IMG/VR virus record: IMGVR_UViG_3300009085_000027
Location: 1-64,000 of that record
DNA from: a virus
Length of the DNA: 64,000 nucleotides
Direction: 5' to 3' (one strand)
Shown: piece after piece, positions 1 through 64,000 of the stretch
How the letters are laid out: each line of letters opens with the position of its first letter
How positions within the stretch are numbered: position 1 is the stretch's first letter
The notes under the pieces: model-generated
Told to the model about the DNA's origin: nothing
Databases searched by the model: none
What the model saw: only the letters and a program-made list of their open reading frames with translations
Position numbers and translations under genes: made by a program

Positions 1-1
1 C

Positions 2-334
2 GCTCCTGCGGCAGTCGCGGCCCTTGTGGCAGACACCATCACTAAGGTCACCCGCAAGGACCTCAAGGGGACGCTCCCGCAGCCGACGGCGGGTACTCTT
101 GCGGCTCTCAGTGGGAGACCTGCCACGGTTTCTGACGAACTTGCGGCCGAGAGACTGCGCCAAACGGTGCAGGCATATCAGGTGATGAGGGCCGCGGAGA
201 AGGCCCAGTTGTTCTCCAAGCCCCAGTGGAGCACAACCGAAATCGTGGTCGCCACGGTACTCGGCGCCGCCGCGATCGGCGCCGTCGGATACGGCGTGTA
301 CTACTACACCACCAAGGAGGACGGGGAGAAGTAG
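2..334 (+). CDS. hypothetical membrane protein, 5'-partial
   Basis: Frame is open from the window start; C-terminal hydrophobic segment IVVATVLGAAAIGAVGYGVYYY. Confidence 0.6.
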   Translation, partial: APAAVAALVADTITKVTRKDLKGTLPQPTAGTLAALSGRPATVSDELAAERLRQTVQAYQVMRAAEKAQLFSKPQWSTTEIVVATVLGAAAIGAVGYGVYYYTTKEDGEK

Positions 335-337
335 AAG

Positions 338-385
338 AAGTGGGAGTCCCGGCCGGCCCGCAGGGGTCGGTTCGGGATAACACTT
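338..385. terminator. long hairpin between convergent genes
   Basis: AAGTG..TCCCG-GCCGGCCC-gcag-GGGTCGGT-t-CGGGA..CACTT, between the + ORF end (334) and the terminase end (389). Confidence 0.5.
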
Positions 386-388
386 TGC

Positions 389-2197
389 CTACATCTCGTT
401 GGGTGGGATCTTCATCTCAAAGTCCATCATTGCGGCGTCCTCGGCCGCAGAGCTCTGGGCTTCGCTGTCCGACACCTCTCGGATCGGGGCGATGATATCC
501 GGCCTCTGGTGGTCGAACATCGACACCATCAGGCAGTATAGAATGCTGTGAAAGGTGTCATCCGGTATCCCACGGGGCTTGTCGTATTTGATCATCCGCA
601 TGGTCTCGGAGTACTCCGACTTGATGGACAGGATGTCATCGGCGTACGGCGACTTGTAAACCTCCCACGCCGGGAGCCTCACCTTCATGGCCTTGATGGC
701 ATTGAATAGATCGGACATCAGTGGGGTCCTGAACGCGATGAACCTGTGCAGAGCTCCTCTGTAGATGAGCTTTCGTGGGGCCCGGGGGGCGTACTGGAAC
801 TGATGCACCCGCTTGGGTCCGAAGGTGGAGATCAGTTTTTTGTTTTGCATGAACCCCATGCCGTAGTCGCAGCCCAGGTACTTGAGTCTAAACTTGCGGA
901 CCAGCCTAGAGATCTCTGCGACCTGCAGCTCGGGATCTGCGAGTGGACCATCGAAGCGCTGGGAGTACACGACCTGGAAACCAGAATCGCCACGGACATA
1001 GCCGCCGACGGTGAACAACGAGTACGACGCGGATTCCCCCGTTCCCCAGTCGACCCCGCCGTACAGGGTGTGGCTTGTTCCCAGAGCGGCTACGGCATCC
1101 TCGTCCATGTGGTAGTTCGAGTCGCAGGCCCTGATGACCTCGGCTCGGCTGATGGGTTTGACGCCGGAGTCGTAGCTGATGGCCAAGACCTCGTTCATGA
1201 ACTGGGCCATGTTGTAGCGTTCACGGGCCAGTAAGATCTCTTTCCATTTGTCTTGGCTCTTGAAGTACCAAGGCACCATCAGACGGCAGATTCTGAAGCC
1301 CTCGAACTCCGCTCCGGGGTTCATCTCAACCCATTGAGCCATGGGGTGTTCCGGGTTCAGCGGGTTGCCACAGCGGTCACAAACCGGACCGGTCTTGCCC
1401 AGGTTGTTGGGTCCCAGGATGTTCCAGTGCCAGGTCGATGGCTTGTTCGGTGTACCGTGGTGTTCGCACGGGATGCACCACTCCGACTGGGTCGAGGCTT
1501 TGGACCAGTAGTGCTCGATGGTGTTGTCGAACGACTTGGGTGTGCCGCTGTAGACGTAGACCGGGTTTTGTCTGTGTGAGGCAGTCTCCTCAATGACCGG
1601 CATGGTCTCCTGGAGCAAGTCCTGGATCTCATCGGCAAAGATCGCGTTCACGGAAAGACCACGGATACGGTCTGCGTTGAGGAAGGCGTATCGCAGATAT
1701 ATCTTCGACCTGTTGACGAACACCTTCTCCAGGATGTTCATCGTCAGTTCCTTGTGGGTCAGGGACTTGACCAGTGGGCTGATGTCGATGATGTCGTGGA
1801 GTCTGGCGCTGCTGAACACCTTGGTTTGCATCGCGGATGGCGAGACGAACAAGGACTCGAAGCCGGGGTTCATCCCGCAGTTGGCCAGGATCTTGTTACC
1901 GACGGTGGTGGACTTCTCGGTTTGGCGGCTGGTGAGTAGGAGCTTCCTCGGGCTTTTGGAGTCGTAGATGCGGCGCAGGTATCTGCGCTCCTCGAAGTCC
2001 ATCTTCTTGATAACACCGCGGTCGCCGTCTTTGATTCGGACGAAGTGTTCGACCCACGTAGACGGGGTCATCTTGACACGGTGGTGGCGTCTTACAGTAG
2101 TCTTCTGGGCGAAGGGATCATCGACATGGGCGCCCTGAATCGGGTCACCCTCGAAGTCTTCGGGATCAATGCCAACACCCTTTACTCTGGACTCCAT
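389..2197 (-). CDS. terminase large subunit (lambda gpA-like)
   Basis: Walker A-like SRQTEKSTT, Walker B IFADEIQD, coupling motif SGTP, Zn motif CEHH..CDRC, RNase H-like nuclease GVDWG...DDTFHS. Confidence 0.9.
   Translation of the reverse strand: MESRVKGVGIDPEDFEGDPIQGAHVDDPFAQKTTVRRHHRVKMTPSTWVEHFVRIKDGDRGVIKKMDFEERRYLRRIYDSKSPRKLLLTSRQTEKSTTVGNKILANCGMNPGFESLFVSPSAMQTKVFSSARLHDIIDISPLVKSLTHKELTMNILEKVFVNRSKIYLRYAFLNADRIRGLSVNAIFADEIQDLLQETMPVIEETASHRQNPVYVYSGTPKSFDNTIEHYWSKASTQSEWCIPCEHHGTPNKPSTWHWNILGPNNLGKTGPVCDRCGNPLNPEHPMAQWVEMNPGAEFEGFRICRLMVPWYFKSQDKWKEILLARERYNMAQFMNEVLAISYDSGVKPISRAEVIRACDSNYHMDEDAVAALGTSHTLYGGVDWGTGESASYSLFTVGGYVRGDSGFQVVYSQRFDGPLADPELQVAEISRLVRKFRLKYLGCDYGMGFMQNKKLISTFGPKRVHQFQYAPRAPRKLIYRGALHRFIAFRTPLMSDLFNAIKAMKVRLPAWEVYKSPYADDILSIKSEYSETMRMIKYDKPRGIPDDTFHSILYCLMVSMFDHQRPDIIAPIREVSDSEAQSSAAEDAAMMDFEMKIPPNEM
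2183..2195 (+). promoter_or_regulatory. -10 element of putative leaderless promoter
   Basis: TACTCT (2183-2188), 7 nt before ATG 2196. Confidence 0.45.
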
Positions 2198-2474
2198 GAG
2201 TGGGAACCTGCTCCGCTTCCTCGGTGATTTGGTTCACGAGACCAGGCGAGACGAGTCGGGGAACCTCTGGTTTCGGTTCCGAATGGGACTGACCCCAGAT
2301 CTGAAGAAGAACCTACGCGACTACGTCAAGGCCCACAACGCTTACTACGGTGGGTCGTTTCGCATCGGGTTCAACGGCCCATTCAAGATGCGGCTGGGCC
2401 CCGTTCGATCTCGGAAAAGAAACGCTCGACCAAAGGCCAAGGATCGGGACCAGCCCCAAGACCGTAAACGATAA
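2196..2474 (+). CDS. small basic hypothetical protein, antisense to the packaging operon
   Basis: MSGNLLRFLGD...; GC3-rich codons; fills the gap between minus-strand genes; leaderless -10 upstream. Confidence 0.5.
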   Translation: MSGNLLRFLGDLVHETRRDESGNLWFRFRMGLTPDLKKNLRDYVKAHNAYYGGSFRIGFNGPFKMRLGPVRSRKRNARPKAKDRDQPQDRKR

Positions 2475-2769
2475 TGCAGAAGCTCTTGAGCTCCGAGACG
2501 TAGTTGGCGCGTACCTTGGTGGTGTCGAAGCAAGCCTGGATGGCATGCTCCAGGCGATCAGGCATGTGGTAGGACTCTTTCCAGTCCTTGGCGTCCTTGG
2601 CCGGAAAGAAGTGGAACACCATCGCGGCGTCATCCACGCGGATGCCGTACTCGACGAGGTAATCCGCCGTGTCCTTGGCCAGTGGTTCTGGGATGTGTGT
2701 GCTCAACGACGAGCACGACACGTCCTGGAGGTTTGCGGACTTCAGATCATCCTGGTTTGTGTTCGTCAT
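2383..2769 (-). CDS. hypothetical protein
   Basis: 128 aa, SD GAGGAG upstream, in operon. Confidence 0.65.
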   Translation of the reverse strand: MTNTNQDDLKSANLQDVSCSSLSTHIPEPLAKDTADYLVEYGIRVDDAAMVFHFFPAKDAKDWKESYHMPDRLEHAIQACFDTTKVRANYVSELKSFCIIVYGLGAGPDPWPLVERFFSEIERGPAAS

Positions 2770-3694
2770 TGGGCTCCTCTACGGTTTCCCCCTCGGTCTC
2801 TACAACGCTGGGGAGTGCTTTGATGTCGACAGCCTTGAGGCCTGGGATGTCGTGTACGGATAGGACCTTCTCGGAGTCGTAGGATACCTCAATCCGGCGG
2901 AGCTCTTCGAGAAGTTCTGCACTGCTGCCCCGGTGCTTGGCGAGCTCCTCATCGGCTCCACGCATGATCTGAAAGGCGTTGAGTGCGGACTGTGCCCGAC
3001 CCAGACCAGGTCTCTGCAGGATTACGGCTTCCAGGAACATGCGGAACGCCATGTCACGTGCCGTGGCATAGTGGATGACTGGGCTCAGTGAGTCCGTGCT
3101 TCGGTCCACCACGGCCAGACTCAGAGCCGCACCCGCAGCACTGCGCGGAGCCATCAGCGAGGTCTGGTAGTCGTCGGTGGTGTACCCCGCCATCCACTTG
3201 GTGAAGACGTCCTTCCACTCCGCGTTGTTCATCGCGGAGTAGTCCCAGTAGTAATGGGCGTAGAGCCGGACCACCCGCGGATTCATCACTGCCTCTGGCA
3301 GGGAGAAGCGCTGTTGAAGGCGTCTCGCTATGGCCTGTGGGTTCAGTGGTCCGATCAGAAAGGCTTCCAGGGTCCGACGAATCTGAGGCTCGTGAACGAT
3401 GTCCGTGGCACTGCGGACGTACTCATCGTTCGACCACATGTCTGTGATCTCCCAGCGACTCAGGAACTTCGCCGTCACCGCGTTGAACGGCTGGTTGCTG
3501 GGATCATACCCCACGGGGAACTGCATCCTGCGCTGCTCCTCCAGGATGGACTTGATCAGACGATCGAGGTCCTTTCTGTCCTGTGGGAGTGGGAATAACA
3601 GATCATCCAGACGAGCAATGACCTCGTCGGCCTTCAGAGACCGACGAGACAGCAAGTAGTAGATGTATCGCTTCGCCGGGTATCTCAGCATCAA
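2747..3694 (-). CDS. hypothetical protein (terminase small subunit candidate by position only)
   Basis: 315 aa helical ORF overlapping both neighbours, two genes upstream of terminase. Confidence 0.6.
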   Translation of the reverse strand: MMLRYPAKRYIYYLLSRRSLKADEVIARLDDLLFPLPQDRKDLDRLIKSILEEQRRMQFPVGYDPSNQPFNAVTAKFLSRWEITDMWSNDEYVRSATDIVHEPQIRRTLEAFLIGPLNPQAIARRLQQRFSLPEAVMNPRVVRLYAHYYWDYSAMNNAEWKDVFTKWMAGYTTDDYQTSLMAPRSAAGAALSLAVVDRSTDSLSPVIHYATARDMAFRMFLEAVILQRPGLGRAQSALNAFQIMRGADEELAKHRGSSAELLEELRRIEVSYDSEKVLSVHDIPGLKAVDIKALPSVVETEGETVEEPNDEHKPG

Positions 3695-5763
3695 GAGCTC
3701 GCTGTGGTCTCCGCATCCGGATCCCGCAGCGCAAGCGACCTGAGTCCCTGAACCGTCTCGTCCAGTGCGCGAACCCCGCGGGCTGCGGCGAACTCCGGGA
3801 TCTCATTGAGACCGAGTCGCGAAGCCAGAAGGAGCTCACACAGCATGGAGAGGCACTGTTCAATGTAGGGGAGTCGGCTGATGTACATCCTAATGTTTTC
3901 CGAGTTGATGAAGCCGAGGCTGAGCACAGCATCGACAGTCATCGCGTTGGGGAAAACACTGGCTTCCTTCACGAGGTTCTGGCGCAGAGCCATCACCTCC
4001 GCGCTGCGGGCGGAAGCCAACTTTCGTGTGCTTTGGATTAGATCTTTGGCCAGCCTGACATCACTGACCCCAGAGATTTTGATGCTGCCGTTCAATGCCG
4101 CGGAGAGGCGGTTGTGGGCAGTCTTCGAGTCCAGCCCCGCGGAGCACAGGACCAACATGGCGTCGTCGAGGTCGAGTCGAGTACCCGATGCCGCGGCGAG
4201 CTTCGGCAGGTTGTGGTAGCGGAACTCGTAGGTGTCGTAGCTGTCGGAGAACACCGTGATGCTGGACCCAGCGACGGCCGCAGCGGTCTTATCCAGACCG
4301 TCCAGGGACCGAACCAGGGGCGTAGCGATCTCGGTATCCAGGCTCAGGAACTTCACGCTTGGCGACACCATGATGTCCCCACCCAGGGCCTTCATGCCTT
4401 GGACTCCAGGGACGATGCGGATGCGCCCTTCCTCACCGGAAAGGGTGTGGACCAGCCAGGAGTCCCCGCCGTCCATCCCGGCTTCCTTGCCCTTGATGGC
4501 GAGAGGCGCAGTGGCTTCGATGCCGCCCTGACCGGAGACGTAGAACACCCCAGTGCCCCGTGGGGGCGACGCCGGGAGGTCAACCCCTGTGGCGGTCATG
4601 GAACCAACGATCTGGTCCTGAATCATGGCGGCGGCACCATTGGTGAACACCGCGATGGGGCTGCGGGTGCCATCCAGGTCGAGTAGGCCAGGGATAACCC
4701 ACCCGGTCATCTCTTTGCCCTGCACGGTACGGACCTTGTAGATGCCGGGCTTTTCCACGATCTCCCAGTTCGAGACATCGGGGTCCGCAGCAGCGGTACC
4801 AGACCCAGTCAGAGTGACAGTGCCTTCGGTGTCCACCTTCTGGGTCACCTCGGGTCCGGCCTGCTTCAGGAACTCCTTGCGGGACATGTACTGTACCGGG
4901 GCACTATCCGTGACCCCGTAGTACGCCACTCGACTCGATGTCTTCACCCAGTACTGCGCCCGGGACTCATCGAAGCCGAACTGGAACACACTGGGGCGGG
5001 CTTGGCTGATGGCAACATCGCAGAGACCAGAAGCGGACTTCACCGCTGTGTCCTGGGCCTCGCTGAGAAGACGCAAGGCTCCGAGCATCGCGGTGTTTTC
5101 AGCCGAGGCCTTCACCAGACCTGGAGTACTGTGCAGGGTCTTCGCCACCTCTTCGATGTCCTGACCCCGGACTGTGGGCAGTGCGGCCTCCAGGAGCTCG
5201 AAGCTCAGCTTCATCCCAGGACCCTGAATGTGGGTCACAGCCCCGGCTGTGCCGCCACCCATGCCCTGGGAGATGCCGGCACCGAAGTCATTGTCGCTGC
5301 GTCCCGGCGGATAGAACATGTTGTACAACGTGGTGTCGCCCCAATCCTCCGTGATCATCTCGAAGGTCTCGGGACGGAACAGAATGGACCTCAAGCGATG
5401 GGCATTGAGCGGTACCATCTTGCCAGTGCCCGACATCATCAAGTCCATCGGCATGAGCAGGTGGTTCTTGATGATGACGGGGACCAAGGCTTTCTTGGCC
5501 GATCCACCAACCCGCGTCGCGCTCAGCGCGCTGTCGGTAGCCGAGGTGATGACAACGACGCCCAGGGCGTAGCCCTGCTCCTTGTCGACCTTCAGGAACA
5601 TCACCTCTGGGGTGTATTCCGACACTTCAGGGACCAAGCGGTATAGCTCGGTCAGAACCTGTCGTGTCCAGGTCTGGGGGTCTTCGTCGAGATGCACCGC
5701 AGCCGTCTTCGGCGTGGAGAAGACCAGTTCGGGCTCGTACTCGAAAATGTCCATGTCGCTCAT
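3691..5763 (-). CDS. putative head-associated protein with repeated K-x-A motifs
   Basis: 690 aa; KTAA, KSAS, KQAG, KTAA, KLAA, KLAS, KEAS; in structural operon. Confidence 0.6.
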   Translation of the reverse strand: MSDMDIFEYEPELVFSTPKTAAVHLDEDPQTWTRQVLTELYRLVPEVSEYTPEVMFLKVDKEQGYALGVVVITSATDSALSATRVGGSAKKALVPVIIKNHLLMPMDLMMSGTGKMVPLNAHRLRSILFRPETFEMITEDWGDTTLYNMFYPPGRSDNDFGAGISQGMGGGTAGAVTHIQGPGMKLSFELLEAALPTVRGQDIEEVAKTLHSTPGLVKASAENTAMLGALRLLSEAQDTAVKSASGLCDVAISQARPSVFQFGFDESRAQYWVKTSSRVAYYGVTDSAPVQYMSRKEFLKQAGPEVTQKVDTEGTVTLTGSGTAAADPDVSNWEIVEKPGIYKVRTVQGKEMTGWVIPGLLDLDGTRSPIAVFTNGAAAMIQDQIVGSMTATGVDLPASPPRGTGVFYVSGQGGIEATAPLAIKGKEAGMDGGDSWLVHTLSGEEGRIRIVPGVQGMKALGGDIMVSPSVKFLSLDTEIATPLVRSLDGLDKTAAAVAGSSITVFSDSYDTYEFRYHNLPKLAAASGTRLDLDDAMLVLCSAGLDSKTAHNRLSAALNGSIKISGVSDVRLAKDLIQSTRKLASARSAEVMALRQNLVKEASVFPNAMTVDAVLSLGFINSENIRMYISRLPYIEQCLSMLCELLLASRLGLNEIPEFAAARGVRALDETVQGLRSLALRDPDAETTASS

Positions 5764-5778
5764 GGTATCTCACCCCAT

Positions 5779-6930
5779 CTATTCGAGGAACACCTTGGTG
5801 GAAAGCATCTGAGTCAGAAGCGCAATCTGGGACGGGGACAGCACGGCTGTTCCAATCGGGGGGCCTACCCCACCTGGGGGAAGGACAATCATGGGCTGGC
5901 TGAGCAAGGAAACCAGCGCAGGTCCCAGTACCGCGGATTGGGCCGCAGCCCGGCTCCCCAGCCTCACTGCGGCACCCCCGAGTGTGGCCGTGCCACTTGC
6001 TATGTGCTCGAGGCTGCCGCCGGCGGTGAGGCTTGTACTGCCGCCCACGGTGGTGCTGTGGTCCCCACCGACTTCCAGAGTGTCAGATCCCTGAACCTCC
6101 GTGGACCGGCTACCCGTGATGGTCTCGATGCGATCCCCATTGAGACCCACCTTGAGGGTGTAGACTGCCCCAGAGACCGACCCAGTGTCCCGGTCGATGC
6201 CCTGGGGTGCTACTGTGACCTCCCAAGCCGACTTGTCTGAGCCAGGCTCCGCAACGGGCAAGTACCTGACCTGGACTGTGGCCTTGGTGTCCTGGGCATA
6301 CTCCAGGAGATCCAAAGTCCACGTCGCCGGCGCCTTCCCCGAGGGGTCGGACTCAGACCGAGCCACGGTCCAGCTCAGATCCCCTCCAAAGGACTGCATC
6401 TCGTAGTTCTCGCAGAAGTCCTTGATGTAGTTGAGAACCGGGATGTAGAGGCGCTGGGACAGCGCAGTAGATCCAATCTGAACGATGCCACCCCGACGCA
6501 GGATGACGAAGTTCTCGTCCCGAGTCGTGAGTCCGACGTCTCCGGGATTCAACTCTGGACGCCTGGACCGGAACCCTACATCAGTGGGTGAGCCCTGGGG
6601 GTTGTCTGTGGTCTGGGACCGAGCGGCTTGATCATCCGGCGTGATCTCCACCGAGGGCAGACCCAGATACCCCATGACGAATGGCGGGGTGTTGTCACTG
6701 GGCCAACCCAACAAACAGATCGCCCCAACCTCGGGGAGATGATGAATCCCCTCGCCGTTGGCGTAGTGGTGGTACTGAGCCATGCACTGAATGTCAGTGA
6801 CGGTCTTGGCGCTGTGCCGGGTCTCTACCGTAACAGTCCAGGTCTTTCGATTGACGTCAGTGATCACGGCCTCCTCCAACCTGAAGAAGGAGTACCGGTT
6901 GTGTGAGGGTCCGCCTGGGGTCCTAGCCAT
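5779..6930 (-). CDS. baseplate central spike (gp5/gpV/VgrG-like)
   Basis: N-terminal OB-fold signature LPEVGAICLLGW; C-terminal beta-helix repeats TITGSRSTEVQGSDTLEVGGDHSTTVGGSTSLTAGG. Confidence 0.75.
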   Translation of the reverse strand: MARTPGGPSHNRYSFFRLEEAVITDVNRKTWTVTVETRHSAKTVTDIQCMAQYHHYANGEGIHHLPEVGAICLLGWPSDNTPPFVMGYLGLPSVEITPDDQAARSQTTDNPQGSPTDVGFRSRRPELNPGDVGLTTRDENFVILRRGGIVQIGSTALSQRLYIPVLNYIKDFCENYEMQSFGGDLSWTVARSESDPSGKAPATWTLDLLEYAQDTKATVQVRYLPVAEPGSDKSAWEVTVAPQGIDRDTGSVSGAVYTLKVGLNGDRIETITGSRSTEVQGSDTLEVGGDHSTTVGGSTSLTAGGSLEHIASGTATLGGAAVRLGSRAAAQSAVLGPALVSLLSQPMIVLPPGGVGPPIGTAVLSPSQIALLTQMLSTKVFLE

Positions 6931-9900
6931 GAGGCTTGTCCTGTGCCGTGCCGTAAGCTCTACCCGCTGCGACGCCGATAGCTAGTCCAGGGATCGGGTG
7001 TCGGCCACCAGGTGTCGACGTATGTCCATGCTGAATGGCGGTGAGCACACTCTGTGTGATTCGCTCACCCTGGAGACGCCCCATCCAGTCTGGCTGACTC
7101 CGCAAGGGGATCATACTGGCGGGGATCAAGTGGGACTCGTACTCAATAGGCTTCTTACCCTTCAGAACCGTCCTATTGATCTCATCCAAAACTGGCTTCG
7201 TCACGAAGTCACCCCGGACGTAACTATCATGGGCCCCGGGATCTTGCACCCGAACCACACTCGTCGCTGTGCGAACCGCGAGCTCGGCGTGCCGACGTAG
7301 AACACCCTCCCTGCCATAGATCCCACCAATACGATCCACCATGTGGGATTGCACGGCGTCAAGACCCTTCGTGCTCAACAGGTCGTGGATGTTGGGCTCT
7401 CCATGGGTGAGCACTTCACCCTTGGAGAAGGAATACCCAGGCTTGACGTGATCCAGAGTCCTCTGCCTCGACACCAAGGGGTTCTTCTTCTTGTCGATGT
7501 AGATGTTCCAGGTCCCCTGTCGGGTTTTCTCCACCGAGGAGACCACCCCAGTCGACGGAGCCACAGCTGCGTCCTCGCGACTGCGCTTCGAAGCAGCGAA
7601 GAGACGATGGACATCACTGAACTCGTCCATGCCTGTACCCTTGGTGCTGACGATACCGCCACCGTGGGTCTGCCGAAGCATTAGCTGGGCAGCGCGCTCA
7701 CCCAAAGCCTGTGCCGCGATGATTCCGACGTTCTCCCCCATGTGATAGTCGCCACCACTGGGATGCACCCCCATGCACTTGGAGCAGACCCCGTGCGGCA
7801 TGCGGCACTTCAGCGGTGACCTCACCAGGATGCGATCGACCTTTGCCTTCTCGGCGTGGGCCAAGAGGTCTGGTGTAACGACGGTCCCTGCCGGGACTTC
7901 ACGAGCCCCCAGCTTCAATGGCGCAGCCAGGTGGCGGTCCACGACGTCCTTGTTCTTGATCGGCATCAACATGCCTTGCGGCGTGCCGCAATCAGCCCCG
8001 GTGATGGGTTGATCAATATTGGCTTGCACCAAGAGCTTGGACATGTACCCGGGCTCGCGAACCGAGTCGGTCTTCTGGATTAGGGCACGACGAGCTCCGG
8101 CAGCCTGGAGGAAGTATCCGCCCAGGTCGATGCCCTCGGCAAAGGACTTCGTGATTGGCACCTTCGAGGGGCGACCCAGGTGGTCCTCAACAAGCATGGG
8201 GGCCATCACGAGGCCCTGGTACTGCTCACGCTTGGCTTTGATACCGCTCACCGCCATGTCGCTGACGTTGGTGGGGTGATTGGCGAAGTGGGTGGAGTAG
8301 GTGTCGTGCAGCTTCCTGGTCGCGTCGAGCCAGTGCTGGGTCACCTCATCGGTCTTCCCCTGGGCCATGAGGGGGTTCACCTTCTTCTGTGCAGCCGCAA
8401 CGATTTGGTCGCGCTTGTCCCTCAGTGGCTCGAGGTCCTTGAGTGTCACGGTGTGACCCGACTCGTACGCCATTTGGAACCCCAGACGGCTGAGATTGTC
8501 GGCGAGCTCCACGAAGTGCTTGGGCTGGGACTTCGCTGTATCGTGAAGGATCTCGGCCTGGAACTTCTTGTCGAATGGCGCCTTCAGGTCTGTCAGGATC
8601 CGGGTCCGGTACTTCTCCGGGACCACAGCAGCCACACGGGCTCGTCCCAGAGTGGTGTCCCCAACGCCCTGGATATGGATCGTCTCATTGAGCTGGACTC
8701 GGCTCTCTTTGAACGCCTTCTCCGCCTCATCCTTGGTCTTGAAGGCCTTGCCCTTGGCAGCCCCACGAGGGACGGACATGCGGTACAGCGCCAGGGCCGA
8801 TTCGTTGGAAGGGGCGTAGAGCACGTCACCGGAACTCTCCGAAATGATTCGCTGTGACGGAACGATCCTCCTGGTCTCCTCCACTGCAGCGTGGGTCAAA
8901 GGGACCATCAGGGCAACGGTGTCGCCATCGATGTCAGCATTCAGTGGCGGCAGCACCAGGGGGCTGAGCTTCACCGCGGGGTCGTCGGTGAGCTTCACGT
9001 TCTGCCCCACCAACCCGTACTGGTGGAGCACAGGATCTCGCTTCATCAGGAGTGGTCGATTCTTGATCTCCTGCTCCAAAGCCTTGATAGCGAGTGGCGC
9101 CTTCTGCGACACCATGATCTGTGCCTTGTCACCAGGCACACCCGAACGAATCAGACGGCTGACTATGAAAGGCCGGTAGAGCTCAGCAGCAATCTTCTTG
9201 GGCACCCCGACTTCATCCACACCAAGGTCGGGGTCCACCGTGATGGTGGCCCGAGACGTGTAGTCCTGCTTCTTCGCTATGATCTTGTCCTGGAAGAAGC
9301 CGTCCTTGGGCTGCTCTCCGCTGAGCATGTGGAGAATCCCGGGTAGCTTCTTGCTCCGGTCCTCGCGAGTACCACGCATGTCGAGGTCGAGCGCCTTCTT
9401 CCCCTTCGGAGTCGTACCAAACAGGTTCCGAAGCTCCTGATACAACCCGGCCTGAGCATCGAGCGTGGCGTTGAACGGGATCTTCTCCCCATGCTTTAGC
9501 GACTCATTGGTCACACCAAGTCGGCGGTACAGGGCGTTGAGTGGGTTGTTGTTGATGGTGCCGTCCGGCTTCGTCGTCTGTGGACGGAAGATCGGCGGTA
9601 TCACGGGGACATTCTGGATGGTCCAGGCGTCTGCTGGTTTGACCCCGAGCTCCTTTAGGGTGCGCAGCGCGTGGTACTTGAAGTGGGCCTTCTCCAGCGC
9701 AGCTTCCTTGATCTTCGGATCCTTGAGCGCATCCTTGGCGTCCTTCAGCTCCTTGTCGACATTGATCTTGGACAAAGCCTCGCGGAAACCTCTGCCGCCG
9801 TATTGGCCACCGGGGAGCTTCTTCTTCCCCTCGATGATGTCCGAGATGTCGGCTTCCTGGATGCCGAGGACTCGAGAGATGGCTCTGGCGTGGATGGGGT

Positions 9901-12900
9901 TGGGCATCGGCTCATGGAGACGGATATGACCCCAGTGGGTTCCACCTTCACTTCCGCCCGTGATGTGTGGGTCGAAGAGTCCGCCAGGCTCGGGGCGGTC
10001 GTCCTTGCCACGAAGTGTACGGGTCGGTCGCTTGATTTCCCCTCGGCTCAGGGCGAGGGTCTCGGCATCAGTCCGCGGAATGATCCGAACGGTGCCTCCC
10101 TCGTTCTTCACGGTCGTGCCCATCGCTGTGAGCATGGCCTCGAACTTCTTGTAGACGAACGGGATCTGGGGCTTGGGTAGAACGGCGGCGCCGTTGGTCA
10201 GAGCGGCCCAGACCGCATGGGCCTGGGACTGGTCCGACTTCAGGGTCTGCATTTCCTTGAGGTTGTCGTGAAGACCAGAGGCTAGAGCCGCATAGATCCC
10301 CAACGAGCCCAAGGACTGAGCTCCGTTGTGCCCACCACCACGAGGGATCTGGGTGTTGGCATCGTAGTGGAGCTTCGGCGTTCCCAGTGCTGGGAAACTC
10401 GGTCCGCCGCTGCGGACGTGGGTCTTCTTATCGATCTGGTGTTCGAGCTGGAACACGTAGTGGGGACCCACAGTGATGTCCCCGAGCTTCCTCCCCGTCT
10501 TGGGGTCGTAGAGAGCTTCTGTGTCCTTCAACCCATGGGACTTGAGCTCGCCCTGCAGCTTCTTCAGGTAGTCGACTCCGCCCTGGAAGTTCTTGACCAC
10601 GTAGGCCTTGCCGGTCTTTTCCGCGATTCGACCCGCGGCTGTCTCCAGGATCTGCCCCGGGTTGATACGACCCGGCACTGACACAGGATTGATCAAGATC
10701 TCAACGTGTTTGGACTCAGCATCATGTGGCATCTCCTTGTCGGGAAGGATGCTGGCCACAATGCCCTTGGCACTGTGCCGGGTCGAGAGCTTCGACCCCA
10801 CCTGGATTGGCTCCAGGGTCTTGACGTGGACCACGATTTGTCCACCCACGTTCTGGGCACGGACCACCTCACCGACATGGTCAGAGTCCCAGACCATGGA
10901 GGCGTTGTCATAGCGCTCACGTAGACGCTTGCCGATCTTTGCAGCGGCTCGAGGGCCCGTGGCGATCAGCCTGGTATCTTCGTTGAGAGCCAGGACGAGT
11001 GGATCCCCGGGATGAACCTTGGTGCCGACCCTAACGATTCCGTCGTCGCCAATCTTGTTGAGCTTGTCCAGGCCAAATACGGTGCCCTTGCTGCGGATAA
11101 AGCTCTTCTTGTCGACGGTGTGGTTGTCGGTGACAAGCATGGAGGGCTTGTGCAAGTGCTCGGAGCTCAGCTTCTTCGCCGCAGACTCGGAGATTACGAT
11201 GCCGTCTTCGTGGTTTGAGCCGTTAGCGATGTAGGCTACGCGGAGGTTAGTGCCGAGAGCGAGCTTGCCGCCCTTGGTGTAGTTGTTGTCTGCGACGATC
11301 TCTCCGGCCTTGACCTTGTCTCCGGGCTTCACCAAAGGTGTGGAGTGGAGTTCACCCTTGCTGTGGTTGGTCGGGTAGTGGTCGTAGAGGTCGACGGTGT
11401 GAGTCCCAGACTTCCCACGGATGACCACCTCGCCGGGCTTCACTGATACCACGACTCCGGCTTCCGGTGACTTTCGGGCCAAGAACCCGGAACCGACGAG
11501 GTCTTCAAAGGTGCGTCCGGCCCCGGCCTCGACCTGGACCTTGGGTGCTTCCCTTCCCGTGATGCTGATGGCCTGCGCCATGTGTCGGGCGCTCATCGTG
11601 CTGCGTCCGGCGCTGTCATTCTGCATGAACGGGACGAGATTGGTCTCCACGGTGAAGACCTGTGTCGCCGACGGCATCACGTAGTGGGCATCACCCCAGG
11701 GTAGGTCGTCACGGATCTGGCCGTGACCATCACTCATCCTGGTGGTCTTCCCCCGCGGCGTTGGCTTGCCGCCCTTCCACACCACCTGGTCTGGGAGGAT
11801 CACGGAGCTCACCGATGCCCTTGCGGCATCGACGTCCTCGAGCTTACCGGTGCGCAGGTTGTAGAGCCGGATGTGCGGCTTTCGATCCTTGACGGTGACT
11901 CCGAAAGCCTTGTGGGTGTTGACCCCGGTGTTGGACTCCGGGGTGTAAACGGGGTCCAAGAATCCGAGGTGGCTGGGGTCCAGGGCGGTGTTGGACTTCG
12001 ACAGTGCGTGCTGATTCTGGATGCCACCAGGCCCGGTGATGGTCACCAGGTTGTTGTCGCTGATCATTGTCAGCGGGTTGGTCTGCTTACCAACGGAGGT
12101 CAGCGACGTGGTGAAGACGTGATTCAGAGGGCGCTGAATCAAGTCAGGCATGAAGACGTCACGAAGGACCTGACGATCTCCAGAGGCTAGACGGCGTTGA
12201 ACCGTGGGCTTGCTCAAAGCCTGCTGGACTCGGCGGGTGATTTCCGGGGAGGCCTGAGCGATACGCTCCATGAAGTGGTCCTTGGCCGACCACAACTCCT
12301 TGTACCGAAGGCTGTCGATTGGGTCGGGATCTTTGCGACCCGCACTGACATCCAAGAGCTTCTTCGACGCCTCAAAGAGAAGGGCGGCATTGACCTGAGA
12401 GGTACGCACCCCGAGATTGGCATGAGCCACTTCGGGGTCCAGCTTCGTGGACTCAAAAATCGCGTGGGTCTCATTGCGAAGATCTGCGGTGCTCGCCGGA
12501 GCTTCCTTCCGCCACACCTCGTAAAGGGACCGAAGGTTCTTGTCCACACTGGCCTTGGACTTCGAGGCGTGGAAGGTGGACTCACCCCAGGCCTTCTTCA
12601 TGGCCTCATCCGTCACACCCATTGTGCTGAGTACGGAGTAGAGCGGGATCTTGCGGGACCCCACCTTCATGTGGATGTACCCGGACTCATCGAGCTGTAC
12701 GTCGAAGCTCCTGCCTTTGGCGAGCTGGAACTGGGCTTCGTACTCCCCTGGCTTCTCCGTGGCCTTGACGTAAGCACCTGGACGAAGACGCCACTGGTTC
12801 GCGATGGACTTCTCCTGCCCACCCATGATGTAGGAGTAGTGCCTGGTGAGCTTGGGGATCTTAGCGATCAGGGCATTGGGACGAGACACCACCGTCTTGT

Positions 12901-13141
12901 TCTCTTTGGTGTCAACGACCTCGATGGTCCCCAGGACTGGTACAGCCCAGGACTTACCCTCCAGCCGGGCCTTGGCCTGACCCTTGATGTCATCCGTGCC
13001 CAGGTGATCATCTACAGTAAGTCCGCTTACGCGAACCTCGAATCGACCAGACCGATCTTTGATCGGAAAGGTCCCACTGATCTGTGTGAGGAGTTGTTCC
13101 TTGAGCTCCTCGAACTGGGCTTTTGGGTCGGAGGTGAGCAC
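6923..13141 (-). CDS. rpoBC: DNA-directed RNA polymerase, fused beta+beta' single polypeptide
   Basis: beta motifs QTNPL..GPGG, NHEDGIVISE, GSKLSTRHSAKG, NPVSVPGRINPGQILE; beta' motifs GLFDP, VPVIPPIFRP, KKQDYTSRATI, catalytic NADIDGD (8921-8941), bridge helix GARRAL..GYMSKLL, Zn site RSPLKC..CSKC, trigger loop AAQALGERAAQLMLRQTHGGG. Confidence 0.97.
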   Translation of the reverse strand: MLTSDPKAQFEELKEQLLTQISGTFPIKDRSGRFEVRVSGLTVDDHLGTDDIKGQAKARLEGKSWAVPVLGTIEVVDTKENKTVVSRPNALIAKIPKLTRHYSYIMGGQEKSIANQWRLRPGAYVKATEKPGEYEAQFQLAKGRSFDVQLDESGYIHMKVGSRKIPLYSVLSTMGVTDEAMKKAWGESTFHASKSKASVDKNLRSLYEVWRKEAPASTADLRNETHAIFESTKLDPEVAHANLGVRTSQVNAALLFEASKKLLDVSAGRKDPDPIDSLRYKELWSAKDHFMERIAQASPEITRRVQQALSKPTVQRRLASGDRQVLRDVFMPDLIQRPLNHVFTTSLTSVGKQTNPLTMISDNNLVTITGPGGIQNQHALSKSNTALDPSHLGFLDPVYTPESNTGVNTHKAFGVTVKDRKPHIRLYNLRTGKLEDVDAARASVSSVILPDQVVWKGGKPTPRGKTTRMSDGHGQIRDDLPWGDAHYVMPSATQVFTVETNLVPFMQNDSAGRSTMSARHMAQAISITGREAPKVQVEAGAGRTFEDLVGSGFLARKSPEAGVVVSVKPGEVVIRGKSGTHTVDLYDHYPTNHSKGELHSTPLVKPGDKVKAGEIVADNNYTKGGKLALGTNLRVAYIANGSNHEDGIVISESAAKKLSSEHLHKPSMLVTDNHTVDKKSFIRSKGTVFGLDKLNKIGDDGIVRVGTKVHPGDPLVLALNEDTRLIATGPRAAAKIGKRLRERYDNASMVWDSDHVGEVVRAQNVGGQIVVHVKTLEPIQVGSKLSTRHSAKGIVASILPDKEMPHDAESKHVEILINPVSVPGRINPGQILETAAGRIAEKTGKAYVVKNFQGGVDYLKKLQGELKSHGLKDTEALYDPKTGRKLGDITVGPHYVFQLEHQIDKKTHVRSGGPSFPALGTPKLHYDANTQIPRGGGHNGAQSLGSLGIYAALASGLHDNLKEMQTLKSDQSQAHAVWAALTNGAAVLPKPQIPFVYKKFEAMLTAMGTTVKNEGGTVRIIPRTDAETLALSRGEIKRPTRTLRGKDDRPEPGGLFDPHITGGSEGGTHWGHIRLHEPMPNPIHARAISRVLGIQEADISDIIEGKKKLPGGQYGGRGFREALSKINVDKELKDAKDALKDPKIKEAALEKAHFKYHALRTLKELGVKPADAWTIQNVPVIPPIFRPQTTKPDGTINNNPLNALYRRLGVTNESLKHGEKIPFNATLDAQAGLYQELRNLFGTTPKGKKALDLDMRGTREDRSKKLPGILHMLSGEQPKDGFFQDKIIAKKQDYTSRATITVDPDLGVDEVGVPKKIAAELYRPFIVSRLIRSGVPGDKAQIMVSQKAPLAIKALEQEIKNRPLLMKRDPVLHQYGLVGQNVKLTDDPAVKLSPLVLPPLNADIDGDTVALMVPLTHAAVEETRRIVPSQRIISESSGDVLYAPSNESALALYRMSVPRGAAKGKAFKTKDEAEKAFKESRVQLNETIHIQGVGDTTLGRARVAAVVPEKYRTRILTDLKAPFDKKFQAEILHDTAKSQPKHFVELADNLSRLGFQMAYESGHTVTLKDLEPLRDKRDQIVAAAQKKVNPLMAQGKTDEVTQHWLDATRKLHDTYSTHFANHPTNVSDMAVSGIKAKREQYQGLVMAPMLVEDHLGRPSKVPITKSFAEGIDLGGYFLQAAGARRALIQKTDSVREPGYMSKLLVQANIDQPITGADCGTPQGMLMPIKNKDVVDRHLAAPLKLGAREVPAGTVVTPDLLAHAEKAKVDRILVRSPLKCRMPHGVCSKCMGVHPSGGDYHMGENVGIIAAQALGERAAQLMLRQTHGGGIVSTKGTGMDEFSDVHRLFAASKRSREDAAVAPSTGVVSSVEKTRQGTWNIYIDKKKNPLVSRQRTLDHVKPGYSFSKGEVLTHGEPNIHDLLSTKGLDAVQSHMVDRIGGIYGREGVLRRHAELAVRTATSVVRVQDPGAHDSYVRGDFVTKPVLDEINRTVLKGKKPIEYESHLIPASMIPLRSQPDWMGRLQGERITQSVLTAIQHGHTSTPGGRHPIPGLAIGVAAGRAYGTAQDKPHG

Positions 13142-13177
13142 GGGTTGAGTTTACTCGCCTTGAAACGACAGGGTCAA
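13142..13177 (-). promoter_or_regulatory. sigma70-type leaderless promoter of the RNAP operon
   Basis: TTGACC (13177-13172), 18 nt, TAAACT (13153-13148), 6 nt, GTG start; no SD. Confidence 0.7.
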
Positions 13178-13194
13178 CGCGGGTCTCATCCATC

Positions 13195-13211
13195 CTATCA
13201 GATTGTGGAGG
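13195..13211 (+). promoter_or_regulatory. CTATCAG-N5-GGAGG motif (candidate phage promoter plus SD)
   Basis: Same arrangement at 23998 and 40649. Confidence 0.45.
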
Positions 13212-13216
13212 TATTC

Positions 13217-13345
13217 ATGTTAGATCCAGCCGAAGACAGCCTAAGCGACTATGAGTCGTCGCTGTCTGACGCCCTTTTCTGGGACATCGAAGACACCGGG
13301 GACAGTGACGATTCAGAGTCCGAGGACGAGAAAGACGGGGACTAG
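13217..13345 (+). CDS. 42-aa highly acidic peptide
   Basis: GGAGG SD 5 nt before ATG; 18 of 42 residues are D/E. Confidence 0.65.
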   Translation: MLDPAEDSLSDYESSLSDALFWDIEDTGDSDDSESEDEKDGD

Positions 13346-13348
13346 CCA

Positions 13349-13444
13349 GTGGCATCAATCTTGATTTGGAGTTTCGTGGGTGGGTTCCTTGCCGGTCTGC
13401 TGGACGGTTTCCGTGAGTCTGGGATCTGGAGTTTGTTCGGATGA
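13349..13444 (+). CDS. 31-aa hydrophobic peptide
   Basis: GTG start, MASILIWSFVGGFLAGLLDGFRESGIWSLFG; stop overlaps the next ATG (ATGA). Confidence 0.5.
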   Translation: MASILIWSFVGGFLAGLLDGFRESGIWSLFG

Positions 13445-13791
13445 AGTCCAAGGCATCCAGGGATCCGAGCGTTGAAATCAACACGCCGGAATGCCTGTGC
13501 TGTGCCGACCAACTGGAGCTACACGAGGAGTCCTTCGTCATGCTCCGTGGCGTTTGGATGATCTCTTCGGGGACGGGTCTACCAATCTTCGTATTGGACC
13601 CAGACACCGGGAACATCTGGGACAAGCTACCAAACGGTCAGACCGTGATCGTCACAGATTACTTTGGACCCACGAAGCACGCCCACAAGGAATGCGTCGA
13701 GCGCCTGATCGACGAGGAGCTCGATGACGGGGTCACAGACTCCGATGGTTTTGACGATGACTACGCCAACCTGGATACCGATCGGTACTGA
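13441..13791 (+). CDS. hypothetical Zn-finger protein with acidic tail
   Basis: CLCC...HKEC; D/E-rich C-terminus. Confidence 0.65.
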   Translation: MKSKASRDPSVEINTPECLCCADQLELHEESFVMLRGVWMISSGTGLPIFVLDPDTGNIWDKLPNGQTVIVTDYFGPTKHAHKECVERLIDEELDDGVTDSDGFDDDYANLDTDRY

Positions 13792-13793
13792 GA

Positions 13794-14930
13794 ATGTATA
13801 ACTACTCCCAAACCAAAGAACTTGTTCGACGCGAGCTACTGGCCCAAAACGCGGCTGTGGTGGCCAGGTCTTCTCAGGCCCTCAACATCCCACTCCTCCT
13901 GGGTCCTGTGGGTGGTGGCAAGACCAGTATCGCTCGGGGATTCGCTATCGAGTTCGGGCTCCAGCTCTGCGCCATCAACTCGGGAGAGAACTCCGATGCC
14001 ACGGACCTGAGTGGTGTCCCGGTCCCGTCTAGAATCGTGTCGAAGGAAGACAAGATCCCCTACATGCAATGGGTCTTGAACCGCTACGCCGCTACGGCTT
14101 GCTCGGAGCCGGTGTTTCTGTTCTTCGACGACTTGGACAAAGCACCCCCGCCGGTGCAGAGCGCACTACTCGGCATCACAGCCACCCGGATGTTCCGGGA
14201 CCAAAAAATACACCCCGGCACACTCATCATGGGGGCCGGCAACCGCATTGATGACGACATCAATGCGAATGAGATCTCTGAGTCCCTGCGAACCAGGATG
14301 ACCATCATCGAGATGTCACCGGATGTCATCTCATTCTCCAACTACGGTGTCAGCAGCGGAGAAATCCATCCCGCCGTGATTGGCTACCTGCAGTACAAAC
14401 CAGAGCACCTCTACAAGCACGAAACCGGTGTCAATCGATTCCCCTGCCCCCGTGGGTGGTGGGAAGTGTCCCAGCAGTTCAGGCTCTTTCCAGATGCTGA
14501 GGAAGACCTCTTCAGCAATGGAGCCAAGGACAACTGGAAAGGTATCGTTGACCGCAAGTGTGGTTCCCACATCGGCAATGACTTCTGGGCCTGGTACCAG
14601 GTCATCTCCAAGGTCGATATCAAGGGGATCCTCTCCGGGTCTTCTCGGCTTCAACAGGGCTCGGACAATGACCGCAGGATGTCGCAGTTCGCGGCGATCT
14701 TCGCCATCTCACAGGAGCTCAACCTGCGTGGGGTGAAGGCCGAGTACATCGGGCTGCCCACATTCGTCACGGACCTAGATCCTGAGATGCGGGTAGCGTT
14801 TGTCGTGCAGATCTCTCAGAAGGTGAGGGTCAGCATCTCCACGATGTTCCCCGCCGCAGCCAACACCATGATGGCTCAGATCGTTCAGTCACAGAACGGG
14901 AAGAGTCGTCTCCAAGGGGCCACCCCATGA
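13794..14930 (+). CDS. MoxR-like AAA+ ATPase
   Basis: GPVGGGKTS, DLSGVP, LFFDDLDKA, GAGNR, LRTRM, CPRGW. Confidence 0.85.
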   Translation: MYNYSQTKELVRRELLAQNAAVVARSSQALNIPLLLGPVGGGKTSIARGFAIEFGLQLCAINSGENSDATDLSGVPVPSRIVSKEDKIPYMQWVLNRYAATACSEPVFLFFDDLDKAPPPVQSALLGITATRMFRDQKIHPGTLIMGAGNRIDDDINANEISESLRTRMTIIEMSPDVISFSNYGVSSGEIHPAVIGYLQYKPEHLYKHETGVNRFPCPRGWWEVSQQFRLFPDAEEDLFSNGAKDNWKGIVDRKCGSHIGNDFWAWYQVISKVDIKGILSGSSRLQQGSDNDRRMSQFAAIFAISQELNLRGVKAEYIGLPTFVTDLDPEMRVAFVVQISQKVRVSISTMFPAAANTMMAQIVQSQNGKSRLQGATP

Positions 14931-16150
14931 TAAACAAGGCCAGCATCACAAACCGGGACGCGCATGAGGCAGTGCATGGCGCGATCACCGAGTTGATGAT
15001 GCGATTCCCCCTTGCAGGACTATCCTGCTTGGGGGAGGCCGTTGTGATCGAGGAATGCAGCCATGCTGACAGCCTCAACACCGACGGCCGTTCCATCAGG
15101 TATTCACCGCATTGGATCATGCAGTCCACACACCGGGGTCGTATTTTTGATCTCCTCCATGAGTGGCTGCACATCTTCTTCAACCACGTTTTGAGGTGTC
15201 AGGACAGAAACCCCGAGGTGTGGAACATGGCCTGCGACATCATCGTTGTGGCCGAGGCCTGCAGGGTTCTATCCACCCCCAACGACACGTGGGAGCCACC
15301 CACAGACGGGGTGATACCTCCACCGTGGTCTGTGGGGCTCACCACTGAAGAGATCTATGACAAACTGGTGTCGAACCCACAGTCCAAGCCCCAGCCGAAG
15401 AGGCCAAAACCAGAAGGCACCGACACGCCTTCGATTCAGGACTCATCCGACCTGAACTATGCCGGGGCCAAGGCCCTGGAAGCCAACCCGGAAAAGGAAG
15501 ACGAGTTCTACCGCAAGTTCTCTTCCGAGCTGGCCCAGGCCAACCTGGTAATGCAGCAGATCTCGAACAAGAGCTCTGAAGACCTGTATGGCCCGGTGAT
15601 TGGGTCGCGACTGAACCAAGTGCTACGCGGCAAGATCCCTTGGAGTCGCCTGTTGAAGGGCGACATGCTGAAAGCCTTGGGGGATGAGTTCACGTCGTAC
15701 TCACCACCAAAGATGAGGTACTACCCAGAAATCATTCTTCCGACACTGAAGTCTCGACAGGAGAAGACACTTCTCATCGCCATCGACGACTCAGCCAGCG
15801 TCGGGGAGCGTCTGCACCGCGAGTTCGTAGCCAATGTCATGCCTGCTGCGAACCGAGCGGAGTGGACTGTAGTAGTCACCTTCGATCAGATCATTCGAGA
15901 GACCATACGAACCAGGAAGCCGAAGGACATCATGAAGCAGGCCAAGTTCCTCAGTGGCATCCACTCCTGCACTGATGTGAGGCCGGTGTTCGAGTTGGCC
16001 AAGACAGTGAAGCCGTCGGCGATCGCTATCCTCACCGACGGCTTCCTCTCGATACCAGACAAGCCAGTGCCCAACACGTTGTGGTGCATTCCCACCAATG
16101 GAAAATCCCAGCCCTGGGGGAAGAACTACGTCATGGACATTACATGGTGA
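14927..16150 (+). CDS. metallopeptidase-VWA protein (DUF2201-like)
   Basis: TDG, HEWLH zincin motif, WNMACD; VWA MIDAS-like IDDSAS and LTDG. Confidence 0.85.
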   Translation: MINKASITNRDAHEAVHGAITELMMRFPLAGLSCLGEAVVIEECSHADSLNTDGRSIRYSPHWIMQSTHRGRIFDLLHEWLHIFFNHVLRCQDRNPEVWNMACDIIVVAEACRVLSTPNDTWEPPTDGVIPPPWSVGLTTEEIYDKLVSNPQSKPQPKRPKPEGTDTPSIQDSSDLNYAGAKALEANPEKEDEFYRKFSSELAQANLVMQQISNKSSEDLYGPVIGSRLNQVLRGKIPWSRLLKGDMLKALGDEFTSYSPPKMRYYPEIILPTLKSRQEKTLLIAIDDSASVGERLHREFVANVMPAANRAEWTVVVTFDQIIRETIRTRKPKDIMKQAKFLSGIHSCTDVRPVFELAKTVKPSAIAILTDGFLSIPDKPVPNTLWCIPTNGKSQPWGKNYVMDITW

Positions 16151-17520
16151 TTGATCTTATCGAAAGTGCTGCAAAGCAGATGATTTCTGATCGCATGTGT
16201 GCTGTGTACAGCACACATGAGCATAAGACCTGGGATGCGATACTTCTAGCTCTGGGGGAGAAGGCGAAGCCAACACTAGGTGGTTTGTTGAGCCGTGCAA
16301 TCCCTGAGCGAAGCATGACGAAGTACGTCGAGTTCGGTATCCACCCAAGCGGCGCTATGGATTACGAACTTCCGGTGGAGCACTACTCCAAGGGCCGACT
16401 CATGCAGTCGCACCCCATTCATCTCACCGCGATGTTTGGGGGCGTACTGCGTAGCCCTGGTGAAGCCAAGCGGATGTATGCGGAGCACCTCGGGATGAGA
16501 CAGCAGAACTTGGATGCGTCCAGGGGCATTCCCAAGAACCCGAGATACCCGACTCCGACCTTCCATGGCTTGTGGGGTCAAACCCACGTCCCTGGTTTCT
16601 CGGCAGAAGACTGCGGCATCGAACCACTGGAGTTTGATGATGCTGTCGACAACATCCACTTCGCGGCGTGGTACACCCAGCCCAGTGTTCGAGCCATTGT
16701 GGAGCGGCGCTTGACCACGGATCAGATCCTAACCTTGATCTACATCACAGAGTACAGCTCTACGACCTGGAGGACTGAACTGCAGAGTGTGGTCTACGCA
16801 TCTACGATGCGGGACTGTACTTCTGACAGGGGTGGGAGCTTCCATTACGCAGCCCTAGCCGAGCTCCTTGGGTTCTGTACCCCGGAAAAGGCCAGGGACG
16901 TCATGGATCGCCTCAAGGGGGCGAGACGAGTTCTGCTCATCACAAGGCCCGACTCCACAACCAAAGACATGACCAATGGGCTTCGCGCGTTGGCCACCAC
17001 CAACAATGAGGAGACCCTCGCACTGTTGTCCCGCCTGGGCAGAACCCCAGCATTCGAGGAGCTCTCTGCAGTCAAGGGTCGTGGGCTGGTCGACATACTC
17101 TACTACATGCCGTGGGAGCATCTCGAAGCCATGCTTCAGAGAGACGAAGACAGGATTCGTGGACTCCTGCTACGTCATGTCGATGGCGACTCGATCAGCA
17201 AGGTATCAGTGTGCTTGGTCGATCACAGGCATAGAAGGATATCGGCGAAGTACAGATCGAAGGGGTTGGACTCGAACTGGTCTACGCACTATACCGCCCT
17301 GGCGACACAGTACACCGCATGTAGAGATCTACGCAGCAAGCTCCTGTCTGCTACGGGGTCCCCCTTCGTTGCTGTGATGGCGGCACTAGACGTACTCGAC
17401 GACAAAGCCGACATGATCAGGTCCATGCTACAGAAGCACCCCGACTACCCCAAGATCGAGTCTGTTCAGTCCGAGTATCGCGCACTGCCCACCGATGCGC
17501 TGAGTAGTTTTCGCGGGTGA
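16144..17520 (+). CDS. hypothetical protein
   Basis: Long ORF; in-frame ATG 16144 overlaps the upstream gene end. Confidence 0.7.
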   Translation: MVIDLIESAAKQMISDRMCAVYSTHEHKTWDAILLALGEKAKPTLGGLLSRAIPERSMTKYVEFGIHPSGAMDYELPVEHYSKGRLMQSHPIHLTAMFGGVLRSPGEAKRMYAEHLGMRQQNLDASRGIPKNPRYPTPTFHGLWGQTHVPGFSAEDCGIEPLEFDDAVDNIHFAAWYTQPSVRAIVERRLTTDQILTLIYITEYSSTTWRTELQSVVYASTMRDCTSDRGGSFHYAALAELLGFCTPEKARDVMDRLKGARRVLLITRPDSTTKDMTNGLRALATTNNEETLALLSRLGRTPAFEELSAVKGRGLVDILYYMPWEHLEAMLQRDEDRIRGLLLRHVDGDSISKVSVCLVDHRHRRISAKYRSKGLDSNWSTHYTALATQYTACRDLRSKLLSATGSPFVAVMAALDVLDDKADMIRSMLQKHPDYPKIESVQSEYRALPTDALSSFRG

Positions 17521-17541
17521 TGGGGTAGTTTCGGTGGTGAG

Positions 17542-17568
17542 AGAAGAGGCCTCTGGGCCTCTTCTTTG
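17542..17568. terminator. probable bidirectional intrinsic terminator
   Basis: AGAAGAGGCC-tctg-GGCCTCTTCT perfect 10-bp stem between convergent genes. Confidence 0.75.
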
Positions 17569-17569
17569 T

Positions 17570-19432
17570 CTACCTCCGCGGCGGAAGTACCTCGGGTTGT
17601 GGCCGCATGTCCACTCCAGGCTGTGGGGGCTGTTGCGGGGGTTCGGGCTGCTGTTGCTCCGGCATCACGACCTGGGCCAACTCCGGTGACTCCACCCTGA
17701 GCTGGGCCATGTAGGCCTCGCGCTGCTCCGCTGGCATGGAAGAGACCCTGCGGGCCAGGGCTGCGGCGACGCTGTCCAGTGGATAGCCCCCGACCTGGTG
17801 CAGCCTCGAGCCCTGGGCCTCGGCAAAGGGGTCTTTGGACTTCGTGGTCTCAGCTGACATGGCCTTCTGTGCCGCGCCCTGGGCCTCGGCCTGGTACTTC
17901 GCTGCAACCAACTGGGCTTCGCCCTGGATGTCGGCCTGCAAGAGTTGCTGCGACCGCATAGCCTTGGACTTCAAGTCCACTTCTCTGGCCTGGAGATCGA
18001 CCTCGTCATCGATCTTGAGGTCGGCGTAAGACAGCAACGTAGCATCAGAGATCTTACTCATCTGACTGAGCTGAGCCATGTAGGCCTGGCGCTGGAGGTC
18101 ATCAGCCATGCGGAAAGGCTTGAACCGGCCATCTGGAACAGGCCAGTTCAGGAAAGCCCCCATGCGCTTCATCACCCAGTGCAACAGACGCTTGTGGCCA
18201 TGAACATTGCTGAGGAAGAAGTTCTCTAGCATCCGCATGCTCACCGAGGTCCCAGCGTAGTTGCCGTGGCCGAAGACCAGGTCGATGGGGAACCCCATAC
18301 CGACAGCGATCTGCTCAGACATCTGCTGAATCTCTGGCATCAGGAGAAGGCTTCGACCGTTCTCACCAATGGTCTGGTGGCCCACGGGGAACGGCAGAAT
18401 CCCGATGTAGGCCGGGTCCATTCTTTGCCTAGCGATCTCGCGACGGATGTGATCACGCCAGTCAGCTAGGTTGATCGTCGTGAAAGGGTCCGCCCCAGCC
18501 GTTGCGGGTTGGGGGAACAAGAAAGTCTGTGGCACGAGGTGCTGAAGCAGGATCGCTTCCTGGGCCTTCTTCATGACCTGGACGTAGAAGGCGTCCTTCA
18601 GCACGGGCATGATCAGTGGGATACCCCAACCACGATTCATCGTGCTCAGGCTGGGCCGGCGTAGGTGGAAGACCTCGTTGCGGTCGAACACCAAGCTGCG
18701 CTTTGTAGTCACGGCTTCGAGGAACACCTCTGGTGTCGTGGCTACGAGGTCCTTCCGTCCCATCATGACCTGGCTACGAAAGTCCGGGGACAGGTCCAAG
18801 CCGTAGTCCATCCGGCCGGTGGCCTCATTGTAGAAGATGTGGACGTACTCCGGGTTCCACCGGATCATATTGATCTCGGCGTACTTCGGGTAGTAATCAT
18901 CCCGGCTCTTCGCGAAGTCGGTCTGTCCGCACTTCGGGCACGTCAGCCAGAACTTGTGATTCACGTACCGCCAGTGTGGGCGGCTCATCACGGCGTCATG
19001 CTCGGCGTTGCAGAGCGCGCAGATCACCTTCTTGCGGAATGGGAAGCTCGGGCTGACGAAGGCATTGCCGTAGACGTGAAAGTCCAGGTTGATCTCGAAC
19101 TGGTGAACCCGGTAGTTCATCACTCCGAGAAGGAGCTCCTCCCACTTGTTCACCACGCCACGATCCTTGTGCTGAAGGATTAGGTCGGTGACTGGATACT
19201 CCGATGCCTTGGTGCAGATCGCGTTGATGATGCCGTGAGTCAGGTGATAGAACCTGCAGAACCCGAACAGGGCTTTGACTGTAGGTGGGGTGTAGGTACT
19301 GGCATGGTCGAAGAAGGGGTTGGCAAAGGGCTGATACCTTCGGCCCAAGATCTGTGACCGACTCGCCGTACCCTCGAACTGTGCGGATCGTGAAGCCCCA
19401 AAGGCTGCGCCACCACCACTAAAGAACGTCAT
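17570..19432 (-). CDS. portal protein with Zn-ribbon insertion
   Basis: Portal-like INAICTKASEYP, DFHVYGNAFV, FHLRRP..GWGIPLI; CALC..CPKC insert; Q/P-rich tail. Confidence 0.75.
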   Translation of the reverse strand: MTFFSGGGAAFGASRSAQFEGTASRSQILGRRYQPFANPFFDHASTYTPPTVKALFGFCRFYHLTHGIINAICTKASEYPVTDLILQHKDRGVVNKWEELLLGVMNYRVHQFEINLDFHVYGNAFVSPSFPFRKKVICALCNAEHDAVMSRPHWRYVNHKFWLTCPKCGQTDFAKSRDDYYPKYAEINMIRWNPEYVHIFYNEATGRMDYGLDLSPDFRSQVMMGRKDLVATTPEVFLEAVTTKRSLVFDRNEVFHLRRPSLSTMNRGWGIPLIMPVLKDAFYVQVMKKAQEAILLQHLVPQTFLFPQPATAGADPFTTINLADWRDHIRREIARQRMDPAYIGILPFPVGHQTIGENGRSLLLMPEIQQMSEQIAVGMGFPIDLVFGHGNYAGTSVSMRMLENFFLSNVHGHKRLLHWVMKRMGAFLNWPVPDGRFKPFRMADDLQRQAYMAQLSQMSKISDATLLSYADLKIDDEVDLQAREVDLKSKAMRSQQLLQADIQGEAQLVAAKYQAEAQGAAQKAMSAETTKSKDPFAEAQGSRLHQVGGYPLDSVAAALARRVSSMPAEQREAYMAQLRVESPELAQVVMPEQQQPEPPQQPPQPGVDMRPQPEVLPPRR

Positions 19433-20379
19433 GGTGCCTCGACACGGCGGCGACCGCCGAGAAGACGGTTGGCTCCGTGCTCAAAAGCCATGGACGACGC
19501 TATTTGTGGGATCACGGGTAGGCCGCTGGTGAGGGCACCCGCAGTAACACCGCTTCCCAGACCCACGAGCTTCTGCCTCATGCTGCGCCCGCCAGTAGCG
19601 GACTCGTCCCCACGGGCCAGGTCAGGGACTGACATAGCCACAGGAAGGCCGACGCCCAGCATAGCCCCGGTGCGTCCACCACTCATGATCTCACTACCCA
19701 TGGCGCGTAGAGTACGCCCTGGAGCCGTGGTGAGTCCACGGGCAACGCCAGGGACGCTCGTGATTCCGGCGGCGAGTGCAGCGTCGCCGTGCTGACCCGC
19801 AGACCTAGCGCTTGCGATCTGAGCCTCCAGGCTACTAGCTGCCGCTGGTGTCATGGTTTTGCTGGCCGCACGACGGCGAAGGAGGTCGATCTCCTTTTCA
19901 GCCGTAGCGGAGCTGCGCAACCCGATGTCTCCGGCACGGTCTGCATAAGCCCCGGTGAGTCCGTGAAGCTGCCGGGCACCAAAGTTCTTCACACTCCGGC
20001 CAATACTCTTGGCCGTAGCGCCTATGGCCTGCCCACCACTGAGGCTGGGATCTAGGAGTCGAGTGTCTTGATACCGTCTGCCCAGAAGACCGGCGCCTCC
20101 GCCGATAGCAGCCCCCCGAAGACCACCGCGAAGAGCCGCAGAGCTACCACTCTCACCTTCACCTCTCGTGGCGTAGCCATGAGCGGCGCCGACACCAGCG
20201 CCGAGTAAGGCAGTCCTGGTCGGGGATTCCGCTATGCTACGACCCAGGTTGCGGCCCAGGCCCATGAGACTCCCCGTAATGGGTGCTTGTCTAACCCCTT
20301 GGAGGGCACGGGACAGCACCCCAGTAGCCGCAGACTCCTTGATGATCTGACCCGCCACACGAAGGCTTGCTGTATCCAT
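19429..20379 (-). CDS. Gly/Ala-rich putative virion membrane-interacting protein
   Basis: Gly-zipper hydrophobic segments; N-terminal IKESAAT. Confidence 0.6.
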   Translation of the reverse strand: MDTASLRVAGQIIKESAATGVLSRALQGVRQAPITGSLMGLGRNLGRSIAESPTRTALLGAGVGAAHGYATRGEGESGSSAALRGGLRGAAIGGGAGLLGRRYQDTRLLDPSLSGGQAIGATAKSIGRSVKNFGARQLHGLTGAYADRAGDIGLRSSATAEKEIDLLRRRAASKTMTPAAASSLEAQIASARSAGQHGDAALAAGITSVPGVARGLTTAPGRTLRAMGSEIMSGGRTGAMLGVGLPVAMSVPDLARGDESATGGRSMRQKLVGLGSGVTAGALTSGLPVIPQIASSMAFEHGANRLLGGRRRVEAP

Positions 20380-21296
20380 TAGCGCCCACCGATCATCCTG
20401 AGCTGCTGAACCAGTCTTGCCCGGATATCACGAGCATAATCCCACTCAATCAACAGATTGTACACCGCATTTCCCGCCGTGGTGTCGGGAAGACCGTCAA
20501 GGGCTTGGGCCAACGGCTTCTTCACCACGGATTTCCACAACCCCTCGGTCTCATCGCGCAAGGCACTGAACTCGTAGGGCAGGCGCTTCAAGTCCTTGGA
20601 GCCGCAGGTGATGCACTTGACGTCGTTGTCATCGCGGTGGACGGCGTGGCACGACGCACACTCAATCTGATTGCCCTCGAGCTCGCGCCTCGCGAACTCC
20701 AATGGCTCAGGGACGAAGGCGTAGCCCTCGGTGCGGAACACAGCGGCTACGAACTTGTCGACATCGAGGCCTGTGGTCCGCTTAGGATCAACGGCCTTCA
20801 TGATGTTCACACCGCTGACGAGATGGCCGATCTCGGGCTTCTCGAAATACGTGAAGTTCGGGGGCATCCCACTCAGGGCTCTGCACACCCAGTGGAATAC
20901 CTCCCACCGCCGCCATGGAGATGGCGACTGCAGAAGGGTGCGAGTGGCCAGGATCTTGGTCCACGACGCATTGGATACCACTAGGCCGTCGCGCTGCAGG
21001 GTGAGCTTCAGTACATCGGGGTGCCATTCCGTGTAGGGCTCGCCGTAGCGGTCGAGGAGAAGGAGGCCAAGAACCAGTGGATGTGCGTCGGGGTGCCTCC
21101 AGATGTTGGAGGCGTTCAGCGAACCCTGCTCGACTCCTGCGGTCTTGACGTCGCCATCCAGGGTAGACGTGATGGCCGAGACAAGACCATGGACAGACAC
21201 TTCCGGAGACTCCACGGGTTCAGCGTGGGTCTCCGGTTCGTGGTCCGCAGATCTCTGGCCCTGTGGCCAGGACCTGTACTGAGAGGGGTCAAGCAA
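20379..21296 (-). CDS. hypothetical Zn-ribbon protein, head module
   Basis: CASC..CITC; VKTAG after an acidic N-terminus. Confidence 0.65.
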   Translation of the reverse strand: MLDPSQYRSWPQGQRSADHEPETHAEPVESPEVSVHGLVSAITSTLDGDVKTAGVEQGSLNASNIWRHPDAHPLVLGLLLLDRYGEPYTEWHPDVLKLTLQRDGLVVSNASWTKILATRTLLQSPSPWRRWEVFHWVCRALSGMPPNFTYFEKPEIGHLVSGVNIMKAVDPKRTTGLDVDKFVAAVFRTEGYAFVPEPLEFARRELEGNQIECASCHAVHRDDNDVKCITCGSKDLKRLPYEFSALRDETEGLWKSVVKKPLAQALDGLPDTTAGNAVYNLLIEWDYARDIRARLVQQLRMIGGR

Positions 21297-21309
21297 GGTC
21301 TTATCCGGC

Positions 21310-22365
21310 TCACTCCGCGATGTAGACCAGGATGTAGGACCTCACCCCATCCGGAGCTGTGTTCGGGGTGTAGCTGCCGTTGGGCAACGCCGAGGCCGCA
21401 TCCGCCACCGTGCCAGCCGTGGGCACAGTCCACGCCGTATCGTCGTCGGCACGGGAGAGTTCGCGGATTGCTACCGCAGCAATCGCGCCGTCCTCCTTGA
21501 GCTTGGGCAGACCCACGCTGGCCGTGATGTACCCGACAGTGGCGGTTCCACCGGCGCTGCTCATCGCAGGCTGCTGGATCCGTGTCACGCGCTTGAAGAA
21601 CTTGGAGCCGTTCACCGTGGCCCCGCTGCTCACAGCGAAGGTCTCGGAGATGTCCGCATCGTTCTCGTCAACACCACTGATCGTGAGGTTGCCACCAGAC
21701 CAGCTGGCGTGAACCGCGAACACAACGGTCATGGCCCGAGCCACCGACATCTCGCGGTTACCCACGCGGTCTCGGTTGAACTCGGAATCGACGTTGAGGT
21801 CCACAGCCGAGGTCGCAGCGACCAAGCTCGCGATCGAAGCGGCATCCGCGGCCACACCAACAGCGACAGTGGCATCCACACCGCCCTGAGCGGGGAACGC
21901 CACTGAGGTGACCTCGCTGAAGTAGAGCGTGCCGGTGGTAGTTCCGGCGCCGGCGCCGCACGTGACGGTTTCGGTCTGGGCCGCACCACCAGCGTCCTCT
22001 CCAACCACCACCACGGCTCCGCCGGTGAAATGGGCGGGGGTGGTGCCAGCCGCGGTGATGGTCACACGCTTCGGTGACCGGATCAGGGCGGGTCCCGTGC
22101 TGGGAGCCAGCGCACCGGTCAGGGTAGCGCCGGTGAACGTCACTGGGGACGCTGCCGTCGCAGTGGCGACGACAATGCCATCGGCGTCGATAGCGGTCGT
22201 AGGCACCGCCCCGGTCTTGAAGGCATACGGCGCGACAGCCTCCATAGCCTCGAACCCATGATCCACGTCCTGGCGAAGATCATAGATCTCACCGGACAGA
22301 CCACCACCCGGCCTGACAAGATGCTGAAGAACCGCCTTCGCGCTTCCAAATGCCTTAGAACTCAT
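21310..22365 (-). CDS. putative virion decoration protein with tandem beta domains
   Basis: A/T/G/V-rich; internal duplication (G.D..G..qtET....G...F..VT twice). Confidence 0.6.
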   Translation of the reverse strand: MSSKAFGSAKAVLQHLVRPGGGLSGEIYDLRQDVDHGFEAMEAVAPYAFKTGAVPTTAIDADGIVVATATAASPVTFTGATLTGALAPSTGPALIRSPKRVTITAAGTTPAHFTGGAVVVVGEDAGGAAQTETVTCGAGAGTTTGTLYFSEVTSVAFPAQGGVDATVAVGVAADAASIASLVAATSAVDLNVDSEFNRDRVGNREMSVARAMTVVFAVHASWSGGNLTISGVDENDADISETFAVSSGATVNGSKFFKRVTRIQQPAMSSAGGTATVGYITASVGLPKLKEDGAIAAVAIRELSRADDDTAWTVPTAGTVADAASALPNGSYTPNTAPDGVRSYILVYIAE

Positions 22366-22392
22366 GTGTCTTTCTCCTCAGTTTCGGTTGAC

Positions 22393-23955
22393 TTACACCA
22401 CAGATGCCGCGAGACGGGACAGTACCACTTTTTGGGGGTCCGGCATGGACTTGAAGATCCCCACGGGGTCATTTTGGAATGACGTGGCGAACCCCTTGCC
22501 GAAAGTTTCGTCGAGCTTGGTGTAGCCATTCTCGGCGAGACTCTTGAGTTGTAGACCACTGACGTAGTCCGACCCCGAAGACCAGGAATAGGTTTCGTCC
22601 TTCTCGGACTTGGACATTGCAGACGCCAACTTACGCGATCCGTACACCGCGCGATAGGGGTCAAGGAAACCCACAGAGGGTCGACCGTAGCTGGAATCCG
22701 CCCCGGTGTCTGCATCTGCGGACTTCAACATCTCCACCATGACGATCGCTGGAGTCCTGTGGAGCTCTTCGAGGAGGACGGTGTAGGACGCCTCCTTCTC
22801 CGTGCCCTCAAAGGATCGAATCCTGGCGATGAGCTCGGCCTCGATGAATGGGCCATAGTCGTCCCCGGCGTAGTCCAGTGCAGACCCGCTGACCTTGAGC
22901 CCAAAGTCATCAGCGCGCCGAACTAGGCTCTGGGCGAAGGCCCGGCGGTCGTCGAGATCGAATCCGTTGACATGCTCGTTGAAGTAGGCCTCGGCGATCT
23001 TGACCTGGTCAGGAGTGTCCAAGGCATAGCGGCTCTGTTGGGGCAGAGCGAACCGGGTAGCAGTGGCCACCTTCCGGATACTCGTGGGGCTGTCTTCCAT
23101 AGTCAGGTCCTCAGAAGATAGCCAACCCTCCTCGATGAGGCTGTACGCCAGCTTGGCGGCTGAGGTCTTCGCCGGAATGGCGATCCGGTTGTTGGGCGAC
23201 GGCTTGGGGTTATGCCCTTGGATGTTCCCGCTGGTCGGCATCACCTCGGTGCCGTTGAGGTCGGCACGCTTCGACCCTGGCATGCCGTACCTGGGGTCTG
23301 GCTGGTCCTTCTTCGTCAGCGCCTTGTCGATGTTTCTGCGCGTCTTGCCGGGCTCAGAGAAGTCGGAGAGTGGTCCAAAGATGTGACCCGCGTCGGGGCC
23401 CTCACCGCGCTGCAGTGCGGCATCCTGGTCCGGGCTCAGCCGGATCTCACGACCACCGACCTTGGCACCCGATGCCTGGGCCTCACGTAGGGCGTCCATG
23501 TTCTTGCGCGCACTGGCCGACCCCGAGCGGGCCTTGTCCGCCATGTCCATGGCCCCGAAACCGACAGTGGCAGCACCCATCACGCGGCCTAGAACAGCTC
23601 GCTTCACCAGGGGCTCCGGGGGATCCAAGTCGTACCAGGCACAGGCGTTGATCAGGTTGGCGGCCACCTTCTCCTGGGTCTTCTGTGGCAGAAGTCCGCC
23701 GCACTCCAGGAAATAGATGATCGATGTCGTGAGGTGGGACTCATCGTGCATTGCGTACTTCCGCAAGATCTCGCCGTGGTTCTCTGCGACAAGGGCAAAC
23801 AGCCTGTCTGGGATACGGTCGAGGTCCTCGACATCCAGGAGCTGAGAGGACGCCAGCTTCGGCGGGATCCCAATCCCGGTGGCGGCTACCTTCTGCCTCA
23901 AGACGACGCCCTTGGGGTCGTCGTAGATGTCGAGCACGATTCCGGCGATACGCAT
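22393..23955 (-). CDS. putative head-associated protein with many K-x-A motifs
   Basis: 520 aa; KVAA, KLAS, KVAA, KRAV, KRAD, KLAY, KVAT, KIAE, KEAS, KSAD, KLAS. Confidence 0.65.
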   Translation of the reverse strand: MRIAGIVLDIYDDPKGVVLRQKVAATGIGIPPKLASSQLLDVEDLDRIPDRLFALVAENHGEILRKYAMHDESHLTTSIIYFLECGGLLPQKTQEKVAANLINACAWYDLDPPEPLVKRAVLGRVMGAATVGFGAMDMADKARSGSASARKNMDALREAQASGAKVGGREIRLSPDQDAALQRGEGPDAGHIFGPLSDFSEPGKTRRNIDKALTKKDQPDPRYGMPGSKRADLNGTEVMPTSGNIQGHNPKPSPNNRIAIPAKTSAAKLAYSLIEEGWLSSEDLTMEDSPTSIRKVATATRFALPQQSRYALDTPDQVKIAEAYFNEHVNGFDLDDRRAFAQSLVRRADDFGLKVSGSALDYAGDDYGPFIEAELIARIRSFEGTEKEASYTVLLEELHRTPAIVMVEMLKSADADTGADSSYGRPSVGFLDPYRAVYGSRKLASAMSKSEKDETYSWSSGSDYVSGLQLKSLAENGYTKLDETFGKGFATSFQNDPVGIFKSMPDPQKVVLSRLAASVV

Positions 23956-23992
23956 GACTCAAATCGTACTTCGCTGTGGGGAGTTGGGTCAA
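23956..23992 (-). promoter_or_regulatory. sigma70-type leaderless promoter of the portal/head operon
   Basis: TTGACC (23992-23987), 18 nt, TACGAT (23968-23963), 7 nt, ATG. Confidence 0.7.
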
Positions 23993-23997
23993 ACCTA

Positions 23998-24014
23998 CTA
24001 TCAGTGTGTGGAGG
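23998..24014 (+). promoter_or_regulatory. CTATCAG-N5-GGAGG motif at start of replication operon
   Basis: Matches 13195 and 40649. Confidence 0.45.
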
Positions 24015-24021
24015 ACATTGA

Positions 24022-24639
24022 ATGCTCACGGATGCGCGCAGTCTGGTTCGAGGACAGCAAAAGGATAGCCCAATCCAGGGCAAACAAAAAAACTGCAACA
24101 CATGGGGGGAATACGAACCCGCCGGGACCTCCCCCACGGCAAAGCTCTGTAACGGTGGTAGCTTCGAGGGGGAGTTCTTCGAACCCTGCCCGGCTCGAGA
24201 AGAGTGTCGGTCCAGGACCCGACAAAGGGCGGCGTCCCAGGACCGAGTTGAGGTCAGGACTTCTCAGGAGAGACCTTTCGGGTCAAGTCTGTTGTACCCA
24301 GGTGATCAACCCCTCACCCGGCGGGAGGAACCATACCGGTGGAGTCCCGATAGGGTTCCTACGTCAGCCCCAACCCGCCCGATCCCTGCTGTCCAGCCCA
24401 TCTCTCTCCAGCCCACTGCTGTAATCCCACCAGACACCAACCCAGTCGCCATGCAGACGCCCTATGCGTCCCCTATGGCAGCAAACCCGGCTGGGAACGT
24501 GTCCCCCACTTTCTTGCCCGTAGCGGACGAGAATGTTTGGTCCCGCCTGGGACGAAACATCACCCAGGGCTGGCTGAACTCCACGGGCTGGCATGCGTTT
24601 GACTTCACCCGGAACGTCGACCTATTTAGGCGGCGATGA
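24022..24639 (+). CDS. hypothetical protein (4-Cys N-terminal domain, Pro-rich linker)
   Basis: GGAGG SD; ATGA overlap with the helicase gene. Confidence 0.7.
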   Translation: MLTDARSLVRGQQKDSPIQGKQKNCNTWGEYEPAGTSPTAKLCNGGSFEGEFFEPCPAREECRSRTRQRAASQDRVEVRTSQERPFGSSLLYPGDQPLTRREEPYRWSPDRVPTSAPTRPIPAVQPISLQPTAVIPPDTNPVAMQTPYASPMAANPAGNVSPTFLPVADENVWSRLGRNITQGWLNSTGWHAFDFTRNVDLFRRR

Positions 24640-26051
24640 AACTCATTAGACGTGATCCCACAGCTGGGTACTTAGACTCCTGGCTGTGGCTCCCTAAGAT
24701 GCACGTCAGCGACACCCAGGTACGATCAGCATTCAACTACTTCGACCCCAGGTCCAATCAAGTTATTGAGGCCTGGGGCGAAGAGCCCCACCACTACCGG
24801 GTGCCGCGTAACTACCTGGGCAGCGACACACTGGGAACACTTCCATTCCCGATCTACGACACCAGGCCGAAGACCTTTCCTTCGGTGAAGTTCACCAGTC
24901 AGGTGGTCCTGGACGCCAAGGAGCCGTCCAAGAACTACCAGGCTGAGGGCAGTGCTGCGCTACTCAACACCTACGATGGCATCCTTTGCCTACGCTGCGG
25001 CGCTGGGAAGACCGCAGTAGCCCTTCACAGTGCGGCCCAGCTTGGTGTCCCGATCCTCGTAGTGGTCTCTGACAAAGGCCTGGCTCAACAGTGGATGGAG
25101 GAGATCGAGAAGCACCTGGGTGTCCCCAAAGACAAGATCGGTAGAATCGGTGGGGACGGATCTCTGTTCGACTGGGAACACCCAATCACAGTTGGGTTGG
25201 TCCAAACACTCGCCAAGCGCGTGGCTGACAACAAGCTGCCCTCCAAGATGCCACACCACTTCGGGGTGGTGATATTCGACGAGGCTCACACCATGGGCGC
25301 CCCGTACTTCAACACCTCGGCTCCTCCGTTCCACGGCAGGCGCTGGGGGCTCTCGGCGACCCCAGCCCGGGAAGACGGGTTCGACACACTACTACGCCAT
25401 ACCTTGGGCCCAGTGATCTACAGCTATCTGCAGCCAGATCTCAAGCCCACTGTGTTTTTTCGCCAGTTGCCAACTCGACTCGACCTGTCCAACCCCGTGG
25501 TCAAGAAAGCCACACACGACATGGGCGGTGCCTTCCACTTCGGCATGACCTTTGGCCACTTGGCCAGAGGAGTTCCGGAGCGGACGAAGCTCATAGCGAA
25601 AGAGATCGAGGGTGCTTTGTCGACGGGCAGGCAGGTCCTAGTCCTGACGCACAGCCTTGAGATGACTGAAGCCTTGGGGGCTCATTTCCCCAAGGCCGGG
25701 GTGGTCCACGGCAAGGTTCGCGAAGCCGAACGGTTTCGTCGTATCAGAGAGTGCAACCCAGTCATCGCCATCATGCAGCTGGGCAAGCAGGCGTTGGACA
25801 AGCCCAGCCTCGACACCTTGTTCATCTGTGATCCTTTCACGAAGCGAGGGGTTCTGCAGCAGACCATGGGACGGATCCTTCGTAACTTCGCGGGGAAGAA
25901 AAAACCAGTTGTGGTTTTCTTCGAGGACATCCATATCAAGCCGCTATCCAAGATGTGCGGGAAGCTACGTTTCAGGCTCAACCGCTGGCCTGACCACAAG
26001 GGTGGAGCCATCCCGTACAAGATCATCACGCCACGAAAAGAGGAACCATGA
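24636..26051 (+). CDS. superfamily 2 DNA helicase (UvsW/ResIII-like)
   Basis: CGAGKT, DEAH, SAT, QTMGRILR. Confidence 0.9.
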   Translation: MKLIRRDPTAGYLDSWLWLPKMHVSDTQVRSAFNYFDPRSNQVIEAWGEEPHHYRVPRNYLGSDTLGTLPFPIYDTRPKTFPSVKFTSQVVLDAKEPSKNYQAEGSAALLNTYDGILCLRCGAGKTAVALHSAAQLGVPILVVVSDKGLAQQWMEEIEKHLGVPKDKIGRIGGDGSLFDWEHPITVGLVQTLAKRVADNKLPSKMPHHFGVVIFDEAHTMGAPYFNTSAPPFHGRRWGLSATPAREDGFDTLLRHTLGPVIYSYLQPDLKPTVFFRQLPTRLDLSNPVVKKATHDMGGAFHFGMTFGHLARGVPERTKLIAKEIEGALSTGRQVLVLTHSLEMTEALGAHFPKAGVVHGKVREAERFRRIRECNPVIAIMQLGKQALDKPSLDTLFICDPFTKRGVLQQTMGRILRNFAGKKKPVVVFFEDIHIKPLSKMCGKLRFRLNRWPDHKGGAIPYKIITPRKEEP

Positions 26052-26488
26052 AGATCACCGAGCTGAACGTCACTGTTGACCACGAAACACCGTCCTCGAC
26101 ATGGATGGACCGTCTTGTCCTGGTGTCTACGCTACCGTCCCGTCTTGTCGGTTTGGTGGAGGGGGGTGTGAACCACTCCAACGGCTTCATGATGTACGCA
26201 GTCACTCTGTACCTCTGCAACCTCCAGGCACAGATCGACCAGAAGACCGGAGCAACGCGCCTCACCGCGATGCCACATGGTTTGGCGCCCTACGACGGTG
26301 CCTGGATCCTTCCGCGCATCTGGGTGGCTCGGTGTGAGAACGTCGTTCACATCCGAGATCTCCCGGAGAAGGACCAGGAATGGTTCCGGTCCCAGTACGT
26401 CAGCGTCGTTGCCGGCCCCTCCATGATCGTGCCGGCCACTGAGGTCACCACCCCATCTGGACTCCAGTTGGTGCCCAGCAGTCGTTAG
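26048..26488 (+). CDS. hypothetical protein
   Basis: SD GAGGA, ATGA coupling. Confidence 0.65.
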   Translation: MKITELNVTVDHETPSSTWMDRLVLVSTLPSRLVGLVEGGVNHSNGFMMYAVTLYLCNLQAQIDQKTGATRLTAMPHGLAPYDGAWILPRIWVARCENVVHIRDLPEKDQEWFRSQYVSVVAGPSMIVPATEVTTPSGLQLVPSSR

Positions 26489-26489
26489 T

Positions 26490-27173
26490 ATGGACCACCG
26501 CAAAGAACTGCGGGTCATCAAAGAGAACTGGAATGGCTGCTCACGTTGTGGACTCTACGAGTTCCGCAGCGTGAGCTGTCCTGTTGTCGGTGTAGGAACC
26601 GCCGACGCAGACTACCTGTTCGTCTTAGAGGCCCCGACGAAGCAAGACATGAAGGCTGGGAAGCCGCTCAGCGGAGAAGACGGCGACGTCTTCCGCCGAC
26701 TTCTCGAAGGCAGTGAGATCCCCATGAAGTCTGTCTACACCACCACAGTGGTGGGGTGTCAGCCCTTCGTGGTTCTCCCCGCCACTGAAGACGCACCGGC
26801 TCGTTCACAAGACCGGCTACCCAACGCTGAAGAGGTAGACGCCTGCAAAGAACGAATCCGACAAATCATCTACGCCGTGGACCCCAGGGTCATCATCGCT
26901 ATGGGCAACAACGCCTGGAAGTCCTTGGTGCCTACCAAGGGTCGTGGGCGAATCAACACAGTAGCCGAAGCCGCGGGCAACATGTACGAGACCGAGATCC
27001 CCGGCCGGTTTCCTGGCGGTAGGATGCTCCGATACCCCGTACTGGCGACACTCAGCTTGGAGCAAGTGATGTCCAACCCCAGCGTTGCTGAGCACGCCCC
27101 GATCACCTCCACCATGGAGGCGTTACTACGACTACACAAATACACAACCTGGTTGAAGAAAGCAGAAGCATGA
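26490..27173 (+). CDS. uracil-DNA glycosylase family 4-like protein, degenerate active site
   Basis: CSRC and GCQP/AC Fe-S ligands, LEAP, PRVIIAMGNNA; lacks the Asn and HP motifs. Confidence 0.8.
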   Translation: MDHRKELRVIKENWNGCSRCGLYEFRSVSCPVVGVGTADADYLFVLEAPTKQDMKAGKPLSGEDGDVFRRLLEGSEIPMKSVYTTTVVGCQPFVVLPATEDAPARSQDRLPNAEEVDACKERIRQIIYAVDPRVIIAMGNNAWKSLVPTKGRGRINTVAEAAGNMYETEIPGRFPGGRMLRYPVLATLSLEQVMSNPSVAEHAPITSTMEALLRLHKYTTWLKKAEA

Positions 27174-27580
27174 GTCGCGCCATCCCCCTTGCAGCACAAG
27201 CCGCCCTGTCCAAGTTCGAGTCAGCACGAGAGACTCTGAACTCGTACTCCCAGCGCAACGCAAAGATCATCAGAGACTACGATATGCTGAGACAGGCCCA
27301 CAACGAGGCCTTGAAGCATATGAAGAGCGTCTACAAGGAGCACTACAACCTCATCGGTGAGAGCTTCGGAGACTTCAGGGCTCAGCCCAGGAGGGAGCTC
27401 GACGTCGACAAACTCATGATGCTGCTTGGCACAGCAGCCGACGCCGTGACGAAGGTTGACTACAAGATCGATCGTGAGGCGTACAACACGGCCGTGAAGT
27501 CTGGTCTGATCCCAGCCAGCGTTGTGCAAGCCGTTGAGATCGAGGCCCAGCCAGCCATCTATGGCCCGAAAGAGGTGTGA
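27170..27580 (+). CDS. hypothetical coiled-coil protein
   Basis: Translationally coupled ORF. Confidence 0.65.
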   Translation: MSRAIPLAAQAALSKFESARETLNSYSQRNAKIIRDYDMLRQAHNEALKHMKSVYKEHYNLIGESFGDFRAQPRRELDVDKLMMLLGTAADAVTKVDYKIDREAYNTAVKSGLIPASVVQAVEIEAQPAIYGPKEV

Positions 27581-27963
27581 TGCCTGCGTACCTAGAGCGT
27601 CGTACTTTTGTGACGGTCCGGGACAGGGATGGCGAGGAAATCAAATACATCGGAGACGTAATGGCATCGCATACGAAGACGGAAGTCAAAACAGGCGATC
27701 TCTACGCCGAGGTCTACGGGAACGGGGCCGCCCGAGTATCCGTGGGTCTCGGAGAGAAGATCGGTGGGCCTTATGGCTACAGCAGTGTAGACGTCAGAGT
27801 CAATGTGACACTGACATGCAACCAGGATGAGGAGACCCTGACTCGAGCAGCGCATCTGGCGTTTCGGGAGTGCGTCAGCGTCACCGATGACATCATCGAC
27901 AAGTCTATGACCATGTTGAAGCACCACTTAGAGCGCAACTACGAGGACGGCCGTGCCAGGTGA
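27577..27963 (+). CDS. hypothetical protein
   Basis: Coupled ORF, SD GAGG. Confidence 0.65.
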   Translation: MMPAYLERRTFVTVRDRDGEEIKYIGDVMASHTKTEVKTGDLYAEVYGNGAARVSVGLGEKIGGPYGYSSVDVRVNVTLTCNQDEETLTRAAHLAFRECVSVTDDIIDKSMTMLKHHLERNYEDGRAR

Positions 27964-28297
27964 GAACACTGGCTTCCGTGGCAGTGTCGTCAATGTTTCA
28001 GAGGTGATCGTCCAAGGCGACTCCGTGAACGGGGCCCGGGTGATTTTCCGGGTTCTGTTCACGGACACCGAGGGTGTGGTTCATGCCACCACCAAGCACG
28101 AGATCGATCCGATGGCTCATGGCTCTGACCTACAAGAGGCTGTGTCCGCACTGGTGAAGGCGGTCACGCGATGGGCAGAGACAGCGCATTTCTCCGCACC
28201 CATACTAGAATCCACAAAGAAAGAGATGATCCTTGGACTCGCAGAAAGTCTCGAAGATGCGACTGGCCCCGCTGGAGGTTCTATCCCGCAAGGTTGA
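27953..28297 (+). CDS. hypothetical protein
   Basis: GTG start with GAGGA SD. Confidence 0.6.
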   Translation: MPGENTGFRGSVVNVSEVIVQGDSVNGARVIFRVLFTDTEGVVHATTKHEIDPMAHGSDLQEAVSALVKAVTRWAETAHFSAPILESTKKEMILGLAESLEDATGPAGGSIPQG

Positions 28298-29306
28298 GGA
28301 CTTTGCCGCTCTGTGTAAGCCCGACTTCATCTACGAAGATGGCTGTGCACAGGGAATGGTCTTTGCTGAAGTAGATCTCAGCAGCGTCGCTGGAGACAAC
28401 GAACCAAAGACCGTAGGACTGGTGATCGAGAACCCAGACCCAACACCCCATGTGTTCACCCGGTGGAGTCGAACCCAGGTGCTCTCACACATGGGTGTGA
28501 GGGAGAAGTGGTTCCGCATCACCAGCGGACTCGACGAGGTGCAGGAACTGAACCGCCGGCTACCCACGATGCAGAACCACATGGTCAGGACGATGGAGTC
28601 TTTCGATGACCCCGGACTCCGACTGATCCGTGGTTTCGTCTCCCGGAGATACGCCGACATCCCTGACACCGAAATCATGCGAGCTCTGACAGGGCTCATG
28701 CCGGAGGGCAGCTACCTGAAGCAGTACTCCGGAAAAACAGATCGGGCCCTCTACGTCTACGCCCTCACCCCAGGAGAACCTGTCGAGATCCCAGGCACTC
28801 AACTCAAGGGCCGTCCCGGGGTGGTAATCAAGAACAGTGAGGTCGGGTTCACATCACTCTGGGTGATACCGATCTTGTTCATCTCCGATGACCGAGATCC
28901 CCATGGCTGGATCCCATTGGTCCTGGAGAAACAAGTGGCCTTGCGCCGCGTTCATCGCGGAAGTGTCGATGACCTAGCCTCCGACTTCAAAGGGGCCCTG
29001 GGCAAGGCTGCAGGTGTCTGGGGGTCTCTGGAGGACAAGCTCCAGGGCCTAGCCAACATCCACTACCCTGACATCGACACCGCAGTTCTCAAAATGACCG
29101 AGGCATTGGATAAGTCAGGGGCAACCCGGGCTTTCGCCTTTCGCTGTGAGCAACACTACAGAGCCAACCCGGCCTCTATCCCAGATGGGGTGGGGGTCTT
29201 CAACTCTGTGCTTCACGTCGTAGGCGAGGAAACCAACCAGGACGACGCATACGTCAAGGCCGCAGTGGCCGGGGCTATGCTGTTCAGACTCCTGGGCCTG
29301 CGCTGA
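28233..29306 (+). CDS. DUF932-like protein
   Basis: IRGFVSRRYADI, GVVIKNSEVGFTSL; start uncertain (28233 or 28257). Confidence 0.6.
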   Translation: MDSQKVSKMRLAPLEVLSRKVEDFAALCKPDFIYEDGCAQGMVFAEVDLSSVAGDNEPKTVGLVIENPDPTPHVFTRWSRTQVLSHMGVREKWFRITSGLDEVQELNRRLPTMQNHMVRTMESFDDPGLRLIRGFVSRRYADIPDTEIMRALTGLMPEGSYLKQYSGKTDRALYVYALTPGEPVEIPGTQLKGRPGVVIKNSEVGFTSLWVIPILFISDDRDPHGWIPLVLEKQVALRRVHRGSVDDLASDFKGALGKAAGVWGSLEDKLQGLANIHYPDIDTAVLKMTEALDKSGATRAFAFRCEQHYRANPASIPDGVGVFNSVLHVVGEETNQDDAYVKAAVAGAMLFRLLGLR

Positions 29307-29418
29307 CCCCACTCCAGGTGGGGAATGGCAACCATCACCACACCATGTGGTGGGTGACGGTTGTCTCCATTGCACCCCACCACGGGTCCCCGTAAAACCG
29401 TCGACCCAGCGGAGAGAC

Positions 29419-30927
29419 ATGCACCATATCGAAATCCGACTGCTGACCACCATGCTGCATCGCGGTGACTTCGCACCACTCATACAGGGTGACATAGCCG
29501 CCGAACACTTCGAGTCCGATCTTGGTAAGATCCTCTTTGGATTCATATCAGGATACAGTCAGCAAACCGACAAGGTCGCTAGGTACCCATCTCTGGCGGT
29601 GGTTCGTAGTCGCTTCGATCATATCGAGCTTCCAGAACCAGACCCAGGTGACACTGTTGAGTCCTTGTTGCACGAGACGCTCCTCACCCGCACCAAGTCG
29701 GAGCTACGCAAGATAGCTACGGACCTGCAGTCCGTGGCACTGAGCTCGGACAACCCCAGGGACTCACTACCTGAGATCTTGGGCGCTCTGAAACGAATCT
29801 CGGACAAGGGACAGAGAAGCCGCCATCTGTCCCTGGCCGAAGCCTACCCCACCATCCTGGAGAACTACGCCACCGGAGAGATCCTTCCAGACGGTATTCC
29901 GTACCCCTGGGAGTCTTTGAACAAGGCCACGAAGGGAATGCACCGCAAGGAGTTCTACGTCTTCGCCGGGAGGCCTAAATCCAGGAAGACCTTCATCGCT
30001 TTGTGCATCGCGGTTCACGCGATGAAGAACAGCCACGCCAGGATCTTGGTGTTCACCCCCGAGATGCCAAGAATGCAGGTGTTGCTCCGCGTAATCGCGT
30101 TCCTCAGCGAGGTTCACTACTTCGAGCTGAAGAACGGGAAGCTGAGCGGCGCAGAGGAGATGATGCTCATCGAGCAGGCCAGGACCTACGCGATGATGTC
30201 GTCGGAGACCGAGAATGACTATCAGATCCGACTGAACCGAAGTCTCGGACTCCCCTCCGGAATCATACCCTCCATCGACGTGGTGGAGAGTACCGGACGC
30301 ACCGTGTCATGGATGGAATCGCAGATCGAGATGTATAGACCCGACATTGTCATCTGCGACTCCTTCTACCGCCAAGCACCCGAGGGCACCAGGAAAAGCG
30401 ATGCAGACTGGAAGGCCGTCACCTACATCTCAAGAGCCCTAAAAGATCTTGCGATGTCGACGAATACGTGCATCCTTGGGACCCACCAGATGAACCGTGG
30501 GGCCGAGGGTCAGATCGGCACACTCTCCAACATGGCCCTGGCGGACGCCATCGGGCAGGACGCAGACGTCATCTACCGCGTCATCACACAGAACTCCCAG
30601 GGAGCGGGTAGGTCAGCACTCGTAATCCTGGGTGGTCGTGAGGTGTCCATTGATGGGGTCTTCATCAACAACGAGCCATGCTTCGATTTCACTGAGATTG
30701 GAGCGATCACGAATAAGGCCGCTATCGTGAAGTGGCTCGAAGAGGATGACAACGCCGCTGCTGAGGAGGCCGCCAAAGAACTCCTGCACCGACGCGGTGG
30801 GCCATCCGGGGGCAAGAAGGGGGCAGCGAAGAAGAAGGATGAGACGTACAGCAAGGCCTCGGGCAACGTCAATGCAAAGAAAGCTGAGCTGGGTAATGCA
30901 CAGACCGCAATCGACAGCGCGACGTAG
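29419..30927 (+). CDS. dnaB: replicative DnaB-like helicase
   Basis: GRPKSRKT Walker A variant, FTPEM, ICDSFY, HQMNR, DAIGQDAD; SD GGAGAG before ATG 29419. Confidence 0.85.
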   Translation: MHHIEIRLLTTMLHRGDFAPLIQGDIAAEHFESDLGKILFGFISGYSQQTDKVARYPSLAVVRSRFDHIELPEPDPGDTVESLLHETLLTRTKSELRKIATDLQSVALSSDNPRDSLPEILGALKRISDKGQRSRHLSLAEAYPTILENYATGEILPDGIPYPWESLNKATKGMHRKEFYVFAGRPKSRKTFIALCIAVHAMKNSHARILVFTPEMPRMQVLLRVIAFLSEVHYFELKNGKLSGAEEMMLIEQARTYAMMSSETENDYQIRLNRSLGLPSGIIPSIDVVESTGRTVSWMESQIEMYRPDIVICDSFYRQAPEGTRKSDADWKAVTYISRALKDLAMSTNTCILGTHQMNRGAEGQIGTLSNMALADAIGQDADVIYRVITQNSQGAGRSALVILGGREVSIDGVFINNEPCFDFTEIGAITNKAAIVKWLEEDDNAAAEEAAKELLHRRGGPSGGKKGAAKKKDETYSKASGNVNAKKAELGNAQTAIDSAT

Positions 30928-30929
30928 TC

Positions 30930-32027
30930 ATGTCCAGAGACATAGCTGATACGATCTTTGAGCTTTCACCCGGTCTACGTGACGGGGCGAAGGTCGCATC
31001 GAACCACATCATGATCCGATGCCCGTTCCACAACATGGGACAGGAGCGGACACCCTCAATGTCGGTGAGCACGGAGAAGCCCGTGTTCAACTGCTTTGGC
31101 TGCGGAGAGTCCGGGCACGTATCCAGGCTCCTCCGCCATTTCGGGGCTGGCAAAGAGTCCATCGACGCCATCCTGACGTCAGCAGGTCTCAACAACCCTG
31201 GAGTGGTCAAGACCGGTGGCAGGGTCGCGGCGACGTACATCGCCAACGTCAACCCCTTCCGCGGTGAGTTCGTCCTCGACGAAGAGATCCTTGACGAGTA
31301 TCGAATGGCCCCTGGCGTGCTCCTATCCGCGGGGTTCACCAAGGACACGCTGAGGCACTTCGAGGTCGGGTTCGATCGAGCCAATCTGAGGATCACGTTC
31401 CCACTGAGGAACATCTTTGGGGAGCTCGTCGGTATCTCCGGCCGTGCAGTCCTCGACGTGGAACCGAAGTACAAGATCTATGTGACGGAGCTGATACGAC
31501 GCAGGGACATGCACGTACCAGAGACCTACACCATGGAGTCGGTGAAAAAGGCGTTGCTCTGGCACGCCCATGTAGTGCGACCTTTCTTGCTCAGCACCGA
31601 TGAGCCTCTGGTGGTTACCGAGGGGTTCAAGGCTTGTATGTGGGTCTGGCAAACATCCTATCAGGCTGTGTCCGCCCTCATCGGTGCGTACCTCACAGAT
31701 CTGCACGCAGAACTAATCGCAACATCAGTACGGCAGGTGATCCTCTTCCTCGACAACAACGGTGCCGGTATCCGTGGGACGTACCACGCCGGCAACCGAC
31801 TTACGAAGGTCGGTGTAGAGGTTCGTGTCGCGTCGTATCCCGATGACAGGGAGCAGCCCGACAACCTAAAGCCCGAAGAAGTACAACTCGCAATCGAAAA
31901 CGCTGAAAACTATCTGACCTGGAGAGAACGAAATGGGAAACGATTCATACATGAAGATGCGCTCCGGAGCGCTGGGCGGGGACATCGAAGGGCAGTTCAA
32001 GAAGCGGGCAGCAAACGTCGGTGGTAG
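30930..32027 (+). CDS. dnaG: DNA primase (CHC2 Zn finger plus TOPRIM)
   Basis: CPFH..CFGC, RITFPL..GISGR, PKY, TEG, LFLDNN. Confidence 0.85.
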   Translation: MSRDIADTIFELSPGLRDGAKVASNHIMIRCPFHNMGQERTPSMSVSTEKPVFNCFGCGESGHVSRLLRHFGAGKESIDAILTSAGLNNPGVVKTGGRVAATYIANVNPFRGEFVLDEEILDEYRMAPGVLLSAGFTKDTLRHFEVGFDRANLRITFPLRNIFGELVGISGRAVLDVEPKYKIYVTELIRRRDMHVPETYTMESVKKALLWHAHVVRPFLLSTDEPLVVTEGFKACMWVWQTSYQAVSALIGAYLTDLHAELIATSVRQVILFLDNNGAGIRGTYHAGNRLTKVGVEVRVASYPDDREQPDNLKPEEVQLAIENAENYLTWRERNGKRFIHEDALRSAGRGHRRAVQEAGSKRRW

Positions 32028-33108
32028 GGGCGGCCCACAACGGCAGATCCCGGAAGGCACCTTCGAGAGCTTCTACCCGTCTGAGACTCCGTGCTGGGTC
32101 CACATCTCTCCGACCAACTTCACGTACGATATTTACGACCGTGACAGCAAAGAGGTCGTAGAGGCCACCACGACCTGGCTCGAGACTATGGGTCACTACG
32201 TGCCGAAGAAGAAGCAGACCCTGGCCTGTTCCTCCGGGGCTCACATGGACAAGCCCTGCTATGGCTGCGCGGTGCAGCGGGCACACTACGAACGCATGGA
32301 CCGAATCCAAGAGCAGAAGGGATTCCGCCCAGAGGACAAGCCCCCAATCGGCAAGGGTTCGCGCTTCTCCTTCGCCGTCACGGTGATGGAGAAGTTCTAC
32401 ACCACCCCCGTCCTGGACAAGGACGGGAACCACCGCAAGACCCGGGCCGGTGCTCCGATCATGCGCCACACCCCGGCTCCACTCGTCAAAGAGAAGGACC
32501 GCACTGGCCCCACGGAGTTCGGTCGCCGCATGCACTGGACCATGGGCATGGAGAATCTCACCCAGCTGATTTCCGCAGCAGGACCCAAGCTGAAGCACCA
32601 CTGCATGAACTGTGCAGATGAGATGTGTGCTGCGGCTCTGACCTGCCCGAACTGTGAATCCGTGGTCAAGCTCCCCGAGGTTATCAGCGGAGAAGATCTC
32701 AGAATCGCTGTCTCCAACGAGCGGACCTGCTCAACATGTAAGGAGTCCTCGATCTTCGTCCCCAAGTACATGTGCGAGTGTGGCAAACCCAAGTCTGGTG
32801 GGAGCCTTCTAGGCTTCGACCTGCGAATCAAGAAGACCCCGGTCGGTGAGAAGTCCAGCATCATCGAGATCGTGGGTGTTCGGATGCCGACCCACCTGAA
32901 CAAAGCCAACCCCCAGGATGTCAGGGACCGGCTCACCAGCATGGTCATGGAGCCCCTCAATCTGCTGGAGATTTTCTCTCCAGCATCTCTGGCTATGCAG
33001 AAGGCTTGGATCGGAGACGACATCCTCCAGGGGATCAGTCCTGAGCCACGCAAGACCAAGGCTACCGAAACGGAGTCGTACTCCGACTCTGTCAACTACA
33101 ACGAGTAA
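31933..33108 (+). CDS. putative single-stranded DNA-binding protein with Zn ribbons
   Basis: HY..C..CYGC reminiscent of the T4 gp32 Zn site; CMNC/CPNC/CSTC/CEC; acidic C-terminus; lies between primase and polymerase. Confidence 0.55.
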   Translation: MGNDSYMKMRSGALGGDIEGQFKKRAANVGGRGGPQRQIPEGTFESFYPSETPCWVHISPTNFTYDIYDRDSKEVVEATTTWLETMGHYVPKKKQTLACSSGAHMDKPCYGCAVQRAHYERMDRIQEQKGFRPEDKPPIGKGSRFSFAVTVMEKFYTTPVLDKDGNHRKTRAGAPIMRHTPAPLVKEKDRTGPTEFGRRMHWTMGMENLTQLISAAGPKLKHHCMNCADEMCAAALTCPNCESVVKLPEVISGEDLRIAVSNERTCSTCKESSIFVPKYMCECGKPKSGGSLLGFDLRIKKTPVGEKSSIIEIVGVRMPTHLNKANPQDVRDRLTSMVMEPLNLLEIFSPASLAMQKAWIGDDILQGISPEPRKTKATETESYSDSVNYNE

Positions 33109-33111
33109 CAC

Positions 33112-35118
33112 ATGCCGCGACTCCGACTGCTTCCGCCGGTAACGGCGGTGACTCAGCCGGAAGAGGCCACCCCGGTCATCGAGTACTTGATGAACCGGGG
33201 TGGTCAGATCGCAATCGATACAGAGACCACGGGACTTCACCGCACGAAGTCCCGTGTTCTCTTTTGGTCCATGGCCACAGAGGACAAACGTTTCTTCCTC
33301 TCGGTCGATCGACTCAATCAGTTCGATTGCCTCTTCCAGCGAAAAGACATCAGATGGCTCCTGACGAACGCCAAGTTCGACAAGCACATGTTGAAGAACA
33401 TGGGCTACGACCTCAGAGGTGAGGCCTGGGACATCATCGACATGGATGCCATGGACGATGACACACGCCCCCACGGGTTGAAGGAGCAGTCCAAGTACGC
33501 CTACGGCGCCAACTGGGGTGAGTTCAAGGATCTGTTCCTGGATCCCTACATGGTCTCTGAGGTCATGGGGATGGACGCTCTCATGCTGTCCGGATTCAAG
33601 AAGCTGGGGATCGGGGACAAGCTCCTGGAGGTCTACGACCAGTGCCCGGAGATTGTGGAGGAGTACGCCAGCTGCGACGCCTTCTTCACGTACATGCGCG
33701 CTGCGGACCTGATGAAGCAGCTCGACTCACTGTACTTGCCCACGGAGTACTTCCCCGAGCTACGCACCCTCCTCGACTACTACCGCATCATTGAGATGCC
33801 GCTGACCCAGACGCTGTGGAAGATGGAGCGTGTGGGGATCAATGTTGATGTCGACTACGTCAAGAAGATCGATGGCCCCATGCGAGACGGTATCCGGGCT
33901 GCTGAGAGCCGGGTACACGACGCAGCTGGCAAGAAGTTCAACGTCCGGTCCACCGATGAACTCAGGGGAATCTTGTTCGGTGAGAAGTCTGGATTCGGGT
34001 TCAGGCCTGTGTCCTACACCACGGGCAAGGGCAAGCCCGTTGCGAGTACGGATGAGAGCACACTGAGCATCTTGATGATGCGGACCCCAAAGGACTCTCC
34101 AGCGGGTAAGTTCCTCAAGGCGCTCGTCGATCACCGACATCTTGCCCAGCTGCACAGCACATACATCAAGAAGCTGCTCGGTCGTCTGGACGAGCACGAC
34201 ACCAGTCTGAGATGCAAGTTCAACCAGTCGGTGGCCCGCACCGGCCGGTTGAGTTCATCAGACCCCAACATGCAAAACATCCCAGCCCGTAATGACCCCT
34301 ACAAGATCCGTGGGGCTTTTACGGCGCGCAACGGCAAGGAACTCATCGACTACGACTACCCCCAGATTGAGTTCCGCATCGCTGCGGTCTTGTCCGGGGA
34401 AGAAGGCATGATGGAGTCCATCCGTAAGGGATGGGACGTACACAACGCCAACACCGTTAGGATGTACAAGTCCGACTCTGACGTCACCTACGAAGCCGTA
34501 GTTGAATCCCGAAGGAAGAAGGACGCCAAAGAGTCACTGACTGAGATAGATCGCAAGCTACTGCGGTTCCGAGACGGCGCCAAGACATCTGGTCTGGGAT
34601 GTCTCTACGGTGAAGGTTCCGGAAAGATGGCTCACGACCTGGGCTGTAGCAAAGACGAGGCCCAGGAGCTGATCAACACCTTCTTCACCGCGAATAAGAT
34701 GATCCATGCGTCGATTCAATCGATGCACAGCTTCGCCCACGAGACAGAGATGACCTACACCATGCTAGGTCGTATCCGTCGCCTCCACCGCATCAACTCC
34801 AGCCTTGGAGGTTTGGTCGCGGAGGAACGTAGACAGTCCTACAACACCCTGATCCAAGGCAGCGGCGCAGAGATGCTGAAACTGGCCATGCTTCAGATCG
34901 ATAATGACCCCGACTTCCAAGCCCTTGGTGGTCGACTTCTACTCACAGTGCATGACGAGCTCGTCGCTGAAGCCCCAAAGGACACAGCAGCAGAAGTCAG
35001 TCGCATCATGAAAGCCAAGATGAGCGATCCCTACAACTGGGGGCCAATCGTAATGACGTACCCCGTACCCGTAGATCCCGAAGGGGCGCGGGGCCACCGA
35101 TGGAGCGATCTCAAGTGA
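33112..35118 (+). CDS. polA: DNA polymerase family A with 3'-5' exonuclease
   Basis: DTETTG, NAKFD, YASCD; TGRLSSSDPNMQNIP, DYPQIEFR, RDGAKTSGLGCLYG, VHDEL. Confidence 0.95.
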   Translation: MPRLRLLPPVTAVTQPEEATPVIEYLMNRGGQIAIDTETTGLHRTKSRVLFWSMATEDKRFFLSVDRLNQFDCLFQRKDIRWLLTNAKFDKHMLKNMGYDLRGEAWDIIDMDAMDDDTRPHGLKEQSKYAYGANWGEFKDLFLDPYMVSEVMGMDALMLSGFKKLGIGDKLLEVYDQCPEIVEEYASCDAFFTYMRAADLMKQLDSLYLPTEYFPELRTLLDYYRIIEMPLTQTLWKMERVGINVDVDYVKKIDGPMRDGIRAAESRVHDAAGKKFNVRSTDELRGILFGEKSGFGFRPVSYTTGKGKPVASTDESTLSILMMRTPKDSPAGKFLKALVDHRHLAQLHSTYIKKLLGRLDEHDTSLRCKFNQSVARTGRLSSSDPNMQNIPARNDPYKIRGAFTARNGKELIDYDYPQIEFRIAAVLSGEEGMMESIRKGWDVHNANTVRMYKSDSDVTYEAVVESRRKKDAKESLTEIDRKLLRFRDGAKTSGLGCLYGEGSGKMAHDLGCSKDEAQELINTFFTANKMIHASIQSMHSFAHETEMTYTMLGRIRRLHRINSSLGGLVAEERRQSYNTLIQGSGAEMLKLAMLQIDNDPDFQALGGRLLLTVHDELVAEAPKDTAAEVSRIMKAKMSDPYNWGPIVMTYPVPVDPEGARGHRWSDLK

Positions 35119-36392
35119 AGAAGAAAACCAAGGCTGTGAAGTCGAAACCGGCGAAGACGAAAGCCGTGAAGACCGTGGAATCCAAACCCACGACTAGAGA
35201 ACCCTCGGGTGGGGAGGACAGGGCTGGTGTACTCGGTAACCTGATCCGAGGGATCAATGCCAAGTACAAGGCCACTGTCATCTCCCTAGCCAAGGACACC
35301 AGCTCCTCGTACATCCTGCGTAGACCAACGGGGATCACGAGTCTGGACATCAAGCTAGGGGGTGGATTCCCGGCCAGCGCGGTGAGCGTCATTGTTGGAC
35401 CCGACGGGGCTGGCAAGGACTACATCGTGTGGAGAACTGCGGCCGAGGTCCAAAAGATCTATGGTGAGTCCTTTCGCATGGCGATCTTGCTGACAGAGTT
35501 CAAGCTCGACAAGCCCTTCATGCGAGACATCTGTGGCTTGAAAGTGGCACTGACACCGTCCGAGATCGAAGAGCTCGATGAGTCCAGGACGAGGCTCGGT
35601 GTTGACATCCTTACGGATGAGGAGCGCGAGAGTCTCACCACGGAGATTGGCGAGATCGGGATCATTGAGGGTCAGACCGCGGAGGACGGGTTCGACATCC
35701 TCATCGACATCGTGGAGAAGAATGTCTGCCAACTCGTGGTGGTCAACTCCATCGGGTTCATGCAGACCGCAGCGAAGGAAGCCACGGATAGCTTCAACGA
35801 GTTCCCGCAGCAACGGAACGAGGCAATGCTTCTCACCAAGGTCATGCCGAAGCTCAGCATGATCCTGAACCGATCCAGTCATGTCGGGGAGAGGAACGAG
35901 ACAGCCATCATCCTCATCAACCAGATGAGGGCTAAGACAGGCGGTGCCCCAGTACGTGGCCGCCCAGTGATGGAACGCGACACCTATCAACCCGGTTCAG
36001 GCGCCTGGGCCCTGAAGCATGGCAAAGCCCTCGAGCTCTGCATCCACAAGGGGAAGAAGCACACCGATGTGGAGACCAACGTCGTAATGGGCCGAGAAGT
36101 TCCATGGCAGATAACGAAGGGAAAGCTGGGTACTCATGACGGTCTCAGCGGCAGCTTCGACTTCTTCTACGACGGGGGTGTCGACATCATCGGGGACCTC
36201 TACAACACCGCGGTGTCTGCAGGGCTGTTCGTAGTGGGTGGTGCCTGGATCACATATGAGCACCCCGAGTTTGGGTTCAAGGCTCAGGGAAAGGCCGGGG
36301 CCAGGCGCCGGATGATAGAGAGCCCTGAGCTCTGCGCCCACATCCGTGACGCCTGTTTCCGGGCGGCGCAGACCGTGTACCGGCACAAGTGA
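35115..36392 (+). CDS. recA: RecA-like recombinase with atypical Walker motifs
   Basis: PTGITSLDIKLGGGFP, GPDGAGKD, VVNSIG, ILINQMR, ALKH; GTGA overlap with polA. Confidence 0.85.
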   Translation: MKKKTKAVKSKPAKTKAVKTVESKPTTREPSGGEDRAGVLGNLIRGINAKYKATVISLAKDTSSSYILRRPTGITSLDIKLGGGFPASAVSVIVGPDGAGKDYIVWRTAAEVQKIYGESFRMAILLTEFKLDKPFMRDICGLKVALTPSEIEELDESRTRLGVDILTDEERESLTTEIGEIGIIEGQTAEDGFDILIDIVEKNVCQLVVVNSIGFMQTAAKEATDSFNEFPQQRNEAMLLTKVMPKLSMILNRSSHVGERNETAIILINQMRAKTGGAPVRGRPVMERDTYQPGSGAWALKHGKALELCIHKGKKHTDVETNVVMGREVPWQITKGKLGTHDGLSGSFDFFYDGGVDIIGDLYNTAVSAGLFVVGGAWITYEHPEFGFKAQGKAGARRRMIESPELCAHIRDACFRAAQTVYRHK

Positions 36393-36949
36393 AGACCACG
36401 AAGCAGCGTAAACGCCGGTCCCGCCGTGTGGAGAAGACAATCGCCCAAGACCTGGGTGGTCGTCTGACCTTCAACAGTGGGGCCGGCGACGAGAAGGCGG
36501 ACTGCAGGGTGCCACATCGCTATAAGGGGTCGGCCCAAGGCGTTGTGGAAGCCACTGCCATCGCTATCCGGGTGGAGAGCAAGACCACGGAGAAGTCGAA
36601 GTACACCATGATGGCTAGGGACTGGGCGGACCTCTGGAGGTCAGCTTCCCTTCAAGGTGAGATCCCTGTCTTCCACATCCAACTCGATACACACCGCGAC
36701 CCCTTGGACCTTGCCTTCGTGACGTCAGCCCTCATGGCGGAGTTCACCGAGGACATAGCCCCCAGTGATGGGAGCTCAAGGGCCATAGTCATCAACCGGG
36801 AACGCGGCGAATCCCTGATCCCGAGCCAGACCGTAAAGATCCCCCACCACAGGTTTGATCTGGTCGGTGATGGAGGCCGACACTACAGTGTTTGTCTCTG
36901 TCTCTACAGTGTCCTGAGATCACACCTCCACAACCTGGGTCTACCATGA
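36389..36949 (+). CDS. PD-(D/E)xK Holliday-junction resolvase-like nuclease
   Basis: EK.IA..LGG...NSGA..KAD..VESKTT. Confidence 0.7.
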   Translation: MKTTKQRKRRSRRVEKTIAQDLGGRLTFNSGAGDEKADCRVPHRYKGSAQGVVEATAIAIRVESKTTEKSKYTMMARDWADLWRSASLQGEIPVFHIQLDTHRDPLDLAFVTSALMAEFTEDIAPSDGSSRAIVINRERGESLIPSQTVKIPHHRFDLVGDGGRHYSVCLCLYSVLRSHLHNLGLP

Positions 36950-37779
36950 AGAGTGCAACGAGCATCAAGCACATCGCCGACCTCGGGAAGGAAGACGCCG
37001 TAGACCTGGAGAGCCTCTACGTCGAGACGCTGGCGGAGGAAGTGAAGAGTGACCGACAGGGTGTGTTCCACCCCAGCGCGATTGGGATGTGTGGTAGGCG
37101 CAACGTCTACGAGTACATCCGGGCCCCCTACATCAAGACCATCGACCCCGACAGTCTTGAGGTGTTCGCCATGGGGCACGCCGTACACGACATCATCCAG
37201 ACCCGGCTGGAGAATCTCACCGCCCCGGCTCGGCACGGGATCACGTACAGCTTCAGGAAAGAGGTCGGATTCGACCCCAAGACTGACAAGCTCTTCCTCA
37301 ACTACGGGATCGGTGGAACCACCGACGGCATCCTGACCTTCTCCGGGCCAGGATGGGAGCAGCGCGGAATCCTCGAGGCCAAGTCGATCAAGGACAAGCT
37401 CTTCTCCGAACTCACCGGACCAAAAGATGACCACCTCATGCAGGCGCATCTCTACGCCTACAGGTTCGACTGCCCCTTCATCTGGGTCTGGTACTACAAC
37501 AAGAACACGTCGGAGCGTCTGATCTACGCCAGGGTATTCGATCCTGAGATCTTACACGCCGCCCTGGACCGGTACGTCGGTTGGATGGGTCACATCAAGG
37601 ACGGAACGCTGCCAGATCGGGAAGAGAGTTGGTACATGTGCCCGAGGTGTGAGTACCGAGACATCTGCAAGCCCCCGACATTGGATGCCATCAAGGGCAA
37701 GGCCGCTGGGCGAGCCAAAGCCAAGACCATGAACACACTGCGCAAGACCGGTATGAGGAGGCTCGTATGCCTAGATTGA
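36946..37779 (+). CDS. Cas4-like PD-(D/E)xK exonuclease
   Basis: PSAIGMC, GHAVH, GTTDG, LEAKS, QAHLY, CPRCEYRDIC. Confidence 0.85.
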   Translation: MKSATSIKHIADLGKEDAVDLESLYVETLAEEVKSDRQGVFHPSAIGMCGRRNVYEYIRAPYIKTIDPDSLEVFAMGHAVHDIIQTRLENLTAPARHGITYSFRKEVGFDPKTDKLFLNYGIGGTTDGILTFSGPGWEQRGILEAKSIKDKLFSELTGPKDDHLMQAHLYAYRFDCPFIWVWYYNKNTSERLIYARVFDPEILHAALDRYVGWMGHIKDGTLPDREESWYMCPRCEYRDICKPPTLDAIKGKAAGRAKAKTMNTLRKTGMRRLVCLD

Positions 37780-38408
37780 ACCTAAGTGGGGTCCCGATAC
37801 TTGAGGCCGGTATAGACCGGGACATCAAGATCACAGCCGAGTCCATCATCGATGACGTCAGGAAGCAGACCAGGGCTCTTGGGCTCTTGCCCTACCCAAA
37901 GCCTGACACTGCTCCCGACACCTTGGTTGGGATCGAACTGGAGAGCTTGCCGAATCATGCCCTGGGTCAGCTCTACATCCGGTACACCGCCCATGCCCAG
38001 TACGTCGGTGGGCAGCTCGCTGAGTTGGAGGCGGCGTATCGCCTGGCCTGCACCAACTTGAAGCACATCGATGCCAAGTTGAGGTCCAAGCTCTTCGCCA
38101 GTGCTGTGCCCAAGGCAGAGGTGGCGTCACGGGCAAAGGACGACGCCTTGTACCAAGAGTTCGATACCGAGGTGGTTCGTCTGTTCGCGATGAAGACCTT
38201 GGTCACGGCACACTACAGGGCCTACGACAAGCAGGCTGCGGCTCTGAGCCGCATCATCTCGCTGCGTGAGCTGGAGTTCGAGCAGAACCTTCGGGGGTCG
38301 AACATCGATGCGGCAAAGAACAGGCGTGGTAAGGGCAAGGCCACACGCCCCAGGATGGACATCGACGGTAGCCCCTTGGAGTTCCGCCGGCGAGAGGGGG
38401 AAGACTGA
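37767..38408 (+). CDS. helical hypothetical protein (possible recombination mediator)
   Basis: SD GAGGAGG; coiled-coil character; position in recombination cluster. Confidence 0.6.
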   Translation: MPRLNLSGVPILEAGIDRDIKITAESIIDDVRKQTRALGLLPYPKPDTAPDTLVGIELESLPNHALGQLYIRYTAHAQYVGGQLAELEAAYRLACTNLKHIDAKLRSKLFASAVPKAEVASRAKDDALYQEFDTEVVRLFAMKTLVTAHYRAYDKQAAALSRIISLRELEFEQNLRGSNIDAAKNRRGKGKATRPRMDIDGSPLEFRRREGED

Positions 38409-38914
38409 TGACCCCGCTCTTCTCCTTCACCGCCGAGTTGTCGGACCCCGCACCGATTAGTGTCAACGAGATGTACTCCACCGGTAATGGCGGCAGGCGG
38501 TTTCTGACCTCCGCGGGTCGCCACTACAAGGACCGAATGAAAGAGGTCGTGTCAGAAGCCACGATGTCTTTGAGATGGAAAGACGCCGTCGATGCTGTCT
38601 ATAAGGGTGGGGCCTGGGTTTCTCTGTCCGTAGTCCTGGAGGTAGATCGACTCGCAAACGGGTCGTGGAAGCCGGGTGGTGGCAAGACCACCTCCGGAGA
38701 TCTCCGAAGTCCGTATCGAAAGATGGACGGGTCAAACTACATCAAGATCGTTGAAGACGCCGTCGTCTTGGGCACAGGGATTGACGACTCTGCTCATCTC
38801 GATGTTCGGGTCCGTAAGACCCAAGCCACGGGAAAGCCCCGAGTCGTTGTGGAGTACAAAATCTATGGGACGAGCCACGGAACTGGTCAGCCTGAACAAG
38901 GACAAATCGGATAA
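38408..38914 (+). CDS. rusA: RusA-like Holliday junction resolvase
   Basis: PISVNEMY, DGSNYIKIVEDAV, GIDDS. Confidence 0.8.
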   Translation: MTPLFSFTAELSDPAPISVNEMYSTGNGGRRFLTSAGRHYKDRMKEVVSEATMSLRWKDAVDAVYKGGAWVSLSVVLEVDRLANGSWKPGGGKTTSGDLRSPYRKMDGSNYIKIVEDAVVLGTGIDDSAHLDVRVRKTQATGKPRVVVEYKIYGTSHGTGQPEQGQIG

Positions 38915-39083
38915 CCCGAACTACGCGGTGTGCTACGCCCGAGGCGCTGTGTTCAAAACCGAAGGCCACTTCTTTAGGGTGGAAAAGGGTCGCCGTAATC
39001 TGGTAAAGCGCGAGCTCTGCGCATCCCAGTACTACGGGGCGCGGTGCAGGATCTGTCCCAATCGCGTAGAGGCCCCGTGTTGA
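38865..39083 (+). CDS. small Cys-rich hypothetical protein
   Basis: ATG 38865 with GGAG SD; 72 aa, C..C..CRIC. Confidence 0.5.
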   Translation: MGRATELVSLNKDKSDNPNYAVCYARGAVFKTEGHFFRVEKGRRNLVKRELCASQYYGARCRICPNRVEAPC

Positions 39084-39403
39084 ACCTTGACGATCTCAAC
39101 ACCACAGAGCTAGTTGCTCTAGCCCGGGAGAACGACCCTGATGCACATCGCGGTCTGGGCCGTGACGTGCTGTTCACCCTAATCACAGACACCTACGAAG
39201 ACACACTACCTGAACGAAAAGTTGACAAACTCAGACTGAAGATCATGGGCTACATCCTGGACCACTGGTCCCAGGTGAACCCTCTTCTGTCCTGCCCGGC
39301 AAAAACCAAGAACCCAAGAGCGTGCTTCCGCTGCACTGACGTGCAGGTCGTGGAGTGCGCGTTCGTAAACCCCGCTGCATTCGACAAGACCCAAGGAGAC
39401 TGA
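39077..39403 (+). CDS. hypothetical protein with HeH/Rho-N-like N-terminus and 4-Cys C-terminus
   Basis: LDDLNTTELVALARE; CPAK..ACFRC..EC; GTG with GAGG SD. Confidence 0.6.
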   Translation: MLNLDDLNTTELVALARENDPDAHRGLGRDVLFTLITDTYEDTLPERKVDKLRLKIMGYILDHWSQVNPLLSCPAKTKNPRACFRCTDVQVVECAFVNPAAFDKTQGD

Positions 39404-39404
39404 A

Positions 39405-39881
39405 ATGACACTTCCCGCAGGAATCAAGGCTCGTACCCGTGAAGAGTGGACTTCGATCGCGAACAAAGAGGAGCCCATCGAGCGCAAGCCCATCATCGAC
39501 GCCTTGAAGGCGCTGGGCATCGACCCGATGGACTACCTCGCCATGGACAATGACGAGCGCGTCGAGCGCGTCATGGCGGCTCAGAGCGAGGGTGAGGAGG
39601 AGGCACCGAAGAAGTCCAAGGCCAAGGCCTCGGCTTCATCAGCCTCGGACGAGCCAGTGACCAATGGTAAGTCCTCGGCTGGCAAGGACCTCGCTGGTCT
39701 CCAGGCCACGGTGAACCACCTCCGCGCCGAGGTCGAGGAGCTCAGCGCGCTGGTTCGCGACGCCCACTTCCTGATCCGAGTCCTGGTTCAATCCGACGCC
39801 CGCCTGAAGGGCAACGCCCGGGACGAGGACCTCCAGGGAGCGATGTACGGCAAGCTCGCGGTGGCCCGGGGAAACGGCTAG
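39405..39881 (+). CDS. hypothetical protein, short form of a probable frameshifted gene
   Basis: SD AAGGAG; strong codon bias; ends ..ARGNG*. Confidence 0.75.
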   Translation: MTLPAGIKARTREEWTSIANKEEPIERKPIIDALKALGIDPMDYLAMDNDERVERVMAAQSEGEEEAPKKSKAKASASSASDEPVTNGKSSAGKDLAGLQATVNHLRAEVEELSALVRDAHFLIRVLVQSDARLKGNARDEDLQGAMYGKLAVARGNG

Positions 39882-39906
39882 CCCGGACTGACCAGCTTGG
39901 GGTCCG
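39869..39906 (+). other. putative programmed -1 ribosomal frameshift site
   Basis: In-frame G GGA AAC heptamer, then hairpin CGGACT...GGTCCG 8 nt downstream; -1 frame open to TAG 40084. Confidence 0.7.
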
Positions 39907-40084
39907 TCCACTTCCTGAAGATCATGTGTTCGACATCGACATCGATAAGCTCCACAAGATGTCGATGTCAGAACTCTTCGATCTCATGGGGCAACTGGGC
40001 CTCAGCACAGCGGGTCTAGAGGACCGGGCATCGGCATTGGACAAGCTCATGTCCGATGCCACCACAGTTGATATAGTGGAGTAG
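39875..40084 (+). CDS. -1 frame extension (HeH/Rho-N-like domain)
   Basis: RLARTDQ...IDKLHKMSMSELFDLMGQLGLSTAGLEDRASALDKL...*; ends just before a terminator. Confidence 0.6.
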   Translation, partial: RLARTDQLGVRPLPEDHVFDIDIDKLHKMSMSELFDLMGQLGLSTAGLEDRASALDKLMSDATTVDIVE

Positions 40085-40115
40085 GAGGGGGCGGGTGATC
40101 CGCCCCCTCTCTTTT
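40085..40115 (+). terminator. intrinsic terminator of replication operon
   Basis: GAGGGGGCGG-gtgat-CCGCCCCCTC-TCTTTT. Confidence 0.8.
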
Positions 40116-40125
40116 GGAGGTCACC

Positions 40126-40644
40126 ATGCGCTACCTGCTTTTTGCCTTCACCGCACCCTGGAGTCTCACCATTGGGTGGGGCTGGGTTCTCCTACTCCGA
40201 CTCTTCGCCGCCAGAGATCTGCGGTGGGAGCCCACTGGAGTGCTCACCGCAGAGTGGAGACCCTGGGCAGCCCGGCTCTGGAGGTTCTCCACCACCCTGG
40301 GCCGCGGAATCATCTACCAACCCCAACACCGCGCTCGCCGAGGATCCCCGTGGACCAGAATCCAACACCACGAGCACCTCCATGTCAGGCAGACCGAAGA
40401 CCTCATGCTCCTTGGCTTGATCCTGGGAGCTGCCGTCGCCTCACTGACCCAGGACTGGACTCTTGGCATGGTGCTGTGGTGGAGCAGCGGGATGTGGCAA
40501 GTCCCCAACTTCCTCACCGCCTGGCTTCGTGGGGGTCACCCCTACAGGGACGCCGAGCATGAGATCGCGGCCTATGCCGCCACGGACGAGGACGATGAGG
40601 GCTGGAGTTGGTTGAAGCGACACCGGGCCAGGTCGAACCCCTAA
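40126..40644 (+). CDS. membrane protein with HExxH zincin-like motif
   Basis: GGAGG SD; TM segments; HEHLH and PYRDAEHEIAAY. Confidence 0.6.
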   Translation: MRYLLFAFTAPWSLTIGWGWVLLLRLFAARDLRWEPTGVLTAEWRPWAARLWRFSTTLGRGIIYQPQHRARRGSPWTRIQHHEHLHVRQTEDLMLLGLILGAAVASLTQDWTLGMVLWWSSGMWQVPNFLTAWLRGGHPYRDAEHEIAAYAATDEDDEGWSWLKRHRARSNP

Positions 40645-40648
40645 TCAC

Positions 40649-40666
40649 CTATCAGTTGGTAGGAGG
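40649..40666 (+). promoter_or_regulatory. CTATCAG-N6-GGAGG motif
   Basis: Third copy, upstream of the receiver-domain gene. Confidence 0.45.
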
Positions 40667-40672
40667 TGATCA

Positions 40673-41017
40673 ATGCCAACTGTGTTGTTAGTAGAGGACG
40701 ATGACTTCAAGGCCAGGGCTGTGACCCGAGCCTTGAAGCACCACGAGGTCGTTAGGGTGGGGGACTTCGAGTCCGCCCTGGTAGTGATGGACTCTGTGTC
40801 CATCTACGCCATCGTCACGGACTGGGACTTCCCGTCTCGCCCAGGTGGCAACCCCGTTCATGGGGCCGGTTCCGGCGTGGTGCGCAGAGCCCAAGAGCTC
40901 GGCATCAGGGTCGCCGTGTTCTCCGGGCACCCCAAACCTCCGGAGTTCCCAGGTGCCTGGCTACCACAAGGGAACAAGGTCCACGAGGAACTGTGCGAAG
41001 CCGTAGACGGTCTCTGA
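40673..41017 (+). CDS. stand-alone response-regulator receiver domain
   Basis: VLLVEDD, IVTDWDFP, VFSG. Confidence 0.8.
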   Translation: MPTVLLVEDDDFKARAVTRALKHHEVVRVGDFESALVVMDSVSIYAIVTDWDFPSRPGGNPVHGAGSGVVRRAQELGIRVAVFSGHPKPPEFPGAWLPQGNKVHEELCEAVDGL

Positions 41018-41038
41018 CCCTATCACCACTACGAGACT

Positions 41039-41063
41039 GGCCCCGCACAGGGGCCTTTCTTTT
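41039..41063 (+). terminator. intrinsic terminator
   Basis: GGCCCC-gcaca-GGGGCC-TTTCTTTT between convergent genes. Confidence 0.75.
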
Positions 41064-41065
41064 GC

Positions 41066-41545
41066 CTAGTTCGCGGAGCTCAGCGCCCACGCCGAGAATC
41101 CCACAAGGGTGCCGGCGAGGACCACGCCAAGGGCTAGGGCAAACCCCCAGGTCTCGTAGAACACAGGATCCTGGCTCCTGGCAAACGCCGTGGCCTGATC
41201 CCGTAGGTCCTGGCGCAGACCCTCGATCTCGCGGGCGTAGCTGGCCTCAATAAGACCAAGCTCCCTGGCATGACTGCCTTGAATCATGACCACGGCGTCA
41301 TCGAAGTGCTCCGACCGCAGACGCAACGCCTGTTGGTACCAGAGCAGCCGATTGGTCCATCGAATAGCTGTGTCGGTGTTCAGCAGCATGCCCTGGAATG
41401 GGACCGCCTCTCCACGGGCAACAGCCTCAATGGTGTCGTCCCCTGGAGGCAGGTCTGGGGGCGTGTCTGGGGCATCCTGGGCCCAGACCCGTGTCATTGG
41501 GGCCAAGACCAGCGCGGCAGCCAGGACGAGGCTCAGGGACTTCAC
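41066..41545 (-). CDS. secreted protein with C-terminal TM anchor (spanin-like)
   Basis: Signal peptide ending VWA-Q, coiled coil, C-terminal TM. Confidence 0.55.
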   Translation of the reverse strand: MKSLSLVLAAALVLAPMTRVWAQDAPDTPPDLPPGDDTIEAVARGEAVPFQGMLLNTDTAIRWTNRLLWYQQALRLRSEHFDDAVVMIQGSHARELGLIEASYAREIEGLRQDLRDQATAFARSQDPVFYETWGFALALGVVLAGTLVGFSAWALSSAN

Positions 41546-41913
41546 GGCTGACCCCTTCCAACCCGAAGCATCAGGTCTTTCAGCTTCTCCGGGTCCTTGC
41601 GGAGTTCTTCGACCCCGGCTAGGAGCTGGGCCTCATAGTTCTGCAGGATGAGCTGGTTCTTGACCTTCAGGTCCTCGAGCTCGGACTTCAGGCGATCGCG
41701 CTCGGCCTCGAGACCGACAATCCGCCTGGCGATTTCTTCTCGAGACCTGGCATCGGCCTGACCCACGGGGTCTATAACCGCTGTGATCTGCCTACGGGTC
41801 AGACGCATCACAGCCATGCCGATGACCACAACCAACATCACTGGGGCTAGGACCAGAACCCACCAGTTCTCCCGAGCCCAGGGCCACCCCGTAGTACGCC
41901 ACCAGTACTTCAT
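41542..41913 (-). CDS. N-terminal TM plus coiled-coil protein (i-spanin-like)
   Basis: Single TM followed by a long coiled coil. Confidence 0.55.
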   Translation of the reverse strand: MKYWWRTTGWPWARENWWVLVLAPVMLVVVIGMAVMRLTRRQITAVIDPVGQADARSREEIARRIVGLEAERDRLKSELEDLKVKNQLILQNYEAQLLAGVEELRKDPEKLKDLMLRVGRGQP

Positions 41914-42302
41914 GACTGCGGTGGTTCCGCCGGTGGATTCGACTCACCGGGCAACGACAGATCGTAGCCCCGGCGCTTCGCCATGCCCTTGAAGACTTCG
42001 TAGGCAAACACCGAGGTGACGCCGCTGAAGGCGAAGTACGTCATCGCGGCCACGGCGCCATCAACCCCAGGCTCTGGACTCCGCCAGAAGGCTCCAACAA
42101 CCAGACCGGCTAACACGGGGTGAAGCGGCAGGGTCTTCCGCATCCACCACCAGAACCACTGCATCGGACGACGCTTCTTGGCCTGCTCCTGGGTGAACAC
42201 CCTGCGATTCATCACGACACCCACCATGCCGAAGACAGACATGACTGCGATGAAGGGCCAGTGGGAAAGAAATGCTGCAAGGATCTCGTTGATCGTTTCC
42301 AT
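41910..42302 (-). CDS. putative holin
   Basis: 130 aa, about 3 TM segments, basic C-terminus. Confidence 0.55.
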   Translation of the reverse strand: METINEILAAFLSHWPFIAVMSVFGMVGVVMNRRVFTQEQAKKRRPMQWFWWWMRKTLPLHPVLAGLVVGAFWRSPEPGVDGAVAAMTYFAFSGVTSVFAYEVFKGMAKRRGYDLSLPGESNPPAEPPQS

Positions 42303-42308
42303 ATTGCC

Positions 42309-44672
42309 TCAGTAGTTTCGGGGCCCCGGGTCTTGGAACTCAACCTGAGCAGCGAAGATTATGTCATTCACATCTGTAGGTGATGTAGTTACAACAAGGT
42401 AGTACCCAACAGTTGAGTTATCGACGACTAGGGACAGTCCAGTGATCGCCAATGTTTCGTAACCAATGCCACCAGAAGTGTCTGTTCCAAGACTACCCGA
42501 AACAGTGGGAGCCCCTGGGGTTCCGAAGTTGTAAGTCACAGAACGAAGATCAATGCCGAACCCCGTAACTGCGGTTTCAGTGAGCAGCCGAACCGCCTTG
42601 ATGGTGGCACCAGTCACTATCGAACGGTTGAGTGGTATCCAAAGCCTAGCTGATGCCGCCCAGGCCGCCGGGGAGACCCTCGGGGATGTAGTACCCGAGA
42701 GGTTCCACAGGGATAGACCCTCGCTTCGGTCCAGCGTTGGTTCCGCAGACGCTACGTCCGAACCATTGGTCTGGAAGATAAACTGATCAGGTGTGATGGT
42801 GACCAGGCGCGTCTTTGCAACAGCGCTGCCGTATAGGAAATCCCCGGCTCCGCTACCATCGGCGTCTGCTACTACATTGCTATTGGCATAAACATCGGTG
42901 GTCGCGTAGACATTCGCTGCTGCCATGTCTAGACGGGCAGAGACACTGCCGTACGAATAGATCGTACCATCGACATCGACCTTGAACGTCTCGCGGTAGC
43001 CGTCACCGACCCCAGGGGAGGGCGTGAATGCCCGGAGATGGGCACGCTTTGAGCCACCTGTGTTCTGCGCCCCCCAGAGGACTAGAGACGCGGCATTGGA
43101 GTCATGACCGCCGGACAGGACGTTGTAGCCAACGACAGGGGTGGTATCCCCGGCCTGTACTGGATTGGCGTTGTCGAAGGCATGCTTCCTGCCCAGCGCA
43201 GACACCGCGAAGAATCCGTAGACCTGCGCGTTTCCGGAAACCGGTAGGTGGCTAGGGACTGTGCCATCGAGCTTACGGAGTCTGAACCCCTTGTTGCCGG
43301 TGTTGATCACATCCATGACCTGGTAGAGGCCACCGATGTCTCCACCACTACTGCCGAGCTCGACCATCATCCCACCACCACCGTAGAGATAGCGGGTGAG
43401 ATTGGCGTCTTGGGCCAGCGTGAACAGAACCTCTCCGTCAATAGGGGAGTTCGCGGAGTACGTAATGTTCGGGATTGGAGCCAAGAGATCTGGCGTTACC
43501 GCTGGATCGATCGGCGCCAAGGACAGGTAGTCATAGGTCTCGGACAGAACGTCGTAGGACTGAACGAAGTGACCCATACCCTGGGTCTCTGTTGAGGCGT
43601 ACAGCCGGAACGTCGCCGGACTTCCGTACCTCTGGTCGAGTGTACTGGTGTCCGCACTGCTGAAGTCGGCAACAAAGCGGCCCCAGCTGTCGAAGCGAGT
43701 TGTGTTCAGCTCCGCGCCCTTCGCGTCCATTGCACTGAACTTCAGAGATGTCGATGCCCCAGTGCTTGTACCCGGGCCTTGGGAACCCGACTTGACGTGA
43801 AGCACCGTGTCGCTGCCGTGCAGCGGAGTCATCAAGATCTCTTCGGTGCCAACCGCACGGCTGCTATGGGCACCGTAGGTGGCAAACTGTGTTCGCCACA
43901 CCGTCACAGTACACGGCGAGCTCGCCGCAAATGATGGATTCGACCCGTCCACAGCCTTGAGGATGGCCTCGGTATTCAGAGCCCCGGAGTTGGAGTAGTA
44001 GTAGAAGCCGTCATCACTGGCGCTACCACTGATCTGAATCAGGTCGACCCCCTTCATCAGGAGGTCGGTGTCACCCGAAACGTGGAACTGGCCCGTGGTG
44101 AGACGAACCGTTGTGGGCAACGCTCCACCCGGATTCAGTGTCGCAGCCTGGGTGTACTCCAACTGGGTCTGACCGCTGGACTTAGCCAAGACCTTGCGGT
44201 CCATGAATCCGGCGATGGGATCATCCCCACTCTGGCCGTTGGCTGCAGTGCGCTTTCCCGCGAAGTCAAAGCCGATGCTTCCCGCAGCGGTGTCTCCAAC
44301 GGCATTGGCTCGGAAGTGACTGAGGTCCCGGGCGCTGTCACCTGTCGTGGCGCTGCTCACCACAGAGTTGGTTTGCACCGCACCATGGGTCTTGGCGATG
44401 TCTCTGCCACCACCGCTGGGACCGACGCTGCCGTTATCGTAGGCTCCATCCAGACCAGCGGACTCGAAAGCCGCGAGTCGTGTGTTGAGGTCCTCGTCAT
44501 TCAAGACCAGGGCGTAGTGGGACCTATTTGCGATGGCAGCAGTGAGTTGCTCACCGAAGGCAACACCGCGATTACCGGCACCATGCCCGGCTGGATTGGT
44601 CAGTGAGATCGGGACCTGGGCTCCGAAGCCACCACCATCACCGAACATCTCTTCTTTGGTCTTGAATGCCAT
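42309..44672 (-). CDS. putative tail fibre / receptor-binding protein
   Basis: 787 aa, G/S/T-rich beta composition; downstream of the tail-collar-like gene. Confidence 0.6.
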   Translation of the reverse strand: MAFKTKEEMFGDGGGFGAQVPISLTNPAGHGAGNRGVAFGEQLTAAIANRSHYALVLNDEDLNTRLAAFESAGLDGAYDNGSVGPSGGGRDIAKTHGAVQTNSVVSSATTGDSARDLSHFRANAVGDTAAGSIGFDFAGKRTAANGQSGDDPIAGFMDRKVLAKSSGQTQLEYTQAATLNPGGALPTTVRLTTGQFHVSGDTDLLMKGVDLIQISGSASDDGFYYYSNSGALNTEAILKAVDGSNPSFAASSPCTVTVWRTQFATYGAHSSRAVGTEEILMTPLHGSDTVLHVKSGSQGPGTSTGASTSLKFSAMDAKGAELNTTRFDSWGRFVADFSSADTSTLDQRYGSPATFRLYASTETQGMGHFVQSYDVLSETYDYLSLAPIDPAVTPDLLAPIPNITYSANSPIDGEVLFTLAQDANLTRYLYGGGGMMVELGSSGGDIGGLYQVMDVINTGNKGFRLRKLDGTVPSHLPVSGNAQVYGFFAVSALGRKHAFDNANPVQAGDTTPVVGYNVLSGGHDSNAASLVLWGAQNTGGSKRAHLRAFTPSPGVGDGYRETFKVDVDGTIYSYGSVSARLDMAAANVYATTDVYANSNVVADADGSGAGDFLYGSAVAKTRLVTITPDQFIFQTNGSDVASAEPTLDRSEGLSLWNLSGTTSPRVSPAAWAASARLWIPLNRSIVTGATIKAVRLLTETAVTGFGIDLRSVTYNFGTPGAPTVSGSLGTDTSGGIGYETLAITGLSLVVDNSTVGYYLVVTTSPTDVNDIIFAAQVEFQDPGPRNY

Positions 44673-44712
44673 GATCTAAATCTCCAGCCAGGTCTTTCCT
44701 AGAACAGTGGAA

Positions 44713-45381
44713 TCACCCCAGGCGCATCTCCCAGCGGACCTCAATAGAGAACACACCCGTCTTGTGGACGGTGTCGAACGTGTCATACGCCACGAGGCTA
44801 GTTCCAGCCCCCGGGTAGGTACCAGCTGCACCGTTGGGCAGCTCAGGATTGGCAGCCGAGGTGTACAACCCAATCTCAGAGAGCGGAACCGAAGTGAACC
44901 CACCCCAGTTGATGTCCGAGACCGAGAACAATGCGATGAACCGAGTCGACGTCGCAGTCGGGAACGTCCCGGGCGCTACGATCTCCTTCAGCCATGCTGG
45001 GTTCGGAGCCGCATAGTCCGTCACCGAAACTGGACGCTCCAGATTACTCACCGTGACATCGATATCGGTCTGGGCGTTGTGCGGACCACCAAGGTACTCG
45101 TAACCCAAGGGGTAGACATCAGAGTACGGCGATGCGCTGGCGCTGCCCGAGTTCTGGCGAGTTCCACCGATCCCAAACCCGACGTAGCGAACCACGTGGT
45201 TCTGATGGCGGGTGAATCCGCCGGGGGTCAAGGACTGTGGAGTGATGGTCTCACAGATGAACTGCCGACCACTGTTCACCACAATGTTGTGGGTGCGCTG
45301 GTGCCACCGCCTACGCTTGCCACGCTCGTACAGATCGATTTCCAGATTCCAGCGAACGTCTATGCCTTCATTGATCTTCAT
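44713..45381 (-). CDS. tail-collar / baseplate fibre-attachment protein
   Basis: HNIVVNSGR..YVGFGIGG..LSEIGLY..AYDTF..KT..IEVRWE pattern. Confidence 0.65.
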   Translation of the reverse strand: MKINEGIDVRWNLEIDLYERGKRRRWHQRTHNIVVNSGRQFICETITPQSLTPGGFTRHQNHVVRYVGFGIGGTRQNSGSASASPYSDVYPLGYEYLGGPHNAQTDIDVTVSNLERPVSVTDYAAPNPAWLKEIVAPGTFPTATSTRFIALFSVSDINWGGFTSVPLSEIGLYTSAANPELPNGAAGTYPGAGTSLVAYDTFDTVHKTGVFSIEVRWEMRLG

Positions 45382-48300
45382 GGGAGAACGACTCCTCCGG
45401 ACTTGACTACGGCGGTTACCACGTACGTGCCAGCAGGGAGATTCATATCATAGGTCGGACTGAATGTACCCCCGGGAAGCACGTAGGTGCCAAAGACATC
45501 AGTGACCAAGGTGTCGGCAAAGAACACGGAATCGAAGGTAATGATGCCCCCGCCCCATACGATCGTGAGTAGGAACTCGATGTAGTCCTCTGGACAGTCC
45601 ACGATCCCATCGAAGTAGGTGATGCCGTCATCGAACTCGGACCACAGGGTCCCATCGCCGCGGTAGTCGTCATAGCTGTAGACCCGGCCGGAGGGACAGG
45701 TCGAGTCGAAGAGGTTGACGTTCAGGGTCCCGTCGAGTTCATCCACTGGATCTATGGTGTCGTCGACCTGTCGAAGACCGAGGAGCAGGGGGTGCGTGTA
45801 CGTCGGTTTCACCTTCGAGATAAAGCTGAACAGCAGGGACAGGTTGGAGATGGAAACCAGGTCAAGATTGAACTGAACCAAGAAGTAGTGGAACTTCTCG
45901 ATTTCCGTGAGTAGTCCGCCGCGAACGAACGGGATGTACCACGTTGGGTCGTTGTAGAGATCAATGATGTCGACACCGCCACCTATTGGGGAGAACTGTG
46001 GAATGCTGTCTCCCGTGGCCCAGGGCAGGTCGGTTTCGGGATTGATGGCCAGGCCACTGGTCTGTGTCAGATTCAGCGGGTCCTTCTTGTAGTAGTAGGT
46101 CCTGACTGTCTCCGACGTGATCGAGGTGTCCCCGGTGTAGTCTCGGATCAGTACGCGACCCGAGGTGGGGCTGAAGTCGTATCGGATCTCTTCGATGGTT
46201 CCGGCCACCTCTGCGAATGGCTGACCGAACAAGATCTGGGCTCCGACCTGGACGGCGAACACACTAGGACCACGCTGCTGGGCGTAGATCAACCCAGCGA
46301 CACCAGCGACGTAGTTGAAGTCGTCGGGGAGGTTGGCAGCATCATCACGAAGGAACCCAGCCAGTGTACCGAACAGGTCCTCGACGTTGGGTTCGTTGCT
46401 GAATAGTGTGAGCTCGGCCCAGAAGATGTCGGGTGGCTCCAGGTCTGGTGTGATGAACACAGAATCCCGGAACTGAAGCATCGGGATCGCAGAGCCATCG
46501 ATCTCTCTGTAGAACGGCTCCAGGATGTAGTCGGTGTTCTCCATCCACAGCGTGGGGGACGCAGACACCGGGATCTTGTCCTGGAGCCTGGGGATACCAA
46601 CGATTTCCTCGTGGATGGGAAGGGCCTTGCGTCGCTTGACGCCAAGGAGTCTGATCTCGAAAGCCTCGGGGTCGAGAAGGGCCCCGAAGAAGCCGTCGAG
46701 GTGGGCAGCCAGCTGTGTTGACTTCTGGGCCACGACGGTGCCGCGAACGTCTGTGGTGGCAGACGTGCTCACCGCGAAGACCTCGGCCTTCACCATGTCG
46801 CCGGGGTAGCTGCCCAGCGTCTCGTAGTCCACTGTGCTGCGCACTACACTGGGGATCTCCCACTCCGCAGTGGCATCCAGGGGCAACGACGAGGTGAGTA
46901 GCACTCGCTGGTTGAGTAGCGGGTCGTCATCACTGCTCAGTACCCGATCAATGACGAAGGACTGACCATTGTTGAGGACAAGGAGATCTCCGCGCTGTAC
47001 ACCAGACTCAACCAGGTCTGCGCTGCCGCCGGCGTAATACACACGGTCGGTGATGATTGACCCCGTCGAACCAGAGACGTAGTTGAACACGTCCGTGGTA
47101 ATATCTAGATCAGCGGCTGCAGTCGACGCCGGCGTGATGCGGAATGCACGGTTCGCCTTGAAGGACAGCCTGCAGCTCCTGAAGATGAAGAATACGGTCG
47201 ACCCCAGATTGTCGGGTATCGACTCACCCACCACAGTCAGAGATCCACCAGGATTATTTACGGTAGTGATCTCAAACCGACCTACGTCCGGGATAACCAG
47301 GGTGTCTCCAGCGAACGCCCAGCTCGGCAGGGACAGTGCAGGAAAGTCAAACACCGCGGTAAACCCGTCGCTGTCGCCGTCATCCACCGTAGATCCAGTT
47401 CCGGAGTGGAGACAGGACGGTGCTATGGATCGGATCCCGTGGCCATAAGCCCGGATACCAGACCCAATCAATGCAGCATTCACGTCTGCAACGATCTGAT
47501 ACACGGTGTCGCCAGTAAGCGTGACACTCGTCGTGGTTGTGGCGCTGGGATCAGACCCATTGGGGTACTCGAAGACCAGGGTGTTGCCCGTGACAGTGGG
47601 TGTACTGACCTCAAACTCCTGGCCAGCAGAGATTGACCCATACCGTACCGAGATCTCTACCTCAGTTGGATCCGTCTCTTCAATCAAGGATCGATAGGCC
47701 AACCACTTACGCTGGAACACCCGCTGTGCGTCACGAAGGCTGTAGTTGTAGTGGTGCTGCCAGACCTCGAGCATCCGACCAGCCAGGATCTGAGCGGCGC
47801 CCTTCCAGGCTTCCTCGAACACACCACGGTTCTCGACGAAGCCCCAGTCGTCTCCAAGACCCTTCCAGATCGGGGACACGTCAGGCTCTTCCCCGAGTGG
47901 AGCCCTGGAGCTCACAATGCTGGCCAAGACCTCCGAGGGTTCAGAGGCAGACTCACCATCGGTGACGATCAGCTCGAACCGATAAATCCCCGGCGCATCG
48001 GGTAGGAAGTACGGGGTCTCGGTGTCTGCCTCACTGAGCAGGCTCTGGCGAATGATCCGGAAAGGGGAGGCGCCCAAGGAGTCCGGGATCACGTCCTGTG
48101 TCACGCTGAGCGTACCACCGGGGTTGTCCACGGCGTTGATGACCGCACGGATCCCAGCTATTACCAAGACGTCCCCGTCCGTGACCCAGGCCGGGAGGCT
48201 GTTCGGGGTAAAGGACAGGACAGTGGTGACACCATCAGTATCGCCGTCATCCGTGGTAGCCCCCGTGCTCTTGTCCACGCCGTAGGCAGACCCGTAGGGG

Positions 48301-49079
48301 ACATCGAACACGCGCCACAGGTAGCCCAGAGCGGCCCCCTCGATATCGAAACTCGCCCTGCCATCAAGTCGCACGGCCTGTCCCACTGGAGACACCCGAT
48401 CAGGGCCAGCAACCGCCGTCGGCGGGAAGTTCGGGATCACGAGGTCTGAGGCAAGGCGAAGAGCGACGATCTCCATCTTGCTGGGCTCTGCGGGTCTGCC
48501 CAGGACAAAGACCTCGAACAGATCACTGATCCCCGGAGGAGTGGGCTCCACCGGGATGATGTATCGAATCTCAGGGGTGACTCCCGCGGCATCCCCGATG
48601 TAGACGTAGGCCCTGCCCAGAGTGCTATCCACTGCGACACGGATCGTGCGGAACTCCGACGCGATTTCCTGTGTGGTCGACGTCGTGTCCGGCAAAGCAG
48701 TGACGCTACCGAAGTCGTCTACACGACTCACCGCCACACCCGTGGTGGCGAAGTAGATGCTCACCCCACGACCTGTACTGTCCGCAATGGTGATGCCCGC
48801 ACGGGCGCTGGCAAGATCCCCTGTGTCGTGGGGCATCTTCGGGAAACGCGCGGAAATCTCTATGGTGAACCGGGAGGGCACAGCGGTGTTGAACACCAAG
48901 CTGGCCTCCACGCCGTCTGCTGACTCCGCGGAAAGAACAGTGAGGTCGGAGGAGTACGTAAAGTACGGCAGAACCCCAGGGGTGATAGTGAGATCACCGG
49001 GTCCCAGCGACAACAGACTACCAATGGTGGTGCTGTCGAAGTCCGCGAGGTTCCATGTCGCCGAGGTCGGAAGTGCCAT
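45378..49079 (-). CDS. baseplate/tail protein with PKD-like domain
   Basis: PPTAVAGPD..VRLDGRASFD..YLW..PGIYRFELIVTDG; C-terminal KVKPTYT; internal repeat. Confidence 0.7.
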   Translation of the reverse strand: MALPTSATWNLADFDSTTIGSLLSLGPGDLTITPGVLPYFTYSSDLTVLSAESADGVEASLVFNTAVPSRFTIEISARFPKMPHDTGDLASARAGITIADSTGRGVSIYFATTGVAVSRVDDFGSVTALPDTTSTTQEIASEFRTIRVAVDSTLGRAYVYIGDAAGVTPEIRYIIPVEPTPPGISDLFEVFVLGRPAEPSKMEIVALRLASDLVIPNFPPTAVAGPDRVSPVGQAVRLDGRASFDIEGAALGYLWRVFDVPYGSAYGVDKSTGATTDDGDTDGVTTVLSFTPNSLPAWVTDGDVLVIAGIRAVINAVDNPGGTLSVTQDVIPDSLGASPFRIIRQSLLSEADTETPYFLPDAPGIYRFELIVTDGESASEPSEVLASIVSSRAPLGEEPDVSPIWKGLGDDWGFVENRGVFEEAWKGAAQILAGRMLEVWQHHYNYSLRDAQRVFQRKWLAYRSLIEETDPTEVEISVRYGSISAGQEFEVSTPTVTGNTLVFEYPNGSDPSATTTTSVTLTGDTVYQIVADVNAALIGSGIRAYGHGIRSIAPSCLHSGTGSTVDDGDSDGFTAVFDFPALSLPSWAFAGDTLVIPDVGRFEITTVNNPGGSLTVVGESIPDNLGSTVFFIFRSCRLSFKANRAFRITPASTAAADLDITTDVFNYVSGSTGSIITDRVYYAGGSADLVESGVQRGDLLVLNNGQSFVIDRVLSSDDDPLLNQRVLLTSSLPLDATAEWEIPSVVRSTVDYETLGSYPGDMVKAEVFAVSTSATTDVRGTVVAQKSTQLAAHLDGFFGALLDPEAFEIRLLGVKRRKALPIHEEIVGIPRLQDKIPVSASPTLWMENTDYILEPFYREIDGSAIPMLQFRDSVFITPDLEPPDIFWAELTLFSNEPNVEDLFGTLAGFLRDDAANLPDDFNYVAGVAGLIYAQQRGPSVFAVQVGAQILFGQPFAEVAGTIEEIRYDFSPTSGRVLIRDYTGDTSITSETVRTYYYKKDPLNLTQTSGLAINPETDLPWATGDSIPQFSPIGGGVDIIDLYNDPTWYIPFVRGGLLTEIEKFHYFLVQFNLDLVSISNLSLLFSFISKVKPTYTHPLLLGLRQVDDTIDPVDELDGTLNVNLFDSTCPSGRVYSYDDYRGDGTLWSEFDDGITYFDGIVDCPEDYIEFLLTIVWGGGIITFDSVFFADTLVTDVFGTYVLPGGTFSPTYDMNLPAGTYVVTAVVKSGGVVLP

Positions 49080-49086
49080 GCCGCCG

Positions 49087-49102
49087 TGATACTCTACACC
49101 GA
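49087..49102 (+). promoter_or_regulatory. extended -10 leaderless promoter overlapping a divergent -10
   Basis: TGaTACTCT, 7 nt, ATG 49103; TAGAGT on the minus strand at 49096-49091. Confidence 0.5.
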
Positions 49103-49408
49103 ATGAGACTCAAACCACTACCCCCAGGTCTAGCCAGCTTCTTGATCCGTGACGAGCAAGACGCCCTGACCCCACTCGTAGAATCCCGCAATCACAGGAT
49201 CAAGTCCAAGCCATGCCCAAGATGCCGGGGCAACATGCACCCCACCATCATGGCAGACTACGTGTTCTCCCCGCATGACCCGCTGCCGAAGACCGTAGGT
49301 CGTTGTGTTGATTGCAGCCTGGTCCTGGACCCCCAAACCAACCTGATCCTCGAGACCGGGAATCCCGCAAACATTGAGGATCCGTTCAAGATCGATGTCC
49401 AGGACTAG
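49103..49408 (+). CDS. small Zn-ribbon protein, antisense within the tail module
   Basis: CPRC..CVDC; fills the gap between two minus-strand genes. Confidence 0.7.
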   Translation: MRLKPLPPGLASFLIRDEQDALTPLVESRNHRIKSKPCPRCRGNMHPTIMADYVFSPHDPLPKTVGRCVDCSLVLDPQTNLILETGNPANIEDPFKIDVQD

Positions 49409-52400
49409 CGGATGCCACTCGAAGAAGTCCGCCTCACAACGAGACTTCCGGGCAGGTAACGCTGAGACCGTACGGTGTCTACGAAGTCGGTGACCACTAA
49501 GCCGCTGATGGCTCGATCCATGCCGTGGTAGATAACCACGAACAGAGGTGCCCTACGGCCTGTGGTGTCGTCGCTCTGGGTGAACACCGACACCGCGCCA
49601 CGACGACGCAAAGCATCGACGAGATCTGTGACCTCCAGCTGGTCCCCCGGGGCAATCCCGTCTAGGAGCTCCTCCAAAGCACGCCTCATGTTGGCTTCGG
49701 TCTCGCCAGAGGAGTAGCCCCAGTTCAGAGCCACATAGTGAGGCAGTAGGTGTCGCACCAAGATCTCTTCACAGAGGACGCGCTGGAACTTGGAGTCTGA
49801 GAAGCTCTGGACGTCGTCCACGAGCTGGCTTCGCTCGTAGTTGACCTGCACGTTCTGCTGACTGAGCTGCACAGCCTCGATCGGATCATCAGGGCTACCC
49901 ACCAACTGGATGGACCGACTGATCTCGGCGAAGAGCCGCTCTGCCCGACTGAACGATGTCGACGCGTTCTCGGTGCGCAAGCGATAGCCGTCACTGCGGT
50001 GACCGCTAATGTCCAAGCCAACCCCGGCGTCAAGGTTGGAGACGTCCCCAGGAGCCAAGCCCTGGAGCTCGACGTCGGCGTAGTACAGGTCAGTGTCATC
50101 GGCGTTGTCGCTCATCTCGGTGGACGACACGCGCTGTACGTACCGAAGGATTCGATAGTGGGTCTCAATCACTGACCCACCAGACAAAGGCGTGGCTGTG
50201 GCGAGTTGGATCTGGTTTGCCCCGGACACAGCGGACACCACGTATGTGGCCTTGGCGGGGTGATCCGTATTGCTCGGCGCCGTAATCCCGAGCTCCGCGC
50301 TGGCAGTGGTATTGATCAGTTCAATCCTGCGATTGGACTTCAGAACTAACTGACCCAGACCGTTCAGGCTGGCGATGTCCTCATCGACCTGGGTGTTGAT
50401 GTAGTCGACGACATCTTGTCTTGGCATGTCGAAGGGGAACGACACCAGGATGATGGGATCGGAATCCAGGCGTAGGCTCAGGGTCTTGGCATTGACGAGT
50501 ACGTCCCCAGAGGGAGGCAACATCACCGACCCTGTGATTGGCACGTAGAGGACCTCGACGAGGTCTCCGGCTTTGATGCCAGCGGCGTAGAAGTCCAGAC
50601 TGGCGTCAGACAGGGTGTTGAACCCAGAGTCAGTAACGCCTGTGTTAGGAAGGTCCGGGCTCGGTGGAGCCGGTCGGATCACTCTGGTGTTGTCGGGATC
50701 CGGGATGTAGACGAGGTCTTGGTTCTCAACAGTCGTCACGAATCGCGTCGTCGCGTAGTCGAACTCTGCTGAGGTCGGGGCCAGGAAGTAGACTCTGGCT
50801 GAACCCACACTGGGTCGCGCAATCCGAACCCGACTGGCTAGTGCGGGGCGGAACACAACGGAGTTGTACAACGCAGTGGTCCCGGAAGGACCCAGTGGCC
50901 CACTACCGACCCGGATTCTCCAAGTGTTGCCGAAGAACGCGGGGTTCTCGACCAAACGACCCTGGGTCCCGGAGTTGTTGCCATCTACGAACTCGATGAC
51001 ATCACCGGCACGGAGTTTGACGCCGTTGAGATTGCCGTCGCGGGCCACGATCTCGGTGTTGCAGACTCCAGCAACAAGGCCCAGTACAGACCCCACAGTG
51101 CCGGTCTCGGCAGTGACCTTGAATGCCATGGACGTGACGATGCCTACGACGTACTCGTCTGTTGTACCCGTAGGAATCACTACGGCGGATACCCCGGCAG
51201 CCAGCATAGCGACATTCGCATTGATCAGTGCAGCTATGCCTGCAGGGGTGTAGGCCGCCGCAGGGATCACGAGCGTTCCACTCGTCGGGAACGTCCAACC
51301 CGTTTCAGGTGGCGTGGTCTGCCAGCTCAGTGTGCCGTTCACAGCGATAGGTGCTGTGGACAGCCAGGGTGTAGTGCGAGCCCCGGAATCCACCAATCCG
51401 TCAAAGACGAAACCACCACCCTCGTTCTGGAACGCGTTGCTGACGACGAGGACAGGGTCTCGATACGGGATCGTGGTTCCGCTGGGAGCACCACTACTGT
51501 CCAGGAGCTCAAGTGACGTGACCCGGACCACTGGGGTTTCCACGGCCTCGGAGCGGGTGAAGACGCGGTACGACACAGCACTGAGACTTCGTACGGCCAC
51601 GGGGTCAATCTTCAGGCTCACGGCCCCGACCTCCGTGATGGTGAAGTCACCGCCGTAGAGGTCGTCTTGGATCTCGAGGATGTCTCCGATCTGAACATTG
51701 GCGTCCACGAAGTTCGTGGATGATGCAGTCACCACGGTGTCACTTCCGCCCGAGGTGATGAGGTCCGCACCAGTCACCTTGATGTCCTTGGGGTCGGTGA
51801 GCTCCACGTCAATGGTGTCGACCACCTTCCAGGACAGGTTGGTCTGAGACCCCGTCATGGTGGTGTCCAAGGTGAGAAGCCCACCGGTCGAGGTCAAGAT
51901 TCTGTAGGAGTTGGCGTCAGCCCCTTCCTCAAGGACCAGGCTCATCCCAGGCTCGAAGAGTGCCTGCTGCAGCACCGTACTATCACTGAGGTCTACGACG
52001 CTGGTGGCATTGGTGATCGCATTGATCCCACTGGCCACGGGGTTCTCATCCGACAGGTTTGTGATCTGGGCTGTAGCATCCTCGGTCTCGCCAGCGACGT
52101 AGACGTCCGTCTTACCGCCGATGTGGATCTCGTCCCCGGTGATTTCCAGAGTGCCGTCCGCTGAGTCCGGAAGGGTGATGCCACCTGGAATGTCCGTAAT
52201 AGTGAGGAGCCTCTGCCGAAGCATCCAGGTCACGGTAGTGGACGAGCCCGCGGTGAGGACCGGGATTTCATCGGAGATTTCCACCTGTGTGGCAGACAGG
52301 ACCCGAACAATCTCTGAGTCCAGGGCTACGAGCCCGGCGCCAGCGTCGTAGATGACAGTCAGGAACCAACCCGACACCGTGGACCCCACGGCCCCTACAC

Positions 52401-53379
52401 GACTGGTGAACTGCCCCGTCGGTGCCGAGACCACAGGGCTGGTGGGGTCTGCGTCGAGGTCGTCCGCTACGGTCCCGGCGCCGTAGAAGGCACCGAACAC
52501 ATCATTGGCTGGGATCGGTCCGAGACTGCCACCACGAACTACGTCGCGTTCCATCTCGGGGTCTCGGAACCCGACGGAGAAGACCTGGCGTATGCCGGGG
52601 AACGACTCGGTAAGGGTCGCAATGATCCCGCGCTCCACAGTCAGGGTCTTGTCGCTGAGACCGGACTGTACGCGAGCGGCGTAGTCCAAGGAGGTCTCTC
52701 GGGGCTCACCGCCACGGAACCTCCGGATGTTTCGGACCCTAGTCGCGGTGGGCAGGTTCGCGATGCTGACAACCTCATTGGGTTCGACGTTGTAGTCATC
52801 ACCCCGATTCTCAGCCGTGTAGTTGACATCGAAGTAGTACTCCGAGCCCTCTACGTTGAGTAGCATCTGGTCCGCTGTGATCTGTTGCGGTCGCGTCGGG
52901 AAGAACCGCTTCCCAGACCGAGTAGAGCCCGGATTCACCAGTGTCAGGCTCAAGCTCTGGGGCGATGCGAAGTAGACACGGATCACACCGACGGAGTAAC
53001 CACCACTCCGCCTGGACTCGAAGAAGTTGCCCATCAAGGCATCGACCTCGTCGTCCGCCAGGCTCTCAATATTCCGCAGTGAGCTGCGCAACTTCACCAG
53101 CTTGATCTCACGAACCACGGGTTCAATGATGACCCGCATCGGATCGATCAAGACATCGGTGAGCTCATCGGCCTCTGTGATGGCCAAGTCCGGGAATGCC
53201 TGACGCACCCGGTCCCGGATGAAGGTCTCGATGTCTTCATCGAAGGGATCTGTACCCACCCGAGACATGATTGGCTCAACGAGCTCGGCCTGGGCCCGCG
53301 ACCCATCAGTGAGGTCAATGTCGGGGTCGTACCGGATGAGTGCGTCTTCGATGAAGGTCTTGAGGTCGCTGAGAGCCAT
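49405..53379 (-). CDS. baseplate J-like wedge protein
   Basis: FFESRRSGGYSVGVIRVYF, GDDYNVEPNE, FRGGEPRET..YAARV. Confidence 0.75.
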   Translation of the reverse strand: MALSDLKTFIEDALIRYDPDIDLTDGSRAQAELVEPIMSRVGTDPFDEDIETFIRDRVRQAFPDLAITEADELTDVLIDPMRVIIEPVVREIKLVKLRSSLRNIESLADDEVDALMGNFFESRRSGGYSVGVIRVYFASPQSLSLTLVNPGSTRSGKRFFPTRPQQITADQMLLNVEGSEYYFDVNYTAENRGDDYNVEPNEVVSIANLPTATRVRNIRRFRGGEPRETSLDYAARVQSGLSDKTLTVERGIIATLTESFPGIRQVFSVGFRDPEMERDVVRGGSLGPIPANDVFGAFYGAGTVADDLDADPTSPVVSAPTGQFTSRVGAVGSTVSGWFLTVIYDAGAGLVALDSEIVRVLSATQVEISDEIPVLTAGSSTTVTWMLRQRLLTITDIPGGITLPDSADGTLEITGDEIHIGGKTDVYVAGETEDATAQITNLSDENPVASGINAITNATSVVDLSDSTVLQQALFEPGMSLVLEEGADANSYRILTSTGGLLTLDTTMTGSQTNLSWKVVDTIDVELTDPKDIKVTGADLITSGGSDTVVTASSTNFVDANVQIGDILEIQDDLYGGDFTITEVGAVSLKIDPVAVRSLSAVSYRVFTRSEAVETPVVRVTSLELLDSSGAPSGTTIPYRDPVLVVSNAFQNEGGGFVFDGLVDSGARTTPWLSTAPIAVNGTLSWQTTPPETGWTFPTSGTLVIPAAAYTPAGIAALINANVAMLAAGVSAVVIPTGTTDEYVVGIVTSMAFKVTAETGTVGSVLGLVAGVCNTEIVARDGNLNGVKLRAGDVIEFVDGNNSGTQGRLVENPAFFGNTWRIRVGSGPLGPSGTTALYNSVVFRPALASRVRIARPSVGSARVYFLAPTSAEFDYATTRFVTTVENQDLVYIPDPDNTRVIRPAPPSPDLPNTGVTDSGFNTLSDASLDFYAAGIKAGDLVEVLYVPITGSVMLPPSGDVLVNAKTLSLRLDSDPIILVSFPFDMPRQDVVDYINTQVDEDIASLNGLGQLVLKSNRRIELINTTASAELGITAPSNTDHPAKATYVVSAVSGANQIQLATATPLSGGSVIETHYRILRYVQRVSSTEMSDNADDTDLYYADVELQGLAPGDVSNLDAGVGLDISGHRSDGYRLRTENASTSFSRAERLFAEISRSIQLVGSPDDPIEAVQLSQQNVQVNYERSQLVDDVQSFSDSKFQRVLCEEILVRHLLPHYVALNWGYSSGETEANMRRALEELLDGIAPGDQLEVTDLVDALRRRGAVSVFTQSDDTTGRRAPLFVVIYHGMDRAISGLVVTDFVDTVRSQRYLPGSLVVRRTSSSGIR

Positions 53380-53386
53380 GTTCGTC

Positions 53387-54028
53387 CTACGCCGAAAGGG
53401 TTGCAGCGCCGCGCAACCCGCTGTGAGAGGTCAACACCACTGTCACGTACAGGGCTGTGCCCGAGGGGTCTACACTGATACCGCTGATCTCCGCACTGAG
53501 CAGCCGCTCGGAGGGTGGGATGTTTCGTTCCGGGGTCTGAACACTGATGACGTACTGCTTCGCGGCATTGACCGCGATGGCGACGTCCGCTGCGGCCTTG
53601 TCGTCGAGAACACCACCAACCCGTTTGAGCATCCCTCCACCACTACGGCGGTGGAAGATGTTTGACCCCGGAGTTCTCAAGAGCTGACGAAGGAACACCT
53701 GCATAAGCCGTAAGATCCCTCGAGCCTTTCGCGGACGGGTACCGAAAGTGAGCTCTACGATGCTGCGCTCAGTCAGGGTCAGAGAGCTGCTCATGACCAC
53801 CACATCAGTGATCAAGGAATCCTGCAACGGCTCAGGAACCTCGGCCACCAGTTCAGTCCTGGAATAGACCACGAACTCGGGTGCCGCAAAACTGTTGATC
53901 AGCACCTGCTCGACGTTCTTGAAGTCGTCGCCCTTCACAATGATGCTTCGTGGGGTGATGCCTACGGCGTTGCGGATCTCATTGACACGCAGAACATCAA
54001 GCAGTCTGACGACCTGAATCGAATCCAT
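53387..54028 (-). CDS. baseplate wedge protein (IPT-like plus gp25-like)
   Basis: IIVKGDDF..V.IN; LLRTPGSNIFH..GGG. Confidence 0.6.
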   Translation of the reverse strand: MDSIQVVRLLDVLRVNEIRNAVGITPRSIIVKGDDFKNVEQVLINSFAAPEFVVYSRTELVAEVPEPLQDSLITDVVVMSSSLTLTERSIVELTFGTRPRKARGILRLMQVFLRQLLRTPGSNIFHRRSGGGMLKRVGGVLDDKAAADVAIAVNAAKQYVISVQTPERNIPPSERLLSAEISGISVDPSGTALYVTVVLTSHSGLRGAATLSA

Positions 54029-54030
54029 GT

Positions 54031-54354
54031 CTACTCCTCAGACTCCGGTGCGGTGTTGACATCAGAAGCGTTGTCATGCCTGCGGAATAGATCTGGTGGC
54101 GTAGCCTTCATGGCTTCGATGTTGGCGACTAGGTCGGCTCGGACCCGGCGGAGCCTCTGCAGGCGACTCGGGTTGATGGGGTCTGTGGTCGTTTCGAGCC
54201 GGGCGATGTGCTGGTCCATCAGCTCTTCGATGCTGAGGGCAGCGTAAGTGTCCCGGACCTCTTTGCTGCGAAGCTCACCAACGGCGTTGGCTACAACGCG
54301 GCGGAACTCCCGGAGCTGGGTCCTCGAAGCACTTCGTGGTGTAGATTCTGGCAC
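54031..54354 (-). CDS. hypothetical protein
   Basis: GTG start preceded by leaderless extended -10. Confidence 0.6.
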   Translation of the reverse strand: MPESTPRSASRTQLREFRRVVANAVGELRSKEVRDTYAALSIEELMDQHIARLETTTDPINPSRLQRLRRVRADLVANIEAMKATPPDLFRRHDNASDVNTAPESEE

Positions 54355-54369
54355 GACCTGACTCTATCA
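54355..54369 (-). promoter_or_regulatory. extended -10 leaderless promoter
   Basis: TGaTAGAGT, 6 nt, GTG. Confidence 0.55.
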
Positions 54370-56952
54370 TCAGTAGGACTTGTCGTCTTTGGCTGCGGGG
54401 TCATAGGGGTCGGGTTGGAAACTCACGGCTCTGACGTCCTGGATCACGTTCTGTCCCGCAGCGTACTTCGATACTGGCACAACTTCCCTCGCCGCTGTGG
54501 CAGCTTTTCGCACCACCCAGGTCGAGTAGGACACGCCATCGGCATCCATCGAGAACAACTCCTTGACCCCCAGGGTGAGGAACAGATCAAGGGCGCGGTC
54601 GAAGCCCTGCTCCCGCAAGGTGTTGACCGCATTATCCACTGTTGGTTCTCGAGCCACGACGTAGAGGTCTAGTGTAGTAGCCATGTCCTCAAGATCAGCT
54701 ATGTAGTCCAGGACCCCAGCCTCAATCGCACCAGCGTATCGAGCGCCATTGATCAGCCTAGACATCAGTCTGTCCAAGACTGCGAAGTTCAGGGCGTAGG
54801 TGGAGTTCAGGTATGTAGAGACCCCGGCTTGTAGGGCCTCGTACTGCACAGCCCTGGAGCTCCGAACGGCGTAGGTCCAGGCCCCGGGCTCGTACAGCAC
54901 TGGATTGGACAGAGCCAGGCGCGAGGGGTCTACAGAAGAGATATCTGCGGTGTACGTGATCAGTCCAGGCGACACGAGGTCTAGGGTATCCCCGACTCTC
55001 ACGCCGCGAACCACGAAGTCACCAGATCCGGAGAGCTCGAACACCGAGAGTGAAGCCCGCTGCTCTGGCCCTGTGGGTAGGCCCAACGCCGTAGCACCGG
55101 TTCCGGCAAGTGCTGTGATCCCCGAAGTCGTCGTGGTGCCTCGGCTAGATACGGAGAGTACAGATGTGAACACCACAGTGCTCAGAGCGCTATCAGCACC
55201 CAGGAAACCGCGGTCCATGTCGATGAAGCCGTCACCCGCGACGACGACCCTGTAGTACCCGGTGTTGTCCGACAGGTCTGTGCCTATGGTTCGGACGCGC
55301 GCACCCACCGGTATCCCGGAGTAGTCCGGACCGATGTAGTAGTCCAAGACACCGGCGGTCGCCGGCGCATCCAGGACCAGGGTGTCGCCGTTGACCTCAA
55401 CGATGCCAAATACCGCGGAGTACGGCAGGCTCACGACGAGGCGCATCCCTGGAGTCACCAGAGCCGAGAAGTTGCGAGATGGGCTCACCACAGAGGTGGT
55501 GCCGCTAGCCACGAGGTCCACACCCTGGTCTCTTCGATCCCAGATCCGGGCTTCCTCCCCAATGAGCGAGGTCCTGACCCCGGTGAACTCAGCGAGGACC
55601 GTGTCGACCACCGAGGTGCCTGCCAAGGACGCGGACCGGGATATCACACCAGCCACGGTCGCCGCCGTGATGGGGCGGTACCTGCCCTCCACCAAACCAC
55701 CAAACGCCCAGCTCACAAACCGAAGCCGATCGGCCGTCGAGGCGTCCGTACGGAGCAAGCTGCTATCAGCCTCCGACTCGGACTGGAACACCAGCTGAGA
55801 GGTCGCAGCGTCCCAAGTTACGGACACCCCGGCCAGAATCGAGTCCAGCTTGGTCGCCGCGTCGGTGCCGGTGGCCCAAGGCGCCAGAGGAGCGCCGCCG
55901 GCATGGGGGTCTCCGCTGACCACACCAGCGAAGTCGAGGTAGAACGCCACCTCAGATGGCGCCGTGGGCCCCGAGGGGAAGCTCAGGGGCTGAGACCGCA
56001 CCTCGGCCCGGGAACTGCCGGGAAGGGCCACCACGGGCAGGGAGCTGGCCGTGTTGAGGCTCAGGGACAGAACCGTGCCAGGGTCGTAGTTGTACGGCGC
56101 CGAGACCAAACCCACGACGGAGGGCTCGAGCCCCGGGGAGTCGATAAATGCACCCGTAATGGAATCCCCTGTCTTGGGCATCAAGTCGGTCTCTGGGGAC
56201 CGGAAGGAAGACGCCTTGGTCATCAGGGTCCGCATGACCAAGAGGTCGAGCATGGCTTCCCGGCTCTCGGCGATAGCCGTGGGGCCTTCAAGGGTGCTCT
56301 GGAGCTCGTCGAGGCGATCCTGAATCTTGGACACAATGGTACGGACCGCTCGCTCCGGCAGTTTTACTGCGGCAAGGGCGGTGAGGGCGCCGGCGATGTT
56401 CTCGGCAAGAGTCTGGATCTGGTCGTGTCGATCCACGGCACTGGCCCAGGTCGTGGAGACCACGGCACGGAGCTCGTCAGCAGTCTCAATCACGACACCG
56501 GCATCCACGGTGTTCTTCACCAGCTCGGTGTTCACGAACTTTGAAATGCTTCGCCTGAACCTGTCCACAGCAGGCCCGATACTCCCTTGGATGCCACTGG
56601 ACCTGGAGTTGAGGCCCGCGGCCAGCTCCAGGGTTGCGGACTTCGCATTCACCAGCTCCGATGTGGAGTTGATCTTCTTAGACTGGCGTGTTGTGTTGGG
56701 TCCGGCATCTGTGATCCTGCTGAGATCACTGAGTTGCTCACTGACCAATGCCTTCAACCGGTTCTTGGCCAGGTAGATGGTATAGAAATAGGCATCCGGC
56801 CGAAGCAGGAGGGTGGTGGTCAGTAGGTCGTAGACCGAGCTGCGGAGATCTACGGTGTCTCTGGCCCCGGTACTGAGGCGGTTGGCTTTGACTTCGACGA
56901 GTAGGAAGCGGTTGATGCTGTCCTGCACCTCGGAGTCGGTGAACCCCGCCAT
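54370..56952 (-). CDS. putative virion structural protein
   Basis: 860 aa; helical termini and beta-rich middle with V..GD.L modules shared with the baseplate proteins. Confidence 0.65.
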   Translation of the reverse strand: MAGFTDSEVQDSINRFLLVEVKANRLSTGARDTVDLRSSVYDLLTTTLLLRPDAYFYTIYLAKNRLKALVSEQLSDLSRITDAGPNTTRQSKKINSTSELVNAKSATLELAAGLNSRSSGIQGSIGPAVDRFRRSISKFVNTELVKNTVDAGVVIETADELRAVVSTTWASAVDRHDQIQTLAENIAGALTALAAVKLPERAVRTIVSKIQDRLDELQSTLEGPTAIAESREAMLDLLVMRTLMTKASSFRSPETDLMPKTGDSITGAFIDSPGLEPSVVGLVSAPYNYDPGTVLSLSLNTASSLPVVALPGSSRAEVRSQPLSFPSGPTAPSEVAFYLDFAGVVSGDPHAGGAPLAPWATGTDAATKLDSILAGVSVTWDAATSQLVFQSESEADSSLLRTDASTADRLRFVSWAFGGLVEGRYRPITAATVAGVISRSASLAGTSVVDTVLAEFTGVRTSLIGEEARIWDRRDQGVDLVASGTTSVVSPSRNFSALVTPGMRLVVSLPYSAVFGIVEVNGDTLVLDAPATAGVLDYYIGPDYSGIPVGARVRTIGTDLSDNTGYYRVVVAGDGFIDMDRGFLGADSALSTVVFTSVLSVSSRGTTTTSGITALAGTGATALGLPTGPEQRASLSVFELSGSGDFVVRGVRVGDTLDLVSPGLITYTADISSVDPSRLALSNPVLYEPGAWTYAVRSSRAVQYEALQAGVSTYLNSTYALNFAVLDRLMSRLINGARYAGAIEAGVLDYIADLEDMATTLDLYVVAREPTVDNAVNTLREQGFDRALDLFLTLGVKELFSMDADGVSYSTWVVRKAATAAREVVPVSKYAAGQNVIQDVRAVSFQPDPYDPAAKDDKSY

Positions 56953-56954
56953 AC

Positions 56955-57401
56955 CTATTCCTCCTTGATGGAGTTGTTCAGCTTCTGGATATCGTCGCGC
57001 TTGAGCCGGGTCGCGGCGTCGCGAATCTGTTTGGAGTCCAGATCAAGGAGCATGCAGATATGCTTGAATGTGTAGCGACCATCCTCATCCATGGATTCTT
57101 CGCCATCCCAGAACAACCAACCCGCGGCATCCTCGGCCAGGCCGTGGCGCTCGGGGTCCTTCTTGGGGTCGCAGTCCCGGTATAGGGCGAAGTCCCAGAC
57201 CGCTCGTCTGACTATGGCGACGAGCAGGCGTTGGGTTGGGGTTGGTTGGGGTCCTCGATCTTTGGACCAGTCGACGTCTACAGAGACACTATGAGACGAC
57301 GACGGATACGACCCCTCCAGCGATGCCGGTGTCTGGGATGCGTACGATCGATGTGTCTTTGCGCGTGACACGGAGAGTCGTTGAGCCTGCAGAAAGTCCA
57401 T
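56955..57401 (-). CDS. hypothetical protein (phage-type helical domain)
   Basis: LLVAIVRRAVWD..AGWLF..FKHICMLLDLD..IR; nearest ATG lies inside the upstream gene. Confidence 0.55.
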   Translation of the reverse strand: MDFLQAQRLSVSRAKTHRSYASQTPASLEGSYPSSSHSVSVDVDWSKDRGPQPTPTQRLLVAIVRRAVWDFALYRDCDPKKDPERHGLAEDAAGWLFWDGEESMDEDGRYTFKHICMLLDLDSKQIRDAATRLKRDDIQKLNNSIKEE

Positions 57402-58203
57402 GGAGTGTGAGAGTACCTGTCTCGACCGTAACTGTCGCAATGCTGGTGTCGTCGACAGCGTACTTCACATCCTCAGTCGCTGTCCCGGTTAGTGTGCGGA
57501 AATCAGACGCCACGAGCTCTGGGACCAGGACAAGGCTACCACCAACACCCAGTGTCCAGGGACCTACTGGGTCGAACTCTACAACAGCAACAACGGGAAA
57601 CAACAAATCATTGAGGTTGACTGCGCTTCGGTCTGGGACGGCGATCTCGCGTTGAACGTTCTCCTGGCTCTCTACAGTGGCTAGGTACTTCCCGAATCGG
57701 AAGAGATCAACACTGGCGTACCCGGTATTGTCCGTACGGATCGCAACTCGTTCGCCGAGAACTCCGATCCCATCGACAATCAAGGGGTTGAAGCACGGGA
57801 TGAGATGGATGTCGATCCCGCGGCGGGGGATGCCATTGGGCCCGTAGATGTAGCCGGAAGCTCGACACAACCTGGGGTTGGTGGCTTGGGGCAAAACAAA
57901 CGTCGTTGCTGTGACCAGGAAGTTGTTGGCCCCTGTTGGTGCCAACGCCGCTGGGGAGTAGACCTCGATGTACTGTGGCGAAACCACAGATCCACCCGAG
58001 ACGTAGAACCTGAGTTGGTAAGACACCGGGGAGGCATCGCCGTTGAGGGTGAACATCACCTTGCCTGGCAGATACGACCCCGTGGTTCCCTCCGTGATGA
58101 ACGTGGTCCCGGTGTCATCGAAGACCCTGACTACGACGCCATCCACTGGCTGCGGGGTCAGTTGATCGTCCTGGGCGCTTACCACTACGGTTTCGAGGGC
58201 CAT
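57289..58203 (-). CDS. virion protein with transthyretin-like and Ig-like (Big_2) domains
   Basis: PVDGVVVRV, TDNTGYA, DDTSIATV..LHGLSAGSTTLRVT. Confidence 0.7.
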   Translation of the reverse strand: MALETVVVSAQDDQLTPQPVDGVVVRVFDDTGTTFITEGTTGSYLPGKVMFTLNGDASPVSYQLRFYVSGGSVVSPQYIEVYSPAALAPTGANNFLVTATTFVLPQATNPRLCRASGYIYGPNGIPRRGIDIHLIPCFNPLIVDGIGVLGERVAIRTDNTGYASVDLFRFGKYLATVESQENVQREIAVPDRSAVNLNDLLFPVVAVVEFDPVGPWTLGVGGSLVLVPELVASDFRTLTGTATEDVKYAVDDTSIATVTVETGTLTLHGLSAGSTTLRVTRKDTSIVRIPDTGIAGGVVSVVVS

Positions 58204-58215
58204 GGGAAGAGCCTA
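58204..58215 (-). promoter_or_regulatory. -10 element of leaderless promoter
   Basis: TAGGCT, 6 nt, ATG. Confidence 0.5.
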
Positions 58216-58225
58216 TCTCAGTCGG

Positions 58226-58882
58226 TCAGTGGGACAAAGCAGCGGCTGGGGCGAACCTATCAATGGCTCGCTCCATCAGCTTCTTCCCTGCCAGTGATGC
58301 TGGGCTAATCCCTGGCACGGGGACTGGTTGAAGCGGGATCTGTTCGGGGTTTCGGATCAAGGCCTTTCCACCGGTACGTACGGCCTTCTTCAGTGGGGCC
58401 GGTATACCAGCGGTGGCCTTGTGTAGTTTGCGCTCCAGCGGGGCTTCTACCCTCCGCATCCCACGAGTCACTGACTTCTGCAGCCTGGCCAGCTCCTCTG
58501 GGCTTCGGTGTTTCATCAGAAGTCTTGGTGTGGACTTGATCACCTTACCGACACCAGGGAGGTCCTCGACATCCGTAGCAGCTAGTCGGGTCAGGCGCTC
58601 AATCAGTGCAAGTTTGTCGGCACTGTACTTGTCATTCGGCAGCTGGGGGTCGTAGTTCGTAGTCATCCGACTCATCGGGGGTCGGGCGTAGGAAGACCGC
58701 GGTGGTCTGTCCTGCGCGTTCTGTTGCCGAGGCCTAGTGCTGTCGGTGTCGTACACCGTTTTATTCAGACCAGCACGGCGATCTCTGGACAAAGGGTCCT
58801 TGCTGTTGAGTTCGGCGTTGTTGCTCTCCACCGCTTCCATCACGTTCTTGGCGAAGGACCGAAAGATGGGCTGTTCAATCAT
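58226..58882 (-). CDS. basic hypothetical protein
   Basis: 218 aa; ATGA-coupled to the helicase gene; DKLAL motif. Confidence 0.6.
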   Translation of the reverse strand: MIEQPIFRSFAKNVMEAVESNNAELNSKDPLSRDRRAGLNKTVYDTDSTRPRQQNAQDRPPRSSYARPPMSRMTTNYDPQLPNDKYSADKLALIERLTRLAATDVEDLPGVGKVIKSTPRLLMKHRSPEELARLQKSVTRGMRRVEAPLERKLHKATAGIPAPLKKAVRTGGKALIRNPEQIPLQPVPVPGISPASLAGKKLMERAIDRFAPAAALSH

Positions 58883-60345
58883 GGGGCCTCAGCTGCGAGC
58901 AGTTCTCGGACCTGTTGGTTCAACTGGTCCTTGTTTGCAGACATCGTACGCAGGTACTCGTCGACACCACCAGGTCGCTTGGCCCCAAAGAACTTCTTGA
59001 TACCCCTGGGATTGGGGAGGGTGCTGACGTAGTGCTCGACATCCACGGTACGTTGGTCCTCGGGGAGCTTGGCATGGGACTGATACCGAATACCGCGGCC
59101 GATCACCTGCTCGAGCTTTTCCTTATTCCAGTGTGGATCCAGGACTTGAATCTGTCTGGTTCCTTTGAGATCCAGGCCCTCGCCACCGGCACTGCTCAGG
59201 AGAAGGGCTCGGAGTTTCCCAGCGTTGTAAGCGTCCACGGTCTCCTGGCGCTGACGCTTTGCCATGGCCCCAGTGAACTTTCCGTACGGGATGTTCTTGG
59301 CCTTCAGCATCGACTCATACGGCGAGATCCCTGACTCCAAGAAGTTGGAGTAGACCAAGGCCTTGTGCTCCGGGTTCTTCTCGATGGCCTTGCTCAACCT
59401 GGTAAATGCCTCTTGCATCTTGGGGCTGAGCTTCGCGGCTCCTTCGGGATCGATGCCTTCGACGAATCCACCCGGTGACACCGCCACCTGGCGGGCCGCA
59501 CCGAGGAAGGCATTGAGCTGCTTGGACTCCGCCTTGGACGGCGGCAATCCGCGCTTGACCTTGCGACGCACCCAGGCCGGGGCCTGACCCATCAAGGACT
59601 CGTAGACCTCCCGCTGCTTATCCCCCATGGTGGTCTCCACCACAGTGTCCTTGCGGGTTGGGAAATCCGGACCAGCGACGTTCTCGTGGTAGTCCACCCA
59701 CTTCTTCAGCGCCTTGCCCAGCTCCGCCTTGTTCTTGAGCTCGGGAATACTACCCGGCTTGATGCCACGGAAGACACGATCAATAAGACCGGGGTTCACC
59801 TGTCGAGACCCTATGTAGCGGTTCTCGAACTCAGCCCTGTCCTGCGGGAACACCGAATCACCAGCCGCGACATTGACGAGGCTGGCCAGGTCATAAGGTC
59901 GGTTGTAAAGCGGGGTTCCGGTGAGAAGTAGGCGTTTCTTCGCCGTCGACTTGCGAGCTGCGTGCTGAGCCTTGGTTCCTGGGTCCCGCAGCCTATGGGC
60001 CTCATCGATCACCAAGAGATCTCCCCCAGGTAGTTCTCCGGAACGCGAGGCACGTTGAAGACTCTCCACCTTGTACTTGGCGTGGTCCTCACCGAGATGC
60101 TTTGCCATCTCCTTTCGGTAGTTGGCCTGCAAGGCCGCAGGAACCACCACCGTAGCCGGACCACCCAGCTCCTCTGCAGCAGCCAGGCTGCTCAGGGTCT
60201 TCCCGGACCCAACGCCATGGGCCACGACCAATCCGGGCTGAGACTTGATCCGCTGAACCACCCTCTTCTGGTGGGGTTTCAGCTCTGTGATTACTTCAGC
60301 CGTCTTCTCTGCGATTAGGCGAAGCGCGATTCGTACTGGGTCCAT
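58879..60345 (-). CDS. SNF2-family helicase/ATPase
   Basis: HGVGSGKT, VVVPAAL, DEAH, LTGTP, GGEGLDL, DPHWN..EQVIGRGIR. Confidence 0.9.
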   Translation of the reverse strand: MDPVRIALRLIAEKTAEVITELKPHQKRVVQRIKSQPGLVVAHGVGSGKTLSSLAAAEELGGPATVVVPAALQANYRKEMAKHLGEDHAKYKVESLQRASRSGELPGGDLLVIDEAHRLRDPGTKAQHAARKSTAKKRLLLTGTPLYNRPYDLASLVNVAAGDSVFPQDRAEFENRYIGSRQVNPGLIDRVFRGIKPGSIPELKNKAELGKALKKWVDYHENVAGPDFPTRKDTVVETTMGDKQREVYESLMGQAPAWVRRKVKRGLPPSKAESKQLNAFLGAARQVAVSPGGFVEGIDPEGAAKLSPKMQEAFTRLSKAIEKNPEHKALVYSNFLESGISPYESMLKAKNIPYGKFTGAMAKRQRQETVDAYNAGKLRALLLSSAGGEGLDLKGTRQIQVLDPHWNKEKLEQVIGRGIRYQSHAKLPEDQRTVDVEHYVSTLPNPRGIKKFFGAKRPGGVDEYLRTMSANKDQLNQQVRELLAAEAP

Positions 60346-60347
60346 GG

Positions 60348-61310
60348 CTATGACGTTCTGATCGCGAAGTCCACAACAGGTTCTTGAATACCGAACTCGT
60401 CCTCCACGACCAGACTAGGATCCAAAAGATCAACACTGTCACCTGTGGTTGGAATCTGAAGTCTACGAACAAACCCGGTGCCATCGACCGACATGTCGAG
60501 AGTCATACCGCGAAGCAGCCTGATCTCTGCATAGCCATTGGTATCGGTAGCGACTTGTGAGTAGTGACGGAAAATACCCCAGCGCCTGGAGTCATCCATC
60601 ACAGTGTTGGGTAGGAACGGGTTCGAGAACGTGATGCAGCGACCAACCAGGGGAGACCCCGAGAGGTCGCAGAGCCGGAGGAAACAAGGAATGGTCTGGT
60701 CCGAAGAGACGGACTGTGCGTGTAGGGCTGGGAATGGAACCCCGACGCCAGAAGTCTGGAGCGTGACGTGGTGGAGGAACTCGACGCGGTACCAGTAGTC
60801 GCGGTGGCTGTTCTGGTCGGTGTAGAGGTAGTCGTGGACACCGGCTAGCAGGATGCTGTCAGCGTCCTTACCAATGGCGCAGTCCCCCTCCACAAACCCC
60901 AGAGATGGGTTGGCATCCCCGGACAGTATCTCGATGCTCCCCAGTCTTCCGGTGAGCACGGAGGTCAGCTGCAGGGCCCCGCCGACGTCGGTGGCTACAA
61001 CCAACGGGGTCGCCAGTGTGATAGCAGCGACGACCTGGGCGGTGCTCACCGGGTCTGGATCGGTGAAGGTCACGTTGATATCACTGACCCCATTGACCTT
61101 GAAGCTCAGGGTCCTGCCATTGATCTGATGGGGCTCTACGCTACTGCCGAGTAGGACGGCGGCTGATGGGTACGTCGTGGTGACCGGCTCGTAGAGTCCG
61201 TACTGCCCCGACCGGCTACGATGCCACCTGAGTCGGCTATAGGTGGCCAGAGCCAAGGAGATCTCGGCCACGAAGTACTTGAGCTGGATGAGTTGGTTGG
61301 TGACTGCCAT
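60348..61310 (-). CDS. putative virion structural protein
   Basis: Beta-rich; TDTNGYAEI motif like that of 57289-58203. Confidence 0.6.
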   Translation of the reverse strand: MAVTNQLIQLKYFVAEISLALATYSRLRWHRSRSGQYGLYEPVTTTYPSAAVLLGSSVEPHQINGRTLSFKVNGVSDINVTFTDPDPVSTAQVVAAITLATPLVVATDVGGALQLTSVLTGRLGSIEILSGDANPSLGFVEGDCAIGKDADSILLAGVHDYLYTDQNSHRDYWYRVEFLHHVTLQTSGVGVPFPALHAQSVSSDQTIPCFLRLCDLSGSPLVGRCITFSNPFLPNTVMDDSRRWGIFRHYSQVATDTNGYAEIRLLRGMTLDMSVDGTGFVRRLQIPTTGDSVDLLDPSLVVEDEFGIQEPVVDFAIRTS

Positions 61311-61312
61311 GG

Positions 61313-61519
61313 CTACTCGTCATCGGGGTGGAATGAGGAATCCTCGGGATCGAACAGCGTGTTGGTACTAGGCACATCTGTGATGACGGCGGAGTCCAGG
61401 ACTGGGGACGAGACTTCGACGAGGTCTCCAGCCACGATCTGAAGTGTGAACCTCGGGTTGAGGTCGGAGGACACCACAATACCCTGGCGGGCCAGACCTC
61501 CTGTGAGTGTGGTCATCAC
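61313..61519 (-). CDS. small hypothetical protein
   Basis: GTGA-coupled; fills the gap. Confidence 0.45.
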   Translation of the reverse strand: MMTTLTGGLARQGIVVSSDLNPRFTLQIVAGDLVEVSSPVLDSAVITDVPSTNTLFDPEDSSFHPDDE

Positions 61520-61995
61520 AGTATTGGGGCCTTTCGCTTGGTCTGTACGCCGGGCTGGGTCGTGACCGGGTCGGTGGGTGGCCCCTCGTCAGACTCCAGG
61601 GGCCAGCGCTGGAGGGTCGTGGTGCCGTCATCGTCGTAGAGCACGAGCTCCTGGGCTGTGAGGTCCACCTCCAGACGGTTCACAGCGGTCTTCTGCAGCA
61701 AGGCCACTGCCTTGAGGGGGTCGTACTCCCCGACCTCCACGAAGGCCTCCATGACGTCCTGGAACGGGGTGGTGACGGTGAGATACCAGCGGCCTGCGTC
61801 GTTCGGTGTGAACTCCACGGTGTAGTACCCGCTCCCAACCTCGGACACCACCACGGGTTGGGCCGAGACGGCATCTTCGAGGATCAGAGTCTTGGTGAAT
61901 GCGGCGTTGAGTAGTCCGGTGACTGGTGTGATGCCGTCGACATCAGTGACCAAGAACGGGATCTTGACAGGTTCATTGACGCCTGCAGTGAACAT
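61516..61995 (-). CDS. putative virion protein (Ig-like)
   Basis: EVGSGYYTVEFTPNDAGRWYL. Confidence 0.6.
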   Translation of the reverse strand: MFTAGVNEPVKIPFLVTDVDGITPVTGLLNAAFTKTLILEDAVSAQPVVVSEVGSGYYTVEFTPNDAGRWYLTVTTPFQDVMEAFVEVGEYDPLKAVALLQKTAVNRLEVDLTAQELVLYDDDGTTTLQRWPLESDEGPPTDPVTTQPGVQTKRKAPIL

Positions 61996-62010
61996 GGCTG
62001 TAGTCTACCA
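61996..62010 (-). promoter_or_regulatory. extended -10 leaderless promoter
   Basis: TGgTAGACT, 6 nt, ATG. Confidence 0.6.
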
Positions 62011-62034
62011 GGTCATGGCTGGGCGGGGCAGCCC

Positions 62035-62724
62035 TCAGCGATAGCCCCGAGCCATGAGGTACTCGAACAGCTCAGTTCCGGGGTCGGACTTCGATGCCGA
62101 GACATGGAAGTGGCCGAGCACACCCCTGAAACGGGCGAGCTCAGCCGGGCGCAACGTACCTGTCCGGAGCTTCCCATCGATCCCGATCGGGACACGCCTG
62201 GGGATACTGGGTACAGCGGCGGTCACGGTGTTGAGCAGTGTGGTGTAGGCCTCGAGCTGTTTAGGGTAGAAATGGGCGAGCTCCCGCTTCTTGCCATGCA
62301 GCACGGTTTGGTAGGTGCCTCGGTTGAGACCACGGGGTGGAGGGGCATCTCGTCCTGGACCCGTGAAACCGTAGCAGACGGCCTCACAACCAAAGCTACG
62401 CTTGTTGACCGTGCCAGCATCAAAGGTGTCAATGAGCATGGGATCACAGAACTGCCAAATCACGCTGTCTGCGTCGAGCCCGAACTCGACCCCCAGTTCT
62501 CGGTTGTCCAGCACACGCACAAGCGTCTCGATGTCATTCTCCCCGCCGGTCCAGTGGCAGACGAAGAGGTCCGGTACAATCTTTGGTGACCTGCGTCGTG
62601 AACCCTCTCCGACCTTGAAGTCAATACCGCTGTCAGCAAACTGCACGACGGGCCAGTTGCAGACGTACTTCTTGCCGCCAATGATCAGATAGTCGCGCTT
62701 CGGGTACTTCTCGTGATCAAACAT
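62035..62724 (-). CDS. endolysin, N-acetylmuramoyl-L-alanine amidase (Amidase_2-like)
   Basis: VCHWTG, NKRSFGCE, GHFHV..KSDPG; TGATG overlap with patatin. Confidence 0.8.
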   Translation of the reverse strand: MFDHEKYPKRDYLIIGGKKYVCNWPVVQFADSGIDFKVGEGSRRRSPKIVPDLFVCHWTGGENDIETLVRVLDNRELGVEFGLDADSVIWQFCDPMLIDTFDAGTVNKRSFGCEAVCYGFTGPGRDAPPPRGLNRGTYQTVLHGKKRELAHFYPKQLEAYTTLLNTVTAAVPSIPRRVPIGIDGKLRTGTLRPAELARFRGVLGHFHVSASKSDPGTELFEYLMARGYR

Positions 62725-63611
62725 CACCACCCCGCGTCAACGGCGTCAGAGTAGCCGCGCTTCATGTTGGTCCTGATGCTGGAAGGGCTGAAGTCCAGGG
62801 GATCACCAAGGGAAGACTTAGGTCGAAGTACACGGACCTTGATCTCAGCCTTATCCGGAGCAGACCCGGTCTTCGCCAGTCGGTTGTAGAGTTCCACGAC
62901 CTTGAGATCCCAGTACTCGATCTCAAAGATTGCGGCCTCGAGACTACGGATGCCGACATCAACTCCGGTGCGTGGTCTCGAAGGTTCTGGTGTCGACGGA
63001 GAGCACATCAAGACGTCGATCTCCGTGGCTCCGGCGAGAATGGCGGATTCCACAGGGGTGACCTCGCGAACACCATCGTCGGTGTAGAGCCCGTACCCGA
63101 TTGGAACCGGCGGAAAAGCCACGGGTACAGCGGCAGAAGCCAACACGGCGTGACGAAGCTCGAAGACATCACCCTGGTCCCACTGATGGGAAGACCCCGT
63201 GATGAGATCTACGGCACCGACCCTAAGCTCTCTTCCGCTAGCCAGCACCGCTATGGGATCCAGGTTCTTCACAATCAGATTCCACAACGGGTCAGTGGAA
63301 TACATCGAAGTCTTACCACCGAGCCAGGATGGCAAAACAACAGGAAGCCTGCCGAGTAGTCCCCACCACCACCTCTTGTAGATCGAGCGATTCCCGCGAA
63401 TGCCCAACCACAGAGCACGTAGACCCGCCACGGCTTTGGCCTCTTCACCAACCCTGTATTGGGCCAGGGCCGCGGCATTGAGAGCTCCTACACTGGTCCC
63501 AGTCACCACGCCGTACGCCGCGTCACCCTCGACGAGTCGTTGTAGCGCGCCGACCTGCCAAGCCCCCTTGGCGCCCCCACCACTCAGAACCAGCCCACGC
63601 GTTTTGGACAT
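62724..63611 (-). CDS. patatin-like phospholipase
   Basis: LVLSGGGAKG, GTSVG, ASAAVP, TDDG. Confidence 0.9.
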   Translation of the reverse strand: MSKTRGLVLSGGGAKGAWQVGALQRLVEGDAAYGVVTGTSVGALNAAALAQYRVGEEAKAVAGLRALWLGIRGNRSIYKRWWWGLLGRLPVVLPSWLGGKTSMYSTDPLWNLIVKNLDPIAVLASGRELRVGAVDLITGSSHQWDQGDVFELRHAVLASAAVPVAFPPVPIGYGLYTDDGVREVTPVESAILAGATEIDVLMCSPSTPEPSRPRTGVDVGIRSLEAAIFEIEYWDLKVVELYNRLAKTGSAPDKAEIKVRVLRPKSSLGDPLDFSPSSIRTNMKRGYSDAVDAGW

Positions 63612-63625
63612 GACCCAGGCTACCA
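63612..63625 (-). promoter_or_regulatory. extended -10 leaderless promoter
   Basis: TGgTAGCCT, 5 nt, ATG. Confidence 0.55.
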
Positions 63626-63651
63626 TGCCTGCTGCCAGCCCCAGAACACCC

Positions 63652-63771
63652 CTACCTGGGCTTGGGCACAACTACCTTGTGGCTGGACACAAACTGAACC
63701 TTGATGGTTTTCTTCGGAGGTTCCGGTGTCAGGTCCCGTACCTTGGGTTTGGACTTCGACTTCTTACCCAT
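63652..63771 (-). CDS. 39-aa Lys-rich peptide
   Basis: MGKKSKSKPKVRDLTPEPPKKTIKVQFVSSHKVVVPKPR; TATAGT upstream. Confidence 0.4.
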   Translation of the reverse strand: MGKKSKSKPKVRDLTPEPPKKTIKVQFVSSHKVVVPKPR

Positions 63772-63814
63772 TCATCACCCAGCCCTTTACAGACTATACA
63801 ACAACCCGATGTGG

Positions 63815-64000
63815 TCAGAGCTTGTGGTTCTCCCAGAACCCTACCAGCAGATCGCGAACCTCTGGTGCAAAGTGCTGGCGGTGTGAGGCAAGACCGCGAA
63901 GCTGAAGTCCGGCCTCCCCAACTGTCCACGTTTGGTTATCGGGGAACGCGAAGACAAGCGGGTCGTTCTGAAGCACAACCTTGGCCGGCTCCGTGGCGTT
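63815..64000 (-). CDS. hypothetical protein, 5'-partial
   Basis: Open frame from the window end (NATEPAKVV...WENHKL*). Confidence 0.5.
   Translation of the reverse strand, partial: NATEPAKVVLQNDPLVFAFPDNQTWTVGEAGLQLRGLASHRQHFAPEVRDLLVGFWENHKL

Follow-up and report, generated by a model that had tools for sequence, protein, structure and literature searches.

A single-chain bacterial-type RNA polymerase gene, coupled to a predicted tail spike gene behind a host-type promoter in an uncultured phage, fits a virion-packed enzyme

N4, phiKZ-like and crAss-like phages start an infection with RNA polymerases (RNAPs) that they bring along, and the enzyme is very different in each of them. The late genes of N4, including the gene for its virion RNAP, are read by the sigma70 RNAP of the host. 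The virion RNAP itself is injected and serves the early genes (PMC13434306). In Salmonella phage Arash, the particles contain the RNAP proteins Gp206 and Gp216, the sigma factor Gp10 and the SNF2 helicase Gp217 (PMC10585845). Gp206 has the top spectral count of this particle proteome (3516, with 128 unique peptides), which consists of 116 proteins including metabolic enzymes, and the authors warn of carry-over (PMC10585845).

The phage studied here is uncultured, has a size of about 170 kb and encodes both large bacterial-type RNAP subunits as one protein. The sequenced DNA is a 74-kb fragment (completeness of 45% according to CheckV), and the window is the whole stretch of 64,000 nucleotides that was analysed. 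Among the runs listed as containing this stretch, none is of RNA. The RNAP gene and the genes downstream of it are arranged as follows:

6923 to 13141, minus strand: RNAP, 2072 aa, GTG start, single-chain beta-beta' (ORF list)
6923 to 6930, minus strand: overlap of the RNAP stop with the spike start, 8 nt, ATGGCTAG
5779 to 6930, minus strand: putative central tail spike, gp5/VgrG-like, 383 aa
3691 to 5763, minus strand: conserved 690-aa protein with KTAA at aa 19-22
2747 to 3694, minus strand: conserved 315-aa protein, overlapping the 690-aa gene by 4 nt
2383 to 2769, minus strand: conserved 128-aa protein, final gene of the RNAP operon
2196 to 2474, plus strand: conserved gene on the opposite strand, located between TerL and the 128-aa gene; product of about 92 aa, basic tail at the C-terminus
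389 to 2197, minus strand: TerL, large terminase subunit (phrog_675, 5.6e-50; Pfam GpA_ATPase, PF05876, 1.1e-8)

The beta part covers approximately aa 1-1050 of the RNAP and the beta' part aa 1110-2040. A Pfam scan placed Rpb2_6 (PF00562, 5.9e-51) at aa 566-914, the region of the beta catalytic barrel, and Rpb1_2, Rpb1_3 and Rpb1_5 (PF00623, PF04983, PF04998) in the beta' part, and a phmmer comparison with the PDB returned bacterial beta' at 1e-84 and beta at 3e-64 (Thermus beta chain, 2.8e-64). The catalytic motif NGDIDGD at aa 1401-1407 is a three-aspartate loop (DxDGD) of the NADFDGD type and is invariant in three aligned orthologues. As judged from these matches, the ORF encodes the whole catalytic core of a bacterial-type RNAP in one chain with beta fused to beta'. 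Both parts share a single open frame of 2072 aa in place of the separate polypeptides that a multisubunit RNAP assembles on an alpha dimer, and the fusion junction is spanned by at least 150 protein clusters at 50% identity. An identity as N4/T7-type single-subunit enzyme was rejected, as the scan of the ORF returned beta/beta' families only and no RNA_pol (PF00940); the likeness to N4 suggested in a preliminary description of this DNA was not borne out for the kind of enzyme. Complete relatives carry one RNAP gene each, and a T7-type RNAP was not found in them; a PF00940 search of the relatives' genomes gave no match, which is weak on its own as control genomes were silent too. The N-terminal K-x-A-A motif is present on the 690-aa protein and on a 520-aa protein of the portal operon, shows no statistical enrichment and is absent from the RNAP, so that the earlier caveat about a missing K-x-A propeptide holds.

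The RNAP gene is the first of five tightly coupled co-directional genes, followed by those for the spike and the 690-, 315- and 128-aa proteins. As the stop codon of the RNAP overlaps the start codon of the spike, translational coupling is implied. The 8-nt overlap at 6923-6930 had been described before and reappears in the ORF list, and the corresponding junction in 11 relatives is a 1-nt stop/start overlap in nine cases, a 14-nt overlap in one and a 1-nt gap in one, i.e. an overlap is kept in 10 of 11. From the sequence, the RNAP gene and the gene of the central spike, a virion protein, are predicted to be transcribed together and coupled in translation. Pfam matches of the spike are below threshold (Phage_base_V, PF04717, OB domain, 0.0081; Gp5_trimer_C; Gp5_C), a profile of 12 orthologues compared with the PDB found the T4 gp5 beta-helix (2e-5) and other central spikes (E 2e-5 to 1e-3), and the structural model is poor (pLDDT 51), with central spikes of contractile systems as the top Foldseek rows (best E 2e-3). 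The name virion operon is owed to this spike, because three of the five genes are without known function. For the 690-aa protein, in which K19 and A21 are invariant in 12 orthologues, fold and family searches gave no convincing match, and the 315-aa protein may be a candidate small terminase subunit, a weak lead from an ESM feature match to DUF2280 clusters (0.88, under the 0.9 level).

The preliminary description had extended the operon to a K-x-A protein and towards the terminase. It does reach the former, which is the 690-aa protein, but TerL lies outside the operon in a separate transcription unit, because the conserved opposite-strand gene intervenes. This gene was recovered by tblastn in two relatives (E 3e-17 in G002 and 3e-14 in G001), has a coding-type GC pattern (0.56/0.40/0.76) and shares one CATG between its own ATG and that of TerL. 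No convincing terminator was found in the interior of the RNAP operon. A minus-strand ORF upstream of the RNAP gene (13215 to 13625) was rejected as a gene, being unconserved and without a coding-type GC pattern, and the true upstream neighbour is a divergent plus-strand unit with its ATG at 13217. The synteny check proposed earlier was run: about 14 relatives, whose RNAPs are 53-69% identical, retain the order of portal operon, three opposite-strand genes, RNAP-spike-690-315-128 and TerL.

Two promoter classes are present in this lineage, class A before structural genes and the RNAP gene and class B before non-structural genes. The sites and the associated genes in the window are:

13148 to 13177, minus strand: class A site ahead of the RNAP operon (TTGACC 13177-13172, N18, TAAACT 13153-13148, 6 nt, GTG 13141)
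23992 to 23963, minus strand: class A site ahead of the portal operon (TTGACC 23992-23987, N18, TACGAT 23968-23963, 7 nt, ATG 23955)
17570 to 23992, minus strand: portal operon with proteins of 520, 351, 305, 316 and 620 aa, the last being the portal
13195 to 13219, plus strand: class B promoter-like motif (CTATCAG 13195-13201, GGAGG, ATG 13217)
58879 to 60345, minus strand: helicase of the SNF2 family within the structural (class A) block, sharing 39% identity with Arash Gp217

The TTGACC-N18-TAnnnT arrangement that the preliminary description had taken for a leaderless promoter of both the RNAP gene and the portal operon was confirmed in the sequence. The RNAP promoter shows the features of sigma70/sigmaA promoters, namely a TTGACA-like -35 box, a spacer within 16-19 nt, a TAnnnT -10 box and positional conservation, and no Shine-Dalgarno site precedes the RNAP GTG. 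As only six nt separate this GTG from the -10 box, we predict a leaderless mRNA for the RNAP operon, transcribed from TTGACC-N18-TAnnCT as a promoter of the sigma70/sigmaA type. Across 14 distinct relatives, conservation reaches 100% for the -35 box and 95% for the -10 box, compared with 53% for the spacer sequence, and all 14 have a spacing of 18 nt; the start codon lies 5-6 nt past the -10 box in all relatives. The predicted promoter of the RNAP operon is therefore a strong phylogenetic footprint beyond chance. Other leaderless sites before large structural genes have TAGACT-like -10 boxes, often with TGn (18 in G002, 14 in G001 and 6 in G000). In Actinobacteria and Deinococcus-Thermus, genes often begin with a leaderless GTG, and the conserved leaderless sigmaA-type promoters with TAGACT-like -10 boxes may be a hint at the type of host.

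The plus-strand non-structural operons carry a different, phage-specific motif, in which CCTATCAG/CCTATAAG is followed by a Shine-Dalgarno site (GGAGG). The class B motif at 13195 heads the divergent unit upstream of the RNAP gene, with small ORFs, a MoxR ATPase and a DUF2201 protein, and the same motif recurs at 23998 and 40649, so that three of three sites in the window head plus-strand non-structural units. In G002, 98 upstream regions include 11 with TATAAG (0.77 expected), and 14 intergenic class B sites share GCCTATAAGCAaGGTGaAGGAG. The core also recurs in Salmonella phage Arash as tgGTATAAGtaaNgtGTA, with about 30 sites nearly all on the strand of the non-structural genes, which argues that phage-encoded machinery and not a host factor recognises class B. 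Complete relatives encode a Gp10-like sigma factor (E 3e-21 and 2e-15; one found per complete relative), a point that the preliminary description left out, and its gene is located directly behind class B sites. It was overlooked by a Pfam sigma search and found otherwise; on the 74-kb, 45%-complete (CheckV) fragment of the window phage a sigma gene was not found. Sigma region 4 is undetectable in the Gp10-like proteins of the relatives, and for this reason a -35-dependent promoter probably needs another sigma factor, such as that of the host.

We consider an N4-like division of labour with a virion RNAP of cellular type the best reading of these data, given the two promoter classes, the presence of class B in Arash, the Arash virion proteins and the sigma factor of the relatives; the pairing of polymerases with promoters, the timing and the packaging are inferred, and we place the whole just on the probable side. 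Host holoenzyme would read the class A promoters of the RNAP operon, the portal operon and, through -10-only or extended -10 sites, the other large structural genes. As class A precedes both, the RNAP would be made together with the particle proteins. It would then be packed into the virion, probably with the Gp10-like sigma encoded by complete relatives, and after injection would read class B (CCTATCAG or CCTATAAG, then GGAGG) before the non-structural and replication operons. The locus fits a late-made, virion-packed RNAP that starts the next infection, without proving it. The same interpretation had been put forward in the preliminary description, and of its grounds the coupling to the spike and the class A promoter common to the portal operon stand, with the distinct plus-strand motif as added support, whereas the kind of enzyme and the link to the terminase do not.

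The main rival is a cascade like that of T7, which we regard as rather unlikely: host RNAP would read class A from the start and make the phage RNAP with particle proteins as by-product and without packaging, and the new RNAP together with the phage sigma would read class B as middle genes. T7 places a host-type promoter before its own polymerase gene, and our locus, where a strong promoter of host type is conserved immediately upstream of the RNAP gene, also has the look of a T7-like early gene; a number of only two full -35/-10 promoters per genome is likewise expected for few entry points of the host enzyme. However, the portal operon is under the same promoter and the RNAP gene is coupled to the spike, so that a purely early gene would drag particle proteins along. 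Class B, moreover, precedes many small ORFs and replication genes, which are normally expressed first, and because in the relatives class B sites come immediately before the sigma gene, a start from class B needs a sigma factor that is already present. The authors of the Arash study allow for carry-over of abundant enzymes into the particle preparation, but the unique peptides per residue of Arash RNAP, sigma and helicase are similar to those of structural proteins such as portal and capsid and well above those of ribonucleotide reductase, which yielded 11 unique peptides over its 764 aa (PMC10585845).

An independence from the host core enzyme as in phiKZ is less probable again and in our view clearly unlikely. 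Here the phage core with host sigmaA or an undetected phage factor would read class A, and "host-type" would describe the sigma factor, not the polymerase. The beta' part of the RNAP aligns with bacterial beta' from residue 170-180 or so onwards and thus includes the sigma-binding clamp region, relatives such as Arash pair the RNAP with sigma70-family factors, and more divergent factors could be hidden, which is conceivable because the Pfam search overlooked the Gp10-like gene. Set against this are the single Gp10-like sigma per complete relative without a detectable region 4 for a -35 box, the agreement of class A with general bacterial sigma70 rules (a -35 box at a spacing of 18 nt or a TGn extension) and the fact that the motif common to phages of different hosts is class B and not class A. 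That the boxes arose by chance and the RNAP is merely one gene in a long transcript starting elsewhere is extremely improbable. It is true that the RNAP promoter is the sole sigma70-like match on both strands of positions 1-14000 of the window, a number not above that of shuffled sequence (1 found, 3.3 expected), but 14 distinct relatives show no change in the -35 box or in the exact spacing, with 95% conservation of the -10 box, while the flanking sequence drifts. Three genomes (G000, G001 and G002) further have the full class A pattern at just two places each, the orthologous ones before the RNAP gene and the portal operon, and a minus-strand gene upstream that could supply the transcript was ruled out, as this region is the divergent plus-strand unit.

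If the virion-RNAP reading is true, the phage would possess a bacterial-type transcription machine that is minimal and self-contained and works without alpha and omega subunits, and its genome would be cleanly divided into leaderless late genes read by the host enzyme and early genes read by that of the phage. The fused RNAPs form a very large, uncultured family, with at least 150 clusters at 50% identity across the fusion point. As Arash is cultured, the model is testable at the bench by standard methods. A quite doubtful extension is that the RNAP may enter with the tail tip and not only as cargo of the head, in few copies matched to the trimeric spike and ahead of or with the DNA end, by analogy with type VI secretion effectors, which are encoded beside their carrier VgrG much as the RNAP is encoded beside a VgrG-like spike. 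The beta-beta' fusion would in this case let one unfolded chain pass the tail and refold to a whole core without alpha subunits.

Arash (OQ632216) and Vibrio phages D69, D148 and D181 share their RNAP lineage with the window phage, at 27-30% identity across 72-97% of the protein. Beta is fused to the N-terminal part of beta' in these phages, as at the start of the window chain, but the C-terminal part of beta' is a separate gene in Arash (gp216), whereas the window phage has all in one chain. Portal, TerL, DNA polymerase and SNF2 helicase are homologous as well (portal 27% identical to Arash gp204, E 2e-76; TerL 28% identical to Arash gp1), and the portal gene is the neighbour of the RNAP gene in Arash, D69 and L044, with the RNAP among particle genes. 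Arash also has a TATAAG-core motif before non-structural genes, like class B of the window lineage. It differs in its host, Salmonella, in GC content, in having two annotated sigma factors compared with one Gp10-like sigma found per complete relative, and in the region before the RNAP gene, where a small ORF comes between it and the portal gene and the leaderless TTGACC-N18-TAnnCT promoter is absent. By analogy the Arash virion proteome gives independent support for RNAP packaging; as counterpoints, its RNAP is only about 30% identical and no class A promoter precedes its gene.

The multisubunit-RNAP-encoding Caudovirales (mReC; Weinheimer and Aylward, 2020; PMC7481178) are, like the window phage, uncultured tailed phages from metagenomes and IMG/VR with clear homologues of cellular beta and beta'. 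In that study the RNAP was used as phylogenetic marker, the words "virion" and "packaged" are absent from the text and "fused/fusion" is used only for crAssphage; its capsid and terminase families (PF07068, PF03237) are unmatched here, where TerL belongs to PF05876. The jumbo phages phiKZ and AR9 have a cellular-type virion RNAP for early genes and a SNF2-type helicase gene linked with RNAP genes, but two RNAP sets, virion and non-virion, each split into four or five polypeptides, no sigma factor and independence from host RNAP (PMC7598289, PMC7824862). The window lineage, in contrast, has one single-chain RNAP gene, a Gp10-like sigma in the relatives and host-type promoters on the proposed late genes. 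With N4 it shares the proposed logic of an injected phage RNAP for early and host RNAP for late genes, whereas the N4 enzyme is a T7-like single subunit of about 3500 aa and not of beta-beta' type, and N4 has a second phage RNAP for middle genes. Single-polypeptide two-barrel RNAPs that the particle brings in, with genes located beside tail or particle genes, are found in crAss-like phage phi14:2 (bioRxiv 10.1101/2020.03.07.982082) and in Thermus phage P23-45, in the latter as a fusion with the tape measure protein (bioRxiv 10.1101/2022.12.01.518664). Both are too divergent for cellular beta/beta' sequence models, whereas the window RNAP matches Rpb2_6 at 6e-51. This candidate closely resembles the enzyme of cells, is reduced to a single chain of about 2070 aa and probably acts with a small sigma factor.

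The RNA polymerase (RNAP) gene lies at the head of a series of co-directional genes, downstream of the portal gene. The features of this region are the following; Arash is a cultured relative, Salmonella phage Arash.

Genes of the RNAP region and portal gene of the window
19432..17570, minus strand, portal, 620 aa (27% identity to Arash gp204, E 2e-76)
13141..6923, minus strand, RNAP, 2072-aa ORF with GTG start
6930..5779, minus strand, putative gp5/VgrG-like spike, 383 aa
5763..3691, minus strand, 690-aa protein, conserved
3694..2747, minus strand, 315-aa protein, conserved
2769..2383, minus strand, 128-aa protein, conserved
2196..2474, plus strand, gene of ~92 aa with coding-type GC pattern, between the 128-aa gene and TerL
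2197..389, minus strand, TerL, beyond the opposite-strand gene

The preliminary description had drawn on the virion RNAP of phage N4, but the enzyme encoded here is not of the N4 type. By its Pfam domains and PDB matches it is a beta subunit fused to beta' of the cellular type. Residues 566-914 match Rpb2_6 (5.9e-51) and residues 1355-1969 the Rpb1 domains 2, 3 and 5, and in the PDB search residues 335-857 align to bacterial beta and residues 1110-2034 to beta' from its residue ~170-180 on. The catalytic loop NGDIDGD is invariant among the aligned orthologues. The fusion is no oddity of this contig: a junction-spanning query matches 150 or more clusters (50% identity) in the protein library, most of them ~2000-2100 aa long and matched in one piece. 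Many homologues in this library reach 2400-3700 aa and match in two to four separate stretches, which suggests inteins or other insertions within the enzyme of related phages. Each complete relative carries a single RNAP gene, and a PF00940 search, in which the control genomes were silent too, found no T7-type RNAP in them. As already cautioned in the preliminary description, the RNAP lacks the N-terminal K-x-A motif proposed there as a propeptide mark; K.A[AGS] is present within the first 45 residues of 4 out of 60 proteins (2.6 expected) and is not enriched. The only match in the genome-contig scan, a Mycobacterium MAG fragment with 27% identity over the beta' part, is most likely an ordinary cellular rpoC and was dismissed as host evidence.

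The 8-nt overlap between RNAP stop and spike start is borne out by the ORF coordinates and the sequence. Among 11 relatives the two codons overlap by one base in nine cases and by 14 nt in one, and they are one base apart in the remaining one. In the locus of one relative, a 562-nt insertion (L045:16198-16760) is located exactly between RNAP stop and spike start; its ORF is rich in Cys and basic residues, has an ATG that overlaps the RNAP stop as the spike ATG does elsewhere, and may encode a homing endonuclease. Several searches suggest a gp5/VgrG-like central spike for the 383-aa protein: it has sub-threshold matches to three gp5-related Pfam families, arranged in the correct order, and a profile built from 12 orthologues retrieves the beta-helix of T4 gp5 along with further central spikes from the PDB (E 2e-5 to 1e-3). 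Its AlphaFold model is poor (pLDDT 51), and the top ranks of the fold search, central spikes of contractile systems, are suggestive. The 690-aa protein, for which the K-x-A motif had been noted, gave no convincing match in the ESM Atlas, the PDB profile search, Foldseek (PDB and viral) or VIA-wide; its assignment as chymotrypsin-like protease was rejected (weak rows of low probability, no invariant His or Ser there). The sole lead for the 315-aa protein is an ESM match to DUF2280 with a score below 0.9.

The operon had been described as continuing towards the terminase. This holds for the co-directional series from RNAP to the 128-aa gene, but TerL is cut off by the plus-strand gene 2196..2474, which is kept in both complete relatives (E 3e-14 in G001, E 3e-17 in G002). 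Since this conserved gene lies in between, TerL is predicted to be a separate unit outside the RNAP operon, which would comprise five genes. One CATG (window 2195-2198) serves the ATGs of TerL and of the opposite-strand gene, likewise in G001; no promoter was identified for either of the two.

The layout of the region, for which the synteny of RNAP with structural genes had been proposed as a check, is kept as a whole in ~14 relatives with an RNAP identity of 53-69%. The order is portal operon, three opposite-strand genes (MoxR-type ATPase, DUF2201 protein and 479-aa protein), RNAP, spike, 690-, 315- and 128-aa genes and TerL. At two distant RNAP-bearing loci (L046 and L049, RNAP identity 29-31%) no neighbour similar to portal or helicase was found. 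PHROGs and Pfam gave no match for most large minus-strand proteins. The window corresponds to the initial 64 kb of a 73,934-bp IMG/VR viral contig, which lacks terminal repeats and is rated 45% complete by CheckV. Among the close relatives are two contigs with a rating of 100% complete, G001 (171,909 bp) and G002 (168,874 bp), and the full genome is therefore probably ~170 kb long, of which about 100 kb would lie outside the contig. Public DNA runs containing window 5500-14500 are freshwater and sediment metagenomes, and no RNA run with this segment is listed among the public runs. Synteny with G001 and G002 ends at 61.3 kb, and all similarity is lost beyond. The region that follows (window 61300-64000 and the contig part 60001-73934) encodes an Amidase_2 protein (62035-62730), a patatin-like phospholipase (62724-63671, 1.5e-26) and two tandem paralogues of ~1200 aa with similar N-termini (63815-67393 and 67411-71022).

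Upstream of the RNAP gene we found TTGACC, 18 nt, TAAACT, 6 nt and the GTG, without Shine-Dalgarno sequence, as the sole sigma70-like match in the first 14 kb on both strands. The same promoter type had been reported for the portal operon, and TTGACC-N18-TACGAT-7 nt-ATG is indeed present at its head gene. In 14 distinct sequences upstream of RNAP genes the -35 hexamer is 100% and the -10 hexamer 95% conserved with a spacing of always 18; drift is seen in the spacer (53%) and in the 6 nt ahead of the RNAP start codon (55%). The full pattern is present exactly twice in each of G001, G002 and G000 (apparently the window's own record), once ahead of the RNAP gene and once ahead of the portal operon. 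We regard the predicted RNAP promoter as functional, and the RNAP mRNA should begin at the GTG. The general architecture, here termed class A, is leaderless, with a TAGACT-like -10 box 6-7 nt before the start codon, accompanied by TTGACC at 18 nt or, often, by a TGn extension. Such sites number 18 in G002, 14 in G001 and 6 in G000; with few exceptions they are located on the RNAP strand, and most of them precede large structural genes.

A second class, B, has a longer motif with sharp conservation (GCCTATAAGCAaGGTGaAGGAG in G002, CCTATCAGcaGGTGGAGG in G001 and G000). It is located ~21-27 nt ahead of an ATG, with a Shine-Dalgarno site as part of the motif. Of 98 upstream regions in G002, 11 contain TATAAG (0.77 expected). 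In the window, class B sites at 13195, 23998 and 40649 head all plus-strand units, with the MoxR/DUF2201 genes, two small ORFs, a helicase, a DNA polymerase homologue and a small gene. Both divergent junctions (13.2 kb and 24.0 kb) have one class A and one class B site back to back. The true upstream neighbour of RNAP is the divergent plus-strand unit from ATG 13217; a minus-strand ORF at 13215..13625 was discarded as a gene (not conserved, no coding GC pattern). The first frame behind site 13195 is a very acidic 42-aa ORF (13217-13345) with a good Shine-Dalgarno site and without detectable homologue in G001 or G002. Behind a class B promoter, the MoxR-type AAA ATPase and the DUF2201 protein, which has metallopeptidase-like and VWA-like domains, lie at 13794-16150 and are present in all close relatives. 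In Arash, tgGTATAAGtaaNgtGTA with a Shine-Dalgarno site behind it is present ~30 times between genes, almost always on the strand of the non-structural genes and in front of such genes; GTATAAG occurs 40 times in its genome (18 expected), 36 of them on the minus strand, and the sections of the Arash paper (PMC10585845) covered here do not mention this motif. Because the TATAAG..GTG core is common to phages with very different hosts, it points to the phages' own machinery as the reader of class B.

Arash resembles the window phage in its RNAP (30% identity), portal, TerL, DNA polymerase, structural gp13 and SNF2 helicase, and its RNAP gene lies downstream of the portal gene with one small ORF between. 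The helicase of the window (58879-60345) and Arash Gp217, which was detected in virions, are 39% identical; G001 and G002, otherwise collinear, have no homologue of the window helicase anywhere. The N-terminal ~250 residues of a 1324-aa protein (49405-53379) resemble gp13 (24% identity, E 6e-13), which is among the proteins detected in Arash particles. In the published proteome of these particles, the RNAP Gp206 has the highest spectral count (3516 spectra, 128 unique peptides), and Gp216, the sigma factor Gp10 and the helicase Gp217 are listed as well; the authors mention possible carry-over of abundant enzymes (PMC10585845).

Unique peptides per residue in Arash particles, calculated by us from the authors' table (PMC10585845)
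Gp206 (RNAP): 0.084
Gp216 (RNAP, beta' C part): 0.066
Gp217 (helicase): 0.08
Portal: 0.055
Capsid: 0.098
Ribonucleotide reductase: 0.014

Pfam searches for sigma factors (PF04542 and PF04545) gave no match in G000, G001 and G002, for lack of sensitivity: with Arash gp10 as tblastn query, homologues were found in G001 (37944-38774, E 3e-21) and G002 (85194-86003, E 2e-15), and none on the 73,934-bp contig of the window. The G001 homologue immediately follows a class B site, and that of G002 lies within a class B unit; both are encoded on the strand of the structural genes, with class A genes upstream. Gp10 itself matches Sigma70 region 3 (9e-9) and, weakly, region 2; region 4 was not seen in Gp10 or in either homologue. 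A sigma factor without region 4 would suit a promoter without -35 box like class B, and not the TTGACC-dependent class A.

The best supported reading, to which we give somewhat better than even chances, has three steps. The host holoenzyme would read class A, so that RNAP is produced alongside the spike, the portal and further particle proteins; the particle would take up RNAP, probably along with the Gp10-like sigma; and the injected RNAP would then read class B in front of the non-structural genes. That the promoter boxes are products of chance deserves hardly any credence next to the invariant -35 hexamer and the fixed spacing. A T7-like order with nothing packed into the particle is rather unlikely. 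It is also conceivable, and in our view improbable, that the phage core, joined by a host or hidden sigma, reads class A.

Apart from the mReC survey (PMC7481178), in whose text the words virion and packaged are absent, and the Arash genome paper, we found no description of this family in the literature; jumbo-phage RNAP reviews deal only with the phiKZ and AR9 enzymes, which are split and sigma-free. The present analysis adds the promoter footprint before the RNAP gene, precise operon boundaries, the stop/start coupling of RNAP and spike across relatives, and counts of both promoter classes in Arash and two complete relatives. The proposed system would be of a known kind, a particle-borne phage RNAP with N4-like use of the host RNAP for late genes, in an undescribed variant with one cellular-type chain, a small sigma factor and leaderless host-type late promoters, including that of the polymerase itself.

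Follow-up and report, generated by a model that had tools for sequence, protein, structure and literature searches.

A putative single-chain, slimmed and cell-like beta-beta' RNA polymerase in an uncultured freshwater-sediment phage

Assembly of bacterial RNA polymerase (RNAP) is thought to require the alpha dimer as its platform, with omega chaperoning beta'. Fusions of the two large subunits (RpoBC) are known from the cellular organisms Helicobacter and Wolbachia; these fusions contain full-length subunits and function with alpha2, omega and sigma. In viruses, related enzymes have been described as the mReC of uncultured tailed phages, which are cell-like, slim and placed outside Bacteria (Weinheimer and Aylward 2020, PMC7481178). 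They were collected as separate beta and beta' genes of at least 800 aa, each matching its own COG model, and fusion is mentioned in that paper for crAssphage alone (PMC7481178). Cultured relatives of the enzyme described here occur in Salmonella phage Arash (gp206 and gp216, with the sigma gp10; OQ632216, PMC10585845) and in D69, D148 and D181, which are Vibrio phages. Their RNAP is annotated merely as 'beta subunit' or 'hypothetical', and its architecture is undiscussed in PMC10585845. Our literature search, reviews and surveys included, turned up no account of phages with a cell-like RNAP whose beta and beta' are fused.

We analyzed a stretch of 64,000 nucleotides (the window) within the 73,934-b IMG/VR record IMGVR_UViG_3300009085_000027, an uncultured freshwater-sediment phage that is ~45% complete. 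A large terminase, a portal, a gp5-like hub and a replication module in this IMG/VR record confirm its phage origin; no tRNA genes were found. The DNA is G+C-rich and long antisense frames arise in it, and frames were for this reason compared stop-to-stop.

The fused gene and its product

The RNAP gene (6923..13141, on the minus strand, as are all features below) encodes 2072 aa, starts with GTG and has no internal stop. Its N-terminus, VLTSDP, is kept in the RNAP of G001, a complete relative. Pfam domains are arranged in the order Rpb2_3 (residues 352-402), Rpb2_6 (566-914, E 6e-51) and Rpb1_1/2/3/5 (1157-1969). An earlier note on the window had described beta and then beta' motifs in one uninterrupted 2072-aa ORF, and both the frame and the domain order confirm this. 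The closest solved structures are bacterial beta' (C. difficile 7l7b_D, 1e-84; Thermus) and beta (1iw7_C, 3e-64). The beta part (residues 1-1010, 10112..13141) includes the lobes, fork, flap, double-psi barrel and C-terminal clamp, and its residues 13-1008 align end-to-end with positions 26-1053 of the cyanobacterial beta 8gzg_C and likewise with Thermus beta. The beta' part (residues 1011-2072, 6926..10111) matches positions 171-1087 of C. difficile beta' with its residues 105-991 (E 2e-85).

The two parts meet at residues 1003-1021 (10079..10135); the junction text quoted in the earlier note is located at residues ~1000-1027. In the alignment with Salmonella beta and beta' (E. coli numbering), the beta end ...SLGINIELEDE directly abuts beta' residue ~18, hence the fused RNAP has no linker, where the note had seen almost none. 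No indels occur at this point in the alignment of 32 family members, Arash and D69. The junction is bridged gap-free by a 1064-nt contig of a different study (X2, ~96% identical) and by a 3546-nt contig of X1. Mis-assembly does not account for the fusion, since contigs of two studies span the junction and the relatives share it without indels.

The catalytic elements appear in full. The loop NADIDGD of the beta' double-psi barrel, with its three-Asp metal site, occupies residues 1401-1407 (8921..8941), and DxDGD is kept in the RNAPs of relatives. The alignment places both active-site lysines of beta (equivalents of E. coli K1065 and K1073) at residues 782-793. The beta' part further contains the bridge helix (residues 1682-1705, 8027..8098), the N-terminal arm of a trigger loop that lacks the SI3 insertion (7655..7714), and the second zinc site with its four cysteines (equivalents of C814, C888, C895 and C898; 7775..7993). 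All catalytic residues are conserved across a clade diverged down to ~30% identity, which argues against a dead gene left by the decay of an acquired rpoBC. Mis-assembly and read-through of two genes are opposed by the contigs from two studies and by hundreds of independent contigs that carry an identical indel-free junction, and we consider any such artefact or dead gene extremely improbable. Judged from its conserved motifs, the product of the ORF is very probably the active core of a DNA-dependent RNA polymerase.

The enzyme is much shorter than its cellular counterparts, as the earlier note had stated against ~2750 aa for E. coli: 2072 aa compare with 1342 + 1407 = 2749 aa for beta and beta' of Salmonella and E. 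coli. The difference arises because the proteobacterial insertions SI1, SI2 and SI3, the beta' zinc-binding domain, part of the jaw and the terminal tails are missing. The zinc-binding domain, which has four Cys and spans positions 64-88 of E. coli beta', is deleted in every member examined and replaced by a loop of ~5 residues; in the window's RNAP a short Gly-rich loop (residues 1059-1070, 9932..9967) stands in its place. Phage-specific insertions of at least 15 residues are absent. Each half is ~100 aa below the smallest bacterial beta or beta' in the comparison set. The word 'minimal', used in the earlier note, calls for qualification, as lost proteobacterial insertions account for most of the shortening and certain mReC enzymes are even smaller.

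Alpha, omega and sigma

Profiles of alpha (PF01000, PF01193) and omega (PF01192) have no match anywhere in the 73,934-b record. The same profiles found neither gene in Arash, G001 or G002, the last two being relatives with a completeness rating of 100%; the search controls were recovered in all 14 genomes. It can be said with high confidence that the phage genome codes for neither subunit. With the halves covalently joined, an alpha dimer as assembly scaffold would no longer be needed, nor would omega, and the enzyme probably requires neither of them from the host. A hybrid enzyme, in which the fused chain borrows the host alpha dimer, omega and perhaps sigma and is not self-sufficient, would fit the retention of clamp helices, flap and most of the conserved core. 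We regard such borrowing as improbable. Identity to any bacterial beta' is just 25-30% and the enzyme branches outside the sampled phyla, so conserved docking of the subunits of many hosts looks unlikely. The flap-tip region (residues 730-742, 10916..10954) is present but divergent in sequence from the bacterial one, the zinc-binding domain is lost, and relatives encode a sigma of their own. According to a review, other multisubunit RNAPs of phages do not bind the alpha, omega or sigma of the host (PMC13282480).

The earlier note had found no alpha, omega or sigma gene in the window, and this extends to the whole record of ~45% completeness. Sigma was searched for with PF04542, PF04545 and, unfiltered over all frames, the relatives' sigma profile, and tblastn of the G001 sigma against the record gave nothing below E 0.28. 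Little weight can be given to the lack of a sigma gene in the window: over half of the genome is absent from the record, and the collinearity with G001 stops ~1 kb short of the G001 sigma gene. Patatin-like and amidase-like genes occupy the position of that gene in the window's phage.

A sigma70-family protein is encoded by both complete relatives, whose RNAPs are 69% and 53% identical to the fused enzyme, and by the cultured Arash. Homologues of Arash gp10 are present in G001 (9e-21) and G002 (2e-16). The gp10-like family falls into 68 clusters; six or more of these share long contigs with RNAP relatives. The profile of this family matches RpoD regions 2-4 (6.6e-13). Pfam profiles of sigma regions 2 and 4 had no match in G001 and G002, a false negative in view of the gp10 homology and the family profile. 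The second sigma-like ORF of Arash (368 aa) has no counterpart in the window's record, G001 or G002.

We modeled residues 1016-1560 of the G001 RNAP in complex with the G001 sigma. The model scored 0.82, the best of three controls 0.09; contact agreement between runs was at least 56% and partner pLDDT at least 71. Of 80 solved complexes, 58 reach that mark, as do 2 of 110 mismatched pairs; for a textbook RNAP-sigma pair, however, the pass may stem from resemblance to holoenzymes already solved. The predicted interface consists of the beta' clamp helices (residues 1201-1242, 9416..9541 in the window), a candidate docking site of sigma region 2, and the window's RNAP keeps 36 of the 47 contact residues. 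It is likely that the enzyme depends on sigma. The suggestion of the earlier note that it may work without alpha or sigma thus divides in two: the absence of alpha and omega genes, also from complete relatives, agrees with the first half, while the second is not supported in view of the sigma genes of relatives, the docking model and the retained contacts.

Promoters, gene neighborhood and packaging

A promoter-like site (class A) lies upstream of the RNAP gene at 13148..13177. It consists of TTGACC, 18 nt and TAAACT, followed after 6 nt by the GTG, with no Shine-Dalgarno sequence and a leaderless geometry. G001 has identical hexamers and spacings amid otherwise diverged DNA. In the window's record and in G001 alike, class A sites precede just the RNAP and portal operons. 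A site assigned to class B lies at 13195-13210. The second site (23963-23992) heads the portal operon (17570..23992), which encodes 520-, 351-, 305- and 316-aa proteins and then the portal (17570-19432; match to Arash gp204, tblastn 7e-70). Downstream of the RNAP gene, a tightly packed string of genes (389..6930) is collinear with G001. It begins with the gp5-like hub (5779-6930), whose start overlaps the RNAP stop, continues with 690-aa and 315-aa unknowns and a small ORF, and includes the large terminase (389-2197), which matches PF05876. Most of the large neighboring proteins have no match in PHROGs and Pfam. Another motif, CTATCAG-N-GGAGG, is carried by the G001 sigma gene and by the replication and ATPase operons.

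The site upstream of RNAP is the closest match to the sigma70 consensus in 64 kb. It is also the sole match to TTGAC-N17-20-TANANT, a count that by itself is not above chance. A generic promoter scan found one site where 1.8 were expected from shuffles, and the promoter candidates of a generic repeat finder were chance matches only.

Products of the portal operon and of the hub-to-terminase string are late functions in other phages. Given the promoter shared with the portal operon and the position among particle genes, we favor an RNAP that is made late and probably packaged. The portal-then-RNAP neighborhood recurs in Arash and D69, and the relatives' genomes have one RNAP set each (a single PF00562 match). 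In purified Arash particles, gp206 and gp216 have the highest and fifth-highest spectral counts and the sigma gp10 was also detected (PMC10585845). This proteome contains 116 proteins, ribonucleotide reductases and ligases among them, and its authors caution that abundant infection proteins may contaminate it (PMC10585845). On balance, packaging of the enzyme in the virion seems about as probable as its opposite, or slightly more so.

The consensus-like -35/-10 promoter, conserved in G001, could equally be used by the host's own holoenzyme at an early stage of infection. In that case the phage RNAP, together with its sigma, would take over middle and late transcription without being packaged, in a T7-like logic, and the possible contamination of the Arash particles would fit such a course. 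We consider it possible but rather unlikely, since the same promoter type is found on the portal operon and the hub-to-terminase string, the sigma gene of G001 and the replication and ATPase operons bear the different motif, and the Arash RNAP subunits rank so high among particle proteins.

With modest confidence, we propose the following as the best overall explanation. Bacterial-type beta and beta' would form one polypeptide, an active core with intact catalytic elements that works without alpha and omega. A phage sigma70-family protein (regions 2-4), placed on the beta' clamp helices as in the G001 model, would recognize promoters; in this phage, its gene would sit in the unsequenced part of the genome. 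The RNAP gene, which heads the hub-to-terminase string, would be co-expressed with particle genes from the conserved leaderless promoter TTGACC-N18-TAnnnT, and the enzyme would probably be packed into the capsid, delivered with the DNA and start the next infection. We speculate further that the fused chain and the small phage sigma make a complete two-protein holoenzyme without alpha and omega, carried in the capsid and serving the whole infection via two promoter classes (TTGACC-N18-TAnnnT leaderless; CTATCAG-N-GGAGG), in a lineage whose split from cellular RNAPs would predate the divergence of the bacterial phyla. This combined scenario is tentative and, taken as a whole, doubtful.

Phylogeny and comparison with known systems

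The fused RNAP belongs to a very large, so far unstudied family of phage enzymes. The fused family contains more than 100 clusters at 90% identity, which are 52-78% identical, ~2070 aa long and located on 160-200 kb contigs. In a search with the beta' half as query, the best 150 representatives at 50% identity were all phage-type and most of them fused; the clade includes at least 150 clusters at this identity. Inteins are present in many family members.

Trees were built with 18-25 bacteria of about nine phyla, with archaeal and eukaryotic outgroups absent and a short tree search. A single branch sets all bacteria apart in the LG+G4 tree (1957 columns, SH-aLRT 100) and in the LG+C20 PMSF tree (650 columns, support 97). 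Fused metagenomic proteins form a monophyletic clade with Arash and D69 (support 100 and 99 in the two trees). The phage branch is long in both. The phage RNAP nests inside no sampled bacterial phylum, and in these trees of limited sampling the fused clade appears to fall outside all of them, which bears on the debate about an ancient viral RNAP lineage.

A natural, abundant and strongly conserved single-chain RNAP without alpha and omega genes would directly test the purpose of those subunits. Paired with a small sigma, it would make up a bacterial-type transcription machine simpler than any other known, which recommends it for structural studies and orthogonal expression systems. Bench tests are possible now with the cultured Arash, D69, D148 and D181.

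The RNAPs of Arash and D69 belong to the same clade and share the linker-free junction, the loss of the zinc-binding domain and a portal just upstream. Arash-type genomes are ~180 kb and carry one RNAP set. In contrast to the fused RNAP, their beta' is re-split near residue 1490, which gives a 1525-1527-aa beta with N-terminal beta' and a 606-609-aa C-terminal beta', and identity between the two types is 27-30%. In mReC, beta and beta' are separate genes with two proteins per entry, whereas the fused RNAP is one ORF. The mReC filter demanded NADxDGD (PMC7481178), while most fused-RNAP relatives carry GGDxDGD, and the terminase reported for mReC is PF03237 rather than the PF05876 of the window's phage. 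Earlier surveys missed the clade because most members lack the filter motif and because both COG models match one ORF.

The cultured Cobetia phage Carin-5 (PV155638) also has a bacterial-type RNAP and its own sigma; its sigma, beta and beta' are an operon of three genes, and it lies outside the fused clade on a very long branch in both trees. In the Paceibacterota MAG L069, beta and beta' are joined head-to-tail in a 2284-aa frame that is placed inside Bacteria in the tree. Cellular RpoBC fusions arose independently of the phage fusion. The phage two-barrel RNAPs of phiKZ and AR9 and the single-chain crAss-like gp66, YonO and TMP-fused P23-45 enzymes are likewise without alpha and omega, and some are virion-packaged. 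Jumbo-phage RNAPs (phiKZ, AR9) consist of 4-5 polypeptides, with two sets per genome and no sequence-level sigma homologue, unlike the enzyme described here, which is a single chain and gives one PF00562 match in each genome. The gp66/YonO type is too diverged for the COG0085 and COG0086 models, whereas the fused RNAP matches bacterial beta' at ~1e-85 and is, as the earlier note recognized, far more cell-like than the RNAPs of phiKZ or crAss.

The fused polymerase gene and its family

The RNA polymerase (RNAP) gene occupies positions 13141 to 6923 of the minus strand as one open frame of 2072 aa with a GTG start. Pfam domains of beta are followed by those of beta': Rpb2_3 (residues 352-402) and Rpb2_6 (566-914, E 6e-51), then Rpb1_1, 2, 3 and 5 (1157-1969). 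The top solved-structure matches of the beta' half are bacterial (C. difficile, Thermus and B. subtilis, about 1e-85), which bears out the single-chain, cell-like RNAP of the earlier note. Nearly the full length of the beta half aligns with a cyanobacterial beta (residues 13-1008 versus 26-1053), and the solved Thermus beta matches at 1e-65. The IMG/VR record containing the window (73,934 b, rated linear and 45% complete) encodes a large terminase, a gp5-like hub, a portal and a complete replication module. The source of the phage is most likely a freshwater sediment metagenome; 94% of sampled words are present in sequencing run X1. Long antisense open frames lie over the gene (8180-13345, plus strand, up to 382 aa) and over its orthologue in the related phage G001 (locus L006, 9854-16237, minus strand, up to 2127 aa). 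They are by-products of a G+C-rich coding strand, and gene callers can be misled by them.

Over 100 clusters at the 90% identity level came up in a word-indexed search; they are 52-78% identical to the RNAP and about 2070 aa long, and many sit on contigs of 160-200 kb. A second tier of relatives, of equal length, is 38-39% identical. A full HMMER scan with the beta' half as query gave 1971 proteins at E <= 1e-30; all 150 of the best 150 representatives at 50% identity are phage-type, and most of these are 2000-2110 aa long, with the beta' part starting from about residue 1000. The fused beta-beta' layout is real and common. Many other relatives reach 2400-4739 aa owing to one to several inteins or homing endonucleases per protein (PF14528, PF05204, PF14890, PF03161); the window's copy has no intein. 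Intein-bearing relatives include P0002, P0016, P0039, P0061, P0079 and P0222, and Vibrio phages D181 and D148 have a homing endonuclease within the RNAP gene region. One relative, P0111 (1317 aa, contig of 179,829 b), matches just the first 62% of the RNAP, at 61% identity, as the result of either a natural split or a gene interruption in an otherwise fused clade.

The catalytic loop in most relatives is GGDxDGD rather than NADxDGD; most close relatives have GGDIDGD, versus NADIDGD in the window RNAP. The NADFDGD motif is near-universal in RNAPs, and loss of the Asn and Ala beside the metal-binding Asp is unusual for this enzyme class.

Junction, losses and retained elements

We aligned 32 family members, Salmonella phage Arash and Vibrio phage D69 with Salmonella beta and beta' (E. 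coli numbering). The C-terminal residues of beta pass straight into beta' at about residue 18, and no family member aligned has an indel at the junction. Contigs from run X1 and from the independent study X2 (about 96% identical) span it without gaps. The uninterrupted frame and the near absence of a linker, both claimed previously, therefore stand.

Relative to Salmonella, the RNAP lacks beta 4-40, SI1 (beta 221-358), SI2 (beta 932-1035), beta 1126-1141 and 1159-1194, beta' 1-17, the zinc-binding domain with all four Cys (beta' 64-88), beta' 147-176, SI3 (beta' 949-1100), part of the jaw (beta' 1139-1185) and the beta' C-terminal tail. It has no phage-specific insertions of at least 15 residues in the same alignment. 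The NADIDGD loop, both beta lysines, the bridge helix, the trigger loop, the second zinc site with four Cys, the clamp helices and the flap, with a divergent tip, are retained. Judged from these losses and retained elements, the fused RNAP is a stripped core, not a radical reduction. Each half is only about 100 aa below the smallest bacterial subunits compared, and some subunits of the mReC phages, which have a deep-branching multisubunit RNAP (Weinheimer and Aylward 2020, PMC7481178), are smaller than the RNAP halves.

Accessory subunits, promoter-like motifs and proposed timing of expression

Pfam models for alpha (both domains) and omega had no match in the 73,934-b record, in Arash, or in the relatives G001 (171,909 b, RNAP 69% identical) and G002 (168,874 b, 53% identical), both rated 100% complete, while these searches were positive in all 14 control genomes. 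As far as these genomes show, the proposed lack of alpha and omega genes thus holds. The proposed lack of a sigma gene is not supported for the family; in the 45%-complete record the sigma profile had no match, but the phage may still carry the gene. The absence of Pfam sigma matches in G001 and G002 proved to be a false negative: both encode homologues (E 9e-21 and 2e-16) of Arash gp10, an annotated sigma factor detected in particles (PMC10585845). The family of the G001 sigma (276 aa) comprises 68 clusters, at least six on long contigs also bearing RNAP relatives, and its profile matches RpoD regions 2-4 at 6.6e-13. Collinearity between the record and G001 ends at 61.3 kb, about 1 kb before the position of the G001 sigma gene. 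The genes beyond (window 61311-64000 and record 64001-73934, locus L003) are unrelated to G001; they include an amidase-like protein (62035-62730, minus strand), a patatin-like phospholipase (62724-63671, minus strand) and two proteins, each about 1200 aa long, without a G001 match.

Modelled as a complex, G001 RNAP residues 1016-1560 and the G001 sigma scored 0.82 (best of three controls, 0.09), passing a mark that 58 of 80 solved complexes reach, as do 2 of 110 mismatched pairs; the model runs share at least 56% of contacts, with partner pLDDT of at least 71. The predicted interface would pair the RNAP clamp helices with sigma residues 55-98. Since this is the textbook pairing, the model indicates that the pair resembles solved holoenzymes but does not prove binding. 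The window RNAP keeps 36 of the 47 G001 interface residues, versus 69% identity overall.

Two classes of promoter-like motifs were found. The RNAP GTG, which has no Shine-Dalgarno sequence before it, is immediately preceded by TTGACC, 18 nt, TAAACT and 6 nt; hexamers and spacings are identical in G001, where the surrounding DNA has diverged. In the intergenic DNA of the record and G001, such class A sites (TTGACC-N18-TAnnnT-N6/7-start, no Shine-Dalgarno, leaderless geometry; 13148-13177 and 23963-23992, minus strand) stand before just two genes, the RNAP gene and the one that opens the portal operon. A TAnnnT lies 5-8 nt ahead of the start codon in 5 of 57 genes, versus 1.3% of random positions. 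Leaderless TAnnnT starts are common in Actinobacteria, and may hint at the host type. Class B sites (CTATCAG-N4-6-GGAGG-N5-8-ATG; 13195-13210, 23998-24013 and 40649-40665, plus strand) precede the ATPase operon and the replication operon on the opposite strand, and also the sigma gene of G001. The window has three copies, a count reached in none of 100 shuffles, against 0.21 expected, and G001 has ten (G001 motif sites are in loci L013, L015-L017, L019 and L020). In two divergent intergenic regions (66-75 bp), a class A and a class B site lie back to back.

There is one RNAP set per genome. Downstream on the same strand lie the hub, two unknown proteins and the terminase; the portal is upstream, likewise in Arash and D69. 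An AAA (MoxR-like) ATPase and DUF2201 metallopeptidase/VWA protein pair (13794-16150, plus strand), kept in G001, lies between the portal operon and the RNAP. A 136-aa minus-strand ORF at 13215-13625 is probably spurious: the plus strand there encodes an acidic 42-aa protein that has a GGAGG site (13217-13345), a small hydrophobic protein (about 13345-13440) and a 116-aa protein (13441-13791), in an arrangement equal to that of G001.

In Arash particles, the RNAP protein gp206 ranks first by spectral count among all proteins detected, and gp216 ranks fifth (PMC10585845). Together with the shared class A promoter and the particle-gene neighbourhood, these counts lead us to favour, at roughly an even chance, an RNAP that would be made late with particle proteins and then brought into the next host. 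The chief alternative is an RNAP that is not packaged, its gene being transcribed early by the host polymerase; the Arash authors themselves caution that abundant infection proteins may contaminate particles (PMC10585845).

Phylogeny and comparison with known enzymes

The nearest cultured relatives of the RNAP are Arash, D69, D148 and D181, at 27-30% identity. Their beta/beta' junction is the same, but a further split, within beta' near residue 1490, gives gp206 (1525 aa) and gp216 (606 aa) in Arash and proteins of 1527 and 609 aa in D69. The phylogeny proposed in the earlier note, with bacterial RpoB/RpoC and phage RNAPs, placed the fused clade outside the sampled bacteria in two trees of beta plus beta', both with no archaeal or eukaryotic outgroup, a short search and long phage branches. 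In the first (LG+G4, 48 rows, 1957 columns), all 25 bacteria (about nine phyla) lie together to one side of a branch (support 100), and the fused proteins form a single clade with Arash and D69 (support 100). In the second (LG+C20+F+G4 by PMSF, 32 rows, 650 most conserved columns, 18 bacteria), the respective supports are 97 and 99. Since Arash and D69 are nested inside the fused clade in this second tree, their beta' split looks secondary. Identity of the RNAP to bacterial beta' is flat at 25-30% over all phyla compared.

Two metagenome-assembled genomes carry related loci. In a Candidatus Paceibacterota genome (L069, DATJQA010000074.1), one 2284-aa frame matches both beta and beta' profiles and is therefore a cellular rpoB-rpoC fusion in a CPR bacterium; the tree places it inside Bacteria, so this fusion is independent of that in phages. 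A genome labelled Gammaproteobacteria (L023, CAZLQR010000003.1) has a beta (1082 aa) and a beta' at the base of all bacteria, not grouped with Pseudomonadota. Its beta' is the best genome-contig match to the phage RNAP, and the locus may stem from a mis-binned phage or some other mobile element.

In the full-text literature we found no description of a fused cell-like beta-beta' RNAP in phages; it is absent from a jumbo-phage genomics paper and a 2026 review (PMC13282480). The mReC survey filter required NADxDGD, and that paper names fusion for crAssphage only (PMC7481178). In mReC phages beta and beta' are separate genes, and in Cobetia phage Carin-5 sigma, beta and beta' are three genes, in contrast to the single chain of the window phage. 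The fused architecture is a variant within the phage-encoded multisubunit-type RNAPs.

Follow-up and report, generated by a model that had tools for sequence, protein, structure and literature searches.

A conserved slippery heptamer supports programmed -1 frameshifting in a phage gene outside the tail module

A programmed -1 ribosomal frameshift most probably takes place at the heptamer G_GGA_AAC, or its variant G_GGA_AAA, at the end of a phage gene that lies outside the tail module; the shift would add a HeH-like domain to the encoded protein. The gene was analysed in a stretch of 64,000 nucleotides (hereafter the window), part of a 73.9-kb IMG/VR virus record of ~59% GC. Very probably it constitutes a new, well-supported case of programmed frameshifting outside tail genes, and a full-text literature search found no paper describing it. 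An earlier note on this DNA had made the same central claim from the letters alone. The comparison of seven independent phage lineages, all of which keep the arrangement, supports that claim; the hairpin and Shine-Dalgarno arguments first offered for it fail, and the comparative evidence takes their place.

The zero-frame gene occupies 39405..39881 (+) and encodes a 158-aa protein of an uncharacterised phage family. It starts at ATG 39405, preceded by the Shine-Dalgarno sequence AAGGAG (39393..39398, +; duplex -8.5 kcal/mol), and its 3' end reads CGG GGA AAC GGC TAG, encoding A-R-G-N-G. The heptamer G_GGA_AAC is found there at 39869..39875 (+), in frame in the X_XXY_YYZ phase and one codon 5' of the stop TAG (39879..39881, +), exactly as it had been described. 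In its phase with ATG 39405 it permits re-pairing of both tRNAs in the -1 frame. The latter is open from 39671 to TAG 40082-40084 and comprises 69 codons from 39875 onwards (P0001), ending just before a terminator. The length of this frame and its position are those reported before; likewise, the predicted products of 158 aa and 157+69 = 226 aa agree with the sizes proposed at the time.

By itself, the sequence of the window is not convincing for frameshifting. Its crude gene set contains 41 in-frame XXXYYYZ heptamers in 20,160 codons, 8 of them with 60 or more stop-free codons in the -1 frame, so that a stop-proximal heptamer followed by a small ORF is expected occasionally in a large scan. 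The site stands above chance because the heptamer is conserved in relatives. Elsewhere in the window, C_CCA_AAG occurs in frame at 34974-34980 (+), 45 codons 5' of the stop of gene 33112..35118. The -1 frame there meets no stop over 470 codons and runs straight across the overlapping RecA-like gene (35100..36392); that gene has its own ATG, and the heptamer may be a product of chance.

The foremost alternative to frameshifting is a pair of separate genes. A HeH-like peptide of 41-52 aa would start at GTG 39926 or ATG 39959, perhaps because ribosomes that have terminated at TAG 39881 re-initiate there, and the G-N at the end of the main protein would be a motif maintained at the protein level. 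We consider this improbable. Its first support is that the gene caller predicted a 52-aa ORF (P0004) within the extension; searched with the word index, the extension itself matched solely this ORF.

The frameshift reading draws first on the protein family. Neither the main protein nor the extension of the window matched Pfam or PHROGs. A word-index search returned a single homologue (P0003; 52% identical, 157 aa, ending A-R-G-G-N-A), and an exhaustive HMMER search with the resulting two-sequence profile gave 82 representative clusters. In 66/82 clusters the C-terminus is G-N or G-K plus 0-3 residues: GNG in 21, GND in 11, GNE in 9, GNDD in 6, GNA in 5, GKG in 1, GKE in 1, and others. The remaining 16/82 clusters lack such an ending at the protein level. 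The rest of the C-terminal region is much less conserved than the dipeptide, and in nearly every case N is followed by G, D, E or A, each with a codon beginning with G. As G-N and G-K endings are encoded by GGA-AAC and GGA-AAR, they form a family-wide signature of the heptamer.

Relatives with their nucleotide sequences came from contig scans. A metagenome scan yielded L002, L003 and L004, the last matching L003 at the locus. A scan with the Cys-motif protein encoded just upstream, which is better conserved, added four further IMG/VR phages, L005 (the same as L006), L007 (nearly the same as L008), L009 (the same as L010) and L011, whose contigs reach 150-178 kb; the same seven loci came up again when viral contigs were scanned with query A6. 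No relatives were detected in GenBank phages by blastn and tblastn, among 185,579 GTDB genomes, in viral contig scans with queries A1, A3 and the RecA-like protein, or in a metagenome contig scan with P0003 as query. Near-identical strains of the window are present in freshwater-sediment, sediment and freshwater metagenomes of several studies. We thus compared seven independent lineages: the window, L002, L003, L005, L007, L009 and L011. The six further lineages are 30-50% identical, the main protein being 35-48% identical in L002-L004.

In every one of the seven, the heptamer is in frame and 0-2 codons 5' of the stop. It is G_GGA_AAC in five lineages (window, L002, L003, L007, L009) and G_GGA_AAA in the other two (L005, L011). 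The extension invariably lies in the -1 frame, over 65-82 codons, despite indels and a variable linker, a constancy that speaks against two separate genes. In the window, 14.8% of Gly codons are GGA, and G is the last base in 32% of all codons; with this codon usage the joint chance of G_GGA is ~0.048 per lineage, a probability that is not strictly independent from one lineage to the next because the seven share ancestry. A G-N motif selected at the protein level would not predict the rare GGA with its preceding G seven times in 7/7 lineages. Moreover, the replacements of G-N by G-K are those that keep the heptamer, which such a motif does not explain either. Conservation in homologues was the check that the earlier note had named for its proposal, and it turns out favourably both in nucleotides, across all lineages, and in the G-N/K endings of the wider family.

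The -1-frame extension (39875..40084, +; 69 codons and TAG) consists of a linker with a GVxPL motif in codons 1-22, followed by a predicted HeH-like domain. The seven extensions are alignable along their entire length, with the core pattern ..L-R-x-M-x-x-x-[ED]-L-x-x-L-x-x-x-L-G-[ILV]-x-x-x-G-[LIVM]-E-D-R-x-S-A... Between the heptamer and this core, -1 is the only frame free of stops in all seven lineages and also the best conserved one, with a cross-lineage mean local BLOSUM score of 31.8 vs 20.2 and 23.3 in the other frames: a second argument against two genes. The GVxPL motif is common to the window, L003, L007 and L009; in the window and L003 it precedes the candidate starts, and the first GTG of L007 and L009 is its own Val codon. 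Many residues shared by the lineages differ in synonymous positions of their codons (8/13 identical residues between the window and L007, for example), and the 3 SNPs found within the extension among near-identical strains are all third-position synonymous in the -1 frame.

Codon composition was also evaluated along the extension. In the -1 frame, the log-likelihood of 39926-40081 is +0.52 per codon, comparable to that of true genes. The first 17 codons (39875-39925) look non-coding in the same frame, with GC1 0.94, GC3 0.41 and a log-likelihood of -0.49 per codon, as two separate genes would have it. Their GC1 and GC3 are the reverse of the genome's coding pattern; such an odd composition may reflect an RNA-level constraint beside the shift site. 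Altogether, the comparison of the lineages supports the view that extension and linker are both translated in the -1 frame from the shift site on. Readthrough of TAG 39881 was considered as well, 39882-39925 having a frame-0-like GC3 in what is a small sample of 17 codons, and was rejected: there are frame-0 stops in the linker of every lineage, and it is the -1 frame that is conserved.

The absence of a Shine-Dalgarno-led start in the -1 frame had been put forward as evidence for the shift. In the window, GTG 39926 and ATG 39959 are present in this frame and neither has a Shine-Dalgarno sequence, so the observation stands, but the argument is weak. About a quarter of the window's ORF starts, as taken from crude longest-ORF calls, have no detectable Shine-Dalgarno, so a missing one before the extension proves little; that many genes of this phage start without a clear one even favours two genes. 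The same holds for the Met at the start of the HeH core, present in 6/7 lineages: it has no Shine-Dalgarno in the window, L005, L007 and L009 and a moderate one in L002 and L011, because of which some independent initiation from it is possible. Start codons in the relatives point the other way. The first ATG/GTG/TTG of the -1 frame in L003 is at codon 45/74, inside the core, with no canonical start before the domain or at its beginning, and in L002 and L005 the first such codon is the conserved core Met. An independent start at GTG 39926 or ATG 39959, raised by the earlier note as the outcome that would overturn its proposal, is made unlikely by the start-less L003, by L002 and L005 and by the linker conserved in the -1 frame, possible as it is for the window taken singly.

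Transcriptional slippage on GGGAAA, by the host or phage RNA polymerase, would make the same -1 fusion at the protein level, and this phage encodes its own multisubunit-type RNA polymerase. For transcriptional slippage to be productive, however, homopolymers must as a rule comprise at least 6-9 A or T, and the runs here are only G3 and A3-A4. The conserved X_XXY_YYZ codon phase, in turn, matters for tRNA re-pairing and not for a polymerase; we regard this explanation as very improbable. The change of frame could also be an indel introduced by assembly or sequencing, or the trace of a single gene broken recently, the true gene being one uninterrupted ORF; we regard this as practically negligible. 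It has the general frequency of indel errors near homopolymers for it and nothing else that we found. Against it, all 7 lineages, assembled independently of each other, have the same arrangement with a zero-frame stop, contigs of near-identical strains in four other freshwater/sediment runs are free of indels over the covered parts, heptamer included, and no in-frame fusion of the main protein and the extension was found among the 86-277 aa proteins searched or among longer ones, for which the search was weak.

For ribosomal frameshifting, the preferred explanation, a downstream hairpin had been named as a stimulatory element. An imperfect hairpin is indeed present at 39885..39909 (+), 9 nt 3' of the heptamer (-12.2 kcal/mol), but it is no better than dinucleotide shuffles (z = 0.1) and is not conserved. 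Relatives have no common downstream structure, and none exceeds shuffled sequences in any lineage; local hairpins of -8 to -16 kcal/mol occur downstream, with z from -0.65 to +0.75 across lineages for the proximal 45 nt. A stimulator role of the hairpin is therefore unsupported. By eye, no Shine-Dalgarno-like stimulator is found in the 30 nt upstream of each heptamer. The only elements conserved around the site are the zero-frame stop close by and, for many members, the string GGGAAAC-GGC-TRR.

Some proven frameshift cases are without a known stimulator (PMC4066793). G_GGA_AAC shifts with low efficiency in E. coli but ranks among the commonest heptamers of IS1/IS3 elements with -1 frameshifting (Sharma et al. 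2014, PMC4066793), and a haloarchaeal virus has it as its g-t shift site (Atkins et al. 2016 review, PMC5009743). Since this heptamer is inefficient in E. coli yet used by IS1/IS3, we infer that the frameshift rate would be low, as for lambda gpGT.

We propose the following course of translation. Most ribosomes would translate 39405..39881 and terminate at TAG, making the 158-aa protein the major product. In a minority, the P- and A-site tRNAs on GGA-AAC would re-pair to GGG-AAA in a -1 slip; these ribosomes would resume at CGG 39875 and read 69 codons to TAG 40084, giving the 226-aa protein as the minor isoform. The long isoform would gain a flexible linker and a small HeH/SAP/Rho-N-like domain. 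The gene likely yields, then, a set ratio of one-HeH and two-HeH isoforms of a nucleic-acid-associated protein.

Genes 5' of the frameshift gene, at 35.1-38.9 kb, encode RecA-like (RecA/UvsX-like), resolvase, Cas4-like exonuclease and RusA proteins; between this group and the frameshift gene come a small unnamed protein and the Cys-motif protein. An intrinsic-terminator-like stem with a T-run (40087..40116, +) is located directly 3' of the extension stop; the terminator is thus placed after the extension and not after the zero-frame stop. In L002 and L003, GC-rich inverted repeats followed by T-runs are visible by eye 3' of the extension. That the gene ends a replication operon, as had been claimed, fits both these upstream genes and the terminator downstream.

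With its replication-type neighbours and no match to a chaperone family, the gene also lies outside the tail module, as previously stated. In the window, neither part of the protein matches tail assembly chaperone families in Pfam or PHROGs; the L005 extension has a partial, sub-threshold match to Phage_TAC_6 (20.1 bits vs a cut-off of 23.4), the only one of its kind. A tail assembly chaperone identity was ruled out by the location of the gene and the lack of homology.

Past the terminator, small genes follow that vary among relatives. In the window, a predicted membrane protein is encoded at 40126-40644 (+), with the N-terminus M-R-Y-L-L-F-A-F-T-A-P-W. It is found at the equivalent position in L002 (3108-3641) and L007 (5057-5710); L009 has a receiver-domain-like gene there and L003 another gene. 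Further away, 6923-13141 (-) is a single ORF of 2072 aa with Rpb2 domain 6 followed by Rpb1 domains 1, 2, 3 and 5, which by its domain order is a phage-encoded fused beta-beta' RNA polymerase of the multisubunit type in one polypeptide. Most large ORFs of 42309-63671 (-) (787, 860, 1233 and 1324 aa) have no Pfam or PHROG match, the exceptions being a sub-threshold PKD match in the 1233-aa ORF and a helicase at 58879-60345; judged from these searches, any structural module in that region is highly divergent.

The gene directly upstream of the frameshift gene (39077..39403, +; start at GTG 39044, GTG 39077 or TTG 39080) encodes a small protein with a HeH-looking N-terminus and the Cys motif CPA...ACFxCTDxQxxEC, whose invariant form across the lineages is C-P-A ... 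A-C-F-x-C-T-D-x-Q-x-x-[EA]-C. It has no Pfam or PHROG family match. This gene is directly 5' of the family gene in 7/7 lineages (at 2089-2421 in L002, 4677-4988 in L003, 3989-4324 in L005 and 3989-4318 in L007, among others), and in P0020, P0038 and P0041 it is fused in frame to the family protein. Eight other longer matches, which align with the family only from about residue 115-140, may be further fusions of this kind. The synteny and the in-frame fusions argue that the partner and the frameshift protein act together, and both isoforms would work with it. A predicted complex of the 158-aa protein and the Cys-motif protein scored 0.08, without a verdict.

The AF2 model of the 158-aa protein (pLDDT 84, alignment of 47 sequences) has a confident N-terminal helical domain of the Rho-N/LEM-like type at residues ~10-64. 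It is followed by a disordered K/A/S/E-rich (basic/acidic) linker (~62-95), the length of which varies greatly across the family, then by a long helix of 35 residues (96-130) and two short helices. The long helix, common to both isoforms, could mediate oligomerisation. The N-terminal domain is structurally closest to that of Rho (1a62; Z 5.7, with an rmsd of 1.8 across 46 residues), followed by YqbF (Z 5.0) and by the LEM domain of emerin (Z 4.3). A Foldseek search of the whole 158-aa model against PDB and BFVD gave no match at E < 0.1, and in the ESM Atlas it found unnamed viral clusters only, with scores < 0.8.

The extension was modelled from the 7 sequences. Its AF2 model contains a three-helix HeH/SAP-like core at 39941..40069 (+), extension residues ~23-65, made of helices 23-28, 31-41 and 51-65 with an extended loop at 42-50; block pLDDT is 78-83 over residues 21-60. 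In this model the topology is that of a helix-extended loop-helix domain, at ~35-45 residues. The Foldseek list is mostly of the SAP/HeH type (the C-terminal domains of CDNF and MANF, Tho1 SAP, the Rho N-terminal domain and YqbF), all at E > 1, as expected for a domain of 40 residues, and a PDB profile search returned Rho 3l0o at E 0.65. Against Pfam, the window's extension matches neither SAP nor Rho_N; one of the seven orthologues, L007, does so below threshold (SAP 18.1 bits, cut-off 23.9; Rho_N 15.7 bits, cut-off 24.9). The likeness to Rho-N/HeH motifs suspected from the letters thus fits the model and the fold lists, but every score is below the family threshold. Structurally, the models can reasonably be read as placing a candidate HeH-like domain at either end of the long isoform, and the extension would accordingly adopt a HeH/SAP/Rho-N-like fold with putative nucleic-acid binding.

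On such a view, the two isoforms could be those of a "DNA-bridging or nucleoid protein", as was suggested at the outset. A bolder version, which we hold to be doubtful but worth stating, is that unrecognised recoding across a clade of uncultivated phages of ~150-180 kb tunes the one-/two-HeH ratio of an abundant coiled-coil protein, which would join a Zn-binding HeH partner in organising or bridging phage DNA. If true, the frameshift would set the balance of a phage chromatin or nucleoid component, not of an assembly chaperone.

In tailed phages, most described conserved programmed frameshifts are in tail chaperone or capsid genes, and annotation pipelines seldom check for them elsewhere. The PRFect prediction tool, for one, was trained on a set made almost wholly of tail chaperone frameshifts (PMC10885494). 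The present recoding signal would be conserved across an 82-cluster family of non-structural proteins. Recognising it corrects the annotation of the whole family, for which gene callers give an orphan 52-aa ORF in the window, and suggests that the large phages of an unstudied clade have a two-isoform HeH protein among their conserved components. With a heptamer that is inefficient in E. coli and no recognisable stimulator, it is also a clean natural system for testing stop-proximal frameshifting that is independent of a stimulator, in a high-GC host.

Three known systems can be set beside this gene. The HeH/SAP/LEM/Rho domains (Rho 1a62, B. subtilis YqbF 2hjq, emerin LEM 2odc, Tho1 SAP 4uzw) agree with it in predicted topology and size; they rank first among the matches of the N-terminal domain as well as of the extension, and the pattern L-x-x-M-x-x-x-E-L-x-x-L-x-x-x-L-G-[IL] fits HeH-type domains by eye, while all scores here are sub-threshold (Foldseek E > 1, VIA Z 4.3-5.7). 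With the IS1/IS3 transposase frameshifts it has the heptamer G_GGA_AAC in common; unlike them, it shows no transposase homology, and a short C-terminal domain is added instead of two large ORFs being fused.

The third is the tail assembly chaperone frameshift of lambda G/GT, on G_GGA_AAG, with its counterparts in other tailed phages. Unlike G/GT, the gene described here lies outside the tail module and not between a major tail/tube gene and a tape-measure gene, and the added domain has a HeH/SAP-looking fold instead of being a T domain. For lambda, the proportion in which the two products are made is important (PMC5009743). The two systems are nonetheless alike in their design: a -1 shift on G_GGA_AAN, only a few codons from the stop, in the gene of a small helical protein, from which a minor long isoform would keep the N-terminal part and gain a small extra domain.
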